This document shows positions 1 through 53,475 of a stretch of DNA of 53,475 nucleotides, one piece after another. This stretch comes from a virus (lineage: Duplodnaviria; Caudoviricetes): positions 1 through 53,475 of IMG/VR virus record IMGVR_UViG_3300028388_004078; one strand, written 5' to 3'. Below the pieces are notes generated by a model, which made no database searches, had not been told where the DNA came from, and saw only the letters and a list, made by a program, of their open reading frames with translations. Position 1 is the stretch's first letter; every line of letters begins with the position of its first letter. The translations under genes were made by a program, and so were the position numbers.

Positions 1-187
1 CGGTAGATATACGGACACTGTAACCGGTGATAGCAGAACCACCGTCGTCGGGGTCCGCCGCTCTGGTCACGCTGATCTGGGTGTCGCTGTCCACCACAAG
101 TGTTGGAGGCACCATTTGTGCAGGTACGGTTGGCGCTTCGGCAAATCTGCGCGGCGCGCTTATACTCAAACCCAGCGAAAATTGCAT
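1..187 (-). CDS. Head spike/fibre protein with fibronectin-III-like domain (runs off the window edge)
   Basis: Manual translation MQFSLGLSISAPRRFAEAPTVPAQMVPPTLVVDSDTQISVTRAADPDDGGSAITGYSVRIST; Fn3-type PxDGGSxITGY motif; follows the spike base gene. Confidence 0.65.
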   Translation of the reverse strand, partial: MQFSLGLSISAPRRFAEAPTVPAQMVPPTLVVDSDTQISVTRAADPDDGGSAITGYSVRIST

Positions 188-228
188 AATGCGCGCCCTG
201 TGTGTTTAGTTACGGTGACACGAGCGAG

Positions 229-492
229 TCAAATCCAGCCGGTTATTTGGGATGCCGTTGTGCCAGTTGCGTTTATCCGGGTAGCTACCAATGGATATGT
301 TCCAACAGGGAGATTCCCGGTTACGTGTGTGTTTCCTTTTCTATCAACGAAGGAAATGGCTCCACCGCTATTTATCGTAACTGCCCGAATAGGTACAGAA
401 AGGTCTGTTACGTCGCTGGGGGTAATTGAACTAGCCCCCAGTGCCGGACCTGTAAATTGCGGAGCGTAATTCTGAAACGTATCCTGCGCCAT
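229..492 (-). CDS. Head spike base protein (RcGTA Rcc01079-like)
   Basis: 87 aa with ITPSD..DL...RA and PL.ATRINATGTTA motifs typical of the family. Confidence 0.7.
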   Translation of the reverse strand: MAQDTFQNYAPQFTGPALGASSITPSDVTDLSVPIRAVTINSGGAISFVDRKGNTHVTGNLPVGTYPLVATRINATGTTASQITGWI

Positions 493-507
493 CCGGCTCC
501 CCGTTGA

Positions 508-1116
508 TTAAGAAGATGGGTTATCTTCGTCTTCGATTTTTTCGTTTTCAAGTTTGACCAAAGTGGAAATTACGGTATCTTTACTTGCCCGATGATGAAT
601 CTTAGTGTTATAGCGCTTTAGGGCCATTTCACGCAAGGATTCTTCTGGGAACCCATTTAAGTATTCCTCAACGTCAGAATTTCCCGTGACCTTTTTGGCA
701 ATAACATCCAATGGATCATTGTCTGGGTCAAAAAACTTTTCCGTGGAAGATTTCTCATCAAGCGTAATGGGAGCGGCGGTTGGTTCTTCCGGGACTTCGT
801 CCGTACTTTCGTCTGTTTTGGTTGCGTCTACCGGAAACCATGTATACCACCCAGAAGCAACCATGTCAAACGCGTTGGCTTTGGCTACTTCGTGGGCGTT
901 GCCATCCTTGTCATATACGGTCTGCGTTGATTCGGATGGGTCCACAGGCCCATCAGACTCGATACGCTCTTTTCCGATATCATCCAAACCCCAGAAAAAC
1001 CTTCCAGTTGTTACAAGCTCTCTTGCATTCATGAGCGTTGCTTTTACAGGGTTTCTGTTGGCATCAAAAACGGTTACTTCTTCTGTTTTTGCGTCGAAGT
1101 TGTTCTGTGCGGTCAT
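508..1116 (-). CDS. Acidic hypothetical protein in head module
   Basis: 202 aa ORF with RBS; internal repeat (VFDANRNPV../VYDKDGNAH..). Confidence 0.6.
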   Translation of the reverse strand: MTAQNNFDAKTEEVTVFDANRNPVKATLMNARELVTTGRFFWGLDDIGKERIESDGPVDPSESTQTVYDKDGNAHEVAKANAFDMVASGWYTWFPVDATKTDESTDEVPEEPTAAPITLDEKSSTEKFFDPDNDPLDVIAKKVTGNSDVEEYLNGFPEESLREMALKRYNTKIHHRASKDTVISTLVKLENEKIEDEDNPSS

Positions 1117-1144
1117 GTCGGGACTCCGTTATTTACGTCAGAAA

Positions 1145-1167
1145 ACAGGGAGCCAAAGGCTCCCTGT
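1145..1167 (-). terminator. Intrinsic terminator
   Basis: ACAGGGAGC-caaag-GCTCCCTGT hairpin with U-run on the minus strand. Confidence 0.6.
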
Positions 1168-1178
1168 TACGCGCAATA

Positions 1179-1670
1179 TCAGCGCTTGATGTTCAACCAA
1201 GAAGAGAAAGTGATCGAAGGAGTGGTTCCCGCAAGAACCGCCTGTAAAGCAATTTCCGTGCGGTCTGCTTCGAGTTTTTCGATGGTTGCAGCGTCAAGGG
1301 GCACAACAAACTGACCGGTCTGCGCAGTGCCCGCTGGCAGGACGAGAGAGCCAACAAGCGCGCCAGAAGCACCATCCCCTGCGTCACCTGCGTAAACGTT
1401 GAACGTGTACGCTTCATCCCCATCCGCAATATCGACGGTAGAAACGGCAATCACTACGTCGTAGCCTTGCGCGCCCAGTTTGTTTGCGAGATCCCCGCGA
1501 CCCCCGACCATCTTATCTAGTGCGCCCAGATTGAGGCCGGTTGATGTTGCGTATGTACCACCCGCGAGAGCGGCTGCATCTAGAACAGCAGTAGCAGTAA
1601 CCGCTGCGGAGCCCGGCGCAACAAAAGCCGTGTCCTTATCGTAAGTGTAATTGACTTCAGAGCGAGCCAT
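1179..1670 (-). CDS. Minor capsid/decoration protein
   Basis: Ala/Gly/Thr-rich 163 aa ORF directly downstream of MCP. Confidence 0.65.
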   Translation of the reverse strand: MARSEVNYTYDKDTAFVAPGSAAVTATAVLDAAALAGGTYATSTGLNLGALDKMVGGRGDLANKLGAQGYDVVIAVSTVDIADGDEAYTFNVYAGDAGDGASGALVGSLVLPAGTAQTGQFVVPLDAATIEKLEADRTEIALQAVLAGTTPSITFSSWLNIKR

Positions 1671-1712
1671 GTGTATTCTCCTGTGAGTAGAGGTCTGTGC
1701 CTTCTAAAGGGG

Positions 1713-1740
1713 TTAACTGAGGGGCAGGCCCCTCAGTTAA
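1713..1740 (-). terminator. Hairpin after MCP (terminator or stabiliser)
   Basis: TTAACTGAGGGG-cagg-CCCCTCAGTTAA perfect inverted repeat. Confidence 0.6.
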
Positions 1741-1742
1741 GG

Positions 1743-2669
1743 TCACTTGACGACCGCAGCGTCGCTGATGCCGCGCAAACGTGCCGCAGCCCGTCCGTGC
1801 AGAACTGCCATGCCGACAAGCCACTCGACTCGGGTGCGCATGGCCGGACGGTCCTGAAGTTCTCCAAGGTCACGAACTTCCATGATTCCGTTCTGAAGAC
1901 CGACCACGCCTTCGTCCGACATGTTTACACAGTAAATCGAAGTAGCCGTCGCTGTCGAACCGCCGGAACCGACTTCGTCGAAGGCGATGATCTGTTTGTT
2001 GGACGCATCGTAGTCCATGACTACAATTGGAAGACCGTCGAACTGAGTGACCCGGCGACCGAACTCGTCCTGAGTGTAGGTGATGTAGCCACCCACAGCA
2101 GGGTCCGTAGCAGCCGCGCTAAGAAGGTTGCGCATCTTCTTCGACATGATTAGATGCGTCGGATTATCCACTTGGTCGATCAAGTCGCGTAGACGCGTGA
2201 TCGTGAGCGGGTCCCCGCCATTGGTATTCCCCTGATCCAGAAGCTGGTCGCCCTGAATACGCGTACGAAGGCCGTCGAATTCTCTTGGATCAGAAACGGA
2301 GTTACCGTTGATCATTTTCGCGCCAATTGTCAAAGACATGGCCTTGACCTTACGCAGTTCGTGCGCGCCACGAACGTCTTCGGATGTCATCTTGAGCGTC
2401 GCCAGATCGACGTCGAGGTCGCCGCCTCCGATGCGCAGGCGCTCGGTCTCAGGGTTCATGATGCCAGCGGAAGGGGTGTATCCTTCACCAACACCACGGA
2501 ATGCCACACCCGGCAGAGAGCCTTCCATGTTGTAGACATACGCACCGCCATCAACAGGGATGAAACGGGTAACGCGCAACAGATCGCTCGAGCGAGCGAA
2601 GTGCTCAATGATGGTGTTCCGCAGAACCTCACCGGGATTGAGCTTGGATGCTTCAAAAAGAGTAATCAC
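1743..2669 (-). CDS. Major capsid protein (HK97 fold, phiCbK-like)
   Basis: 308 aa; motifs LPGVAFRGVGEGY, GGDLDVD, EFDGLR, RTRVEW; position after scaffold and portal. Confidence 0.9.
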   Translation of the reverse strand: MITLFEASKLNPGEVLRNTIIEHFARSSDLLRVTRFIPVDGGAYVYNMEGSLPGVAFRGVGEGYTPSAGIMNPETERLRIGGGDLDVDLATLKMTSEDVRGAHELRKVKAMSLTIGAKMINGNSVSDPREFDGLRTRIQGDQLLDQGNTNGGDPLTITRLRDLIDQVDNPTHLIMSKKMRNLLSAAATDPAVGGYITYTQDEFGRRVTQFDGLPIVVMDYDASNKQIIAFDEVGSGGSTATATSIYCVNMSDEGVVGLQNGIMEVRDLGELQDRPAMRTRVEWLVGMAVLHGRAAARLRGISDAAVVK

Positions 2670-2833
2670 TTTCGTGTCTCCTAAACTTCGGTTTGCTTGC
2701 TTCGGTTGGTGGGCTGTGAAGCAGGCTCCCCGAGCCTAGCGACCCCCTCAACTCAGCCCGTAAGCTAAGGGTATTTGTGACGACCACCCCGTGGAAGTCT
2801 GTGTGGCGGGGGCAGGAACGCTGCCCCTGCCTG

Positions 2834-3652
2834 TTAGGTAAGTCCGTGCTTCCGCGCGTACTTCATGCGTTCTGCGGGAGGCATCTTTTCCATCTCACTT
2901 TGGGTCAAACGCCCGCCAATTTTGTCAGAGTTTCCGCTTGCGCCGCCGCCTCTGGAGCCTTGGAAAAGAAACTCATTTTCCGAGCGCTCTTTCAACAACC
3001 ACTCTTTCATAGACATCGGCGTGACTCCGTCAGAGCCGTAAATCACAGTACCGTCGCCGGTTTTTGGCGTCACCTTTCCATCGTCTTCTACCCGGAAAGT
3101 TTGTAGCGCCTTTGGAAGAACGAAAGTCACGGCCTTGTCGATCATCGCGATATCCGGGTCCGCCGCTGCCAAACGTACAGCGTTCTCTACCTGCATTGAG
3201 TTAGCACGTTGCTCCGCCTTAACGGCTCGTTCTTTGTGTGCGTCGCGATCACGCGCGGCTGTTGCCAGTTGTTCTTTGTACGACTGGTGTACCTCGCTTA
3301 CGCGAGCCGCCGCCGCTTCTTCCAAAGATGTGTTCTCGACGAGTGCCCCGTCTTCGACTTTCTTCTTGGTCTCTCTCAACGAATCAAGGACAGCAGCGAA
3401 CTCATTCAGCTTTCCAGACTCTAGATCGGGTAGGGGTACTCCGGTGACTTGCTCATATTGAGACAAAGCCGCCTGCATGCCGTCACGCTCCTTGGAAATT
3501 TCGATATTTTTTTCTCGAAACTCCTTTACGCGCACGGCGCCATCAACGGTGACGATGTATTTTCCGTTTTCGCCCTCTTCCGCATACTCTCGGATTCCCT
3601 CCGGGACATCCGACAACGATTCATACGTAAGTTTTGCTGCCATTTTTTTCAC
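2834..3652 (-). CDS. Capsid scaffolding protein
   Basis: Charged coiled-coil, GGGASG linker and C-terminal ERMKYAR helix; lies between portal and MCP. Confidence 0.75.
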   Translation of the reverse strand: MKKMAAKLTYESLSDVPEGIREYAEEGENGKYIVTVDGAVRVKEFREKNIEISKERDGMQAALSQYEQVTGVPLPDLESGKLNEFAAVLDSLRETKKKVEDGALVENTSLEEAAAARVSEVHQSYKEQLATAARDRDAHKERAVKAEQRANSMQVENAVRLAAADPDIAMIDKAVTFVLPKALQTFRVEDDGKVTPKTGDGTVIYGSDGVTPMSMKEWLLKERSENEFLFQGSRGGGASGNSDKIGGRLTQSEMEKMPPAERMKYARKHGLT

Positions 3653-3835
3653 AACACCCCGTGTTGCGCCCTTCTGATGTTAAACTGAAACCACCGGCTT
3701 CAGGCGAGGGTGGGTCCCTCTATTACAAATAGTCACATTTGTATCGACTAGACAAAATGCGGTTATTTGATTTGATGCATTGATACACGAAAAGAACTAA
3801 AAAGTCAAGTTATTGACAGTAAACGGGTCACACTT

Positions 3836-4027
3836 TTAGAACTTTTCTGGGTCATCAAAGAAAAAAGACGGATCATACGAGCGGTTCAAATGGTTTAGGA
3901 TGGTCTGAGCCGCGTCTTCGCCAACTAAATCCTTCAAGTATTCGTAAGACATGTCCGGGAATGAATCATCCAGATCGTCCAGATCGTCCAACGCATAAAT
4001 ATCGTCTTGAATATCGCGTCGCGACAT
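3836..4027 (-). CDS. Small acidic hypothetical protein
   Basis: 63 aa ORF abutting the portal stop codon. Confidence 0.5.
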   Translation of the reverse strand: MSRRDIQDDIYALDDLDDLDDSFPDMSYEYLKDLVGEDAAQTILNHLNRSYDPSFFFDDPEKF

Positions 4028-5656
4028 TTAACCAGACTCACTACGGTTCATTTCCCTAGCCGCGCGCGCTTGGCTGGGAACACCCGGCATATCCGGATCG
4101 TCTGGGTTGCCTTCAACATCCTCACCAGAGGTTCCGAGTCCTTCCTGCGTCAGTCGGTACTCATGAAAACTCTTTGCGTCAGGAAACATCTGCATTTTTG
4201 CCAAAACATCTACCATATTCGGGAACTGCTTGCTGTCCCGAAGAAGCTGTTCGTATTCGGCTTTGTCCATCCATTCAGGAATTACATCGGCACGCTTCAG
4301 ATAATCGTACACAACTTCAAGCGGAATAACCCCATCCGCGTACATCTGATGAATTGCTCTAAATTCTCTAGCTCCGGCGTCTTTTATTAGGAAATCGCGG
4401 CTAACCTCGAACAGTATTTCGTCAATTTCTGTTTGGGAAGCATTGTTCCAGTCGGCCCACCAACGCAATGTTTGCGTGAGACCGTCATCGGAGGTATCGG
4501 CAAGGTTCAAAAGAAGCGTTTGCTCGTTCTTCTCCTGCATAAGCAGCGAATTATCGCTTTCGGAGGCGCCGCGAGAGGTACCCGGCATCATTCGACCCCC
4601 AATAGCCGAGATTTGTGATTCTTTTTGTGCCAGAGCGCTTTCAAGGAACTTCAGGCCGACGCCATTGAACTCCAGAATCCCGGCTTGCTCACCTTTGTCC
4701 AGTATCCATACCGTGTCCGGGCCAACGCTGTATTCCGCCTGCGCGTTTGCATCGTTTTGAACCCAGTAAGTGGGGCACGCCGTGTAAAAACGTCCATGCT
4801 CAAGCTGCGCGTACGAATAATAGTGCGCATAATTCAAAGTCACAATATCCAGAATAGGCGGCTTTTGTACGTCTGGATGGTTCGTAAATGGCCCAACAAT
4901 CAAAAACGGGATGTAATCCAGTGTTTGGCCACGCACCGTAGGGGTAATAATTTGATTGGGGATATTGTCCAGATCGGGAACGCTGAAAGAATCTAGGTCT
5001 TCGTAAAGGAACTGCTCGTATACGACAACACCATCATAATCATTCAGAAGAAGCATTCGGTAACGTACTTTGTACTCGTAAGGTGCCCACAAACCCTTCC
5101 GATCATAGTATATTTCCCGTAGTGTTACCTTTGCAAGCTTCCAGCGGCCATTTATCTCCGCCATCTCCCAATCGACTATGTTTTCTGCAACATAGTGCGC
5201 GATGTAGGCATCTCCTGTTCCGTCGGGGTTTGCGTCTACCAACATCCCGAACCTGCCCACAGCCAAAACTTCCTTTACCATTGTTTTGGCAAGGAGGTGA
5301 AGGGACATTCCGTCTTTTGTGATGTTGGAAATATTTGGCTTAAAACGTTTCGGAAGTCCAGAAATCTTTGGGAGACGCTTGAAAACTGTGCCATAAAGCG
5401 CATTAAGAGTTCGAGAAGTCATGTTGTAGAATACCGCACGTTGCAGATAAGCAGCGTACTGCTTCGCGTCGTGCATTGGCATTTTTGGGAGATATTTTTC
5501 CCTCTTGCGCTTTACCTCAACCTCCCCGATCTCGGCATCCCTAATTTTCTCCCATTCCGGAGCGTAATAAACGTAATCCGGGTGAAGAAAAGAAGACGCC
5601 CTTTGTGGGACGGCCATTTCGTTGCGAACAGTCGGATTTGGCACTTGTGTAGACAT
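4028..5656 (-). CDS. Portal protein (DUF4055-type)
   Basis: 542 aa; HPDY, YLPK, YLQRAVFYNMT, KPPILD motifs. Confidence 0.88.
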   Translation of the reverse strand: MSTQVPNPTVRNEMAVPQRASSFLHPDYVYYAPEWEKIRDAEIGEVEVKRKREKYLPKMPMHDAKQYAAYLQRAVFYNMTSRTLNALYGTVFKRLPKISGLPKRFKPNISNITKDGMSLHLLAKTMVKEVLAVGRFGMLVDANPDGTGDAYIAHYVAENIVDWEMAEINGRWKLAKVTLREIYYDRKGLWAPYEYKVRYRMLLLNDYDGVVVYEQFLYEDLDSFSVPDLDNIPNQIITPTVRGQTLDYIPFLIVGPFTNHPDVQKPPILDIVTLNYAHYYSYAQLEHGRFYTACPTYWVQNDANAQAEYSVGPDTVWILDKGEQAGILEFNGVGLKFLESALAQKESQISAIGGRMMPGTSRGASESDNSLLMQEKNEQTLLLNLADTSDDGLTQTLRWWADWNNASQTEIDEILFEVSRDFLIKDAGAREFRAIHQMYADGVIPLEVVYDYLKRADVIPEWMDKAEYEQLLRDSKQFPNMVDVLAKMQMFPDAKSFHEYRLTQEGLGTSGEDVEGNPDDPDMPGVPSQARAAREMNRSESG

Positions 5657-5741
5657 GTGGAGATATTGCTATATAAAATAGCACATGTCAATACCCTTCG
5701 GTTCGAGGGGTGAGACAAAATGGCGTTCTGAACGTTTTTTA

Positions 5742-5816
5742 TGGATCCGCCTGCGAGAATCGAACTCGCTCCCCCGGAGTACAAAACCGGTGCCCCACCA
5801 TTTGAGCTTAGGCGGA
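5742..5816 (-). tRNA. tRNA-Thr(TGT)
   Basis: Cloverleaf with CCA; anticodon loop TT-TGT-AC closed by a U-U pair. Confidence 0.75.
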
Positions 5817-5819
5817 ATT

Positions 5820-5870
5820 ATGTACGATCTACAAGTCATAAACCGGTTTTATGTCCTGTAGATCGTACAT
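5820..5870. repeat. Long inverted repeat between tRNAs
   Basis: ATGTACGATCTACA...TGTAGATCGTACAT with inner CATAAA/TTTATG pairing. Confidence 0.8.
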
Positions 5871-5877
5871 TAGAAGT

Positions 5878-5953
5878 TGGTGCTGACGGCGGGATTCGAA
5901 CCCACGACGCCCTACTTACGAGGCAGGCGCTCTGGCCGCTGAGCTACGTCAGC
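5878..5953 (-). tRNA. tRNA-Thr(CGT)
   Basis: Canonical cloverleaf, CCA. Confidence 0.92.
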
Positions 5954-5955
5954 AT

Positions 5956-6032
5956 TGGTGCTCCCGGCAGGATTCGAACCCGCGACGACCCGAGGTAGAA
6001 GCTCGGCGCTCTGTCCACTGAGCTACGGAAGC
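5956..6032 (-). tRNA. tRNA-Arg(TCT)
   Basis: Canonical cloverleaf, CCA. Confidence 0.92.
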
Positions 6033-6044
6033 GTTTTCGCTTGC

Positions 6045-6251
6045 TCACGCCGATTGCAAGCTATTGAACTTGCGCATGTACCGCATGAACAAGATCGCTT
6101 TGTCTTCGGCGTTGGACGTTGCCTCGCCCATGTCGTCCATAGGAACAGGAAAGGCTTCATCGAATTCTGTTAAATACCAAAGATTTCCGGCATGTGCGTG
6201 TGTGAACCGGACGCGCCTATTTTCGGTGGCAGCGCGCTTTATATCAATCAT
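6045..6251 (-). CDS. Small hypothetical phage protein
   Basis: 68 aa ORF with RBS between tRNAs. Confidence 0.6.
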   Translation of the reverse strand: MIDIKRAATENRRVRFTHAHAGNLWYLTEFDEAFPVPMDDMGEATSNAEDKAILFMRYMRKFNSLQSA

Positions 6252-6263
6252 GTCGATCTCCTG

Positions 6264-6354
6264 TGGCGGACGGCGGAGGAATTGAACCCCACACGAGTCT
6301 CCACGTGCGTACCGCTTTCCAAGCGGCCCCCGCTACCAAGCAGGATCACCGTCC
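6264..6354 (-). tRNA. tRNA-Ser(GGA)
   Basis: Long variable arm, G73, CCA. Confidence 0.88.
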
Positions 6355-6376
6355 GTTGTCTTCGGACGTAGGACAC

Positions 6377-6873
6377 TTAGTGCCCTACGCCGAACTTTCC
6401 TCGAACGCCGTGGTCAGCAACATGTGTTGCCGCCCAAGCGAAAGGCTTCGTACGAACCGGAAGACCGGTGACGCCTGTGACGTAACCGACCGCCGACGCC
6501 CGAGCACAGTTTGAGCCGTGTCGAGGGTCGTCGTTGATGTCCAAATGGACTTCAACTTCGTAATCCAACAGTTCTTCTTCCAACTGCTGGTAAACTTCGA
6601 CGGAACGATACGCTTCTTGCATCATTCGAATCATTGGGCGGTTCTTATTCTGATCGTAGTCCTGCGCCTTGTCTGTTGCAGTAAAAACGCGACATCCAGC
6701 ACGGCGTCCGTTCTCGTCAAGTTTGGAAATTACGACAACGGTTGTATAAGTTGCCCACCAAATATCCTGAGAGTCTTTCTTTCGAGAAGGTCGCAGCCGA
6801 TGTAGACATCTGAACCCGGAGGCACGGTGGCGAGATATGCCCGGACTTTTTCTAGCTTTTCTTCGGGCAGCAT
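6377..6873 (-). pseudogene. YkuK/DUF458 RNase H-like protein, frameshifted near 6790
   Basis: RBS+ATG at 6873 gives MLPEEK...VYIGCD; the rest (YTTVVVI, RMMQEA, EVHLDIN, KPFAWAATHVAD) is in another frame. Confidence 0.7.
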
Positions 6874-6961
6874 CGGCTGTCTCCTTTTTTGTTACAGGTG
6901 TAAATCCAATCCTTTCAGGCAGTGAACCCCGCCTTCGGGAGCAAAAACGTAACCGCACGTA

Positions 6962-7477
6962 TCAACGGCCATTCCCAAACCTCGGCACACGCCTTTGAGG
7001 TGGTCTAGCGTTTACAAGCACCGGCACAAAACTTAATACGCGCCCGGCGTGCTCCGCCTTAACATCAAGATGTAAATCCAGTCCTTTCAGGCAATGAACT
7101 TCGCCTTCTGGCGCAAAAACATACCCGCATGTATCCACGGGGATGAAGTGAGTGACCTGCCCGTCTCGAACGGGATAAGTCGGATCGTGGAGGACATCGG
7201 CAACAAAACCAAACGCCTTGGCATTCTCGATTGCCTCGACAAGGTCTTCGCCGGTTCCGGCGTCCAGCACAATCGTCGTGCCGAAACCCTGATGGGTCTG
7301 CGCCTTCCATTCCATGTAAGCGCTGACCTCGGTCGTGACGCCGTCGCAGTTGGCGCGTTTCAGCCGATCCATGGTAGCGGTGAAAGCGTTGGCGGCGTGG
7401 GCAGCTTGCGCCATACCCTTACCAGCGTTCATGCTTTCCATGTCGGTACGCATGAGAATGTAAAGACGCGGTTCCAT
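6962..7477 (-). CDS. Peptidyl-tRNA hydrolase, Pth2 family
   Basis: Start MEPRLYILMRTD after RBS; GKGMAQAAHA motif and TIVL. Confidence 0.8.
   Translation of the reverse strand: MEPRLYILMRTDMESMNAGKGMAQAAHAANAFTATMDRLKRANCDGVTTEVSAYMEWKAQTHQGFGTTIVLDAGTGEDLVEAIENAKAFGFVADVLHDPTYPVRDGQVTHFIPVDTCGYVFAPEGEVHCLKGLDLHLDVKAEHAGRVLSFVPVLVNARPPQRRVPRFGNGR
6978..7057. repeat. 80-bp exact repeat, copy 1 (copy 2 at 12331-12410)
   Basis: Identical sequence AACCTCGGCACAC...CGTGCTCCGC. Confidence 0.95.
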
Positions 7478-7491
7478 TGTGTTCTCCTTCG

Positions 7492-7581
7492 TGGCGGATG
7501 GCGGAGGATTCGAACCCCATGGACATTCGCCCATCCTCTGTTTAGCAAACAGTGACCGAGACCTACCCGGCAACACCATCC
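7492..7581 (-). tRNA. tRNA-Ser(GCT)
   Basis: Long variable arm, G73, CCA. Confidence 0.88.
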
Positions 7582-7587
7582 ATTTCA

Positions 7588-7836
7588 TCACCAATAGTAT
7601 TCGTGCGGCTTTTTGTCAAGAGGCCATGTCATGTTATCGGTGTCTTCGCCTCGAAGAACAAGGCGTTCCAGTTTGCGTTCTTCCCGACGACGTGGGCGGG
7701 TGTGAAACAGAATGTTGTGGCTGGACGGAGTGCCCTGCCACCAACGCCAATCTTCCGACGACAGTTTGCGCTTGAGGTCGTTACTGCTCCCGATACCCAT
7801 GTGGATGCGGGAACGCTTGCGCTTGTAGTTTGCCAT
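7588..7836 (-). CDS. Small basic hypothetical protein
   Basis: 82 aa with RBS; ends KPHEYYW. Confidence 0.65.
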   Translation of the reverse strand: MANYKRKRSRIHMGIGSSNDLKRKLSSEDWRWWQGTPSSHNILFHTRPRRREERKLERLVLRGEDTDNMTWPLDKKPHEYYW

Positions 7837-7915
7837 GATTCGTCTCCTTGCTAGGCTAACGTTTCATAGCTGTCTCCTTTCTTGATGGTGCCAGATATCT
7901 CCGTCACGTATGTGA

Positions 7916-7990
7916 TGGTGCCGCCAGGGAGAATCGAACTCCCACTAACCCCCTACCAAAGGGTTGTGCTACCATTATCACTACGGCGGC
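7916..7990 (-). tRNA. tRNA-Thr(GGT)
   Basis: Cloverleaf, CCA. Confidence 0.88.
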
Positions 7991-8005
7991 GTTACGTGTT
8001 TGGGA

Positions 8006-8176
8006 TCATGGGCTGCCGCTTTTGCGGCGTCCCGCGATCAGGTCGTGTGTGTGTTTTCGGTCGGCTTCTGGCATTTTCAGCCAGCGCTGGATTTCGTCGA
8101 GTGTTCGCCCGCAACCACTGCAAAGCATGGTCTTCGGGTCAATACGGCATACCTTGATGCACGGCGATGGTACCAT
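8006..8176 (-). CDS. DUF1289 family Cys-rich protein
   Basis: SPCIKVCRID...CSGCGRTLDEIQRW signature. Confidence 0.85.
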   Translation of the reverse strand: MVPSPCIKVCRIDPKTMLCSGCGRTLDEIQRWLKMPEADRKHTHDLIAGRRKSGSP

Positions 8177-8191
8177 CTGCGACCTCGGAAA

Positions 8192-8267
8192 TGGCAGGGG
8201 AGCAGGGAATCGAACCCCGTCTGTCGCGGTTTTGGAGACCGCCGCTCTACCAGTGAGCTGCACCCCC
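8192..8267 (-). tRNA. tRNA-Trp(CCA)
   Basis: Cloverleaf, G73, CCA. Confidence 0.88.
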
Positions 8268-8274
8268 ATGGTGT

Positions 8275-8350
8275 TGGTACTCCCGGCTGGATTCGAACCA
8301 GCGGCACCCGCCTTCGGAGGGCGGCGCTCTGTCCACTGAGCTACGGGAGT
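8275..8350 (-). tRNA. tRNA-Arg(CCG)
   Basis: Cloverleaf, CCA. Confidence 0.92.
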
Positions 8351-8399
8351 GTGATCTATCTCTGCATATCACATCCGAGCTTCGATGTAAATATGTAGA

Positions 8400-9101
8400 T
8401 CAGAGTTGGTCTGGTGTTTTTCCGGTAAGCTGGTGCCGTACTTCCTCGCGGAGGGTCATGTTGCTGCGGGGCAGCGTCATGTCGGCACCACCAGCGGCGC
8501 GTTTCTTCGGCTTGCCATACCGCTCTTGGATGACATCAAACGGGTCACGTTCGACACGCACAATCTTCTCGACAGTCCGAGGCATCGAAGAACAGGCCCG
8601 GAGGACATTGACGCCAAGGGTGATCTGATCCGCCAGATCGTATTGACCGCCAATACGCGCGCATTCTTGAATGTCGCTCCAATGCGCCGAAGTCACCTTG
8701 TAACGGACATGTCCGTTCGTCAAATAAATTTTGACGCGCTTGGGCGAGTGTCGGCGCTGTTCAGACCGACCGACACGGGCTTCCAGCCAGTATCCATCGT
8801 TCATCAAGCTCACGAGTGTGGTGGACAACGGGCCGAAAGATATCTGCGGGTTGCGCAGCGCCTGCGTCTGTTTGATGTAGACCTCGCCTTCTTCGTCGTC
8901 ATAGACGATAGTGGTCAGATTTCCTTCCCAGAGCGTGTCGCCGCGAAGCGTGCGCTGCCGGGGCTTTTGAATTTCGCCGGGCTCAAAGGCAGGCATGTTG
9001 CCCAAGCCGGGAATATGAATTTCAGAACAAGGATTTTCCATAGTCACCTCCGGTCGAATGCGCGAGCGCTGGCCATTCGTTATCGTCCAACGCTCGCGCA
9101 T
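8400..9101 (-). CDS. Hypothetical protein (start may be MENP near 9041)
   Basis: Long ORF co-oriented with the tRNA operon. Confidence 0.55.
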   Translation of the reverse strand: MRERWTITNGQRSRIRPEVTMENPCSEIHIPGLGNMPAFEPGEIQKPRQRTLRGDTLWEGNLTTIVYDDEEGEVYIKQTQALRNPQISFGPLSTTLVSLMNDGYWLEARVGRSEQRRHSPKRVKIYLTNGHVRYKVTSAHWSDIQECARIGGQYDLADQITLGVNVLRACSSMPRTVEKIVRVERDPFDVIQERYGKPKKRAAGGADMTLPRSNMTLREEVRHQLTGKTPDQL

Positions 9102-9106
9102 GGGCG

Positions 9107-9312
9107 TTAGCCCTTGAGCAGTTCAGCGATGCCTTCGGCACTTTCGCCAGCGTCGGTCAGCGTGGCGACGATGTCGTCGAGGATCACGTCCGCAGCGGCT
9201 TGCGCTACTCGGTGATCTTCCCGCGAAGCATCTTCTTGAGAGCTTCGCGCTCGTCTTTCTTGATTGCGCTGACGACTTGGGTCAGTACGCCTTGGTTTGG
9301 TTGATCGGACAT
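9107..9312 (-). CDS. Small hypothetical protein, N-terminus possibly frameshifted
   Basis: RBS GGAGG+ATG at 9312; acidic C-terminus in the 9107-9349 frame. Confidence 0.35.
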
Positions 9313-9376
9313 GTGTCCCTCCTTGGTTACAACAAGGACAGCTTAACACGCCTACAACTGATTCACAAGGTAAAAT

Positions 9377-9464
9377 TGGAGGACCGGGTGGGATTCGAAC
9401 CCACGATGGACTTTCGTCTGCGGATTAAGAGTCCGCTCCCTTCGACCACTCTGGGCACCGGTCC
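9377..9464 (-). tRNA. tRNA-Lys(CTT) with long variable arm
   Basis: Anticodon loop CT-CTT-AA; variable hairpin GAC-GAAA-GTC; U73; CCA. Confidence 0.85.
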
Positions 9465-9472
9465 ATTGACGG

Positions 9473-10060
9473 CTACGCCGTCTTACGTGCCCCTACTCCG
9501 GGCTTTACCGGACGGCGCACAGGTTGTATGACATCCGTCTCTGTAATACGGATTAGAAGCCGTGTCAGTGGTTGATCAGCAAAAACTCCCCGGTGCCAAT
9601 CAAATCGAGTGAAGGTGTAGAAGGCGTCGAGGCCAATAGGCGCGACAGCGACATCCTCGGGAATTTGACCGACAATATCCTTCTGGTGTGTTTCTTCTTG
9701 ATCAGGAAGCCAGAGAACTAGGCTTTGATCAATGAACTCGGTTGGAGCACCGCCCATAATGAGCAGGTGGTGTTTTTCAGGGCGTGCCGGATGCAATGGG
9801 TTCGGCGGGCCATCAGGGTGCCACCCCGGTAGACAGGATTCTTTTGATGGCGTCAGGTTTTGCACCTTAACATCCGTCAAGACGCGCTTGTGTTTGTGTT
9901 CCAGCGGAGCTTGGCTGACCACATACTGGAAAAAAGGCGGTAGGCTGCGGTACGCCAGATCGAACGGCGCATACTTCCAGCCGTATTCAGGGAGAACGAA
10001 TTCCCCCTGAAACGAAACATCAGTGCGTTTGGGCGCGTCTTGGTTGAAGACACAACGCAT
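9473..10060 (-). CDS. Putative 2OG-Fe(II) dioxygenase-like protein
   Basis: PGWHPD (HxD), distal WHRG and RLLIR motifs. Confidence 0.5.
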   Translation of the reverse strand: MRCVFNQDAPKRTDVSFQGEFVLPEYGWKYAPFDLAYRSLPPFFQYVVSQAPLEHKHKRVLTDVKVQNLTPSKESCLPGWHPDGPPNPLHPARPEKHHLLIMGGAPTEFIDQSLVLWLPDQEETHQKDIVGQIPEDVAVAPIGLDAFYTFTRFDWHRGVFADQPLTRLLIRITETDVIQPVRRPVKPGVGARKTA

Positions 10061-10482
10061 CAGTAACCGCAGTCGTAGTCGTCCACGTGTCGCGTGAACG
10101 TGCCGTCATTGAAGGTGTATACGACCTGATAGTTGGCCGTAAACTCGCGGTCAAGGGCGGGAATGACCACGTTCGAGATTGCCGCGCTGATGGCCTTGTA
10201 GTCGTAGTCACCTTCGGGCGTCAGCCCGAGATCGTCGGAGAGTTCCCCGTAAAGGCGCGCCTTGCCGTTTATATCGCTCATTCCAATCAACGAATCAGTT
10301 TCGTGCTTGCACGGCTCGCCGTCGTTGAAGTTCGGAGTGTATCCGTAGACATAGATGACGCCGACCGTGCCCATCTGATCGATGGCCTCAAGAACCGGGG
10401 ACACCGAATCGGTGATAAGTTGAAGAAGTTCCGCTTCTTTGGTCTGGACCGCCTCAACAGCAGCCGTGAGTGTTTGGCACGT
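10060..10482 (-). CDS. Hypothetical protein (start region apparently frameshifted)
   Basis: GYTPNFNDGEPC..H motif; RBS+GTG at about 10482 is out of frame with the ORF body. Confidence 0.55.
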   Translation of the reverse strand, partial: TCQTLTAAVEAVQTKEAELLQLITDSVSPVLEAIDQMGTVGVIYVYGYTPNFNDGEPCKHETDSLIGMSDINGKARLYGELSDDLGLTPEGDYDYKAISAAISNVVIPALDREFTANYQVVYTFNDGTFTRHVDDYDCGY

Positions 10483-10539
10483 GTTCCTCCTATGTAAGAT
10501 GAGAATCACATACCGCACTGGACAGAGGAAGTCAAGTAT

Positions 10540-10614
10540 TGGTTGGGAGGGCAGGATTCGAACCTGCGACATCCTGATTCAAAGTCAGGCGCTCTACCAC
10601 TGAACTACCTCCCA
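10540..10614 (-). tRNA. tRNA-Gln(TTG)
   Basis: U1-A72 cloverleaf, CCA. Confidence 0.92.
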
Positions 10615-10622
10615 ACGAGGAT

Positions 10623-10712
10623 TGGCGGACAGCCGAGGTCTCGATCCCCAGACCTATCACTAGGCCCCATCCGCTTTCAAGGCGGTGCCGCACCCCGTGC
10701 GATTGACTGTCC
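10623..10712 (-). tRNA. tRNA-Ser(TGA)
   Basis: Long variable arm, G73, CCA; atypical D arm and T loop. Confidence 0.82.
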
Positions 10713-10713
10713 A

Positions 10714-10789
10714 TGGTACTCCCGACCGGACTCGAACCGATACCACTAACCTTATGAGGGCCGCGCTCTACCAATTAAGCTACAGGAGC
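10714..10789 (-). tRNA. tRNA-Ile2/Met(CAT)
   Basis: Cloverleaf, CT-CAT-AA loop, CCA. Confidence 0.82.
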
Positions 10790-11190
10790 AAATGTCCGTT
10801 GTCAAACTCCCAGTGACAATTAGGACATAGAACAACTAGATTTTCTATGGAGTTTACCACAGTAACCAATGTTTCCGCAGGAAAATCCTTGATGTCTCTT
10901 ATGTGACAAACATGCGTGTGCTTATCGTAAGCACAATTCTCACAAACAGAGTCTTTTGCATCGTACGCCACTTTTCGTGCGTGCTGTCTGAGAAAAGCGT
11001 ATCTTGAGCTTCTAGGCCCCGCAGTCGCCCGCACGTCCGCCAGCGTCTTTAGTTCCCAGTAATCTTCCTTGGGTTCCTTGGTTTTTGTTTTTCCAGTTCC
11101 CAAACGATTGTTGTTGTATTTTGCCGCGCATGAGCGTGAACAGAAACTAGGGTTTAAGGTTTTGTTCCCGCAATTTTTACAACAATTCAT
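10780..11190 (-). CDS. HNH homing endonuclease
   Basis: FCSRSC zinc motif; CENC..HVCH..NLVVLCPNCHWEFD; stop codon lies inside the next tRNA. Confidence 0.85.
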   Translation of the reverse strand: MNCCKNCGNKTLNPSFCSRSCAAKYNNNRLGTGKTKTKEPKEDYWELKTLADVRATAGPRSSRYAFLRQHARKVAYDAKDSVCENCAYDKHTHVCHIRDIKDFPAETLVTVVNSIENLVVLCPNCHWEFDNGHLLL

Positions 11191-11201
11191 GTTACGTCCT
11201 A

Positions 11202-11292
11202 TGGCGGATAGCCGAGGACTTGAACCCCAGACCCCTCCCGAGGCCCACATCGCTTTCGAAGCGAGTCGGCGCGCCTGTCCGATTGATTATCC
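11202..11292 (-). tRNA. tRNA-Ser(CGA)
   Basis: Long variable arm, G73, CCA; paralog of Ser(TGA). Confidence 0.85.
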
Positions 11293-11298
11293 ATTTGT

Positions 11299-11376
11299 TG
11301 GTACCCGAGGCGGGATTCGAACCCGCAAAACCCATCTTTTGAGGATGGTATGCTATTCCCTTTACATCGCTCGGGC
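11299..11376 (-). tRNA. tRNA-Leu(CAA), short variable loop
   Basis: CT-CAA-AA loop; variable region only GTTTT; CCA. Confidence 0.85.
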
Positions 11377-11383
11377 AAAATAA

Positions 11384-11461
11384 TGGTACCCCCGGTGGGA
11401 CTCGAACCCACAAAACCCACCTTTTAAGGGTGGTATGCTATTCCACTTACATCGCGAGGGC
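11384..11461 (-). tRNA. tRNA-Leu(TAA), short variable loop
   Basis: CT-TAA-AA loop; CCA. Confidence 0.85.
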
Positions 11462-11471
11462 ATGATTGAAT

Positions 11472-11549
11472 TGGTACCCGAGGGGGGACTCGAACCCCCA
11501 AAACCCAGCTTCTAAGGCTAGTATGCTATGCCAATTACATCGCTCGGGC
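11472..11549 (-). tRNA. tRNA-Leu(TAG), short variable loop
   Basis: CT-TAG-AA loop; CCA. Confidence 0.85.
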
Positions 11550-11556
11550 ACAGAGC

Positions 11557-11757
11557 TTAGCTGTATTCCAGCGCTCCATGTTCTTCGGCTTGGGTGAGAA
11601 AGCGCTCAATCACACCCATTGCAAGCTGTACCTGTTCGACTTGTTTTGGATCAGACAGGATTTCCTCCGGCTTGATGCGCCCCCCATTGAATAAATCGTA
11701 ATAGGGGTCATCAGAAATGACGACATCTGCGTCGTCGTTAAATTCGAACGGCTTCAT
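11557..11757 (-). CDS. Small acidic hypothetical protein
   Basis: 66 aa with RBS GAGG. Confidence 0.6.
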   Translation of the reverse strand: MKPFEFNDDADVVISDDPYYDLFNGGRIKPEEILSDPKQVEQVQLAMGVIERFLTQAEEHGALEYS

Positions 11758-11779
11758 TTCATTCCTCGTCTATGTTTTG

Positions 11780-11862
11780 TGCGCAGGGAGGTACTTGAAC
11801 CCTCACGACCTCTCGGACACCGCCCCCTCAAGATGGCGCGTCTGCCGTTCCGCCGCCTGCGC
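11780..11862 (-). tRNA. tRNA-Leu(GAG), class II, no complete encoded CCA
   Basis: TT-GAG-GG loop; long variable arm. Confidence 0.8.
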
Positions 11863-11864
11863 AT

Positions 11865-11938
11865 TGGTTGTCCTGAGAAGAATCGAACTTCTATCTAACG
11901 ATTATCAGTCGTTTGCTCTACCGTTGAGCTACAGGACA
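11865..11938 (-). tRNA. tRNA-Ile(GAT)
   Basis: Canonical cloverleaf, CCA. Confidence 0.92.
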
Positions 11939-11973
11939 GCTATTTTTAGTAGTCCATACTGACTACTATGAAA

Positions 11974-12047
11974 TGGTAGTCCGCCGAGGTATCGAACCCC
12001 GTACCCACGCTCATCAGGCGTGTGCCTCACCTTTTGACCTACGGACC
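11974..12047 (-). tRNA. tRNA-Ile(GAT), second divergent copy with G37
   Basis: CT-GAT-GA loop, CCA. Confidence 0.75.
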
Positions 12048-12054
12048 ATGAATT

Positions 12055-12129
12055 TGGAGCGGAAGGAGGGTAACGCTCCCTCTTATCTTGATTGGCAACC
12101 AAGCGCATTTACTTCTATGCTACATCCGC
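12055..12129 (-). tRNA. tRNA-Gly(GCC)
   Basis: GCGGA acceptor, U73, CCA; atypical T loop. Confidence 0.8.
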
Positions 12130-12549
12130 ATGTGCTGGCACCTATTAGATACCCAGCGACCTTTCACGGGACCCTCACGTAGCCAACGCTTTGGGTAGGT
12201 CCACGGAGGGTTGGTCTTCAACGCTCACCCCGGCTAGAGGCAAACTTCAACCAGTGCGCTTATCCGTGCCACACATTCGCCGGTGTGCGTTATCCAACTA
12301 CGTTCCAGACCTTCGCGACGGCCTTTTCCGAACCTCGGCACACGCCTTTGAGGTGGTCTAGCGTTTACAAGCACCGGCACAAAACTTAATACGCGCCCGG
12401 CGTGCTCCGCTTTCACACCAAACTGGGAGGGATTTGCTACGCTGGCTCCCTCGGGCCTGCTACACGCTAACCATGGCGAGGCACGACGATATTACGGTCG
12501 CATCCGCCTCCGTACGACCCGGAAGAACGGTTTCTCCCCGAAGGGACTT
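12130..12549 (-). ncRNA. Candidate ~420-nt structured RNA between two tRNA-Gly genes
   Basis: No credible ORF; multiple hairpins including UUCG and GCAA loops; contains copy 2 of the 80-bp repeat. Confidence 0.5.
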
Positions 12550-12625
12550 TGGAGCGGATACGGGGATTCGAACCCCGACCATCAGATTGGAAATCTGTTA
12601 TGCTACCGTTAAACACCATACCCGC
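12550..12625 (-). tRNA. tRNA-Gly(TCC)
   Basis: Canonical cloverleaf, U73, CCA. Confidence 0.92.
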
Positions 12626-12656
12626 AATTAGCACCGACACTCTCGTGTCAGTATAC

Positions 12657-12737
12657 TGGCACCCACGGAGGGACTCGAACCCCCATTTTCATCCAGTTAC
12701 CTTACTCATGGTTCGTAGCCATGGGGGTTACGTGGGT
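12657..12737 (-). tRNA. Rearranged tRNA-Arg(ACG)-like RNA lacking a D arm
   Basis: 7-bp acceptor plus GCCA, T arm and CT-ACG-AA anticodon arm present; only ~6 nt where the D arm belongs; enlarged variable region. Confidence 0.7.
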
Positions 12738-13084
12738 ATGTCTTCTGCGTCAATAAGCTCGACGCCAGCTTCGCGGGCAAGCCGCATCATGTTGGCTGTG
12801 CCGCGTCCGCCGGAAAAAGCAACGCATAGGTCCGGCATCTTGAACGCAAGCATCCGTGAATTACGGGTACAACCGTCTTTGTTTCCATTGGCATCCCACA
12901 GTGCTTCCATAGCAACTGGTTGAATACCACGTTTCTTTGCCCAACGATGTGCCATTTGATCGGCACCGGCTGCATCACCATGCATTAGGAAGGTAAACTT
13001 CCGCTCAGCATGAAGCTTGTCGAGCACGGAGAACATCTCTCGCTGGTTGCGGTAATCTTTGCCGCCAGTAACCAATACGATCAT
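12728..13084 (-). CDS. SLOG superfamily protein (DUF2493/YspA-like)
   Basis: VLVTGG, HGDAAGAD, RNSRML, AFSGGRGTANM motifs. Confidence 0.85.
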   Translation of the reverse strand: MIVLVTGGKDYRNQREMFSVLDKLHAERKFTFLMHGDAAGADQMAHRWAKKRGIQPVAMEALWDANGNKDGCTRNSRMLAFKMPDLCVAFSGGRGTANMMRLAREAGVELIDAEDIPT

Positions 13085-13099
13085 AATGCCCTCCATTGT

Positions 13100-13173
13100 T
13101 GGCACGGGTGACGGGAATCGAACCCGCCTCAAAGCGTAGACAGCGCTTCTTCGTCCCAGACGAATACACCCGC
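13100..13173 (-). tRNA. tRNA-Asp(GTC)
   Basis: CT-GTC-TA loop, G73, CCA. Confidence 0.82.
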
Positions 13174-13504
13174 ATGTGTTTCTCTATGGCAGTTTGCGTA
13201 CAGAAGTATGCATTTGTCTAGTTCTTTTTCTACCTTGTCCTAAGAACGATTTATGCCTCGCGCATCGATCCCGAAGTCTTTTTCTTCTGAATCTATGTGA
13301 TGAAAATCAAGGGCATCATAGCACTTGTCATAACCACAACGTTGGCACTTTCCGCCCTTCTTTTCAATGGCCTTCTTTTTATGTTTTTGCTGCGGTTTTT
13401 ACCCACTCAGTGTTACATGCGCGGCACCGCCATCTTTTGTCTGTTCTAAGGACAAACAAAGTCTTTCCGTGTTTCTTACAGCCCCTGAATTCTTCTTTGG
13501 CCAT
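13174..13504 (-). pseudogene. Decayed HNH endonuclease
   Basis: Manual translation: MAKEEFRGCKKHG..CRAC, frameshift, then GGKCQRCGYDKC..LDFHH..RS*DKVEKELDKCILLYANCHRE (internal TAG, apparent C-to-Y change). Confidence 0.8.
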
Positions 13505-13815
13505 CACGCTTCTTCTGGGATATCTCCCAAGTCAGTCACACCGAAGTGTGCGTAGAAATCTCTCAGTTCACGCTCGTCAATACAGAAAGTGTACCAACGA
13601 ACTTGACCAGTGTATTGGAACTGGTCTCGAAGGCTCATTGCTGCACCAGCAACAATGTCCGGGTTTTCCCTGATCCAGTCAGCATGCTCCGCGCATTCCA
13701 ACATGGTTCCATAGCGTGCCTCGTGGCCCGCCCACACACAATGGAACGGGGGTGCTGGCGACATTTCTCCCGCACTCATCGCGGTGCAGAATGCTACGAT
13801 TGGAACTAAACCCAT
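13504..13815 (-). CDS. Hypothetical protein
   Basis: Start MGLVPIVAFC after RBS. Confidence 0.5.
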   Translation of the reverse strand: MGLVPIVAFCTAMSAGEMSPAPPFHCVWAGHEARYGTMLECAEHADWIRENPDIVAGAAMSLRDQFQYTGQVRWYTFCIDERELRDFYAHFGVTDLGDIPEEA

Positions 13816-13867
13816 TATGCTTCCTTCGATTTTTGGAGGACCGAACTGTCGTTCGATCTCGTAGAGA

Positions 13868-13956
13868 TGGAGGACCGGGTGGGATTCGCACCCACGACGA
13901 GGCATGCGCCTACCGGATTAAAAGTCCGGACCATCGACCACTTCGGATACCGGTCC
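13868..13956 (-). tRNA. tRNA-Lys(TTT) with long variable arm
   Basis: CT-TTT-AA loop; variable hairpin AGGC-GCAT-GCCT; U73; T loop TGCGAAT. Confidence 0.82.
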
Positions 13957-14124
13957 TTACAGACTAGCTTACGCTGGTCCCAAGTGCCCAAATAAATTGG
14001 GCGAGGTGGTCTCCGACCGCCCCGCCCGTTCCGCCTATTGACGTTTACGCGTCAACGTCAGGCGAACCCGGTAAGGCGTGGTAGACCACGAATTCGATCA
14101 TGTCCCAAAAGTCGTTTCATCGTG

Positions 14125-14469
14125 TCACTCCATATCTACGGGGACCAACCAGTACCCGTTGTTTCTTGTTTCACTTGGCGTGGCTATTGTCCAGCCCATT
14201 TCCGCCAATCTTTCTTTTCTCTGCCTAATCATCACCTGAATCGTTGTAACAGGGTCAGAAGGCATCCGCGTTTTATCGTATTCGTATTCGATATACGCGG
14301 CTTCGCAGAGTTCCGTGATGCTGAGACCTCGCCGTGCGCGGCGAGCTTCCAGCAGAGCAGCCAAGATATTTGCATAACGCCCTTCAAACTTGCCCAAAAC
14401 CCATTCGGGGCTTATTCGATACCGTGTGGGCCTTCCACACGTTGGACAGTATAGGTCTTCGTCAGTCAT
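14125..14469 (-). CDS. Winged-helix (OmpR/PhoB C-terminal-like) DNA-binding protein
   Basis: CPTCG knuckle; TIQVMIRQRKERL recognition helix; GYWL wing. Confidence 0.65.
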   Translation of the reverse strand: MTDEDLYCPTCGRPTRYRISPEWVLGKFEGRYANILAALLEARRARRGLSITELCEAAYIEYEYDKTRMPSDPVTTIQVMIRQRKERLAEMGWTIATPSETRNNGYWLVPVDME

Positions 14470-14580
14470 GGCAACCCAAATTAGGTGCGGTTTTTACCAG
14501 ACCGCAAACTGGACCGAAACGAGATCCTAGAGGATCAATCGTTGTATACCCGACAACGGTTTGTCTGTCAAGGTATTTTT

Positions 14581-14658
14581 TGGCTCGGGTGGAGGGTCTC
14601 GAACCCCCGACACGCAGACGTTAACAGCATCCGGCTCTACCAACTGAGCTACACCCGA
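14581..14658 (-). tRNA. tRNA-Asn(GTT)
   Basis: Cloverleaf, G73, CCA. Confidence 0.9.
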
Positions 14659-14685
14659 ACAATTCGGATACCCGCATGAACTTCT

Positions 14686-14760
14686 TGGTGGACCGCCGGG
14701 GAATCGAACCCCGACTACCCGCTTGCAAAGCGGGGGTGCTCCCGTTATCACTAGCGGCCC
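14686..14760 (-). tRNA. tRNA-Ala(TGC)
   Basis: G3-U70 pair, CCA. Confidence 0.9.
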
Positions 14761-14914
14761 TTTTTGCCCAACCCCGTGTACTTTGGAGCAAGGACTTGTC
14801 GGCTTTTTTGGAATGCCGACCAACACATCACCCGAAGGGTATCTCAACTTGCTTCGGTTGCGCGGCATATCAACGCGGCCAATTATTCCTGACTATCATA
14901 AACGGAGTCAGTTG

Positions 14915-15433
14915 TCAAGGACTATTTTCGAAATGATCCTCTGGTAGGATAATGAATGGGACCCACGGAGAAATCGCAGGCGGCGCACCGCCTACTGCGT
15001 CTGGATAGGTAACCGTGACCCGAAAACGCGCGTTACCTTGCTCCACATTCGGGTCGATATAAAACTGATAACTCATGTTGAAAGTTCCGACAGGAAAAAT
15101 TACGCCGGAAACAGACAGCGGGGAATCGTGATACAAGCCGTCACCGTTTGTGATGACCCCAATTACATGAGGTTGTCCACAATCATCGCGATGTTTTTCG
15201 ATATCGTTCCAATAGATCATAGCCCACGCTCCCGGAGGTGTATCAGTCGCGCGGTGCCCAGAGCGCGGAAACGTGACGCACGGGCCTCTGGATTCTGCCT
15301 GTACGCGGGTGGTAATATATTCTTCTATGCGCGGCTCTGCGAGCCACAAGAAAACGCCTAAAACCGCCGAAACAGCGGCAACAGCCGCTGGAAAATGTTT
15401 ACAGAAATAAACAATTTGTGAAAACACAGACAT
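14915..15433 (-). CDS. Membrane-anchored hypothetical protein
   Basis: N-terminal hydrophobic helix followed by a beta-rich domain. Confidence 0.6.
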   Translation of the reverse strand: MSVFSQIVYFCKHFPAAVAAVSAVLGVFLWLAEPRIEEYITTRVQAESRGPCVTFPRSGHRATDTPPGAWAMIYWNDIEKHRDDCGQPHVIGVITNGDGLYHDSPLSVSGVIFPVGTFNMSYQFYIDPNVEQGNARFRVTVTYPDAVGGAPPAISPWVPFIILPEDHFENSP

Positions 15434-15533
15434 TCCTCTTCAGTTTTAATTCATCGGGGGAACTGTCGGTAATTTTTTATACCATGCGTGTCATATAAAG
15501 TCAACACAACACGGCACACTCGGATCAAATAAT

Positions 15534-15609
15534 TGGTGCGCGCGGGTGGGATTGAACCACCGGCCTCTGTCGTGTCAGGACAGCGCTACTACCGCTGAGC
15601 TACGCGCGC
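15534..15609 (-). tRNA. tRNA-Val(GAC)
   Basis: Cloverleaf, CCA. Confidence 0.9.
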
Positions 15610-15615
15610 GCGTAA

Positions 15616-15691
15616 TGGTACCCGGTGAAGGAATCGAACCTTCTCTGTCACGACTTGTAAGGACGCCGCTCTACCGGTGAGCTAACCGGGC
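15616..15691 (-). tRNA. tRNA-Val(TAC)
   Basis: Cloverleaf, CCA. Confidence 0.88.
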
Positions 15692-16024
15692 TCAGTCGTC
15701 TAACAAGCGGACGACCCGAAAATTTGCCCCCGGCATCCACCGATGGGCGGTTCTCATAACCCGCCGATCATGCAGCATTGGAATGAGTTGTTCTTCCTGA
15801 GACGGGCGAAGATACGCCCGACCATTGATGTCATAGTACCGATCACCGAGACGCGTGTAGACGTGACCGTCCAGTTCGCAATACCACGGCTCGGCGTCTG
15901 GAAACGCGGCCTTGAGTATCTTGTAGAACTCGAAGCAAGCGCCTCGGGTGTAGACGGTCACTGCGCCGGGGAAACTGTTCCGTATGGCGGTGATCAGCGT
16001 CTCAGGGGACGATGTTTCTGCCAT
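15692..16024 (-). CDS. Hypothetical protein (possible Cys-His-Asp papain-like fold)
   Basis: YTRGACFEF..GHVYT..YYDING. Confidence 0.55.
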   Translation of the reverse strand: MAETSSPETLITAIRNSFPGAVTVYTRGACFEFYKILKAAFPDAEPWYCELDGHVYTRLGDRYYDINGRAYLRPSQEEQLIPMLHDRRVMRTAHRWMPGANFRVVRLLDD

Positions 16025-16613
16025 AGAATGCCGGGGCTCGCGTGTTGGCTGCACGGGCGTCGAAGTGATACCATGCGGCGTTGTCCTTGCCGGTCTGCCC
16101 GGTGCCCTGAAACCACTTGACACGTCCGATAGAGACGATGTGCGTGCAGTACCGAAGGTAGGGCTCCGCTTGGACCGTGTGTGCCCAGTCAGCGTCGAAA
16201 AGGAACCACGTAGGCGCAATGCTCGCGCAATGCGCAATCAATCGGTGCAGGATGTAATCGTTTTTCTTGTCGCGCTCCCACGGCGGGTTCGTAATGATCA
16301 TGTCAATGTGATGTGCTTTGAGGTCACGTTCTGTGATCTCAAACGCATCTCTTTCGTCCACGTCATCACGCCATGCGCCGTCGAAATGGATGTCTGCTGT
16401 CCGGCGTGCCCCCTCGGGGCCGATGTCGGACAAGAGCCTCGCACGACCGTTGGTGTGGTTTTCAACGTGACAGGCAAGACGACCGTCTCCGGCGCAAGGC
16501 TCAGCAAAGAAGAAGCCACCCTTGGGCAGAAAAGAAACCAGTGGAAGAAACGCCGCTTCGGGCGTGAAGTATTGGCTCTTTTCCAGCCGGTCGAAGTCGG
16601 ATCGCTTGCCCAT
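16002..16613 (-). CDS. N6-adenine/N4-cytosine DNA methyltransferase
   Basis: SAM-binding EPCAGDG and catalytic ITNPPW motifs. Confidence 0.85.
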   Translation of the reverse strand: MGKRSDFDRLEKSQYFTPEAAFLPLVSFLPKGGFFFAEPCAGDGRLACHVENHTNGRARLLSDIGPEGARRTADIHFDGAWRDDVDERDAFEITERDLKAHHIDMIITNPPWERDKKNDYILHRLIAHCASIAPTWFLFDADWAHTVQAEPYLRYCTHIVSIGRVKWFQGTGQTGKDNAAWYHFDARAANTRAPAFYGRNIVP

Positions 16614-16810
16614 CAGCCGTTGATCCCCACGTAAGATTCGATCACTTCACCGTTTTCGTTGGTGATCGTGTGCTTCCGTACGGAATAGACCTGCATCCCG
16701 TGATCGCCGTCATAGTTGGCGATGCGTACGGACATGTCGCCAGCGTCTTCCATCCCTGCTAGAACTTCTGTAAGGCCGGAAACGGTCATGGCGTTCGTAT
16801 TGAGTGGCAT
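16613..16810 (-). CDS. Small hypothetical protein
   Basis: RBS AGGAG then MPLNTN. Confidence 0.5.
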   Translation of the reverse strand: MPLNTNAMTVSGLTEVLAGMEDAGDMSVRIANYDGDHGMQVYSVRKHTITNENGEVIESYVGING

Positions 16811-16873
16811 GTAAGCTCCTGTTCCATCAGATATGCCCGTATAGCACAGTTTCTCGTGAAATGCAAGTGGATA

Positions 16874-16960
16874 TGGTGGAAAGCGCATGAATTGAACCTG
16901 ACCCGGTCAGACCGGAACGGGGTTACAGCCCGCTTACGTCACCAGACGCTGACACTTTCC
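16874..16960 (-). tRNA. tRNA-Tyr(GTA)
   Basis: Long variable arm, CCA; imperfect T stem. Confidence 0.78.
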
Positions 16961-17508
16961 GTTAGATATGTGACCAGACTTTTCGGTCTCTGATCATGTA
17001 GATGTAGGAGTGGTGGACCCCAAATTCTTTTGCGATGTGTGAGAAAGGTCGGCTTTCCTCGATCTGCTCGCGTATAGCGTATATGTCTTGGACAACCGGG
17101 CACGTGGATTTTTCTTGCCTCTGTGATCGGCTCCTGTGCGGCTGGCCCGTCCTTTTACGGCCATATCCCGCATATTGTCATAATGGTCCCCCACACTCAA
17201 GTGCTCCGGGTTACAGCACAGACCGTTGTCACATGTATGCATCACCAGCAGTGCGCCGGGGTCAATTCCGTTATGCAGGAAGTAAGAAATCCGGTGAGAC
17301 GACACAGTTTTGCGAGAGTTTGGAAGCTTGATGTGGCCGTATGAAATATCGCAACTATTACTGGTCTGTCGTGCGCCCTGCCATTCCCAACATTCCTCGG
17401 GGGGACCGTATGTCTATTTTTGACCAAAAAACGCTCAGATAGGCTGTCGATCTGGGAATCTGTCAATAAGTCCAGTCTCGTGCTCCCGCGAACAGTATTG
17501 TCTGACAT
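16961..17508 (-). pseudogene. HNH (HNH_3-type) homing endonuclease with multiple frameshifts
   Basis: CWEWQG, HRISY, MHTCDN..CCNPEHL..DNMRDM motifs spread over several frames. Confidence 0.8.
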
Positions 17509-17520
17509 AAGATTCTCTTT

Positions 17521-17594
17521 TGTACCGGGCAGGGGACTCGAACCCCATCCGCCTCATTCACAGTGAAGAATGCAACCCTTACACCTTACCCGGC
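17521..17594 (-). tRNA. tRNA-His(GTG), alphaproteobacterial type
   Basis: No G-1, A73; ends ACA rather than ACCA. Confidence 0.8.
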
Positions 17595-17614
17595 ATATTC
17601 ACGCCGGAATCAGG

Positions 17615-18583
17615 TCATCCGGCGCGAACGATGTCTTCATGGACCTCTGACACGAAAGAATCCATCCAATCGTAGTCAGGGGCCTCGCGGAGGGGCGAAT
17701 TTTCTCCGATTCCCTCCAAAATAGCGATTTTTTCGTAAAAAACGTCCAAAATGCGGTCCATATCGACGTTTCCAGCCCGAATTTCGAGTAAAAAGTCCCG
17801 ATTCCGCGCCGGAAACGTGATTTTTCCGGTCTGGAACAGTTCGATGCCTTCGTCAGCGATGCGAACCGCATGGTACAGCGCTTTCCAGTCAGCACCATCC
17901 GATTCTTGGGCGTTTTGGGAGCGTTTCCCTGCCTCGTTGACCGGCTTGCTGTAGACCTTGAGAGCTTCCTTGCAGGAAATGCCCATCGGGACCTGACGGG
18001 AGTAGACATCGAGATATTCGAGTGTCGAACCGTCCGGTTGCGGCTTCGGAATGATCTGCACGCCTTCGACTTTGGACAGCGCCTCAGTGACCTCCCAGAC
18101 CTTGGCTTTGTCGTTTGGCGCAGATGCGAAGATTTCACACACCGCCATGAACGTTCCGAGGCGCTTTCCACGCATCGAGTAGCGTACCGCCTGCCCTTTA
18201 CAGTAACCAGCGAAGGCTTTCGTGTTGTGAGACACGATTTTGTCGCGATTCGCGAGGACTTTCATCCAGATTCCGTTGTAGGCCACCTCCCTATAGTGCC
18301 CATGATCCACGCCGTCTGCCACGAAAAGCATCTCGACGGGGATCGTTTGCATGTCGGAAGCAAGTTTCAGGAACCTTTGGAGGGTGAAGCTCACGGTGTC
18401 AACGTCATCAGCACCGTTGGTGGATGTCATGGACCCGGTTGATTGGCTGATAACGGGTTTGCCGCGTCCGAGCAGGATTTCAGGCTTCGAAGGCAGGTGC
18501 ACTGCCTTGTAGTCTTTGTCCGAATCGGCGTTACTGGTCCCGTACAGGTGAGAGCCAGCGAGGCATCTGAAAATCTCTGTCAT
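17615..18583 (-). CDS. Pol-beta superfamily nucleotidyltransferase (RlaP/NrdC.11-like)
   Basis: GSHLYG..SDKD motif; DWKALYHAVR; FLLEIRAG. Confidence 0.85.
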   Translation of the reverse strand: MTEIFRCLAGSHLYGTSNADSDKDYKAVHLPSKPEILLGRGKPVISQSTGSMTSTNGADDVDTVSFTLQRFLKLASDMQTIPVEMLFVADGVDHGHYREVAYNGIWMKVLANRDKIVSHNTKAFAGYCKGQAVRYSMRGKRLGTFMAVCEIFASAPNDKAKVWEVTEALSKVEGVQIIPKPQPDGSTLEYLDVYSRQVPMGISCKEALKVYSKPVNEAGKRSQNAQESDGADWKALYHAVRIADEGIELFQTGKITFPARNRDFLLEIRAGNVDMDRILDVFYEKIAILEGIGENSPLREAPDYDWMDSFVSEVHEDIVRAG

Positions 18584-18641
18584 GGCTCCCTCCTTCGTTG
18601 TTCTGTGGTTGTATGACAGGGACCGGAGCCCCTGTCAAGTG

Positions 18642-20777
18642 TCATGCGTCTGCGAGAACCGCCAAGATTTCGTCCTTCTGGTCCCGGATCGCCTCGACCG
18701 TAGCCTTCGGCGCAGCCGGATCGTCAGACCCTGCGATGGAGACGATGTCACCAAACGAGGGGCGGTAGTCCCGGTAGGTCAGGAAGTACCGCATGATGTC
18801 CTTGAGGTCCGCAGCCTTGCTGCGCACGTTGTTGTGTCGGCCCCAGTTACCGTGCAGGTCGAGGTAGACCATGTAGCCGGTTTCCAGATCGAGGATCGCC
18901 GGAGAGGTGTTCCGAGTCTCGCTATCGAGCGAGAGCTTGGTTTCCACCGTCGAGACCTCGAAGTGCTTTCCGGTCTGGCCGTCGCGGATCATGAGACCAG
19001 CGAAGCACGGGAACGTGTCGAACGTCATGCCCGAGAACACGTTGGCGTTCATCAACACGTAGCGGATTCCAGCCTTGCGGGCCTTTGCCACGTCGATGTC
19101 GATGTATTCCGCAGCGCCCCGACTGCCGTTGAGGATGTCGCCCGAGTGCACAGCGTAGTTGCCCTGACGAAGGCTCATGTAGGAACAGTCGCCTTGGCGG
19201 TTCAGGTCGGCGTCGTAGAAGACCGCTGACATGTCCACGTCACACGATTCCTTCCAGTGAAGGAAGAACCGAACCGTGTCGTCATTGGTGAAGTCGAGCT
19301 TGACCCGATCCCCACGCGACGTGCGCACATCCGTGTCCGAGGCCGAGCGGTTGCCCGCCGGTACGAAAACACCGAATGCTTCTTCCGGGACATCCCGGCT
19401 GAACGGAAGCTTCCCAGCAAGACGGCTGTGTAGACTTGCGTCCAACAGGTGCGTCAAGCGCGGGTCGATCCGATCAGGTGCACGATCCGACGCCATGATG
19501 GTACCGTTCGGCAGCATGTGGAAGCGCTTGTCGTGCTCCACAGTCCGTGTGAGGTGCGTACGAAGCTGTAGAAGCTTCCCCGCGTCCACGGTGTCGAACG
19601 CGCCCTTGGCAGCGCTCAGGAGCGCGCTCATGTCCTTGGAGGACGCGAGGCGGCTGAGTTCCGTCATGCGGCGTGCGAGCACGCCCGGACGATCCTTTGC
19701 GAGAGCAATCTTGCCCGCGACATCGGCTGCAGCGTACTTGCTCTCCCACGACTTCAACCAACCCGTACGAAGGTCCATCAACGCCGCGTAGGCGTTGGGT
19801 GCACGCTTCTCGAACGAGCGGATTCGCACGTGCGATGCGAGGCGCTTCCACGGCTCTGCATGGCGCAGGAAATCGGTTTCGTGGTCCGTGTTGCCACGAA
19901 CGAGAACCGCTTCCAGAATGTCCATCACAGCCTTCGCCTGACTGGTCGTCAGGCGGAAACGCGGCGGCGTCTTGAGCGACAGGTCCGCCTCCTGCGTCAC
20001 GGTGCGCCCGTGAATGCCGGTCCACGACTTCCCGACCTTGTGGCGGCGGACACTGCCGGACAGGTGCACGGCGAGGCGCAGCACGTCAGTCACGGAGTTG
20101 CACGCAGCCGCGTACTGGTCGTTCGTCATCATGTCCCACACAAGCGGAAGCTTTTCGCGGAACTTGATCGACGCCAGCGCCGAAGTCGGCAATGCGCCGG
20201 TCGAAAGCGCCCACTTCATGAAACGCGTTTCGGCGGACGAGAACGGCTCCAAGTTGGACATCATCGCCACCGCCTTGTCGGTGATGAACGATTCGTCCGC
20301 CAGCTTGATGAACCGCACCTTCCGGCGACGGTTCCCATCTTCATCCTTGAAGCGGAGCGTGAATTCGGCGTCAAGGTCGGTGTCGCCGCCCAGCCAGTCG
20401 TTCTGGAACCCCGTGAACGGGTCAGCGCCGAACTCTGCCGGGTCATGGTCGAACTGGAAGCCTAGATGCGTCATGAGCCAGCCGAGGAAGCGCACGTCGA
20501 ACGGCAAAATCTGATGGTTCGGGAACCGGCGGTAAAGCGGAGACACTTGGTCCATGCCGCTCAGGTTCTTGTTCAGGGCCGAGCCCAGCCGCTTGAATGC
20601 AGCGCCGCGCTGTGTCGGCGTCAGCTTGTCCAGCGCCGCCAGAAGATCGGGCGTCAGAGCGTAGCGGTAATCGTATGCGAGCGCCGCGATATCCATGACG
20701 GATGCTTCGACGGTGCTGTTCGACCCATCGAGGTGGAATGCCCCGAAAATGGAAAGAATATCTGCGTCAACGTTCAT
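18642..20777 (-). CDS. Helical (TROVE/Ro-like?) domain fused to C-terminal TerD-like domain
   Basis: 711 aa; TDVLRLA and RPGVLAR motifs; C-terminal RFFLHW..DVDMSA..HSGD..GAAEYIDID; adjacent Y-RNA-like genes. Confidence 0.7.
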   Translation of the reverse strand: MNVDADILSIFGAFHLDGSNSTVEASVMDIAALAYDYRYALTPDLLAALDKLTPTQRGAAFKRLGSALNKNLSGMDQVSPLYRRFPNHQILPFDVRFLGWLMTHLGFQFDHDPAEFGADPFTGFQNDWLGGDTDLDAEFTLRFKDEDGNRRRKVRFIKLADESFITDKAVAMMSNLEPFSSAETRFMKWALSTGALPTSALASIKFREKLPLVWDMMTNDQYAAACNSVTDVLRLAVHLSGSVRRHKVGKSWTGIHGRTVTQEADLSLKTPPRFRLTTSQAKAVMDILEAVLVRGNTDHETDFLRHAEPWKRLASHVRIRSFEKRAPNAYAALMDLRTGWLKSWESKYAAADVAGKIALAKDRPGVLARRMTELSRLASSKDMSALLSAAKGAFDTVDAGKLLQLRTHLTRTVEHDKRFHMLPNGTIMASDRAPDRIDPRLTHLLDASLHSRLAGKLPFSRDVPEEAFGVFVPAGNRSASDTDVRTSRGDRVKLDFTNDDTVRFFLHWKESCDVDMSAVFYDADLNRQGDCSYMSLRQGNYAVHSGDILNGSRGAAEYIDIDVAKARKAGIRYVLMNANVFSGMTFDTFPCFAGLMIRDGQTGKHFEVSTVETKLSLDSETRNTSPAILDLETGYMVYLDLHGNWGRHNNVRSKAADLKDIMRYFLTYRDYRPSFGDIVSIAGSDDPAAPKATVEAIRDQKDEILAVLADA

Positions 20778-20795
20778 TTGGTCCTCCTTTCAAAC

Positions 20796-20868
20796 ACCGA
20801 GAGAGCGGGGAGCTTTTGGTCAGCTTGAAATGCAGAGATTAGAAGTATGCCCCTGCCATGCGCTCGGT
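20796..20868 (-). ncRNA. Y-RNA-like motif copy 3, in the 5' leader of the TerD-fusion gene
   Basis: CGCAT-N7-GCATACTTCTAA inside an ACCGAG/CTCGGT stem ending 7 nt before AGGAGG. Confidence 0.7.
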
Positions 20869-20921
20869 TATTCCGTGATACGTGATTCGGCTCTTATTGT
20901 CAACACGCTTGTGTTCAACAC

Positions 20922-21075
20922 CAGTGTATTGAAGACATAGCCGCCAGCTTTTTCCAGACAACTGCTCTACCACTGAGCTACACCCCGGCACTGCAGGGAT
21001 GGTGGGACTCGAACCCACGACCTGTTGTTTCATACGTTAGAAGTATGCTGTTGCGATGCGGTCTTCAAGACACTG
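20922..21075 (-). ncRNA. YrlA-like Y RNA with circularly permuted tRNA domain
   Basis: 15-bp terminal stem; GCATACTTCTAA; T arm, loop-closed acceptor stem, then D arm. Confidence 0.85.
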
Positions 21076-21172
21076 ATGATGTGTGAAGGAGCGAAGCGGG
21101 TGGCTTTGCTCTCTACCAATGATGAATTAGAAGTATGCCTGCCCATGCGGCTCCCTCGCAAATCATCAGTGT
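21070..21172 (-). ncRNA. Short Y-RNA-like RNA without tRNA domain
   Basis: Long terminal stem; CGCAT-N6-GCATACTTCTAA. Confidence 0.75.
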
Positions 21173-21175
21173 AAG

Positions 21176-21530
21176 TTGGGGGCTTCTGTTGCTAGGTGCC
21201 CCCGGACCCCTTGGACTTACGCCGCGATGGCAAGCGCCGGAGCGCGGTCATCGTTTGCGACGGAAGCCTCGATTGCGATCATGTCGATTGCAGTTGTGAT
21301 TTCGAATCGAAGTTCTTGCCCTGATAACGGTAAGGCCAAGCCGACACGCCACTTCACTTATTGTTCCTGTCGATCCTATTTCGCCCCCATCAAAACCGCA
21401 CCTCATTTTGAGCGTGCCATCGGCTATACCGTGTGACCCGAACTTAGGATCGGGTGCGGTTATGGTGGAGGCGCGGGGTACCGCCCCCCGGTCCAGAAAA
21501 CCATCCGCTTCGCAGATGAACGTGTGTAGG
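21176..21530 (-). ncRNA. ssrA: Two-piece (permuted) tmRNA
   Basis: Acceptor piece ends CTCCACCA at 21463; coding piece starts GGGGGCGAAATAGGATCGAC at 21388; tag ...ANDDRAPALAIAA* (stop 21217-21219). Confidence 0.92.
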
Positions 21531-21564
21531 GAAGACATAGACGATTCGAGCGGCTATGTCAAGC

Positions 21565-21843
21565 TCAATATGCCGTTGGAAACGTCTGAATCGGAGAAGT
21601 CGTGTTCTCCAACGTGACCGTGTCGACTTCAACGCGGTACACCTCGACGTAGAGGATCGAAATCTGATCCACACGAACAGTTGCCGCGCCATTGTTGATA
21701 TCGACCCAATCCTCGGTCAGCGGTGTCCGCCGCCGGGTCTGCGCCTGAGAAAGCGCCGCGACGAGGCTGGCGACATTGGCTGTCTGGTGGATGGTGAGAA
21801 CGTAGTCGCTAATCAGGCCACGTACAACGGCGAAGTATTCCAT
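21565..21843 (-). CDS. Hypothetical protein
   Basis: 92 aa with RBS. Confidence 0.5.
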   Translation of the reverse strand: MEYFAVVRGLISDYVLTIHQTANVASLVAALSQAQTRRRTPLTEDWVDINNGAATVRVDQISILYVEVYRVEVDTVTLENTTSPIQTFPTAY

Positions 21844-21921
21844 CGCGCTTCCTTAGATGTGGGTTCTGCCCAGCCGCGTCATGTGTTCGTTTTCATCGCC
21901 ACATGACGCGGCTGGTGAAAT

Positions 21922-22006
21922 TTGCGGGGGCAGGATTCGAACCTGCGTGATCCTTGTTCAGGAAACGGGTTATGAGCCCGCTGAGTGGCCTCTACTCTAC
22001 CCCGCA
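21922..22006 (-). tRNA. Initiator-like tRNA-Met(CAT) with long variable arm, no encoded CCA
   Basis: GGG/CCC anticodon stem; variable hairpin TCCT-GAACA-AGGA. Confidence 0.72.
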
Positions 22007-22022
22007 ACAAAATACCCATAAT

Positions 22023-22087
22023 TGGTCGGCGTGGTGGGGAGTCGAACCCCTTGATGCATCACTATCCTCAAGCCCCGAGGCACGCCG
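22023..22087 (-). ncRNA. Minimal tRNA-like RNA with Pro-type acceptor
   Basis: CGGCGTG/CACGCCG-ACCA plus T arm; no standard D or anticodon arm. Confidence 0.55.
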
Positions 22088-22118
22088 AAAAATGGTCCGC
22101 GCAAGCACGAACAAGTAT

Positions 22119-22194
22119 TGGTCAGGGCGGTGGGTCACGATCCCACGGCCTCCGGATTCCAAATCCGGTACTCTACCAACTGAGCTACGCCCTG
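22119..22194 (-). tRNA. tRNA-Pro(TGG)
   Basis: C1-G72, A73, CCA; A37; atypical T loop. Confidence 0.85.
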
Positions 22195-22197
22195 ATG

Positions 22198-22560
22198 TTA
22201 CGTTGGGGCGCCTTTCGGCGACGTGATTTCTTCGTCCAGTGTTTGGAAATTCGATCCGCTGGCGACCAGACAGGTCAGGCCGTTTGGTGTCGTGACCGTG
22301 ATCGTCCATGTGCCGGTTTCTTCGTTGCCCCAGACTTCCACGATGGCGGTGGCGGTGGAACCGCCGCTGCCACTCAGGCCAACTGCTCGGCGCGCTTCTT
22401 CGTAGCCGGGGCGAGTACCGGAAGGAGCGTCGATTGGGCCGCTCAGGCGTGCCTCGACAAGCTGCCGTGGGGCACAGTTCTGTTGCTGGGCATCAGCGGG
22501 GTGCGATGCAAAAACGGCCAGCGCCAGAGCGGGCGCCGCAAGAAACTTCCACATGTTCAT
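22198..22560 (-). CDS. Secreted small protein of a type common in Rhodobacteraceae
   Basis: Signal peptide; CAPR..L..Y.E..GL..ETGTWTITVT.PNG.TCLVASG. Confidence 0.7.
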   Translation of the reverse strand: MNMWKFLAAPALALAVFASHPADAQQQNCAPRQLVEARLSGPIDAPSGTRPGYEEARRAVGLSGSGGSTATAIVEVWGNEETGTWTITVTTPNGLTCLVASGSNFQTLDEEITSPKGAPT

Positions 22561-22821
22561 GTCCTTTTCGACTTTGGTGCTCAATCGCACCACATAAAAG
22601 TTACGATCCGGTTTCCTCTCAAACCAAAAAAGTCACGCCCGTGTTGTGTTCTTGCTTGGCCGCTCCTGCGGAGCACGAGACAACTTGCGTAATACAATAC
22701 CATATTTTCTTGGAACTTGTTGAACCCTATGTAGGTGATTCGGACGCCAGTGTCAAGAACTTTTTTGGCCCACCACGCGATGGTGACTTACGTTCCTCCC
22801 GCCCGCAGAGGAAACCGTGTG

Positions 22822-22895
22822 TGGAGACGTGACCCGGAGTCGAACCGGGATTGACGGAGTTGCAGTCCGCCGCGTAGCCATTCCGCCATCACGTC
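22822..22895 (-). tRNA. tRNA-Cys(GCA)
   Basis: U73, CCA. Confidence 0.92.
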
Positions 22896-22896
22896 A

Positions 22897-22968
22897 TGGT
22901 CGCGCCACCCGGTAACGATCCGGGCCGGGTTCTTTATGAGAGAACCTTGATCACCATGATCTGGCGCA
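22897..22968 (-). tRNA. tRNA-Met/Ile2(CAT), compact
   Basis: CT-CAT-AA loop, short D arm, CCA. Confidence 0.7.
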
Positions 22969-22973
22969 GAATT

Positions 22974-23050
22974 TGGTAGCGCATACGGGTTTCGAACCCG
23001 TTTCTCTGCCTTGAAAGGGCAGCGACCTTCGCCAAGAAGTCCAATGCGCC
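22974..23050 (-). tRNA. tRNA-Glu(TTC)
   Basis: Cloverleaf, CCA. Confidence 0.88.
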
Positions 23051-23057
23051 ATGAATT

Positions 23058-23133
23058 TGGTGTGCCGGGAAGGAATCGAACCTTCATCTTCGGGACTTCA
23101 ATCCGATGTGGGCACCAGCATCACCACCGACAC
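23058..23133 (-). tRNA. tRNA-Phe(GAA)
   Basis: TT-GAA-GT loop, CCA. Confidence 0.8.
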
Positions 23134-23535
23134 ATAAAACGCAAACTTGAGATTTTCAATCCCACTTGCCGTGGGCTACTCTCGTGGACCCCAATCCAAC
23201 GGCTCGACCCGACACATCTTTTGGTGTTGGGGCACCGCCAGACATATCCTCGACTTCCGCTTAAAACTGGACATCGGGTGGCGCGATTGGGCACGCCATG
23301 CCGCTGCCACCACGAACCTTACGGTTCTCGTCTGGATGAAACAATCTAGGTGCGTGCTCGATAAGGGTCCCGTAGGACAAATACCGTTTCGTGCTCAAAA
23401 TGATCGAGCACGCGCCAAGATTGTTCCCCAAAAGGGACGCCGGTCATCGGATAACCCCCGTTGGGAGGTCCCTATCGGCGCACATTGCCATATTATTTAT
23501 CACAGCTATCGCCGTGGCAACGTTCAGAACACCAA

Positions 23536-23607
23536 ATTGTCAAAAAGCGTGTCAATGCAGAGCATCAACTTCCCTAGTCAGATAACTGATTCGGGGTGGT
23601 TTGTCAA
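23536..23607 (-). promoter_or_regulatory. tRNA operon promoter followed by boxA-like element
   Basis: TTGACA-17-TATCTG with GAATC in the spacer; GCTTTTTGACAAT at 23536-23548. Confidence 0.55.
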
Positions 23608-23631
23608 GCGCTAAGTACCGCTTCTAATTTT

Positions 23632-23711
23632 TGGAAGGTCCTACAGGATTCGAGCCCGAGTCACTGGATTGAAAGTCCAATATCCTTGACTAGGCGAAGG
23701 CATAAAAGGAC
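23632..23711 (-). pseudogene. Degenerate tRNA-Glu(TTC)
   Basis: Intact anticodon arm and CCA; damaged T and acceptor stems. Confidence 0.55.
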
Positions 23712-24013
23712 GCTACAACTCTGAGACAAAGATTTTCGGAGACGTTTAGATCCGGTTGACTTTGGCGAGACATGTAATCCCGCCGCCGGTACGTTTCCTA
23801 TTTCACAGCCTTGGTCTCTCGTTCGTATGATACCTAATGCTCGGTACGGGCTGCGCCTCATGGGGCGTATATGCGCCAGTAAACATGGTGTCGCCTCCTA
23901 TGTTGGCGGTTCTAGCGGAGTAGGCGTCCGCATCTGATGTAATACTAACTACACCAACCCGATTCGAATGTCAACAACTTTTTTGCGTCTGGTCACATTT
24001 TTCTTCGTATGGG

Positions 24014-24295
24014 CTATTTTTCAATCTGTAATTGTCCTAGCCCGTTCCTGTCGATGTAGCGGTCCACCTCTTCCGTGTTCAGGCGATGAGCTTTGGGAAC
24101 GTGGTTTCGACCGTTGCGTATGTGTTCATCCACCCACTTCTCGGCTTCGAGGATGCCGCAGATCATATTGTTGCGGGTGGGTCCGACTTCAAGTTCCCAG
24201 ACTTTCGTTCCACTTGGCGAGATGATTGCCAGTTCATGGATTTCAGGTTCGTGTCCCTTACCGCGAACATAGCGATGTGTCAGTAGGTAAGTCAT
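24014..24295 (-). CDS. Hypothetical protein
   Basis: ORF starting MTYLLTHRY. Confidence 0.5.
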   Translation of the reverse strand: MTYLLTHRYVRGKGHEPEIHELAIISPSGTKVWELEVGPTRNNMICGILEAEKWVDEHIRNGRNHVPKAHRLNTEEVDRYIDRNGLGQLQIEK

Positions 24296-24608
24296 TACAG
24301 TCTTTCGTCGAAACTCTCGAACGCGTCGGTAATCTTGTCTGCCACTCGTGTGTGGAACAAAACAAAGTACAGCCCCACCCAAGCCAGTGCAGCGACCAAA
24401 AGCGCTCCAAGCGTGAGCGCCGCTCCAATCAACATCATATCCAAAAACATTTCATTCCTCCTTTTCAGCCTTCTCTGGCTATGATAACAATCGCCGCCAG
24501 TACAATACCAGCAATTACCACGTACGGTACTGCTTCGATTAGCATAGGTAGTCCAGTCATGTCATTCACCCTTTAGATAACCATCAGTACCACGATCTCG
24601 TTAGCCTG

Positions 24609-25106
24609 TCAAGGCACGACGCACTTGTTCTGGATCATGGGATTGATCAGGTCCCGGCGAAGATAGCGATAGATGTCCTTGAAGCAGTCGCCGTGCGGTT
24701 TCATATAGGGCTTCGAGCTTTTTCGCCCAAACCGTTTAATCTTCGGGCCGTATCGGAACTGAACATGGTGAGAGACTTCGTGGGCGACGAGACACCAGAG
24801 GGCGTCTTCGGGGTCGATGACGGTGATGCGCCCGATTATGGGGTCCTTGTCGAACGACTTGTATTCCGACCATACACGGTTGTTTCTTTGCCAGCACTCA
24901 AGGTTGATTTTGATGCAGGACGCACCTGCTCGGGACCGGATGCCCGGAGTGCTTCTGACGATGAGGGCTTGATGTGCGATGGTGCCTGCGTTAGCGGGCA
25001 GATCAAGCTCATATTGCTTGAGGCGGAGTTGCCTGATGCAGCGCTTGACCATCTTAGCAACTTTCTGCGCCTCGGATCGGCTGACGTTCTGACCGAGAAT
25101 CTTCAT
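24609..25106 (-). CDS. SprT-like zinc metalloprotease domain protein
   Basis: VAHEVSHH (HExxH) and KPHG..F motifs. Confidence 0.7.
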   Translation of the reverse strand: MKILGQNVSRSEAQKVAKMVKRCIRQLRLKQYELDLPANAGTIAHQALIVRSTPGIRSRAGASCIKINLECWQRNNRVWSEYKSFDKDPIIGRITVIDPEDALWCLVAHEVSHHVQFRYGPKIKRFGRKSSKPYMKPHGDCFKDIYRYLRRDLINPMIQNKCVVP

Positions 25107-25485
25107 GTGGGCCTCCTTCTGATTCGCTATGAACAAATGTAACTCACAGCGAAAATGATGTCAAGTACCTGTTTTACAAGAGATTCTGAGGCTCGGCCCA
25201 GAATAGTTAAAAATGTGTTAATCCATATTTGAAAATTTTCAAATTTTTGGAGACCGGTTTTTTGAAAGGGGGGTGGGGGGTCTAATTCTCGGCTGGGTCC
25301 CCGGTTGGTGTGAGAGGCGCTGCCGGGTGCTGTAAGTGGTAAATTGGTCTTGGCCTAGCTAACAGCTACTACGCGCGCGAATCACCCCCACCCCTACCTC
25401 CCCCTTGGGTCCCTCCCGGTTTCGAATGTCAAGGTTCCATGTTTGTGCCGCGATGTTTTTTGCATCGCGACACTTTGTCCTTGAC

Positions 25486-25743
25486 TTACCAGCCAGCATC
25501 TGCCTCGACCAGCAGGTCCGTGAGGTAGTCCATGCATTGCGATTCGATCTTGTCCATCAGGCGCTTGCTCACCCGCTTGCCGCGCGAGTTATAGACAATC
25601 ACGTCCTCAACCTCGGTCCATGCCGGTTCGTCGCTGCCGTAGCTGTTGCTGCCGCCATGCGAGACAGTTGCTTCAACCTCAACCTCGCACTCATACTCGG
25701 TTCCGTTGTGCTGGATGTAGACGGTGGCGGTGATGTTGGTCAT
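25486..25743 (-). CDS. Early acidic hypothetical protein
   Basis: Own promoter and RBS. Confidence 0.65.
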   Translation of the reverse strand: MTNITATVYIQHNGTEYECEVEVEATVSHGGSNSYGSDEPAWTEVEDVIVYNSRGKRVSKRLMDKIESQCMDYLTDLLVEADAGW

Positions 25744-25829
25744 TGGGTCATTCCCTTGTTAGCGTTTCGATGATTCTTTATCGCACTCCTCGCCACGATT
25801 CGCAATAGAAAAATCGCACGCCCTTTCAT

Positions 25830-26270
25830 TTATTTGGGCAGGGCCAGCACGCTAGGCGGTGCATCGTACGGGGCCAGCATGTAGAGCGCTGCCACATCAT
25901 GCACAGGCTCTTGCGTGTCGCGCCGGTAGAAATAGGGCGCAAAGGTCGGCACGTACGTGACGCCCACTAGCCCGGTCAACGATTCCAGATAGGCGCGCCA
26001 TCCGTCCACATCATGCGACACGATTCCAGCGTCGATGCGCGCAAACGCGTGGACATTTTTCTGCCCGGTGCGGCATACCTTGGCGCGGCCAGCCCTGCCC
26101 ACAACCATGCGGGCAGGGCCATCGCAAACGACGACTCGGGCGTGGGATTCGACGCGGCCAGAGCGGCGCGATTTGAGCGACCAGACCCTCCGGTGGAGAT
26201 TGAAATACACATCCGCCATCTGAAAGCTTTGCGAGTCAGCGACGGGCGGAAAGAGGGGGTGCCGGGTCAT
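25830..26270 (-). CDS. Early hypothetical protein
   Basis: VYFNLHR..WS and QKNVHAF motifs. Confidence 0.7.
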   Translation of the reverse strand: MTRHPLFPPVADSQSFQMADVYFNLHRRVWSLKSRRSGRVESHARVVVCDGPARMVVGRAGRAKVCRTGQKNVHAFARIDAGIVSHDVDGWRAYLESLTGLVGVTYVPTFAPYFYRRDTQEPVHDVAALYMLAPYDAPPSVLALPK

Positions 26271-26357
26271 GAATTTTGCCTTTCGGGTTTTTCGTTTTGT
26301 CACATCTTTCTAGCGCGATTCGCGGGCAAGGTCAAGCGCCTTGCCCGCATGCCTGCC

Positions 26358-26744
26358 CTACGCCACATCCCCTTTGCGGGTTATGAATTCCGACAGTTTG
26401 CCGCGCCAGATGCGGCGCTCGGTCCACTTGTCCCAGCCTTCCACGCTCGACACAGCGAGCCACAGAGCGCCATCACCGGCCTGCGTCAGTAGGTAGCCAT
26501 ATTCCACGTCACAGGCCGCGCGGCGCGTCTTGGCGCGGCTCACGCTGCCGCTGCCGGTCTTGTTCGCTGCCACGAAAGCGGCGGCGAATTCGTCGGCCTC
26601 GTACCGGGGGAGGGGCCATGCCACGCCAGAGTCCAGCGTATTGTTGAAATAGTTCCACGCCCATGTCGGATAGCCGTCGTGGTGGATATAGACGTGATGC
26701 GATTCGCGGGTGTCCTTGAAGGTGTAAATTGCACGGGTGCTCAT
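26358..26744 (-). CDS. Early hypothetical protein
   Basis: MSTRA..YIHHDGYP motif. Confidence 0.7.
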   Translation of the reverse strand: MSTRAIYTFKDTRESHHVYIHHDGYPTWAWNYFNNTLDSGVAWPLPRYEADEFAAAFVAANKTGSGSVSRAKTRRAACDVEYGYLLTQAGDGALWLAVSSVEGWDKWTERRIWRGKLSEFITRKGDVA

Positions 26745-26805
26745 ATCTGAGTCCTTTCCTTGGGTTTATGCCCCGCGCCTTTACCGGGGCCGCGTTCTTT
26801 CTGTG

Positions 26806-27167
26806 CATCCTTTATGCCTGATTCGTAGGGCGCGGTCAATAGAAATTTTCCGCGCCCTTCTTTTTTACCAGCCTTCCCGCATGGGGCGATAATCCGACCA
26901 TTCGCCATCATAGACAGCAGCGATGCAGCCTTTCAGGAAAAGCGCCACGCTCTTGACGTTGCTTCCCGCATGGAAGCGCTCGACAGCGATCTGGCGAGCG
27001 ACACGCGCGTCGGTTCCCAGATGGAAAGGGTGCTGAACCGCCTTGCCTTCCTCGATTTCGACGGAGAGGGTGAAGGTCGAATGTGCCATGGGTGTCTCCC
27101 TTTCTGGCGAGGGCTGCGGGTGCCGCCCTTTCTGCATCCTTTATGCCTGATTCGTAGGGCGCGGTCA
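26806..27167 (-). repeat. Duplicated 34-bp early promoter (about 26806 and 27135)
   Basis: GCATCCTTTATGCCTGATTCGTAGGGCGCGGTCAA twice; minus strand reads TTGACC-17-CATAAA. Confidence 0.8.
26865..27089 (-). CDS. Early hypothetical protein
   Basis: RBS then MAHSTF. Confidence 0.6.
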   Translation of the reverse strand: MAHSTFTLSVEIEEGKAVQHPFHLGTDARVARQIAVERFHAGSNVKSVALFLKGCIAAVYDGEWSDYRPMREGW

Positions 27168-27198
27168 AAAACTATTGACCGCGCCTTACTTTTTACGG

Positions 27199-27214
27199 TG
27201 TTTCACGTGAAACA
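27199..27214. promoter_or_regulatory. parS site 1
   Basis: TGTTTCACGTGAAACA, perfect consensus. Confidence 0.85.
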
Positions 27215-27803
27215 ATGGCGTCCAGTAGCGTTTGCCAGTCTTTCGCGGGGATTGCCACGAATTGCGGCGAATTCGTCGCGGTCGCGGCGCGGGAAAGATT
27301 GACCAGAACCGCCCGCAAGCGCTCGGAGTCGTTGTGTTGCGCCTCTTGCGTTTCGATGCATTCGATTGCGACTCGGATCGTTTCCGCGATCTCTGCCCCG
27401 TCAAGGTGCGGATTCAGATGCACGTTGCCGGGTTGTGTAGACCCTAGAAGGGTCCGCAGCATGTTTGCGGTTGCGTTCAAGCGCCGACTCCGGTGCCGAT
27501 GCAGAACGCCACGCCATCCCAAAGCCATTGAACGGGGCCAGCGGTGGCGAAAAGGGTCAGGACATTTTCCGTCATCTCAAAGCGCAAGCCGGTGAGATTC
27601 AGAAAATAGGTCATTTGATCGGGCGTGATGCATTGCGGCATGTCAGACCCTCCCCAGCCGCGTCCAGCGGCGACGAGTCGGGCGATTGCGGCGGATTGCG
27701 TGGCGGGCCATGAAAGCTTTCAGAATCATTGGGTTTCCTTTCGGGTTTGGGTGATCTCAGATTAGGCGGTGCGGGCGATTCTGTCAACCGCCCGCGCCAA
27801 GTT

Positions 27804-28412
27804 TCATGCGGTGGGCGACACGTAAACCGGGCCATCCGCGCCAGCCTGAATCGGCACGTAGTCTTCGCCAGCCGTGGCGCGTGCCGAGTCCATGCCTTCG
27901 CTCAGCGCATATTCAGGCTCGCCAATGAAGCCCCAGCAAGAGTCGATCTGCTCGCCTTCGGAGTCGGTGACGGTGAAGCCGTAAACCTCGCCATTCGCCC
28001 ATGCCGAATAGGTCTTGACTTCCTGTTTCAGGATTTCCAGAACCTTGGCGCGCAATTGCGGGCTGATTCGCTTGACGCCATATTCGCGGCGCACATCTTC
28101 CCGGCTCACGTAGATGAAACCGAAAAGCCCGGAGTCCCATGGGCAATGAAAGGGATTCGACTCGGCGGCGCGGTAGCAGGTGCCGGAATGGTCATAGAGC
28201 CAGACCGGCAGGCAGATGTTTTCACGCGCGGTGGCGATGCGGCGCGCTTCCTCGGCGCTGCCATGGGGCGGGTTGTCAGGCGATGCATAGCGACCATGGA
28301 AGCCAAAGAACCGGCCAAGGTTGCACCAGTCACGCGGCGACTCGCTACCGGTGTCATAGTGAACCTCGACAGTCAGGTCGCCAACATTGCGGGTTTCGAT
28401 TGCGTCTTGCAT
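27804..28412 (-). CDS. Early protein of a phage/plasmid leading-region type
   Basis: SPRDW, LYDHSG, WDSG..GFIY, DSCWGF motifs. Confidence 0.7.
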   Translation of the reverse strand: MQDAIETRNVGDLTVEVHYDTGSESPRDWCNLGRFFGFHGRYASPDNPPHGSAEEARRIATARENICLPVWLYDHSGTCYRAAESNPFHCPWDSGLFGFIYVSREDVRREYGVKRISPQLRAKVLEILKQEVKTYSAWANGEVYGFTVTDSEGEQIDSCWGFIGEPEYALSEGMDSARATAGEDYVPIQAGADGPVYVSPTA

Positions 28413-28498
28413 TGGGTTTCCTTTCCTCTGATATGCCTTTGTAGCACATGTCGGTGCGATTCGCAAGCATAATAATTTACCATGCTTGCGAATTCAAT

Positions 28499-28699
28499 TC
28501 AGCCGATTTTCAGCAGGTCCGCAGCGGGGTTGTTTTCCAGCGCGTCCAGTTTTCGATTGACTTCATCCAAGCTAGTCGAGAATGTCCCATCCTCGGATTG
28601 AGTCCCGTCCAGCCAGTAACCGGGCTGACCGTCCACATGATCGGATTCCAGTACATAGCCCATGATGCGGGCGCGGGCGTAGGTTTGAGGCTCGGTCAT
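28499..28699 (-). CDS. Early hypothetical protein
   Basis: Own promoter and RBS. Confidence 0.6.
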   Translation of the reverse strand: MTEPQTYARARIMGYVLESDHVDGQPGYWLDGTQSEDGTFSTSLDEVNRKLDALENNPAADLLKIG

Positions 28700-28830
28700 T
28701 TTGTTTTGTCCTTGTTTAGCGTTTCAATAAGTCTTTATCGCATGGGTCGCGGCGATTCGCAAGATAAAAAATTCGCTTATCCTTTGTTTTTTGTATTGCG
28801 AATCGCGGCGGCGCGGCGTAGTGTATAGGG

Positions 28831-28900
28831 GAGGTCAGGAAAGATCGGCGGACACCGATTGAGTAAGGGGCGGGTTAGGAGTGCAGAATCCGTTCTTTTT
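28831..28900 (+). ncRNA. Repeated early small RNA, copy A
   Basis: GAGGTCAGGAAAG-hairpin-AGTA-hairpin-polyT after a promoter. Confidence 0.75.
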
Positions 28901-29066
28901 TTTTTTTTTGCGCGCGGCGCGGAACGAATCATGAACAAACGTGTCAAGCAAAAAGCGCCCCGCAAGGCGCTTTTTTTTCACAAGGCGAGTCCGATCACTA
29001 GCAAGGCATAGGTCAGGACCGCAAAGGCAATCCCGGCGCGGATTGTGCCGCGCCGGGGGTTGTCTG

Positions 29067-29975
29067 TCATGCGGCGCACTTGATATCCGCCATCTTTTCG
29101 GTCAGGTCCCACAGCGCCTGATTCAGGGCGGTGGTTTGGGCAATGCCCTTGACTTCCCGAACCTTGGCGCGGCGTGCCTTGCCATTGGTGCCGGTGATGA
29201 TTCCCCGCTGACCGCCGCGCACGGTGTTTTCTTGCACGATATTGAACGCGCTCCACAGCGTCGGAGTCTTGTCCGCCGAACGGCGCGCCCGCAGGAGGTC
29301 CAGAGGCTGGACAGGGACCGCCGACTCGTTCAGGACGGGCAGGGCGTCGGGGTTTTCCGGGTCCGCCTCATAGGCGTTGGCAAAGCGCACGCGGTGCGCA
29401 GCCTCGGCAAAGGTCAGGGCCTCGGCGCGGTCAAGCGTGATCCCCTTGAACCGCTCGACATGTTCCAGAACGCGCGGCGCGGTTTGCAGCATGTTCAGCG
29501 CCCCGTCGCGCACATCCTCGATGACGGTTTTCCCCGCGTGCCGAACGGTCACGGTGTCGAACGCTTCCCCGGTGAAAAGCCCATTGGTGCAGACAAAGCG
29601 GAAAATGCCCGCGATCATCTTATAGGCGGCGGTCCCGTCATTGGCATTGACCAGAATCACCTCGAACGCTTCCCCGGTGGTATTGGTCAGGGACCGGTGG
29701 CGCAGCCGGATCATGTGGCGCGTGTAGTCCTGTTTTCCGGGGATGCGGGTGCGGGCCTGTTGCGCCATCACGGGCATGAAATCGGCGGCGCGCAAGCCGT
29801 CCAGAACGTTGACGGTCGGGATGGGCACAAAGCGGTCGGAACGCGACTCGTGGGCCTCGGTGGCGAAAAGCGACGGCACGGCGCGCTGCAATTCGTCATT
29901 GGAAAGCGGGGTTGCGCCATCCCAAAAGATGTTGCCGCCGTTGCTCATGCCATTCATGTAACGATTGTAAGCCAT
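29067..29975 (-). CDS. DUF932/DUF945 family protein
   Basis: HESRSDRF..IPT, HMIRLR, NANDG, FRFVCTNG, FNIVQEN, LNQALW motifs. Confidence 0.85.
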   Translation of the reverse strand: MAYNRYMNGMSNGGNIFWDGATPLSNDELQRAVPSLFATEAHESRSDRFVPIPTVNVLDGLRAADFMPVMAQQARTRIPGKQDYTRHMIRLRHRSLTNTTGEAFEVILVNANDGTAAYKMIAGIFRFVCTNGLFTGEAFDTVTVRHAGKTVIEDVRDGALNMLQTAPRVLEHVERFKGITLDRAEALTFAEAAHRVRFANAYEADPENPDALPVLNESAVPVQPLDLLRARRSADKTPTLWSAFNIVQENTVRGGQRGIITGTNGKARRAKVREVKGIAQTTALNQALWDLTEKMADIKCAA

Positions 29976-30121
29976 AGTCTTGAACCTCTCAGGTTTGTGG
30001 GGTTGCCCCCGTTTCGGTAAGTATGTTTTCGCATAGGGCGCAGTGATTCGCAACACAAAAAACAGGTCAAACAAAACTTTTTTCTCTTGCGAATCGCACA
30101 ACGGTCGGCTAGGTTGAATGT

Positions 30122-30182
30122 GAGGTCAGGAAAGCCTAGCCATGGCGAGTAGGGGACGGGTTAGGAGTGTGGGGTCTGTCTT
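30122..30182 (+). ncRNA. Repeated early small RNA, copy B
   Basis: Same motif and promoter spacing as copy A. Confidence 0.75.
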
Positions 30183-30195
30183 GACGTTGGGGAAC

Positions 30196-30266
30196 AAAAA
30201 GAGAACGGATTCCGCTCTCTTAAACCGTCCCATACTTGGCGCGGGCGGCGCGCCTTTCCTGACCTC
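30196..30266 (-). ncRNA. Repeated early small RNA, copy C (convergent with B)
   Basis: Same motif; TTGACA-18-TAAGGT promoter; T-run at 3' end. Confidence 0.75.
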
Positions 30267-30321
30267 ACATATACCTTAGAACGATTCGGGCAGCGGTGTC
30301 AATAATAATTTACCGATACCT

Positions 30322-30337
30322 TGTTTCACGTGAAACA
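30322..30337. promoter_or_regulatory. parS site 2
   Basis: TGTTTCACGTGAAACA. Confidence 0.85.
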
Positions 30338-30399
30338 TTGGCGGGGCGGTCCTATCTCGGTCGAAACGAGTCTGGATATACGCCCCGCCGTGCCCGCCG

Positions 30400-30726
30400 T
30401 TAGGCGGGATGCGTGCCCGAGTCGCCAATGGCGATGACTCGGCCCTTGTTGAACGCGAAACCTTTCTTGCCTTCCGCGTTTCCATCGGTCGCGGGATAGT
30501 CGAAAAACACGTTGCCATTGTCACGCAACGCTTGCGAGGCAATCGCGCCACGCTCGCCGCCGACGCGCCGCTTGTAAACTTTCGGCATGCCGACGCGAGT
30601 CGTCACGGTGCCGTCTTTCTTGGCGAAAGAGACTTTCGTGATCTGCGCGCCGCGCGCGGCAAGCTCAGCGTCCACGACGCTTTGCGGCAGGAATGCGATC
30701 AGCGCGGAGTCGATATTGCGGGCCAT
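30400..30726 (-). CDS. Early protein, SH3/WYL-like beta barrel
   Basis: VSFAKKDGT..TR motif. Confidence 0.6.
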   Translation of the reverse strand: MARNIDSALIAFLPQSVVDAELAARGAQITKVSFAKKDGTVTTRVGMPKVYKRRVGGERGAIASQALRDNGNVFFDYPATDGNAEGKKGFAFNKGRVIAIGDSGTHPA

Positions 30727-30833
30727 GGGTTTGATCCTTTCGGGTTGCTGCACCTTCGGTGCGTTTCGGTGAGTCTGTTATGCCATGCGGCGGGGCGATT
30801 CGCAATAGTTTTTTCGCCCCGCCTTGCGTTTTT

Positions 30834-30974
30834 CTAGCGGTGTTTTCCGCCAGACTCGAACGCGCGCCGCTTGGCTTTCGCGCGCCTTGCCTCGCGCCGC
30901 TTGGCTTGCACGCCGTCACGGTCGCGCTTGCGGTCGCGGTTTTCGTGCTTTTCGTTTTTCCAGTCTTTGCCCAT
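30834..30974 (-). CDS. 46-aa highly basic peptide
   Basis: Manual translation MGKDWKNEKHENRDRKRDRDGVQAKRREARRAKAKRRAFESGGKHR; RBS AAAGGTGAG. Confidence 0.6.
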   Translation of the reverse strand: MGKDWKNEKHENRDRKRDRDGVQAKRREARRAKAKRRAFESGGKHR

Positions 30975-31084
30975 TGTCTCACCTTTCTGCGCTTTGATGC
31001 GCTGGGGTTTGCGGGGCGAATCGCCCCGCGTTTGAATTTAGAAATGACCTAACGCGATGTAAAGCGCGATCAGGATTCCGAGTG

Positions 31085-31873
31085 TCACGATTGAGATGCC
31101 TGACTCCTTTTCTGGAATGCGTCAATCTTGGCCTTGACGCCATGGGCCGGGATGAAAACGCTTGCCTTGTTCGGGCTGGAATTGCCGCCGCATGCGAGGC
31201 AAGCCGCGCAATCGGTTTTCTTGCCCGCCGCGTCCGACGCGGGGCAAAGGAATTCGCGGCCTTTGACCAGCGACTCGGCGGGCGTGCCGACTCGGAATGT
31301 CCGGTATCCCATGGCTTGCGCGGCGATTGCCTCACAAGGCGAGTCCGCGCTCGCCATGCAATAGCGGGCGAATTCGGGCGAACAAAACGACTCGCGCCAT
31401 TGATGCGTGTATCCGGTGCAGCGCCCCGCGTCCGCCAGCAATTCCGCCCAAACGTCGAAAGGAACGGCGGCGGGGTCGCCATAGGTGCCGAGTCGCACGC
31501 TCAGACCCGCCAGCAATGCCGCGCCGTCCGCGCCAAGCGCGACAGGATACTTGCCCGCCGCGTTGTGCTTATAGACGTTCAACGGGCCTTGAAAGACCAG
31601 CACATAGCAGGAACGATTCACGTTCTGCGATGCGCGCCCATCTTTGCCCGGTGTCACGATATCGCCCCGGTGCTGACAATTGCCGCAGATGGAATAATCC
31701 GCGCCGGTGTGAATCGCGTCAACCGGGCTGATATCGGTGCGGATGATATAGGTTTGCACCATGTGACCGGTTTTGCGATTCTGCGATTTGGCCTTGATGC
31801 CGGTCGCGATCAGCGCAATGGGCGCGCCGTCGATCTGCGACGGGCCTTCCCAGAGTTTAACAGAGTTTGCCAT
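31085..31873 (-). CDS. Cys-rich phage protein (possible Fe-S/radical-SAM-like)
   Basis: NRKTG.MVQTYI, ICGNC, CYV, RLGTYGDP, GYTHQW, ASADS, CPA..CAACLAC. Confidence 0.65.
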   Translation of the reverse strand: MANSVKLWEGPSQIDGAPIALIATGIKAKSQNRKTGHMVQTYIIRTDISPVDAIHTGADYSICGNCQHRGDIVTPGKDGRASQNVNRSCYVLVFQGPLNVYKHNAAGKYPVALGADGAALLAGLSVRLGTYGDPAAVPFDVWAELLADAGRCTGYTHQWRESFCSPEFARYCMASADSPCEAIAAQAMGYRTFRVGTPAESLVKGREFLCPASDAAGKKTDCAACLACGGNSSPNKASVFIPAHGVKAKIDAFQKRSQASQS

Positions 31874-32046
31874 GGGTTTTCCTTTCTGGCGTTGCGGTGA
31901 TTCCTTTCTCGCATATGCCACGCCGGGATGCAAGCGAAAAAATTTTGCGCAAGCTTGCTTTTTTCTCTTGCGAATCGCTTTGCCCGGTGTCATACATAGA
32001 TCACCGAAACGGCAAACAACGCCAAAACCCAAAGGAGACTTTACAC

Positions 32047-32364
32047 ATGACGACTCAGACCCACGGTTTCGACCTTTCCACGCTCGACCCCGCCGCGCTG
32101 GAAGCGCTCGCCGCCGATGCGGCGAAACTCGCCCCGAAGGTGCAGAAGGAACGGCTGGAAGCCGCCCGCGCCGCCGCGCTGGAAGTGATCGAGTCCCACG
32201 GTTTCACCTTGCGCGACGTGTTCCCGAACGCCAAGCGCGTGACGCCCGCCGCGCCGAAATTCCGCCATCCCGACGACGAGTCGCAAACGTGGTCCGGGCG
32301 CGGTCGCAAGCCGGTTTGGCTTGTCGATCTGGAAGCCGCAGGCGGCGCGCCGGTCGCGATCTAA
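32047..32364 (+). CDS. hns: H-NS family nucleoid protein (HvrA-like)
   Basis: PKFRHP..TWSGRGRKPVW signature. Confidence 0.9.
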   Translation: MTTQTHGFDLSTLDPAALEALAADAAKLAPKVQKERLEAARAAALEVIESHGFTLRDVFPNAKRVTPAAPKFRHPDDESQTWSGRGRKPVWLVDLEAAGGAPVAI

Positions 32365-32387
32365 GGCGCGCCACAGAACAAAGGAAA

Positions 32388-32418
32388 GGCCCGCCTTGCA
32401 TGTGCAAGGCGGGTCTTT
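32388..32418 (+). terminator. Intrinsic terminator after hns
   Basis: GGCCCGCCTTGCA-tg-TGCAAGGCGGGTC followed by TTT. Confidence 0.7.
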
Positions 32419-32428
32419 GTGAATGCGT

Positions 32429-32444
32429 TGTTTCACGTGAAACA
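32429..32444. promoter_or_regulatory. parS site 3
   Basis: (T)TGTTTCACGTGAAACA(A). Confidence 0.85.
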
Positions 32445-32517
32445 AGCCTGCGCAAATTTTCTATTGACCGCGCCGCGCGAATCGTGCAAGGTAAGGCATA
32501 GCAAGAAAGGAAACCCG

Positions 32518-32748
32518 ATGGAAACCGCAGCACAAGCAAAAGCCCGCCTTGACGCCCAAATTGCCTATGGCAAATGGAACGTCGCAGGAACCACCCGCCG
32601 TTTGCGGGAAGCGCAATTGCGCGAAATGTCCCCCGCCCGCCGTGCCCTTTCCATCGCCACAGAAAAGGCGATTGATTGCGTGATGTTTTGCGCGGGCTGG
32701 GCATTGTTCGCCGCGTTTGCGTGGTATGGGATCGGGGGGCTTTTCTAA
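32518..32748 (+). CDS. Small protein with C-terminal membrane helix
   Basis: RBS then METAAQ. Confidence 0.6.
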   Translation: METAAQAKARLDAQIAYGKWNVAGTTRRLREAQLREMSPARRALSIATEKAIDCVMFCAGWALFAAFAWYGIGGLF

Positions 32749-32981
32749 TGCTGATACCCGAACAAACAACCCGCAACGCAATCCGGGCGGGTGACGTGAT
32801 AGAGCACAACGGGCGAGTCGTCACGTTGTGCGCACGTGATATCCGCCGGGATTCATTCATGGGAGTCACCATACGGGGCGAGTCCTACATGCTGGGGCGC
32901 AAGCCTGTTATCCGGTTGCGCCCATATCGGACGCCACAGGGGGCAGCGTGCCCGCAATGCGTGAACGAGGGCAAGGGATAG
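32748..32981 (+). CDS. Small conserved-type phage protein
   Basis: IRAGDVIEHNG..TLC..DI..DSFMG.TI.G.SY.LG. Confidence 0.65.
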   Translation: MLIPEQTTRNAIRAGDVIEHNGRVVTLCARDIRRDSFMGVTIRGESYMLGRKPVIRLRPYRTPQGAACPQCVNEGKG

Positions 32982-33160
32982 GGCTTGACGAATCGCGCCC
33001 CGAGCGATACGTTGAGTCATGGCGCAGGATAGCACGCGGAGTCGTGCCGTTACTGTAAGCGGGTGCTGGTCACCTAGCGCGGTGCGAGGCTGAAATGTCT
33101 GATCTGTAAGCCGCCAAATTAGCCCTTGCGAATCACCGGGCAATGTCCTAATCTGAATGT

Positions 33161-33225
33161 GAGGTCAGGAAAGCGCGGCGGACACCGGGCAAGTAGGGGA
33201 CGGTTTAGGAGAGCAGACTCTGTCT
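33161..33225 (+). ncRNA. Repeated early small RNA, copy D
   Basis: Same motif; TTGCGA-17-TAATCT promoter. Confidence 0.75.
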
Positions 33226-33310
33226 ATCTACAAAAGGTTAACGAAAGCTTTCTCGCCAGATTTTTTGATGGGGCGGGCGCGCTCCAGACAAAAACGGCGC
33301 GCGCGCTATA

Positions 33311-33480
33311 GAAAAAATGAGAAAACGTAAAAACGGCTGATCGTCAAAACGAGCGATCACCAGAACGAGCGTGCGTATTAAAAAATGAGAAAACGTAAAA
33401 ACGACGGATCGTCAAAACGCGAGATCGTCAAAACAAAAATGAGAAATAGTCAAAATAAAAATGCGATCCCGTCAAAACTG
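33311..33480. repeat. A-tract repeat array
   Basis: AAAAATGAGAAAACGTAAAAACG twice plus a variant; CGTCAAAAC four times. Confidence 0.8.
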
Positions 33481-33983
33481 CGTTTCACCAGTTCTGAAAC
33501 GAAAGCTGGGCGCGGCTCGGCTTAGGCGTGATGGGTCATATATGACCCCTAAAGCGGTGTGAGATGCCATAAATGACTCATTGAGGCCCGCTACGCGGGC
33601 TTCTCCCAGTTCGCCAAGCAGCGCGAGCTTTCGCGCCCCTCGGCGTGACAGTGATAAATATAAAAAATACGCTCCCGTCAAAACTCGTTGCAGTCGTTTT
33701 GAAACAAAAACCCCACCAGTATATAACTGGCGGGGCGTTCCATTTGATCTTCTGCTTTTTGCTCAAAAGTAAAGCCAAGCTCATGGCTCTGATGCACCTT
33801 ATATAACCGATTCGTGCTGGTTTGTTAAGAGATTCTTTATCTTAATGCTCGTTTTCAGAGGCAAAAAGGGGTGCTCCCCGCCGCTCGACCAGAGTGTCTG
33901 GGAGCAGGACCGCGTAAGCGGTCGCGTGGCGGGGAGCGGTTTTGCCGCACAGGAAACCCAAAACCCTGCGGCATGAGAGGAAC

Positions 33984-34367
33984 CTACTTCACCTCTCGAA
34001 CCATGTCAAGCTTAAATATCTCCTGCGTCTTCTCGGGCAGCCAGTGCGGGTCAAGTTGCGGAAAGTCCCGCCTGTGCGAGAGCATGGACGGGTTGCGTGT
34101 CTTGTCTCTGGGATCGACCCAGCGGTGTACCAGCTTCTCAAGAGAGAGCACCAGCAGCGCTACATGGCGCGGTACAGGCTTGAGACCACGGCACCAGTGC
34201 TCGACTGTTGTACGGTTGAAGCCCGCGTAGCGGGAGAAGCCTTCGATGCCCTTACGGTGGCCCCAGATGGACTCGATGGCGATCAGCATGTCCTCGGGCC
34301 ACATGTAGCCGATCTTGCGGCCTTGGTTATCGACATGCCACCATTCTGGATTCTTGCGGCCTACCAC
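33984..34367 (-). CDS. HTH DNA-binding protein
   Basis: FSRYAGFNRTTVEHWCRG.KPVP. Confidence 0.65.
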   Translation of the reverse strand: MVGRKNPEWWHVDNQGRKIGYMWPEDMLIAIESIWGHRKGIEGFSRYAGFNRTTVEHWCRGLKPVPRHVALLVLSLEKLVHRWVDPRDKTRNPSMLSHRRDFPQLDPHWLPEKTQEIFKLDMVREVK

Positions 34368-34653
34368 CCAGCACCTACCTGATCATCAATCGCGTTAGTA
34401 AGGAGGCTTTCATAGACTACGTAACTCTGGCTCTCTCGCCACGCGCCTTCTTCGCTGTACGTCTTGTACCGAAATTTATACCCCTCGAAGAAAGCTTTCT
34501 TGATATACTCCGCCATTTTCCTGCAATTCATGTCATACCCATATTTAGATTCATCGGGTCCCTATACAAAATAATAGGGTCCCTGTCAAGTCGGGAGACA
34601 GGGACCCTTGGATGGGACTAAGGTCCCGCCGGGTATTGAATGTTTATGGGTCC

Positions 34654-34884
34654 CTACAATGTAATCGCAGCTTCCATTTCTTCTTGGGTCAGTCCCAAGC
34701 GTCCTGCCTCGTTTCCCTGTGCGTGTAGGAATATTTCCGGCGGTGCATCGGGATGGTCGTCCATGCAGTTCATCTGCCACTGCCCCATGTAGGCTCCATA
34801 TTCATCCCACACCATGCGATGGGACAGGGCGCCAAAGTCTTGCTCATATCCGGTCGGGGTTTTTACGATGTCAGGTTCGTCCAT
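34654..34884 (-). CDS. Hypothetical protein
   Basis: RBS AGGAGG then MDEPD. Confidence 0.6.
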   Translation of the reverse strand: MDEPDIVKTPTGYEQDFGALSHRMVWDEYGAYMGQWQMNCMDDHPDAPPEIFLHAQGNEAGRLGLTQEEMEAAITL

Positions 34885-35930
34885 GTTAATCCTCCTTTTT
34901 TGCTTAACCTTACATCGCATGATTCGCGCTCAGTGTCAACACGCTACAGCGTAAAAAGTCACGTTCTGACCAGCGGTCTCCCGATAAATTTTATGCAGTT
35001 TGTTAATAAATAGGTATACCGGCAAGTGAATCAGGCTGGGTCCCTAGAAAATCAACATCTAAGGAAAGCGAATCGTGCTTTGGCAATGAAAGCAGGCTGA
35101 AATCAGGTTGGTTCGAGAATTATCTCGTAAGGAACAGCGTCAGTAATCCACCTTGGCTGATTGATGCCCTTAAAAATAATGGCATCTTTGCCTTTACCGA
35201 AATAGTCAGACATCAAAAAGCATCTTCGATATCTCCAGAATTCGGGTTGATGGCAGTGACCCGCGTAGCGGGGATTTTTGGAAAGCTTGGCATGATTCCC
35301 TCCTACTGATTCTGTGAGACCAGTATAGGCCCCGTCAGGGGCTTCTACAAGTCCAAATATGACGTTTCAGACAAATTGTCACGTGAAAAATCGAGATGTG
35401 ACAAAAGATATTTAGCAAAATCAGTTAGTTATATGTTCACCCGATTCTGGTATTGTAATTCGTGACCCGCCCGGCGAATCAACTCAGGTGGGTACCCAAA
35501 TTGTCACATCTGAGATTCGGCTAGAACGAATCAGTTTGTGGCGCGTCCCCGAGAAAAAATAAAGATCGACCGACGAAAACGCAGGGCGGGAAAATTACCG
35601 TGATCTTAATTTTTCGCGTGGCTGCTGGGATACCTTGGTATTCTGTTGGAGAAAATGGTAGAGCTACTGGCGATCTTAATGATATCTCAGAGACTCAGAC
35701 TTTTCTCCGGCTGCTACAGACCCTTTTCACATTCCCCCTACCCTGCATTTGGAATCCGTTGGATCCCGGAAAAAAGACCCGGTATATTTCAACCGGGCCA
35801 GTTTGAAGGAGGAACACCAGATAGCCTATCTGGTGAAATATGTGTACCACAAATTGTCATATCTTGTCAAGCGATTTGGGGTTGACGGGTCACAGCGAAT
35901 CGGCTAGATGTAAGGCAGCGGTAAATTTAT

Positions 35931-36185
35931 ATGGAGGACGACATGACAGACTGGTATGAGCGGAGACACGAACTGGAACCGGACATGGTGTTCACGGACT
36001 ACGAAGGAGACCTCGTGAAACTCGACCGGCGGGTACCGGGCGACGGAACACAGTGGTACGTGGCTGTGTGGTGCAACGGCGGATGGAGCTACGAGGACCA
36101 CAGCATCGAGCCGGGTGATCTGGTGACCAAGGTCGATGAGGCCAAGGTTCTGTCGGGAGACTATGTGACGGAGGTGACGGTATGA
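35931..36185 (+). CDS. Hypothetical protein
   Basis: First gene of a coupled plus-strand run. Confidence 0.6.
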   Translation: MEDDMTDWYERRHELEPDMVFTDYEGDLVKLDRRVPGDGTQWYVAVWCNGGWSYEDHSIEPGDLVTKVDEAKVLSGDYVTEVTV

Positions 36186-36418
36186 GCACGATCCCAAGCA
36201 CCAAGGAAGAATTCATGAAAGACTGTGCGAAGTTTACCCGTGTCATGGGTGATAAGAGGCACACACAAGCGCAGGTTTCCGGGGCACACAAGGCGCTGAC
36301 CTTGCGATACCTCGGACTGACGCCTGACACGCCTTCGGAAGACGTTGAACTGTGCGCCATGCACCTCAAGATTGCCACCGAAGGTGCGATGGCCCGTGGA
36401 TGGGAGTTGGGATCATGA
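36182..36418 (+). CDS. Hypothetical protein
   Basis: ATGA coupling. Confidence 0.6.
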   Translation: MSTIPSTKEEFMKDCAKFTRVMGDKRHTQAQVSGAHKALTLRYLGLTPDTPSEDVELCAMHLKIATEGAMARGWELGS

Positions 36419-36678
36419 TCGGCTGCGAACACATCAGGATCGAAACGACGCAGGAATGGCCCACCGTGTGGGAACTGTCGCACATCGACTACCGGGGGGG
36501 TCGGAATGTCATCGCTGAATTCAGGGATGGTCCGCTGCAACGCCGACTGGTGTTGGAAACGGCGAATGCTGCTGCCCGCGAAAAGCTGGTCGGGATCATC
36601 GAGATCGGTGCGAGTGCCGATAATCTCGCCAAGCTGGACGGCCTGCATGGCGGATTCAGGATCGACGCGGATTGGTAA
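36415..36678 (+). CDS. Hypothetical protein
   Basis: ATGA coupling, MIGCEH. Confidence 0.55.
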   Translation: MIGCEHIRIETTQEWPTVWELSHIDYRGGRNVIAEFRDGPLQRRLVLETANAAAREKLVGIIEIGASADNLAKLDGLHGGFRIDADW

Positions 36679-36747
36679 GAACAATTCGTTGACGTGCCCG
36701 CACGAATCAGGCAGAAGTAAGGTACAGCAAAAAAGAAAGGAACCCAG

Positions 36748-37002
36748 ATGGCACTTTTCAACAAAGAACCCCGCAAATTCTTAGTCCAAGGACGGACCCC
36801 TTTCCCGATGGACATGTTGCGGTACGACTCCTGCTACCCGCAAACCACAGAAGACGCGGCGAAAATTGCCCGGTCGATTAAGAACCGTCCGGAGCGTCGT
36901 GAGATCGCCTTGGCAACGCACTCCCCCAGCGTCACGAATGGGCGGTGGTCCAGCCATGGCTGGCGCATCATCGAAGCATCCGATGAGTTGCGGATAAGGT
37001 GA
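36748..37002 (+). CDS. Hypothetical protein
   Basis: FPMDMLRYDSCYP motif; promoter and RBS. Confidence 0.7.
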   Translation: MALFNKEPRKFLVQGRTPFPMDMLRYDSCYPQTTEDAAKIARSIKNRPERREIALATHSPSVTNGRWSSHGWRIIEASDELRIR

Positions 37003-37046
37003 TCGACGCTCGCTGGATAAAGTGCCACATAAAGAAAGGAACCCAG

Positions 37047-37334
37047 ATGACCATCCTCGACGCATACATCGCAGAGCGTAACGTTCTTCGCCGCCTGTTC
37101 AACCAGCCGGAATTCGCTCAGAAGGGCACGCTGTCAGGCCATGACGCCGCTTCTCTCTACTTCTGCCTCGATGGCGATCTCGCCCCCGAAGTCCTGACGG
37201 CAGACGGTGAGGCGTCAACTGATTTCGTGCGTCGGCGTGGTGCCTTCCTCCGAAATGCCGTGCGGGAACTGGACGCTCTGGGCTTTCACCGTCCGCCCGA
37301 TGTGTTTGGGCTTCCCGAGCAGCGGGCTGCGTGA
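37047..37334 (+). CDS. Hypothetical protein
   Basis: RBS AAGAAAGGAACCCAGATG identical to that of the previous gene; DLAPEVLTADGE. Confidence 0.65.
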   Translation: MTILDAYIAERNVLRRLFNQPEFAQKGTLSGHDAASLYFCLDGDLAPEVLTADGEASTDFVRRRGAFLRNAVRELDALGFHRPPDVFGLPEQRAA

Positions 37335-37945
37335 TGGACTGGATCAAAATCAGCAACGAGCCAACCATCACGGGGAAATATCTGGTGGGTCACGGCGGTC
37401 ACGCCGAACTGATCCACTTTCTTGCGGATGACAAAGACTGGGTACATACGGCAAAAACGGGCTGGCAAAAAGACCCGCGTTCGTTCGGTGCCACGCACTG
37501 GGCGGAGGTGTCGGACGTTCCGAGGTCCGACGAGCCGCGTCAAACGCTCACGAGCCTGCCGAAGGGCGCAGTGATCATTGTTTCGCGGGATTGCTATGCG
37601 AACAAGCGGCGCTACGGGACGTACAATACCGTCGTTCAGAAAAAATGGGGACCGTTCACGTGGAATGTCAAGGCTAGACTGCCTCGGTATGACAGCACGC
37701 CGGTTACGCTCAAAAAGGGAACCCGTGGGATTGTCCTGCGTACGGATGTCGTCAAGGGTGTCTACACATACCATGTGCTGATCGACAGCGAGGGCAACAA
37801 AGCCCACGGAAAAGTGGTTGTGTTCACGGAGAGAACGGGCTACAACTTCTACCCAGAAGCCGATCACTTCTTCGAGCGCAGTCGTCGAGGTATTGTTCAC
37901 AGCACCTACAATGGCGACCGCCTGCTCGATCCCGAAGCCTACTAG
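37331..37945 (+). CDS. Hypothetical protein with DUF551-like N-terminus
   Basis: WIKIS..P...ATHW. Confidence 0.6.
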   Translation: MMDWIKISNEPTITGKYLVGHGGHAELIHFLADDKDWVHTAKTGWQKDPRSFGATHWAEVSDVPRSDEPRQTLTSLPKGAVIIVSRDCYANKRRYGTYNTVVQKKWGPFTWNVKARLPRYDSTPVTLKKGTRGIVLRTDVVKGVYTYHVLIDSEGNKAHGKVVVFTERTGYNFYPEADHFFERSRRGIVHSTYNGDRLLDPEAY

Positions 37946-37954
37946 GAGGACCCC

Positions 37955-38473
37955 ATGCACGAAACACACAAATTTCTGATCGGCTCGATCCCGCACCTCG
38001 GAACCGGTATGATGTTCGAAGACATCGTGGCATCGCCGGACAATCCGGAAGGGGGTATACCCCATGATGAATTCGAAGGGACCCATGACCTGATCCAATG
38101 GCTGTTCCCGACGATGACTGCATCGAAATGTCAGCCCCAAACTCCCGTCTTGACATGGGAGGACGTGACGGCTATGCATGCAGATGAGATGATTCCTCCT
38201 GCAATGGTTCGGGCGAACCAGTTCATGCGCCGCTTCTACAGCGGGCCTGTCGGAAAGCCCCGCCTTTTGGCGCACCGGGATCATAACCATCTTCGGATCA
38301 CGCGTGTGATCGAAAGCCTATCCCTGCTGCACAGCCCCCAACTGGCGCAGGAATTTCTTCGGTTTATCAACCAAACAAATTCGTCAAACGGCTACCCGGT
38401 GAACATGGATTCGGTAGTATTCTGGAACAAAGCTCGTTTCTACGGGGACAGGATGCGGGCAATCAACCGGTAG
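37955..38473 (+). CDS. OGFr-N domain protein
   Basis: HDLIQWLFP and HNHLRITRVIESL motifs. Confidence 0.85.
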   Translation: MHETHKFLIGSIPHLGTGMMFEDIVASPDNPEGGIPHDEFEGTHDLIQWLFPTMTASKCQPQTPVLTWEDVTAMHADEMIPPAMVRANQFMRRFYSGPVGKPRLLAHRDHNHLRITRVIESLSLLHSPQLAQEFLRFINQTNSSNGYPVNMDSVVFWNKARFYGDRMRAINR

Positions 38474-40097
38474 CAATCTTTCCCATTCCCCTCTTGCGTC
38501 CGCCACCTGCGCGGGCGTAAGCCAAATATTGAGACACGCTGTCAACGTAGTCGTCATTTTTCCCGTTCGGGAAGACAAATAATTCCGACTCTACATCTGC
38601 AATCCAATCGTTGCCGCTTTCAGGCAGAAACACTTCTGCTGCGGCGAACATTGGCGTTACACCATCAAAACGGAAATCCTTGGACTGCTGCTTTGTAGCA
38701 ATGGCAATGACCGGAGCAAAGCCCGGTTGTTCCTTTCGGACCTGAATGTACTGCGTACCTGCGCCACGGTCTTCGACCAGAATCTGGTCCACTTCCCAAG
38801 ACTTCGCAATGTGTTCGATCCATTTGACCTGATCGTTGAACTCCTTACGGATTCGTGCGGCGTGTACAAGATAATGCTTACGGTCCACTGTCTCAATCCA
38901 GACCGTCGCCGCAGAATAGTCTGCACGTTGGTTTGCCTTTTCGGCAAGGTCAACGGACAGGCTGACACGCTTCACCACCTTCTCTACCAAGGTTCCATCA
39001 GATCGAACTTTGTCCTGCGGCATGGATTTCCAGCGATGCACATCCTCCCGCTTCAAAATACCACCTTCCTCGTCGGTAGGCACGCCTTGATACAAGGAAT
39101 TCCACGAACGACCTGTGATCCCTCGCTTCTTTGCAAGGTACCAGTCTGTCCCGAAGACCTCGGGCCAGAGACCTTCACCGGGTTTGCGTCCCAGAGGGTC
39201 GTTATCCACCGCAATCGCCGGGATGTTAATGACCTCCCACGGGTAATCCGAAATGCCGTCAGCCATCTTGTTCAGTTCGTGTCCAATCAAGTCATCTTCA
39301 TGCCAGCGAGTCGCAACAATGAAGATGGGGGAACCGGGCATGGGGCGCGTCGAGAAGTCATCCTCAAACCACGCATGTAATTTCTTTCGGCTGGTGGGGC
39401 TTTCGGCGTCTTCCCGAGATGCAACCGGGTCGTCAATGGCTGCAATCTCTGCGCGGAAACCGGAAATACCAACACCCACGCCGACTGCCTTATAAGATCC
39501 TTTTCCAGCGGTGAACTCAAAGAAGTCAGCAGAGGCGGAAGACGCGGATAGACCCATTTCAGGGAAAACATCACGATACCGTTCATCCGAGATCAAGCGG
39601 CGAACGGGTTTTCCTAGCTGGTCCTTCGCAAACGTCTGTGTGTGCGCGCCTTGCAACCAGCGGTCGTTCGGGCGGCGTCCTAGGTGCCAAGCAGGGAACA
39701 GTTTCGAAGCATACGTACTTTTTGCCGACCCCGGTGGAAGTGAAATAGCAAGACGCATGATGTCCTTGTTATGTACCGATTCCATGTGGTCGATCAAGAA
39801 CTCATGGTGCAGCGCCGGGGCCTCTGTCCGAGACATATATTCACAAAATGGCGAAAAGCGGTACGGGGCGGCTGCCAAAAGAGCCGCGTCATATTGCTCA
39901 TCAATTGTTTTTCGAAGGTGCTTTAGAACCCGCAACTGGTTAGGAAGCTCCGAAGTCTCCGTCATCGTGCGGATACCAAGCTCCAGTGCCGGTTCAAGTG
40001 GCTTTTGCTTTCGAATGGCTTCATCACACTTCTCGATGAAGATATCGAATTGAGCTATTGCTGATCGAAAGTTTGCACGTTCAGCTAGGGTTATCAT
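38463..40097 (-). CDS. terL: Terminase large subunit
   Basis: Walker A PPGSAKS, Walker B IDDP, TRWHEDDL, nuclease DDYVDS. Confidence 0.95.
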   Translation of the reverse strand: MITLAERANFRSAIAQFDIFIEKCDEAIRKQKPLEPALELGIRTMTETSELPNQLRVLKHLRKTIDEQYDAALLAAAPYRFSPFCEYMSRTEAPALHHEFLIDHMESVHNKDIMRLAISLPPGSAKSTYASKLFPAWHLGRRPNDRWLQGAHTQTFAKDQLGKPVRRLISDERYRDVFPEMGLSASSASADFFEFTAGKGSYKAVGVGVGISGFRAEIAAIDDPVASREDAESPTSRKKLHAWFEDDFSTRPMPGSPIFIVATRWHEDDLIGHELNKMADGISDYPWEVINIPAIAVDNDPLGRKPGEGLWPEVFGTDWYLAKKRGITGRSWNSLYQGVPTDEEGGILKREDVHRWKSMPQDKVRSDGTLVEKVVKRVSLSVDLAEKANQRADYSAATVWIETVDRKHYLVHAARIRKEFNDQVKWIEHIAKSWEVDQILVEDRGAGTQYIQVRKEQPGFAPVIAIATKQQSKDFRFDGVTPMFAAAEVFLPESGNDWIADVESELFVFPNGKNDDYVDSVSQYLAYARAGGGRKRGMGKIATG

Positions 40098-40612
40098 TGT
40101 TTTTCTTCCGGTGTTACGTCAATCATTTCTGGCCCCGGGTTTTCCCGAGCAGCACGAATAACGTCAGCGGTGTTTTCAAGAAGACGATTCACATCTTTGA
40201 TGTTCAGCTTCGGCGCATCGGCATCTTCTTCGTTTTCTTTAGCCTTACCTTCCAGTTCCAAAAGCTTTTGGATATTGGAGACGGCAGTGTTTGCAGGATC
40301 AAACTTACCAGCAGCAAGCGCTTTCTCATAGATGTTCTTGAATGATTCCGCTACCCATTCCATGGTGAGGCCCATATCTGCTAGGTCACCAAAGGTTTTC
40401 TCACTCGGATTTTTCATCGCCACCTGAATCTTTTGGGCGACTTCCTTTTTCAGTTCCTCAACGCGAGCAATGACGGCGGGGCTGGCAGCAAGGCGAGATG
40501 CCCCGGCGGGATTCTGGTTATATCCGGCCTGAGAATACGCCTTTGTCTGGGACAACCCTCTTGCGAGGTGCCCAGCAAAAGCTTCATGCTTTGGGTTGTC
40601 GAGCTTTGGCAT
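40094..40612 (-). CDS. terS: Terminase small subunit
   Basis: LDNPKHEAFA..AY..AGY HTH directly upstream of TerL. Confidence 0.85.
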   Translation of the reverse strand: MPKLDNPKHEAFAGHLARGLSQTKAYSQAGYNQNPAGASRLAASPAVIARVEELKKEVAQKIQVAMKNPSEKTFGDLADMGLTMEWVAESFKNIYEKALAAGKFDPANTAVSNIQKLLELEGKAKENEEDADAPKLNIKDVNRLLENTADVIRAARENPGPEMIDVTPEEKQ

Positions 40613-40826
40613 CTTTCAGGAACCGGATTCTTTCTTTGATCAGTTTTTGCTTCACCATTAAAGCAGCAGAGGTTCGGCATCGGGACAAACCGACACCGAA
40701 CCTGCAAATATAAGGATCATTTCCAGCCGCTACACAACGAGCAAACATTTCGTGTTTCTCATTACCTAGTTCTTCGCTTCGGGAAAAAATTGTTTGTTCC
40801 TCTGATTTGTTTTTCTGTGCTGCCAT
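40584..40826 (-). CDS. TerS-HTH-like small protein
   Basis: LGNEKHEMFA resembles the TerS N-terminus. Confidence 0.55.
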   Translation of the reverse strand: MAAQKNKSEEQTIFSRSEELGNEKHEMFARCVAAGNDPYICRFGVGLSRCRTSAALMVKQKLIKERIRFLKDAKARQPKA

Positions 40827-40919
40827 AACTCGTACTTGAATATTTTTTCCTGCCGACAGTTTTCTGTGGTCTGGTGTTTCTTACTAATCTGGCCGTTTTA
40901 TCGCCCTCGGACTCTACGG

Positions 40920-40967
40920 TCACTTTTTCTTCCCGCCTTTTCCTTTGCCTTTACCTTTGTACGGCAT
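40920..40967 (-). CDS. 15-aa Lys/Gly micro-peptide
   Basis: MPYKGKGKGKGGKKK* with GGAG RBS right after the resolvase stop. Confidence 0.5.
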   Translation of the reverse strand: MPYKGKGKGKGGKKK

Positions 40968-40968
40968 A

Positions 40969-41490
40969 TCAGACTCCACCTATCAAGGTTAGTGGTCGGC
41001 TCGGGACCCGACCTAGTTCTAGTGCCCCATAGAGCGCCAACAAAGCAGCTTCCGCACGACCGTCAAGGGTTCCGCCTCGGGGTCCTTTGAACGCGGTTGC
41101 TGCGCCGGGAATTAACTGGGATGCGCGGGCGCACGCAGCTTTTTTGTCAGCAGGCACGTGCATATCCTTTTTCCATTTTGAGGGTTTGATCTGAGTTATT
41201 GGTGCACCTAGAGCGGCGACAACGCCCCGGATCATCCCTTTCCCCTGACCAAAGTTGAAAGCCGAAGTTACCCCCATTTGAGGGGACGAAAAAACTTCTT
41301 CCATGTAAACGTGTTCTACATCATGCGCCTTTAACGCTTCCGCAATCGCGTATGGGTCAATCTCAGTTCGGTTTTTTGTAGTCATGAATTCAAAAGTAGG
41401 CATATCCAAAATACGGATAGCGGCGTTCTCATAGGATAAGAACGCCAAAGCACCGGAATTTCCGGGGTCAATGCCAACCACTACACCCAT
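40969..41490 (-). CDS. RuvC-like Holliday junction resolvase
   Basis: GIDPG, EEV, SAFNFG, PSKWK, DGRAEA motifs. Confidence 0.85.
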   Translation of the reverse strand: MGVVVGIDPGNSGALAFLSYENAAIRILDMPTFEFMTTKNRTEIDPYAIAEALKAHDVEHVYMEEVFSSPQMGVTSAFNFGQGKGMIRGVVAALGAPITQIKPSKWKKDMHVPADKKAACARASQLIPGAATAFKGPRGGTLDGRAEAALLALYGALELGRVPSRPLTLIGGV

Positions 41491-41517
41491 ACATTTATTC
41501 CTGTGTCATACACAAAA

Positions 41518-41862
41518 TCAACCAGTATAATCTGGAAATTCGTACGAGAAAGGCTTTCGAATTGGGCGCCGTAAGCGTCGCATTTCAGAGTATGCCGCGA
41601 TTGTGCTATCGTATCTTTTACGCTCGTACTCAATCCGCTCCAAGTCTTGTTTGGTGATGCAGACATAGGGGAGCGGTACACCGTTTTTAACAGCCCTTCG
41701 GTAAACCGAAATCTTGCAAGAATCTGGGACAGTAGTAAACGGAACAAGATCACCTTCATAACGAACAAGAAAAGACTTATTACCATCGGAATCTACCGCT
41801 GGGTCAAACTCTTCTGGTTCAAGTTGTGTAAACCATTTCATAAGTGATTTAAGCATTTTCAA
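41518..41862 (-). CDS. Hypothetical protein
   Basis: ORF co-oriented with neighbours. Confidence 0.5.
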   Translation of the reverse strand: MKMLKSLMKWFTQLEPEEFDPAVDSDGNKSFLVRYEGDLVPFTTVPDSCKISVYRRAVKNGVPLPYVCITKQDLERIEYERKRYDSTIAAYSEMRRLRRPIRKPFSYEFPDYTG

Positions 41863-42007
41863 TTACCCTTTCTGATCGGCGCAAGCCGTTTAGATGCCAA
41901 AACTCAATCAAACTATTATTTTGAAGCTCGCTCACGTACTTCTTCTCGCTTTTTGGCCTGTTCAAATTCAAGCTCTGCCCGCGTCGGTGTTTTCTATCGT
42001 CACCGCA

Positions 42008-42577
42008 TCACAATACCTTTTGGTTAATTGCTGCTGACATAGGCGTACCCCCTGTTGGAAAATTGTCGGGTCCCTTACAGCCTTTAAGCGGAATAACCTT
42101 CAAAACTTCCTCGGCATGTACTCTAATCTTTTTTCCGGGGCGTCCTAACTGCTCGCCATATGCGACAGCTTCGCGGCGAAGTACGTCTTCTACACGGACT
42201 TTGATCTCGGTGTCGCCTATTCTAGCAACGACAGCTTCCCCCTTCTTTGCAGGAAACCGCACGTTGTTCTCCATGACCCACCGGTGTACCAGCGTGGTCT
42301 TGATAAACTTCAAGCGCGAGAACGCCCGGTCAAAAATGCGAATGAGGTCTGCGTCGGAGGGCCAGCCGAGGAAATCTTCGAGGTACCTGCCCGTCATATA
42401 AGCGTCGGTAGTTTCCTGCATTGCCAGTGTGACCACCGCTAGGAACTCCCGATCATCTCCGCCCACAATACCAGCCGACGACGCCCAGTAACGTACGTCA
42501 TCAAGAATTTCTTTTGCAGCGAGTGCTTTCGCGTCTGGATGGTTCCACGTAGGACGAGGTGGATATGAATTTTGCAT
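42008..42577 (-). CDS. Hypothetical protein
   Basis: ORF starting MQNSYPPRP. Confidence 0.6.
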   Translation of the reverse strand: MQNSYPPRPTWNHPDAKALAAKEILDDVRYWASSAGIVGGDDREFLAVVTLAMQETTDAYMTGRYLEDFLGWPSDADLIRIFDRAFSRLKFIKTTLVHRWVMENNVRFPAKKGEAVVARIGDTEIKVRVEDVLRREAVAYGEQLGRPGKKIRVHAEEVLKVIPLKGCKGPDNFPTGGTPMSAAINQKVL

Positions 42578-42970
42578 GGGTATCCCCGAATTTGTCTCAC
42601 ATATTGCTCCACAAAAAAGCACATGTCAAGCCCATGCGGTTCGGTGGGCATAAAAAACGTCTCGGTCGCAGGTTCGAACACTGTCGCAACCACCAAATAA
42701 AAGGCCCCCGCCCGGTAAGGTCGCATGCGTGACGGCGTCCGACACGAGCGCAGATCATGTTGACGACCAGCCTGTGTGCGTTGTCAAATCTTGTCCAAAA
42801 TTCGTGGAAATTTCCTGTTGACTGTGTGCGCAAGAAGGAGATGACTTCATCCAGCTTCTTCGAGCGCGGTGACCCGCGCGTTATCAGTCCTGTACCTACT
42901 TTAGGTCTCTCGCCTCCGCGATTCGGGGGAGCACCTTACGGCACGGCCACACCAGCCCAGTGAATCATAC

Positions 42971-43339
42971 AAAAGCGATCTCCATTTTGGTTACAGGAAT
43001 AAAAATAGCGAAATCACTTACACATTTGTGCTGGCTCCCGGAAATATACAAATAGCGATATCTCTTTCACTTACATCTAATACCTACGCCTCTGCTTCCC
43101 TAAAAAATATATATAACTAGAGAATATCCGGGGTTGCGGTGCGCAAATGCACGAAAAAATACACGTTTCGTTAACGAATCAATTCATGTAACCAAAAGAG
43201 AGATAGCGTTTGCTATATCTCCGGGAGCCAGACAATTCGTGTAACTTTTTCCGATACACATATTATTTCTTGTAACCAAAAGGGAGATAGCGTTTGCTAT
43301 ATCTCCGGGAGCCAGACAATTCGTGTAACTTTTTCCGAT
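42971..43339. repeat. Direct and inverted repeats, putative replication origin
   Basis: 69-bp direct repeat at 43187-43255 and 43271-43339 (one mismatch); diverged inverted copies at about 42971-43075; AT-rich core. Confidence 0.7.
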
Positions 43340-43400
43340 GCAGGTGTCGCGGTAGCACTTACAAAAACTTCTTGACATCCGCTGTCCTACATGCTACGAG

Positions 43401-44636
43401 ATGTGCCGTCAACAGAGGAAGACCAGAGACGTGATAGATGCGCCTGAGTTCGTTAGGGCCGTTGTTAAAGCGGCGTTAGCAGGTGAAAAGTACGAGCACG
43501 AGAACAAGACACTCGTGAATGTTCTGCACCGCCACGTCAACTATTACATAGACGAAGTGCCAGACGAGACGATTGTGGCAACTTTCGATGCCTTTGCAGA
43601 CCTCTGCACCGGTGATCGCGTCTACTCGAAGTTCGAGATCAACGAGGTGATGGACCCTTTGGGTATCTCTGCTGACCACTATTATGTGTACGCCCGCATC
43701 ATGTACGTTGCTAAAGGCGGCGAGAAGATGCCTGCCATGTATCAGGTCATCCAGAAGGGGACGGCGCTTGAGACGTTGCGCGCAGCATTGGACGCGCAGC
43801 GGCTATACGCCCGTGGCATCGTTCATTGTTCTCTGGCGAAAGGCGCGAAGTGGGTGGACCGCCATACGCCTATTGATCTTCTCAGCGACAGCGGACATAC
43901 GTTTTCGATGACCCCGAACGCGATCTATCATCGCCTAGAGGGGAAGTATAAATACACGAGCCTGTGCCCGAGGGAACGGCAGAACTCGGCTCCGCACAAG
44001 GCGCTGGCGCATGGCTACCGATGGCTTCACAAAGAGCAGCATCAGTGCTTGACATGCGGGTTTCACGTGAGAATGACGACAATCGAATTCCAACGGTCCA
44101 AGCCATGCCCCGGCTGTGATATGGATGGAGGCGAGAACGAAACAATATGGGCCGTACTCGATAGAGAGCCATACTGTCACGCATACGTCTGGGTCGGGCG
44201 TCGTCCAGATTGGATCAACGCCATACACGACCAAGTTGATATCGAACCTGTTTGGGGGATCATCCCCGAACATGCGATGGGTGAGAAACTTTTCTTTCAG
44301 CGCGTAAATCCCGGACGGGGTAGGCAACCGCTAGACGCGGAATACTTTCCAATCAAGGACAAGAACATTTCCGGAATCCAGTGGGCGGATGAGCCAAGCG
44401 ATGACGTGGTTCGGATGCTCACAAAAGTGGGAAGGCTGAACAGAGCAAAAGCGCTCCCCCACGCAATCGACTACATCGCTGGACGCGATCCGAACTCCCG
44501 CTACGCGGGTATTGACGGCTTCCTGCCTCTCAACACTTTCCACAACGCAGAATTTGTGCGTTGGGAGCAGGGGATACCCCAGTATGAATTCGAGGTAGAG
44601 GATAGTCCGATTGCGAAAGCTTTGGGATTGGCGTGA
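43401..44636 (+). CDS. Hypothetical protein with zinc ribbon (origin-adjacent)
   Basis: 411 aa; CLTCG..CPGC. Confidence 0.6.
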   Translation: MCRQQRKTRDVIDAPEFVRAVVKAALAGEKYEHENKTLVNVLHRHVNYYIDEVPDETIVATFDAFADLCTGDRVYSKFEINEVMDPLGISADHYYVYARIMYVAKGGEKMPAMYQVIQKGTALETLRAALDAQRLYARGIVHCSLAKGAKWVDRHTPIDLLSDSGHTFSMTPNAIYHRLEGKYKYTSLCPRERQNSAPHKALAHGYRWLHKEQHQCLTCGFHVRMTTIEFQRSKPCPGCDMDGGENETIWAVLDREPYCHAYVWVGRRPDWINAIHDQVDIEPVWGIIPEHAMGEKLFFQRVNPGRGRQPLDAEYFPIKDKNISGIQWADEPSDDVVRMLTKVGRLNRAKALPHAIDYIAGRDPNSRYAGIDGFLPLNTFHNAEFVRWEQGIPQYEFEVEDSPIAKALGLA

Positions 44637-45130
44637 TCCCTTAACTACTAATATAGTATCACTAATAGAAAAGAAGCCAAATAACGGATGTCATGATGAC
44701 CGTAACCAGTGGAATGGGTCCAAATATATCTGGGAAACATGATGCTACATCGAACCTATAGGTTGACGGCTCCACACTTTTGTGGTAGCGAAAACTGTTT
44801 CTCTTGAACATCTCACATCCCTAGCAGACCCTTTCGGTGGAGGCATCACATCCCGCGACCCGATGTTGAATGAAGAACGCCCGCGTGGGATACCGCCCCT
44901 ACCCTGCGTCGTGAACGGGCGGCGGTTTCAATCTATCAGCGCCCGCGCCTTCAAGACCAGTCCCGCGAACATCTCAGAACCGGTAAACCTCTGCCCGTCC
45001 CCTTCCATTGGGAAGTGGAGGGTGTGGATTTTGCCACGCTCGTGGAGGCGTGTGAGTTCTACGACACCACAATTCACTACATAAGAGGGGTTGCCAAGCG
45101 CATCGAGGAAGTGGCAGTGTGAGTTACTGA

Positions 45131-45191
45131 AACCGAATCAGTGCTGATCACAGTTCGGCTGACAAGTCGAACCGAATAAGTGCTGATCACA
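45131..45191. repeat. 22-bp direct repeat upstream of a gene
   Basis: AACCGAAT(C/A)AGTGCTGATCACA at 45131 and 45170. Confidence 0.8.
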
Positions 45192-45210
45192 TCATAAGGA
45201 GTAACTACAC

Positions 45211-45426
45211 ATGAGAATTTCCACATCCAAGTTTGGTGTTGGCGGCGTCATCGCTTTCTTCGCTTTCGCCTTCGCCATGCTCGCCGCATTCATCACCCAC
45301 ATCGTCTGGATCGTCACGACCCTCATGGCGAGCGAACCCACGACCGGGGGACAGATCGTGCTCGCCGTCCTCGGTGTTCTGGCACCGCCTGTGGGCGCGA
45401 TCCATGGCTTTGTGCTCTGGTTCTGA
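45211..45426 (+). CDS. Small two-helix membrane protein
   Basis: Hydrophobic; PVGAIHG motif. Confidence 0.7.
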   Translation: MRISTSKFGVGGVIAFFAFAFAMLAAFITHIVWIVTTLMASEPTTGGQIVLAVLGVLAPPVGAIHGFVLWF

Positions 45427-45510
45427 CATGCAATGGCAGGCGGATTGTTCCCCGGTATCGGATGGAGCCATTCTCCGCGCCCGTTTCAAAACATTGACAG
45501 GAGGAAATTG

Positions 45511-46332
45511 ATGTCTACTGATATCCCGACAAAAGCCTTACCCGCGCTGGGTGCAAATCTCAAAACGCCCCAAGCCGGAACATCCGATGATGTTGCGGCC
45601 CCTTTGTTGCATGATCCGATGCAAGCCGCCGAGGATTTTTCAGGCCAACCCTACAACCGCACGGGGCTGGGCTATATCATGCACGGGCACGGCGCACACA
45701 AAGACGCGGCTCTGTCTGCGCGTGGTGACACTGTGTTCTCCAATGGTCTCGACCGCTACGTCGATATCATCACCGGATATGGCTTCGTTCTGGCGGGAGA
45801 TTTTCCATTCATCGACCGCCGCTGGGATAATCGCGCCGAGAATTTCTATGTATACGTTCAGCCGGAACTCGGATTGGTTCTGGGATTCGACACGTTCGGT
45901 GCGTGCGAAGAAAAAGGGCGTCACGTCAACGACGGCACGGTCTACTACAATTGGAAGCCTGCAGACAAAAAAACGATGTCCGACTGCACGTCTTCGGGAA
46001 GGTTCCATAATTACGATACGGACCCCGTTTGGGTCGGATATCACGATGCCCGTGAGGCCCTGATCTTCAAAATGGAGCGACTGCGAAAACGGGGTGAACT
46101 TCTTTCGAAATGGGAATCCAATCCGTTCCTGTGGTTCCTGCACCACGACGATACTTACAACGCGCCCTATGAAGCGGCGCTAACGGAATGGTACAAGACT
46201 GATCGCTCGACGCCCGCCCCATGCAAGCGTGATTTCCCCGAAGACGACTACGACGCCATCAATCGGGAACGCATTGCAGCGATGCCATTGGTGCAAGAGA
46301 TCATTCAGCCCTACAAGGAGGGACTTGAATAA
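45511..46332 (+). CDS. Hypothetical protein
   Basis: Long ORF with RBS. Confidence 0.65.
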   Translation: MSTDIPTKALPALGANLKTPQAGTSDDVAAPLLHDPMQAAEDFSGQPYNRTGLGYIMHGHGAHKDAALSARGDTVFSNGLDRYVDIITGYGFVLAGDFPFIDRRWDNRAENFYVYVQPELGLVLGFDTFGACEEKGRHVNDGTVYYNWKPADKKTMSDCTSSGRFHNYDTDPVWVGYHDAREALIFKMERLRKRGELLSKWESNPFLWFLHHDDTYNAPYEAALTEWYKTDRSTPAPCKRDFPEDDYDAINRERIAAMPLVQEIIQPYKEGLE

Positions 46333-46471
46333 TGGAATTGATCACTCTTGGCGGCGCCATCGGCGTCATCATGAGCACGCCAAACCTTTTCTCGGCATTT
46401 TTCTTCAAGGTCGTGCCCGCCATTTTGGGCTGCTTGATCGGCGCGTCCAAGCGCATCAACATGGGGTTGCT

Positions 46472-46918
46472 GTGACCGAGAAAAATCCTCTCATGGCGCT
46501 GGCAACCATCGCCTTTTGTCCGCCGGAGACTCCGGCAGACGCCCTGCGTTACATTGCGCAGGAGGCGTTACGCGACCTGTATCCGGAGCTAATGGACCGG
46601 ATACCGACCGGAAAGATGGTTCACTATCTCAAATGTGACGCCAAGAGGTGCATGCACCTCGAAGTTCATCCGGCATTGACATGGGATATGGTGGACAAGC
46701 CGTGCCCAAGCTGTGGCGAGAACCTGCTGACGCAGGCCGATGCAGAAGCATACCCCTACATGGAAGGAGCGCGCCCCCGCGAACATTGTCCCTTCCATCC
46801 AGACTATGTTGGACTGCACGAATGGCCTGCACCATCCGAGCCATGTCCTGTATGCGGGGTGAAAGGTGGTCCGCTTGATATAGATGAAATCAACGAGAAG
46901 TGTGTGGACAAGCCCTGA
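46472..46918 (+). CDS. Cys-rich zinc-finger protein (start uncertain)
   Basis: CDA..C, CPSCGENLLT, CPVCG. Confidence 0.55.
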   Translation: MTEKNPLMALATIAFCPPETPADALRYIAQEALRDLYPELMDRIPTGKMVHYLKCDAKRCMHLEVHPALTWDMVDKPCPSCGENLLTQADAEAYPYMEGARPREHCPFHPDYVGLHEWPAPSEPCPVCGVKGGPLDIDEINEKCVDKP

Positions 46919-47265
46919 TTCGGCGGTTCAGAAGGTTCTGGCGCATATCTCTGACCTTTATATCGAAAGCGCTCGACGTGGTGGCAGGAAACAACCGCAA
47001 CGAATACACTACGTTTGCTTCGAACTTTAGGTCTGCCAGCTACACAGACAGCGGGACGTGGTGATTTTTTCCACGCTCTCGTGGGTCTCCGAGACGATCC
47101 ACGCATGCTTTTACGGATACCTCGCCTCGTTCTGGAGGACGTTGCGATGGGTTTCAATTAAGTGCGTAACGGCTGCCTGAAACTGTCATTCCTTGTATAC
47201 AATCTTGTAAGAGGTTGACACCTGATTCTAACTGCTGTAGTATACACGAGACAACCATAGGAGGT

Positions 47266-47613
47266 ATGGCAGTGCCAAAAACTGAGATTGACTACGAATC
47301 TTTTTGTGGAAAGGTTGAGTTTGCCGTTGCCACCTTGAATAAAGGTGTCATACCTGACATGAAAGATTGTCGGTATGATATTGTCCGACTTGAAGAAGGT
47401 GGGCTATTCCACATTTGCCTGATCCGTGCAATTGGATCAGATAGGCCAACATTTCATATTGCACGCATACTGATGGGGGCATTTTATCCGGATATGTCCA
47501 AAGAGGAATTCATGGCTCTTTCGGATCACGTAGTTTCTGGAAGAACGAGCATTGAAGCCTTCGATGCAATTCCTATTCACGTTTTGTATGAATTCTTCTG
47601 TGTGCCGAAATGA
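47266..47613 (+). CDS. Hypothetical protein
   Basis: TTGACA promoter and AGGAGG RBS. Confidence 0.6.
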   Translation: MAVPKTEIDYESFCGKVEFAVATLNKGVIPDMKDCRYDIVRLEEGGLFHICLIRAIGSDRPTFHIARILMGAFYPDMSKEEFMALSDHVVSGRTSIEAFDAIPIHVLYEFFCVPK

Positions 47614-47876
47614 CCTGTAAAGACTGCCGATTTTCCGAGAAGACGGAGGTCGATGAAACTTCGACTGAGTTCACAAATGCGCTGCAAGAAATGGCGTTTT
47701 TCATTGCCGCACAGGTCGGTGCGCTAAACCCGTATTCGGGAGACATCAAACCGTCGCAAAAAGATTGCATAGAGAGGCTTGCTCGCCGGGAGTTGCTTGG
47801 GGATATGATGTGTCACCGGTTTCCAAAAGCGGTTGCTGTTGAGCCTGACCACTGGTGCGGGGAGTTCTCTGAGTGA
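47610..47876 (+). CDS. Small Cys-containing protein
   Basis: CKDCRF..CHRFP..WCGEF. Confidence 0.65.
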   Translation: MTCKDCRFSEKTEVDETSTEFTNALQEMAFFIAAQVGALNPYSGDIKPSQKDCIERLARRELLGDMMCHRFPKAVAVEPDHWCGEFSE

Positions 47877-48199
47877 CGTGGAATCTGTTTCTGGATGATG
47901 AGCGACAACCGCCTCGCGATGGGCGGGAGTGGAAGATTGCACTAACCCACCAAGACGTTGTGGACCTTATTGACGAGCACGGAATGCCTGTGTATGTCAG
48001 TTTTGATCATGACCTCGGGGACCTGATTCCAAACGGGGACGGCTATCAGGTTGCCAAGTATCTGTGCGATTTGGACATGTTCACGGACTACAAATTCCCG
48101 GATGACTTTGATTTCTACGTGCATTCGCAAGACCCGGTTGGTACTGAGAACATCCGCGACTACATGAGAAACTATTTGAAGTTACGGATTCGGGAATGA
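47873..48199 (+). CDS. Cyclic-phosphate-processing receiver domain protein
   Basis: LFLDDER.P, SFDHDLG, VHS..PVG motifs. Confidence 0.8.
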   Translation: MTWNLFLDDERQPPRDGREWKIALTHQDVVDLIDEHGMPVYVSFDHDLGDLIPNGDGYQVAKYLCDLDMFTDYKFPDDFDFYVHSQDPVGTENIRDYMRNYLKLRIRE

Positions 48200-48453
48200 A
48201 GCTGACACGCGCACAGCAGAAGTGGTTGCATAAGCTCCGCACACATGGCTTCGTTGAGCGCGGGGGTTGGGGACGCGGGCAGAGAAATCGCCCGCTGTTT
48301 GCTCTTGTCGAGAAGGGGCTGGCAGTGTATGGTTATGGTCCAGAGGGATCCGCTCTCAAGGTAGAGGGGTTCGCGCCAGTGGGCGATCACCCTGTTCGGA
48401 AGCCGATCTCTGAAACCCTAACGTCCGCGATTACGTTCTTGAACGGACATTGA
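48196..48453 (+). CDS. Hypothetical protein
   Basis: ATGA coupling. Confidence 0.55.
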   Translation: MKLTRAQQKWLHKLRTHGFVERGGWGRGQRNRPLFALVEKGLAVYGYGPEGSALKVEGFAPVGDHPVRKPISETLTSAITFLNGH

Positions 48454-48541
48454 ACACTTTGGAAGGATTTACGAATGGGCTTGACACGGGGTACGGAGCC
48501 CGTGTAGTGCTGGGGTGTTGGATAACAGAAGGAGACAACAC

Positions 48542-48973
48542 ATGAGAATCTTGGCCATTTTAGTGGCAATCAGCCTGACCTACGCTGTACCTGCCCAAGC
48601 CACACAGGGCGGGAATGGGAACAACTGGTGGTTGTACGAACCCGTACCCGGCCCGCAGGGTGATCCCGGACCAAAAGGACCAAAGGGCGACACAGGACCA
48701 AAAGGGGAAAAAGGGAATGATGGAAGGGATGGCCGCGACGCAGACGAGAGAGCATTGGCTTCTGTGGCTGGCTTGGCCTCGATCCACTTCCAAGACCTCC
48801 ATGAGGGCCAGTGGGGCGGCGCAATTGCTCTTGCCGGAGTTGACGACAACGTCTCCGTTGCTTTCGGCGTGAACTACGGCATTGCGGAACAGTCCGACTT
48901 CTACATGTCGGTCTCACAGTCACTAGACGGTGGACCGGTCGCGTGGAACGTTGGCATCAATTTCTCGTTCTGA
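48542..48973 (+). CDS. Collagen-repeat protein with YadA-like membrane anchor
   Basis: Signal peptide, ten Gly-X-Y triplets, helix plus four beta strands ending GINFSF. Confidence 0.75.
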   Translation: MRILAILVAISLTYAVPAQATQGGNGNNWWLYEPVPGPQGDPGPKGPKGDTGPKGEKGNDGRDGRDADERALASVAGLASIHFQDLHEGQWGGAIALAGVDDNVSVAFGVNYGIAEQSDFYMSVSQSLDGGPVAWNVGINFSF

Positions 48974-49032
48974 GACTAAGTCCTTACGCGGGTTGTCCGC
49001 GTAAGGACATCACAAACTGGAACGGAGGCGAT

Positions 49033-49233
49033 ATGTACGATCCTATTGGTATCAGCGAGATGTTCTACAAAGAGTTCGACCCTGTGGGCAACGAATGGAA
49101 CATCTACGAAGTAGATTCCGTCATATCGGACGGCGTGACTCACGACAATCTTCTGACCACGTGCCACGAAGAATGGGAGGCTGATCGCGTTCTTTACGCG
49201 CTGATCTTCTGTTACGAGGAAGTTCGGTCATGA
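49033..49233 (+). CDS. Small acidic protein
   Basis: GGAGG RBS. Confidence 0.5.
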   Translation: MYDPIGISEMFYKEFDPVGNEWNIYEVDSVISDGVTHDNLLTTCHEEWEADRVLYALIFCYEEVRS

Positions 49234-49970
49234 AAATGCAGGCGCTGATTGACTACCTGAAAGAGCACGGCACATTTCGATTCCATGCAGCGGAAAATTG
49301 GAGGTATCACCCGTACCCAATGTATAAGGCAATCGCCCAAGCTGACAGTTTGGGCCTCGTAAAGCTGCGTCTTATCGAGGAACGGGAAGAAGGGATAACG
49401 CCTTTGTACATTGAGGCAACGCTGGCTTCCCTAGACAATTCACCGCTCAAAGAAAGTCCGGACCCAGCCGAACAGTTGCGAGCACTTGCCGATGATACTG
49501 TTGCGACAACTTCCGCATATCGCCACGATTTGAGGCGCGCCGCCGATCTGATCGACCAGATGCGCGCGGCATTGGAGCCGTTCGTGTACGCCTACCGGGA
49601 TACGAATTCGGGATTCGGTATTGACGCGGCGACGATGTACAAGACCGCCAACCACATGAGCCAGTACCTCAAGGCAACTGACTACGCCGTGGCCCATGAG
49701 GCCCTATATGGGCGCGCGTGGTCCCGAGAACTCGACATTGAAAACCATCCGGAGAAATGGGAAGTAGGTCAGGAGGTTGAGTGGGTTCGCGGGGATGGGT
49801 ACGGTTATACTTATCCCGGTCTGAAAGGGGTAGTCGTGCGCTTGTCAGAGGATTGTAAGACAAAGAAGCTTGGCGAATATCAAGTTTTTTGGTGCAGCCC
49901 CATTGAAAAAGACGGCAGCGTTGCAAAAGCAACATTTTGGACAACACCCGGAGACGTAAAACCATGTTGA
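49230..49970 (+). CDS. Hypothetical protein
   Basis: 246 aa, ATGA coupling. Confidence 0.6.
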   Translation: MKMQALIDYLKEHGTFRFHAAENWRYHPYPMYKAIAQADSLGLVKLRLIEEREEGITPLYIEATLASLDNSPLKESPDPAEQLRALADDTVATTSAYRHDLRRAADLIDQMRAALEPFVYAYRDTNSGFGIDAATMYKTANHMSQYLKATDYAVAHEALYGRAWSRELDIENHPEKWEVGQEVEWVRGDGYGYTYPGLKGVVVRLSEDCKTKKLGEYQVFWCSPIEKDGSVAKATFWTTPGDVKPC

Positions 49971-50348
49971 ATTGGAGCGCACCGGGACCGCCAGACGGCA
50001 ACGTCCCGCCTACGGATGAACGATAGATGTCTGTTCATGACACAATCGTTTCATGTATGGCGAAACGGCACGATGTAATGTGCATTTGTTGTACTGCCCA
50101 GCAGGCGGAACATGAAGCTTATCAATTTGCCAGCGCACATACGCCGCTCGAATTGAAAAGAAACCCATATACGCTGTTTTAGGAAGACACACACGTTATA
50201 TTTCGTCATGGATGGGAAACGCATAGGTTGTATGGTTTCAAAGGCTACATTTTCATCCATTGGGATACAAATGTAATGCAAATGTCACCACATACTTACG
50301 ACCAATACCGAGAGTGTCGATCTTTTATTGACTACAGGAACACACGCT

Positions 50349-50831
50349 ATGGAATGGACAGAACCTCGCGCGCCTGATGGCGCTAATTCTTATTACGACC
50401 ATGTAGAAACTGATACACCTTTCGGCGTAATCAGAATCGAGTGGAAAGAGGATGACAGCAACCCTGATGGCTTGTCTATCAGCTACGATTGCACCCTGCC
50501 GTGGAATAATCCAGACGGCAGTACCGTGTTCGTCAGCGAAGACAGCCTCGAATATGCGAAGATTCGTGTCAAGGAAGAATTCGCAAAACTGGCGGCGCGT
50601 CTGGTGGCAACGCCTGTCATGCGGCACAAAGTCCGCTGGGACATACAAAAGCGCTGCCGTGCTGCCATCAAGCGGTATGATGCTGCTGTGGAAGAATGGA
50701 AAGACTTTACTCCGGTCGAGCGTGGTGGGTCTCCGATGGAGGCATGGGACGAGGCAATGAATGACGCAGAGGTTCAGCTACTTGACTCGATCCTAGATGT
50801 GATGCAGGATTACGGTGTAACGTTTCCCTAG
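50349..50831 (+). CDS. Hypothetical protein
   Basis: ORF starting MEWTEP. Confidence 0.6.
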   Translation: MEWTEPRAPDGANSYYDHVETDTPFGVIRIEWKEDDSNPDGLSISYDCTLPWNNPDGSTVFVSEDSLEYAKIRVKEEFAKLAARLVATPVMRHKVRWDIQKRCRAAIKRYDAAVEEWKDFTPVERGGSPMEAWDEAMNDAEVQLLDSILDVMQDYGVTFP

Positions 50832-50841
50832 TGGGGCAAAA

Positions 50842-51477
50842 ATGCAAAAGCACAAATATCCGAGAACGCCGCACCTGCCTTTTTCCTTGGGGGCAGCGCC
50901 AGATGACGTGTTTACGTCAATGAGTGCCTTTGAGGGAAAAGAGGTCGTTGTGACCTGTAAGATGGACGGTGAGAATTTCACCGGCTATTCTAACGGTGAA
51001 ACACATGCCCGCAGTATTGATGGGCGCACGCATTGGACGAGAGACTGGGCCAAGAACTATTGGTACCGCAGATCATTTCTATTACAGAACGGTTACCGAA
51101 TTTGCGCCGAAAATTTGTACGCACAGCATTCGATTACATACACGAACCTTTCGACGTATCTGCCACTGATTTCTGTGTGGGACAGAAAAAACATGTGCCT
51201 TTCGTGGAAAGACACGAAGGGGTGGGCGCTTAAACTGAACATGGACACGGTTCCCGTTCTATATATTGGACAGTGGGACGAAAAGAAAATACGTGAGCTA
51301 CATGCAGAAGGCCATGAGGGCTTCGTTGTTCGGGTCGCTGATGCATTCCACTACGATGACTTTTCTGCGAACGTGGCAAAGTTCGTCCGAGCCAACCACG
51401 TGACAACCAGTGATCATTGGATGCACGGGAAGATATACAAGAACGGTATTGACGAATCATCCGATTTCAGATATTAG
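50842..51477 (+). CDS. ATP-dependent RNA ligase
   Basis: KYPRTPHLP, motif I KMDGEN, EGFVVR, AKFVR. Confidence 0.9.
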   Translation: MQKHKYPRTPHLPFSLGAAPDDVFTSMSAFEGKEVVVTCKMDGENFTGYSNGETHARSIDGRTHWTRDWAKNYWYRRSFLLQNGYRICAENLYAQHSITYTNLSTYLPLISVWDRKNMCLSWKDTKGWALKLNMDTVPVLYIGQWDEKKIRELHAEGHEGFVVRVADAFHYDDFSANVAKFVRANHVTTSDHWMHGKIYKNGIDESSDFRY

Positions 51478-51965
51478 CATTTGGGTAACCTTGAGATAGG
51501 AGACCCACTATTATGCACAACAACCCCAACGTCAACACGCCAGCAATCCGGTCGGAGTTGATACATCATGGACATGATCCGGATAAGCCCAGCCTTCTCG
51601 CGGACGCGTTCCGTCCCGGTTGGCTTACCGCGCAGCCTGATTGGGAGAGGGCGCTGTATGGGATGCACTTGCGAGCACGGTGGTCTGGTCTGGACTGTTC
51701 TGAAACGAGATCGTGATGCGTAAATTCACAGGAGAACGGAATGGGTACGACCTGCCTACTTTGATCGTTACCCCGGAACCCCGAGGGCAATCTGGTGGGA
51801 GCAACAGCTTTTTGTCCTCATCCGTACGGAGAATGGGTTTTGGTGTGCGAACGCCAAGGGCTACACGCTTGAACCTGCTGACGCAGGCCACTACACCTTC
51901 ACAGAGGCCATGCGTTATGTCGATGGTCTGGGACCGGAAAAGCAAGCGAGATTGTGGGCAGTGAA

Positions 51966-52247
51966 ATGAATATCCCAAAACAAACCCGCAGGGACTTCTA
52001 TTTCTGGCTGGGCGAAGAAGGCACGCAGTTTTTTTCAAAGCTGTGGATCGACCACGGGGAAATACCACTTGTCCTCGAAGTTCCGGGCAAGTTTCCGCAC
52101 CCTATTCATTTCCGAGAGGGCGTGCAGGTTCGGAACTGGATGCGGGATAATACAGACCTGCCTGAGGAACAAGTTGAGAACAATTGGAGAGAATTTGTTC
52201 TCGAATGCCTCGGGCTTAGCCCTTGCGCCTCCGCCGAATCTGGGTGA
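51966..52247 (+). CDS. Hypothetical protein
   Basis: PHPIHFREG.QVRN. Confidence 0.6.
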   Translation: MNIPKQTRRDFYFWLGEEGTQFFSKLWIDHGEIPLVLEVPGKFPHPIHFREGVQVRNWMRDNTDLPEEQVENNWREFVLECLGLSPCASAESG

Positions 52248-52466
52248 TGTTGGGCCCCCACAGTACAGGAGGACACCATGAGAGACCCGGAATTCTTCGA
52301 TAGCATGGCCGAACTTGCGCGCCGTCTGGACATGACGCCGCAGGAGGTCATGGACATGCCCATCATCGCACTTGCTCGTGTGATGGCGTCGTCAGGCGTT
52401 AAAATGGGGTTGACACTCGTCAGCGAATCAGATATGTCTGAGAAACCTGAATGAAGGAGGAAACCC

Positions 52467-52901
52467 ATGGGATACTACACGAACTACACCGTTGAGACTG
52501 ACAGCGACAGCAGGCAAGCGGCAATCGACGCGGCTGCTGATCTCATAGAGCGCTCCAAGTACGGCGTCGATCTTACCGGCGCTACCAACTTCGAGGTCGA
52601 GGCCAAGTGGTATGAATGGGAGGAGGATGTCTCTGCCGTCAGCAAGGATCACCCCGGCGTCATCTTCTACATCTACGGTAAAGGCGAGGAAAGTGGCGAC
52701 ATCTGGAAGGCGTGGGCGCACAATGGAACTGTGTTCCAGTCCCAAGCAGAAATGACGTTCCACGAACCGCCGTGGCTGGCACAGGCCAAGAACGACGCGG
52801 GGGCGGTTGTTGCATCGCTGCACGAAGCGGAGAAGGAGGCGGCGATGCAGGCGGAGCTTGCAGAACTGGCCCGTCTCAAGGCGAAGTACGAGGGCAAGTG
52901 A
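52467..52901 (+). CDS. Hypothetical protein
   Basis: MGYYT..KWY..G.GEE..DIW. Confidence 0.7.
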   Translation: MGYYTNYTVETDSDSRQAAIDAAADLIERSKYGVDLTGATNFEVEAKWYEWEEDVSAVSKDHPGVIFYIYGKGEESGDIWKAWAHNGTVFQSQAEMTFHEPPWLAQAKNDAGAVVASLHEAEKEAAMQAELAELARLKAKYEGK

Positions 52902-53368
52902 TGCAACTCTTTCTTCGCATACCCCGCGTAGCTCAAGCCTTCGAATTCATGGTCATCGCCCACCGCCAACAGATGTATGGGTCTCGCCCATATTTCACGC
53001 ATCCCTTGGAGGTTGCGGAGATCGTGGCGACTGCACCGTGGACGGCGACCGAAGACGAGATCATTGCTGCCCTGCTGCATGACGTTATAGAAGACACGGA
53101 CAATACGGAAGTTGATATCTCAGACTTTTTTGGTGATAATGTCGCCAGAATTGTGGGGCTATTGACCAAAGACCCCGACCTCACATACGAAGACAATATC
53201 ATGCGAATTGTGCGCGGTGGAAGAATTGAAGCCGTCCGCGTCAAATGGGCAGACAACGTTGCTAACATGTCTGGCGACAAAAGTCACATGAGTTCTGCTC
53301 GCCGCGAGCGCCTGAACGAACAATATGCAAAAAGCTTCACAACGCTGTCCGCTGTTCTTGGTGTGTGA
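52901..53368 (+). CDS. HD-domain hydrolase, SpoT/Mesh1-like
   Basis: AH..Q, PYFTHP..VA, ALLHDVIEDT, VKWAD motifs. Confidence 0.88.
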   Translation: MQLFLRIPRVAQAFEFMVIAHRQQMYGSRPYFTHPLEVAEIVATAPWTATEDEIIAALLHDVIEDTDNTEVDISDFFGDNVARIVGLLTKDPDLTYEDNIMRIVRGGRIEAVRVKWADNVANMSGDKSHMSSARRERLNEQYAKSFTTLSAVLGV

Positions 53369-53475
53369 TGCCTGACCTTATTGGAGGGATCATTGGCAGT
53401 ATTTCAGTCCTGTTGCTGATCCTTCTATATAGGTATGCACCCGCACTGGAAAACGGTAATATAGAAAGGGAGACC

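Follow-up and report, generated by a model that had tools for sequence, protein, structure and literature searches.

A predicted family of ~65-nt structured RNAs with their own promoters, carried in several copies in the early region of Roseobacter-group phages

The window, a 53-kb piece of a DSS3P8-like roseophage, contains four elements of about 65 nt, namely copies A, B and D on the plus strand (starting at 28831, 30122 and 33161) and copy C on the minus strand (starting at 30266). They were first pointed out in a sequence-only reading of this DNA, and an exact 13-mer search and a search with the covariance model R1 agree on all four. The 13-mer GAGGTCAGGAAAG has exactly four exact matches in the window, at 28831+, 30122+, 30254-30266 (minus strand) and 33161+; the remaining matches carry two or three mismatches each and lie near chance level (21 matches in total with the mismatched ones included vs 12.5 ± 3.7 in shuffles). 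The full model R1, run on the window with filters off, returned the same four elements at 73-82 bits, with the next-best match scoring 10.9 bits. The promoters below are given as read from the sequence.

28754..28765, minus strand: leftward early promoter element TTGCGAATCGCC, back-to-back with promoter A (context, outside the RNA)
28796..28824, plus strand: promoter A, with -35 TTGCGA at 28796-28801, a 17-nt spacer, -10 TAGTGT at 28819-28824 and 6 nt to G28831
28800-28804, plus strand: GAATC of promoter A, overlapping the -35
28831..28909, plus strand: RNA copy A, 79.5 bits to R1 over 28829-28898
28831-28843, plus strand: 5' tail of copy A
28844-28848/28855-28859, plus strand: P1 of copy A, loop CGGACA
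28862-28865, plus strand: AGUA of copy A
28868-28876/28887-28895, plus strand: P2 of copy A
28896-28909, plus strand: T14 run of copy A
30045..30056, minus strand: leftward early promoter element TTGCGAATCACT, back-to-back with promoter B and serving the DUF932 gene at 29067-29975 (context)
30087..30115, plus strand: promoter B, with TTGCGA at 30087-30092 including GAATC, a 17-nt spacer, TAGGTT at 30110-30115 and then 6 nt
30122..30184, plus strand: RNA copy B, 73 bits to R1 over 30120-30184
30189..30266, minus strand: RNA copy C, 81.6 bits to R1 over 30200-30268
30273..30302, minus strand: promoter C, with -35 TTGACA at 30302-30297, an 18-nt spacer, -10 TAAGGT at 30278-30273 and then 6 nt
30287-30283, minus strand: GAATC of promoter C, within the spacer
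33126..33154, plus strand: promoter D, with TTGCGA at 33126-33131 including GAATC, a 17-nt spacer, TAATCT at 33149-33154 and then 6 nt
33161..33228, plus strand: RNA copy D, 76.9 bits to R1

All four elements have their first G 6 nt past the -10 hexamer and GAATC in the promoter, and all four can form the P1 and P2 hairpins, exactly as the sequence-only reading had drawn them. Copy B has a short P1 (GCC/GGC), has G-U pairs in P2, lacks its own T-run and is directed towards copy C, with the two starts 144 nt apart, so the convergence claimed for this pair is real. In copy C, P1 is GGCGCG/CGCGCC with the loop CCGCC, and the 3' part is a 10-pair hairpin (30221-30199) followed by TTTGTT; together with the T14 run of copy A, this agrees with the T-run ends that had been assigned to these two copies. 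Copy D has the P1 loop CGGACA and lacks a T-run; A-rich iteron-like repeats lie beyond it at 33312-33690. None of the elements reads into an ORF, as had been stated, there being no RBS-bearing plus-strand ORF past A, B or D and no such minus-strand ORF past C.

With Rfam 15, only tRNAs and tmRNA (21174-21566) were detected in the whole window at the gathering threshold, and a search of 28600-33500 at E ≤ 10 gave nine weak matches, none of them on the four elements, which had likewise not been recognised from the letters. A tRNA or tmRNA identity was rejected, as ARAGORN found no cloverleaf at 28-34 kb, all 30 tRNA genes that it detected in the window being located at 5.7-23.1 kb. A resemblance of GGGUU...GAAUCC to a T-arm was noted by eye only.

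Model R1 matched all five complete relatives, namely DSS3_MAL1 and MD18 (three copies each), RpAliso (four), DSS3P8 and vB_RpoS-V10 (six each), and all these matches are close to one genome end, in the final ~9 kb or the initial 165 bases of the record. The 60 isolate and IMG/VR sources yielded 39 matches and the 80 metagenome loci 42; one of the 39, in L009 (21.6 bits), was judged to be due to chance. Pooled, the isolate, IMG/VR and metagenome matches comprise 67 distinct full-length sequences. No convincing copy was found in cellular genomes. The covariance-model search that had been suggested at the outset thus finds copies in relatives, and no family match is present in Rfam 15 or in the searched literature. 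Judged by these comparisons, the family is new; it is clearly alignable, with one helix showing good covariation, defined promoters, an unusual copy number and a conserved gene arrangement. We consider it very probable that all four belong, as genes, to a phage-specific family of ~65-nt structured RNAs which have their own promoters and occur in 3-6 copies in the early region of phages that infect marine Roseobacter-group bacteria.

The claim that P1 pairs despite its divergent sequence is backed by covariation in the 67 distinct sequences: all six pairs change on both sides, and 90.1%, 90.0% and 93.6% of the P1 cells are paired in the three alignments (A3, A4 and A6, respectively), with only 29-53% paired in slid registers. 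The covariation scores of the whole structure (P1 and P2 together) are 0.334, 0.383 and 0.451 for A3, A4 and A6 vs 0.18-0.19 when shuffled, and none of 500 shuffles reached the observed scores. The P1 loop is fixed while the stem varies, being CGGACA, CCGCC or a short loop. P2 is 83-86% paired, with switches between G-C and G-U or between A-U and G-U at four to six of its nine pairs and two-sided changes at 0, 2 and 1 pairs in the three alignments; it is upheld by G-U pairs valid on one strand only, which fits an RNA read from that strand. There is also a second 3' subtype, in which column 43 is variable and its partner is constantly G; a different fold of the 3' domain is therefore possible there. 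P2 is therefore moderately supported and less certain than P1, especially in this subtype.

Apart from the P1 stem, the whole element is conserved. Hardly any change is seen in the 13-nt purine-rich 5' tail, the AGUA linker or the P2 loop; the tail carries GAGGTCAGGAAA exactly in 47 of the 67 distinct sequences and is one to three changes off in the others, and the 3' domain carries either the P2 loop AGGAGUGCGG or a second form, GCGAGGGUCGGCGG. The conserved parts had been described as unpaired and are indeed located outside the covarying stem, a pattern that fits recognition by a partner. The RNA strand contains 42% G vs 27% in the window. Single-sequence folding gave z-scores between -0.5 and -1.1 for A, B and D and of -2.6 for C, and the MFE folds of family members are mutually inconsistent; with folding energies unremarkable for A, B and D, the structure rests on comparison and not on stability. 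P1 loop types and 3' subtypes combine freely, which gives no indication of a loop-loop contact. The length of P1 varies by non-multiples of three and many copies have GGG or GAG as their first triplet, by which signs the RNA is read as non-coding.

A simple promoter scan of the window did not flag the four promoters; they are predicted because the same arrangement, consisting of an A/T-rich stretch, TTGnnn, a spacer of ~17 nt, TAnnnT and GAATC, is conserved in all 36 distinct upstream regions. This comparison also bears out the description of the element as multicopy with one promoter per copy. GAATC occupies one of two promoter positions, overlapping the -35 (10/36) or directly upstream of the -10 (26/36). 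The promoters look like the methylation-dependent promoters of the GcrA/CcrM type, which hints at early phage transcription coupled to the host cell-cycle machinery. A T-run of at least 5 right past P2 is present in 9 of 37 distinct copies, and a downstream hairpin with a T-run was flagged by script in 8 of 37. The words "abundant" and "immediate-early", used in the sequence-only reading, would follow from the host-type promoters and the position of the copies.

The copies are placed between early genes, mostly back-to-back with early mRNA promoters and pointing away from the neighbouring genes; the sequence-only reading had noted neither this nor the two positions of GAATC. Copies A and B lie 30-45 bp from leftward GCGAATC promoters, and the relatives have the same back-to-back GCTTCAAGC ... 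GCTTGAAGC layout. Orientation away from the flanking annotated CDSs was found for 6/6 copies in MAL1 and MD18 and 2/4 in RpAliso, as well as for 3/4 in the examined stretches of each of DSS3P8 and V10, which argues against a leader role. The copies in the window are 1.3-3 kb apart or convergent, and a convergent pair with a distance of ~145-155 nt recurs in most genomes, namely in the window, RpAliso, DSS3P8, V10, L048 and L057.

It is reasonable to suggest that each copy would be transcribed by host RNA polymerase from its own sigma70-like, GAATC-bearing early promoter, with the 5' end at or beside GAGG, giving an RNA of ~65-75 nt if stopped at its own T-run or ~105-140 nt via a shared downstream terminator. 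Such a transcript would comprise a 13-nt unpaired purine-rich tail GAGGUCAGGAAAG, P1, the AGUA linker and a G-rich 3' domain, and several copies per genome would provide a high dose soon after infection. The RNA would act in trans instead of on a gene downstream of it, and would bind a partner through its invariant loops and unpaired segments, thereby sequestering or redirecting it; this partner may be a protein or a pyrimidine-rich RNA, either conserved across Roseobacter-group hosts or phage-encoded. We give a probability of about 0.45 to this reading, that is, an independently transcribed trans-acting early RNA serving as a decoy which binds a conserved partner via its unpaired parts. A further-reaching version, which we hold to be rather unlikely, is that the phages flood the cell within minutes of infection with a dedicated structured RNA from three to six early genes, and that its fixed hairpin loop and purine-rich single strands capture a conserved host factor. 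This factor might take part in translation or RNA decay, regulate globally by binding RNA, or sense RNA in defence, and the unrelated-looking multicopy element of Rhodobacter phage RcXuper described below would then solve the same task in a second way. If so, early decoy RNAs in several copies would be a means of takeover general to these phages.

As to the partner, the SD-like motifs gave -8.2 and -7.9 kcal/mol with the 16S 3' tail and two ordinary early-gene SDs gave -8.9 and -5.8 kcal/mol, so the motifs pair with the tail about as well as one of the two SDs tried. GGA sites occur in the 5' tail, the CGGACA loop and the AGGAG loop and are lacking from the CCGCC loop type; by our own arithmetic their number is about that expected from the G-rich composition, and they appear uninformative on the partner. 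The sequence of the P1 stem differs among copies within one genome, which argues against mimicry of one host CRISPR repeat (an RNA anti-CRISPR). Mimicry of an RNA antitoxin, one of the roles first considered, found no support, the copies being dispersed and not tandem, and a ToxI-like type III antitoxin RNA was rejected on the same grounds, as it needs tandem repeats beside a toxin gene and the family's copies are dispersed or convergent.

A base-pairing riboregulator, in which the invariant 5' tail would be a seed acting, perhaps with Hfq, on host or phage mRNAs and sibling copies would raise the dose, is an improbable explanation overall, albeit the best of the alternatives. The tail begins at +1, is unpaired and nearly invariant, the U-tailed hairpin of some copies (9/37) suits Hfq, and there is a precedent in prophage-encoded anti-sRNAs; being purine-rich and SD-like, such a seed could unmask RBSs hidden by pyrimidine-rich leaders or soak up CU-rich host sRNAs. 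Phage-encoded sRNAs are an active topic of research. Against this, conservation exceeds the seed, reaching the P1 loop, the linker and the 3' domain, and the target searches, which were sensitive to long near-perfect pairing only, detected no complementary target in the phage genomes or 16S rRNA. In the window, with the element's own antisense strand excluded, the best seed duplex was -18.6 kcal/mol, shuffled seeds reaching a median best of -20.3; in the five complete relatives, with the RNA genes removed, the seed complement at ≤2 mismatches was not commoner than a reversed control; and among 401 alphaproteobacterial genomes the exact complement was present in 21, about as often as the reversed control with roughly 18 matches by hand count.

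Less probable again is a role in cis or of the act of transcription itself, either as divergent help to the mRNA promoter or insulation of neighbouring early units by head-on collision with read-through polymerases, as put-like modification of the polymerase, or as a G-rich R-loop, for instance priming or activating replication beside the copy D repeats. The proximity of A and B to the leftward promoters, shared by the relatives, the recurrent convergent pair and the 42% G of the RNA strand agree with it, as does copy D facing the iteron-like repeats, and the fixed back-to-back placement, together with that pair, may mean that transcription outweighs the RNA product. RcXuper, which has no R1 match, holds another promoter-proximal element with a convergent pair in the same region, suggesting that the arrangement itself is conserved. 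However, near-invariance extends to about 50 of the 65 transcribed positions and takes in a hairpin loop, which supercoiling, collision or an R-loop would not require. The put-like version is at odds with the absence of downstream genes to read into and with copy A halting at T14, and the replication version with the geometry of the convergent pair, which is wrong for starting bidirectional replication, and with the annotation tables of MAL1, MD18, DSS3P8 and V10, which show no D-like adjacency to repeats. A DNA-level repeat beside promoters (a protein-binding or recombination site) giving no functional RNA is very unlikely: GAATC, a GANTC methylation motif, is present in the promoters and again within GGAATCC in most copies, and the P1 stems, being palindromic, might in principle also form in DNA, but they covary with entirely different sequences, pairing being kept where a protein site would keep sequence, the G-U pairs of P2 turn into C-A mismatches on the opposite strand, and the orientation to the promoter is always fixed at the exact 6-nt distance.

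Among known systems, the put RNAs of phage HK022 (putL and putR) are ~65-70 nt long, consist of two stem-loops supported by covariation, are transcribed from early promoters and occur more than once per genome; they act in cis, carrying the polymerase through terminators into downstream genes. The family resembles them, in a comparison of descriptions, in having two stem-loops (P1 well and P2 moderately supported) directly past an early promoter, but no ORF follows, most copies face away from adjoining genes, and a T14 run closes copy A; no put model was among the Rfam matches. A put-type antiterminator, which would bind the polymerase transcribing it, is disfavoured since it should lie upstream of the genes and terminators to be read through, and no ORF is found past A-D and the MAL1 and MD18 copies face away from all flanking CDSs.

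Qrr1-5 of Vibrio and CcsR1-4 of Rhodobacter are host-encoded sibling sRNAs whose seeds or loops are C/U-rich and whose mRNA targets are known. The family shares with them several near-identical copies, an invariant unpaired segment, variable structural parts, own promoters and, in some copies, own terminators; unlike them, it is phage-encoded, purine-rich and conserved well beyond the seed, and the target searches described above found none for it. CsrB, RsmY and RsmZ are protein-sponge RNAs and AgvB and AsxR are prophage anti-sRNAs, all titrating a partner through unpaired or loop motifs. The family is non-coding like these and has GGA motifs in the places named above, though their number is not above that given by composition and the CCGCC loop type has none.

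The closest parallel in the same genomic region is the different multicopy element of RcXuper, which has six copies including the convergent pair, GCGAATC-type promoters and a GGCGGAC hairpin resembling the family's P1 loop. It differs in its 5' end CACGGAACAGG and its greater length (~110 conserved nt), and the RcXuper genome gave no match to R1 even at E up to 1; this element may be a distant homologue or an analogue of the RNA family. To our knowledge, lytic phages have yielded few described small RNAs, and marine phages almost none. The presence of the family in cultivable phage-host pairs, namely Ruegeria pomeroyi DSS-3 with DSS3P8, V10 or RpAliso and Phaeobacter inhibens with MD18, makes its function directly testable, and a decoy role, if it holds, would mean a further, RNA-based route of takeover or counter-defence in an ecologically important bacterial group.

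The motif GAGGTCAGGAAAG is found exactly four times in the window, namely at 28831 (+, copy A), 30122 (+, copy B), 30266 (−, copy C) and 33161 (+, copy D), with no excess of looser matches over chance. Each copy reads, from 5′ to 3′, as a 13-nt purine-rich tail, a hairpin P1, an AGUA linker and a proposed hairpin P2, and the alignment of the four extends over about 68 nt, 39 columns of which are invariant. The covariance model R1, built from 27 aligned sequences of the family (alignment A3) and run on the window with filters off, returned the four copies only, at 73–82 bits with the best further match at 10.9 bits, which together with the exact motif confirms the four dispersed positions proposed in the sequence-only reading. 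When copies A and D were compared with the window by short-word BLAST, only the RNA copies themselves and chance words matched, one of which is a 13-nt identity to P1 sequence at 21721–21733 (E 0.04). The 3′ ends of A (T14) and C (a strong hairpin followed by TTTGTT) bear out the T-runs described for them, B and C do converge, and no downstream ORF was found for any of the four window copies, as had been noted. A coding role of the element itself was rejected because the length of P1 breaks any frame, the first triplet being GGG or GAG in many copies; tRNA identity was rejected as well, ARAGORN giving no match.

The window record (53,475 bases, estimated completeness 36%) has as its nearest named relatives DSS3_MAL1 (MAL1), MD18, RpAliso, vB_RpoS-V10 (V10), DSS3P8 and RcXuper, siphophages of about 147–150 kb whose hosts are Roseobacter-group bacteria and Rhodobacter, and shows 66–72% identity to the named relatives over a conserved gene at 31.1–31.9 kb. 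The region with the RNA copies contains short, mostly leftward genes with many similar promoters. Other RNA genes predicted in the window are:
5742-23133, − strand, tRNA array of 30 genes (ARAGORN)
21174-21566, two-piece tmRNA of the alphaproteobacterial kind (Rfam)
The Rfam tRNA-Sec model also matches at 6268–6354 (50.3 bits, cut-off 47), where ARAGORN makes no call.

Searching with a profile made from the four copies showed that five isolates and IMG/VR contigs hold homologues. Per whole genome, R1 matches number three in MAL1, three in MD18, four in RpAliso, six in DSS3P8 and six in V10, every one of them within the last ~9 kb or the first 165 bases of the record, and none was found in RcXuper. 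There were 39 R1 matches from 60 isolate and IMG/VR sources, and one at locus L009 (21.6 bits), which has no promoter, was rejected as chance; another 42 came from 80 metagenome loci, 33 of them new sequences, and the distinct full-length sequences total 67. An initial IMG/VR pattern hit 46 loci, only five of which are genuine (L005, L010, L028, L031 and L048), and a looser one hit 78 stretches, 77 of which had no R1 match at E ≤ 0.001, the 78th being L048, searched earlier; five leftover loci from the earlier scan likewise had none at that threshold. Cellular copies were sought with a loose DNA pattern, able to detect near-exact 5′ and linker motifs only, in one genome per prokaryote species, and no RNA copy was seen there: the 76 loci obtained, from unrelated phyla and pre-selected for the motif, all score at most 30 bits under R1 against at least 44 for true members and were judged to be chance.

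No family in Rfam 15 matches the elements, in agreement with their having gone unrecognised. No account of the RNA was found in the literature on the six related phages, on roseophage sRNAs, on phage-encoded sRNAs or on RNA-seq of Ruegeria pomeroyi infection; a term search of the MD18 paper gave no description of it either, and supplementary files might hold transcript data. The elements are very probably genes of a real RNA family. What was originally observed is confirmed, and its interpretation is partly supported.

Single copies fold with unremarkable energy (z = −2.6 for C and between −0.5 and −1.1 for the other three); the structure would not have shown from energy alone. In the 67-sequence family the proposal that P1 differs in sequence and still pairs holds at six of six pairs, each of which varies on both sides, with GC, CG, AU and UA all occurring. 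P1 cells are paired in 90–94% of cases against 29–53% in slid registers, the stem sequences bear no relation to one another (GATCAG/CTGATC, TACCGG/CCGGTA, GCAGCG/CGCTGC, GGCGCG/CGCGCC), and the covariation score of the whole structure was reached by none of 500 shuffles. As comparative support goes, this is as good as possible for a six-pair helix, and a pure DNA element is a highly improbable reading.

P2, formed by GGRCGGGUU with AAUCCGUYC, is paired in 83–86% of cases, and nearly all its variation consists of G-C/G-U and A-U/G-U exchanges, which fit pairing and are strand-specific, but are weaker evidence than two-sided changes. In a second 3′ subtype (13 of 67 sequences) GCGAGGGUCGGCGG replaces GGUUAGGAGUGCGG, and one P2 position changes there without its partner. 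The second proposed hairpin is thus plausible but not proven. Since both 3′ subtypes keep four or more G-tracts, a G-quadruplex was considered as a candidate for the 3′ domain; the G content of the RNA strand is 42%. The P1 loop takes one of a few set forms, namely CGGACA, CCGCC or a short loop, and contact between loop type and 3′ subtype was rejected, the types combining freely among the 67 sequences with no sign of a loop-loop interaction. Near-invariant parts are the 5′ tail, AGUA, the GGG run and GGAAUC.

All four window copies have TTGCGA or TTGACA, a 17–18-nt spacer and a TAnnnT hexamer; the first G 6 nt further on and the GAATC in each promoter are as first described. One promoter layout recurs in 36 of 36 distinct upstream regions, upholding a separate promoter for each copy. 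A simple promoter scan flagged none of the four, and they are retained on these comparative grounds. GAATC overlaps the −35 in 10 of the 36 and lies directly upstream of the −10 in the other 26. Counting both strands, the window has 24 occurrences of GCGAATC, of which 19 fall within 25–36 kb (e.g. 28754, 28798, 30045, 30089, 30797, 31970, 32477, 33128), and it also marks promoters of early protein genes, so the RNAs share that promoter class. Copies A and B stand back-to-back with leftward mRNA promoters, an arrangement shared by the relatives, and copies point away from the flanking CDSs in six of six cases in MAL1 and MD18 and in most cases in RpAliso, DSS3P8 and V10. A convergent pair, its starts separated by about 145–155 nt, is present in the window and again in RpAliso, DSS3P8, V10 and the loci L048 and L057. 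Of 37 distinct copies, nine possess a T-run of their own and eight have a script-flagged downstream hairpin followed by a T-run; other copies run into a convergent partner.

Several further sequence features lie in this region. CGAATCG, when read from the opposite strand as CGATTCG, agrees with the GcrA consensus YGAKTCK. In 26 of the 36 RNA promoters GAATC sits immediately 5′ of the −10, which is where Caulobacter promoters under GcrA control have their methylation sites clustered (PMC4647560). Activity of the early promoters may require CcrM methylation and GcrA; the 53-kb fragment itself yielded neither a GcrA gene nor one for an N6_N4 methyltransferase. The 14-bp palindrome GTTTCACGTGAAAC has three exact copies (27200–27213, 30323–30336, 32430–32443) against 0.34 expected with up to two mismatches, and in two cases a TTGAC −35 follows some 20 nt downstream, belonging to RNA C in one and to the promoter at 32464 in the other; a regulator probably binds this palindrome. 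A common sequence, CACCGAAACG, occurs in leaders of early protein genes near the predicted transcription start (30010–30019 −, 30762–30771 −, 31890–31899 −, 32002–32011 +), and the same leader is present in RcXuper.

RNA D is followed directly, at 33312–33690, by direct repeats that are A-rich and iteron-like; their units, AAAAATGAGAAAACGTAAAAACG and ATCGTCAAAAC, are spaced by 16–68 nt, and a comparable array lies at 5318–5555 of the RcXuper stretch L140. These repeats may serve as an origin of replication or as an array for a regulator. The stretch 34400–35900, seemingly lower in G+C by eye, is possibly an inserted module; it contains repeated GGGTCCCTA motifs, and its leftward ORFs, which start near 34884 and 35295, are preceded by strong ribosome-binding sites. 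The C-terminal DNA-binding domain of H-NS (Pfam PF00816, E 2e-13) is present in a 105-aa protein (32047–32364 +), and the adjoining gene 29067–29975 (−) is a DUF932 gene (E 1e-35). A very Arg/Lys-rich 46-aa ORF at 30834–30974 (−), with no Pfam match, could encode an RNA-binding peptide; ORFs of similar size adjoin an RNA copy in the annotation tables of MAL1, MD18, DSS3P8, V10 and RcXuper, as judged by eye.

As for function, the preferred reading, with a probability of about 45%, is that of an RNA that would act in trans, early in infection, on a conserved partner, which it would contact through its invariant unpaired parts and the P1 loop, several copies supplying the dose. It is favored because conservation goes far beyond a seed, because a fixed loop is set on a free stem, and because there are several copies; such a loop is what one sees where a partner reads it.

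A seed-type riboregulator is doubtful, as searches for long pairing with the tail or loop gave nothing above control. These tests, run on phage sequence and on alphaproteobacterial sequence not selected for the true hosts, were sensitive to long pairing only. Within the window, pairing with the tail or loop nowhere exceeded that obtained with shuffled seeds; the 5′-tail complement is not enriched in the five relatives and occurs 21 times in 401 alphaproteobacterial genomes, compared with roughly 18 occurrences of the reversed control; the 16S rRNA of two alphaproteobacteria has no special site, pairing no better than with shuffled seeds. Shine-Dalgarno-like motifs of the RNA give −8.2 and −7.9 kcal/mol against the 16S 3′ tail, and two ordinary early-gene sites −8.9 and −5.8.

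That the element works in cis, or by the act of transcription, is quite unlikely; in favor of this reading are the fixed back-to-back and convergent geometry and the situation in RcXuper, where the family is absent and another promoter-proximal element is present at the same place in six copies. This different conserved element, about 110 nt long (CACGGAACAGGGCGGCGGACGCC...), directly follows GCGAATC-type promoters; its copies, which include a convergent pair, occupy gaps between early genes and are oriented away from these genes (coordinates of L140):
6825-6994, − strand, element copy
7691-7860, − strand, element copy
8731-8900, + strand, element copy
8832-9001, − strand, element copy
10422-10591, − strand, element copy
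12281-12450, − strand, element copy
Its relation to the family is either analogy or distant homology.

Among known systems, the put RNAs of HK022 share with the family their size, two hairpins and place after early promoters, but are defined by acting on downstream genes, which the family does not do. Sibling sRNAs and sponge RNAs are alike in copy number and conserved single strands, whereas here the partner is putative. The family is a member of none of the known families testable here and is new; its general kind, phage small RNAs, is known, and its multicopy, promoter-coupled arrangement is unusual.
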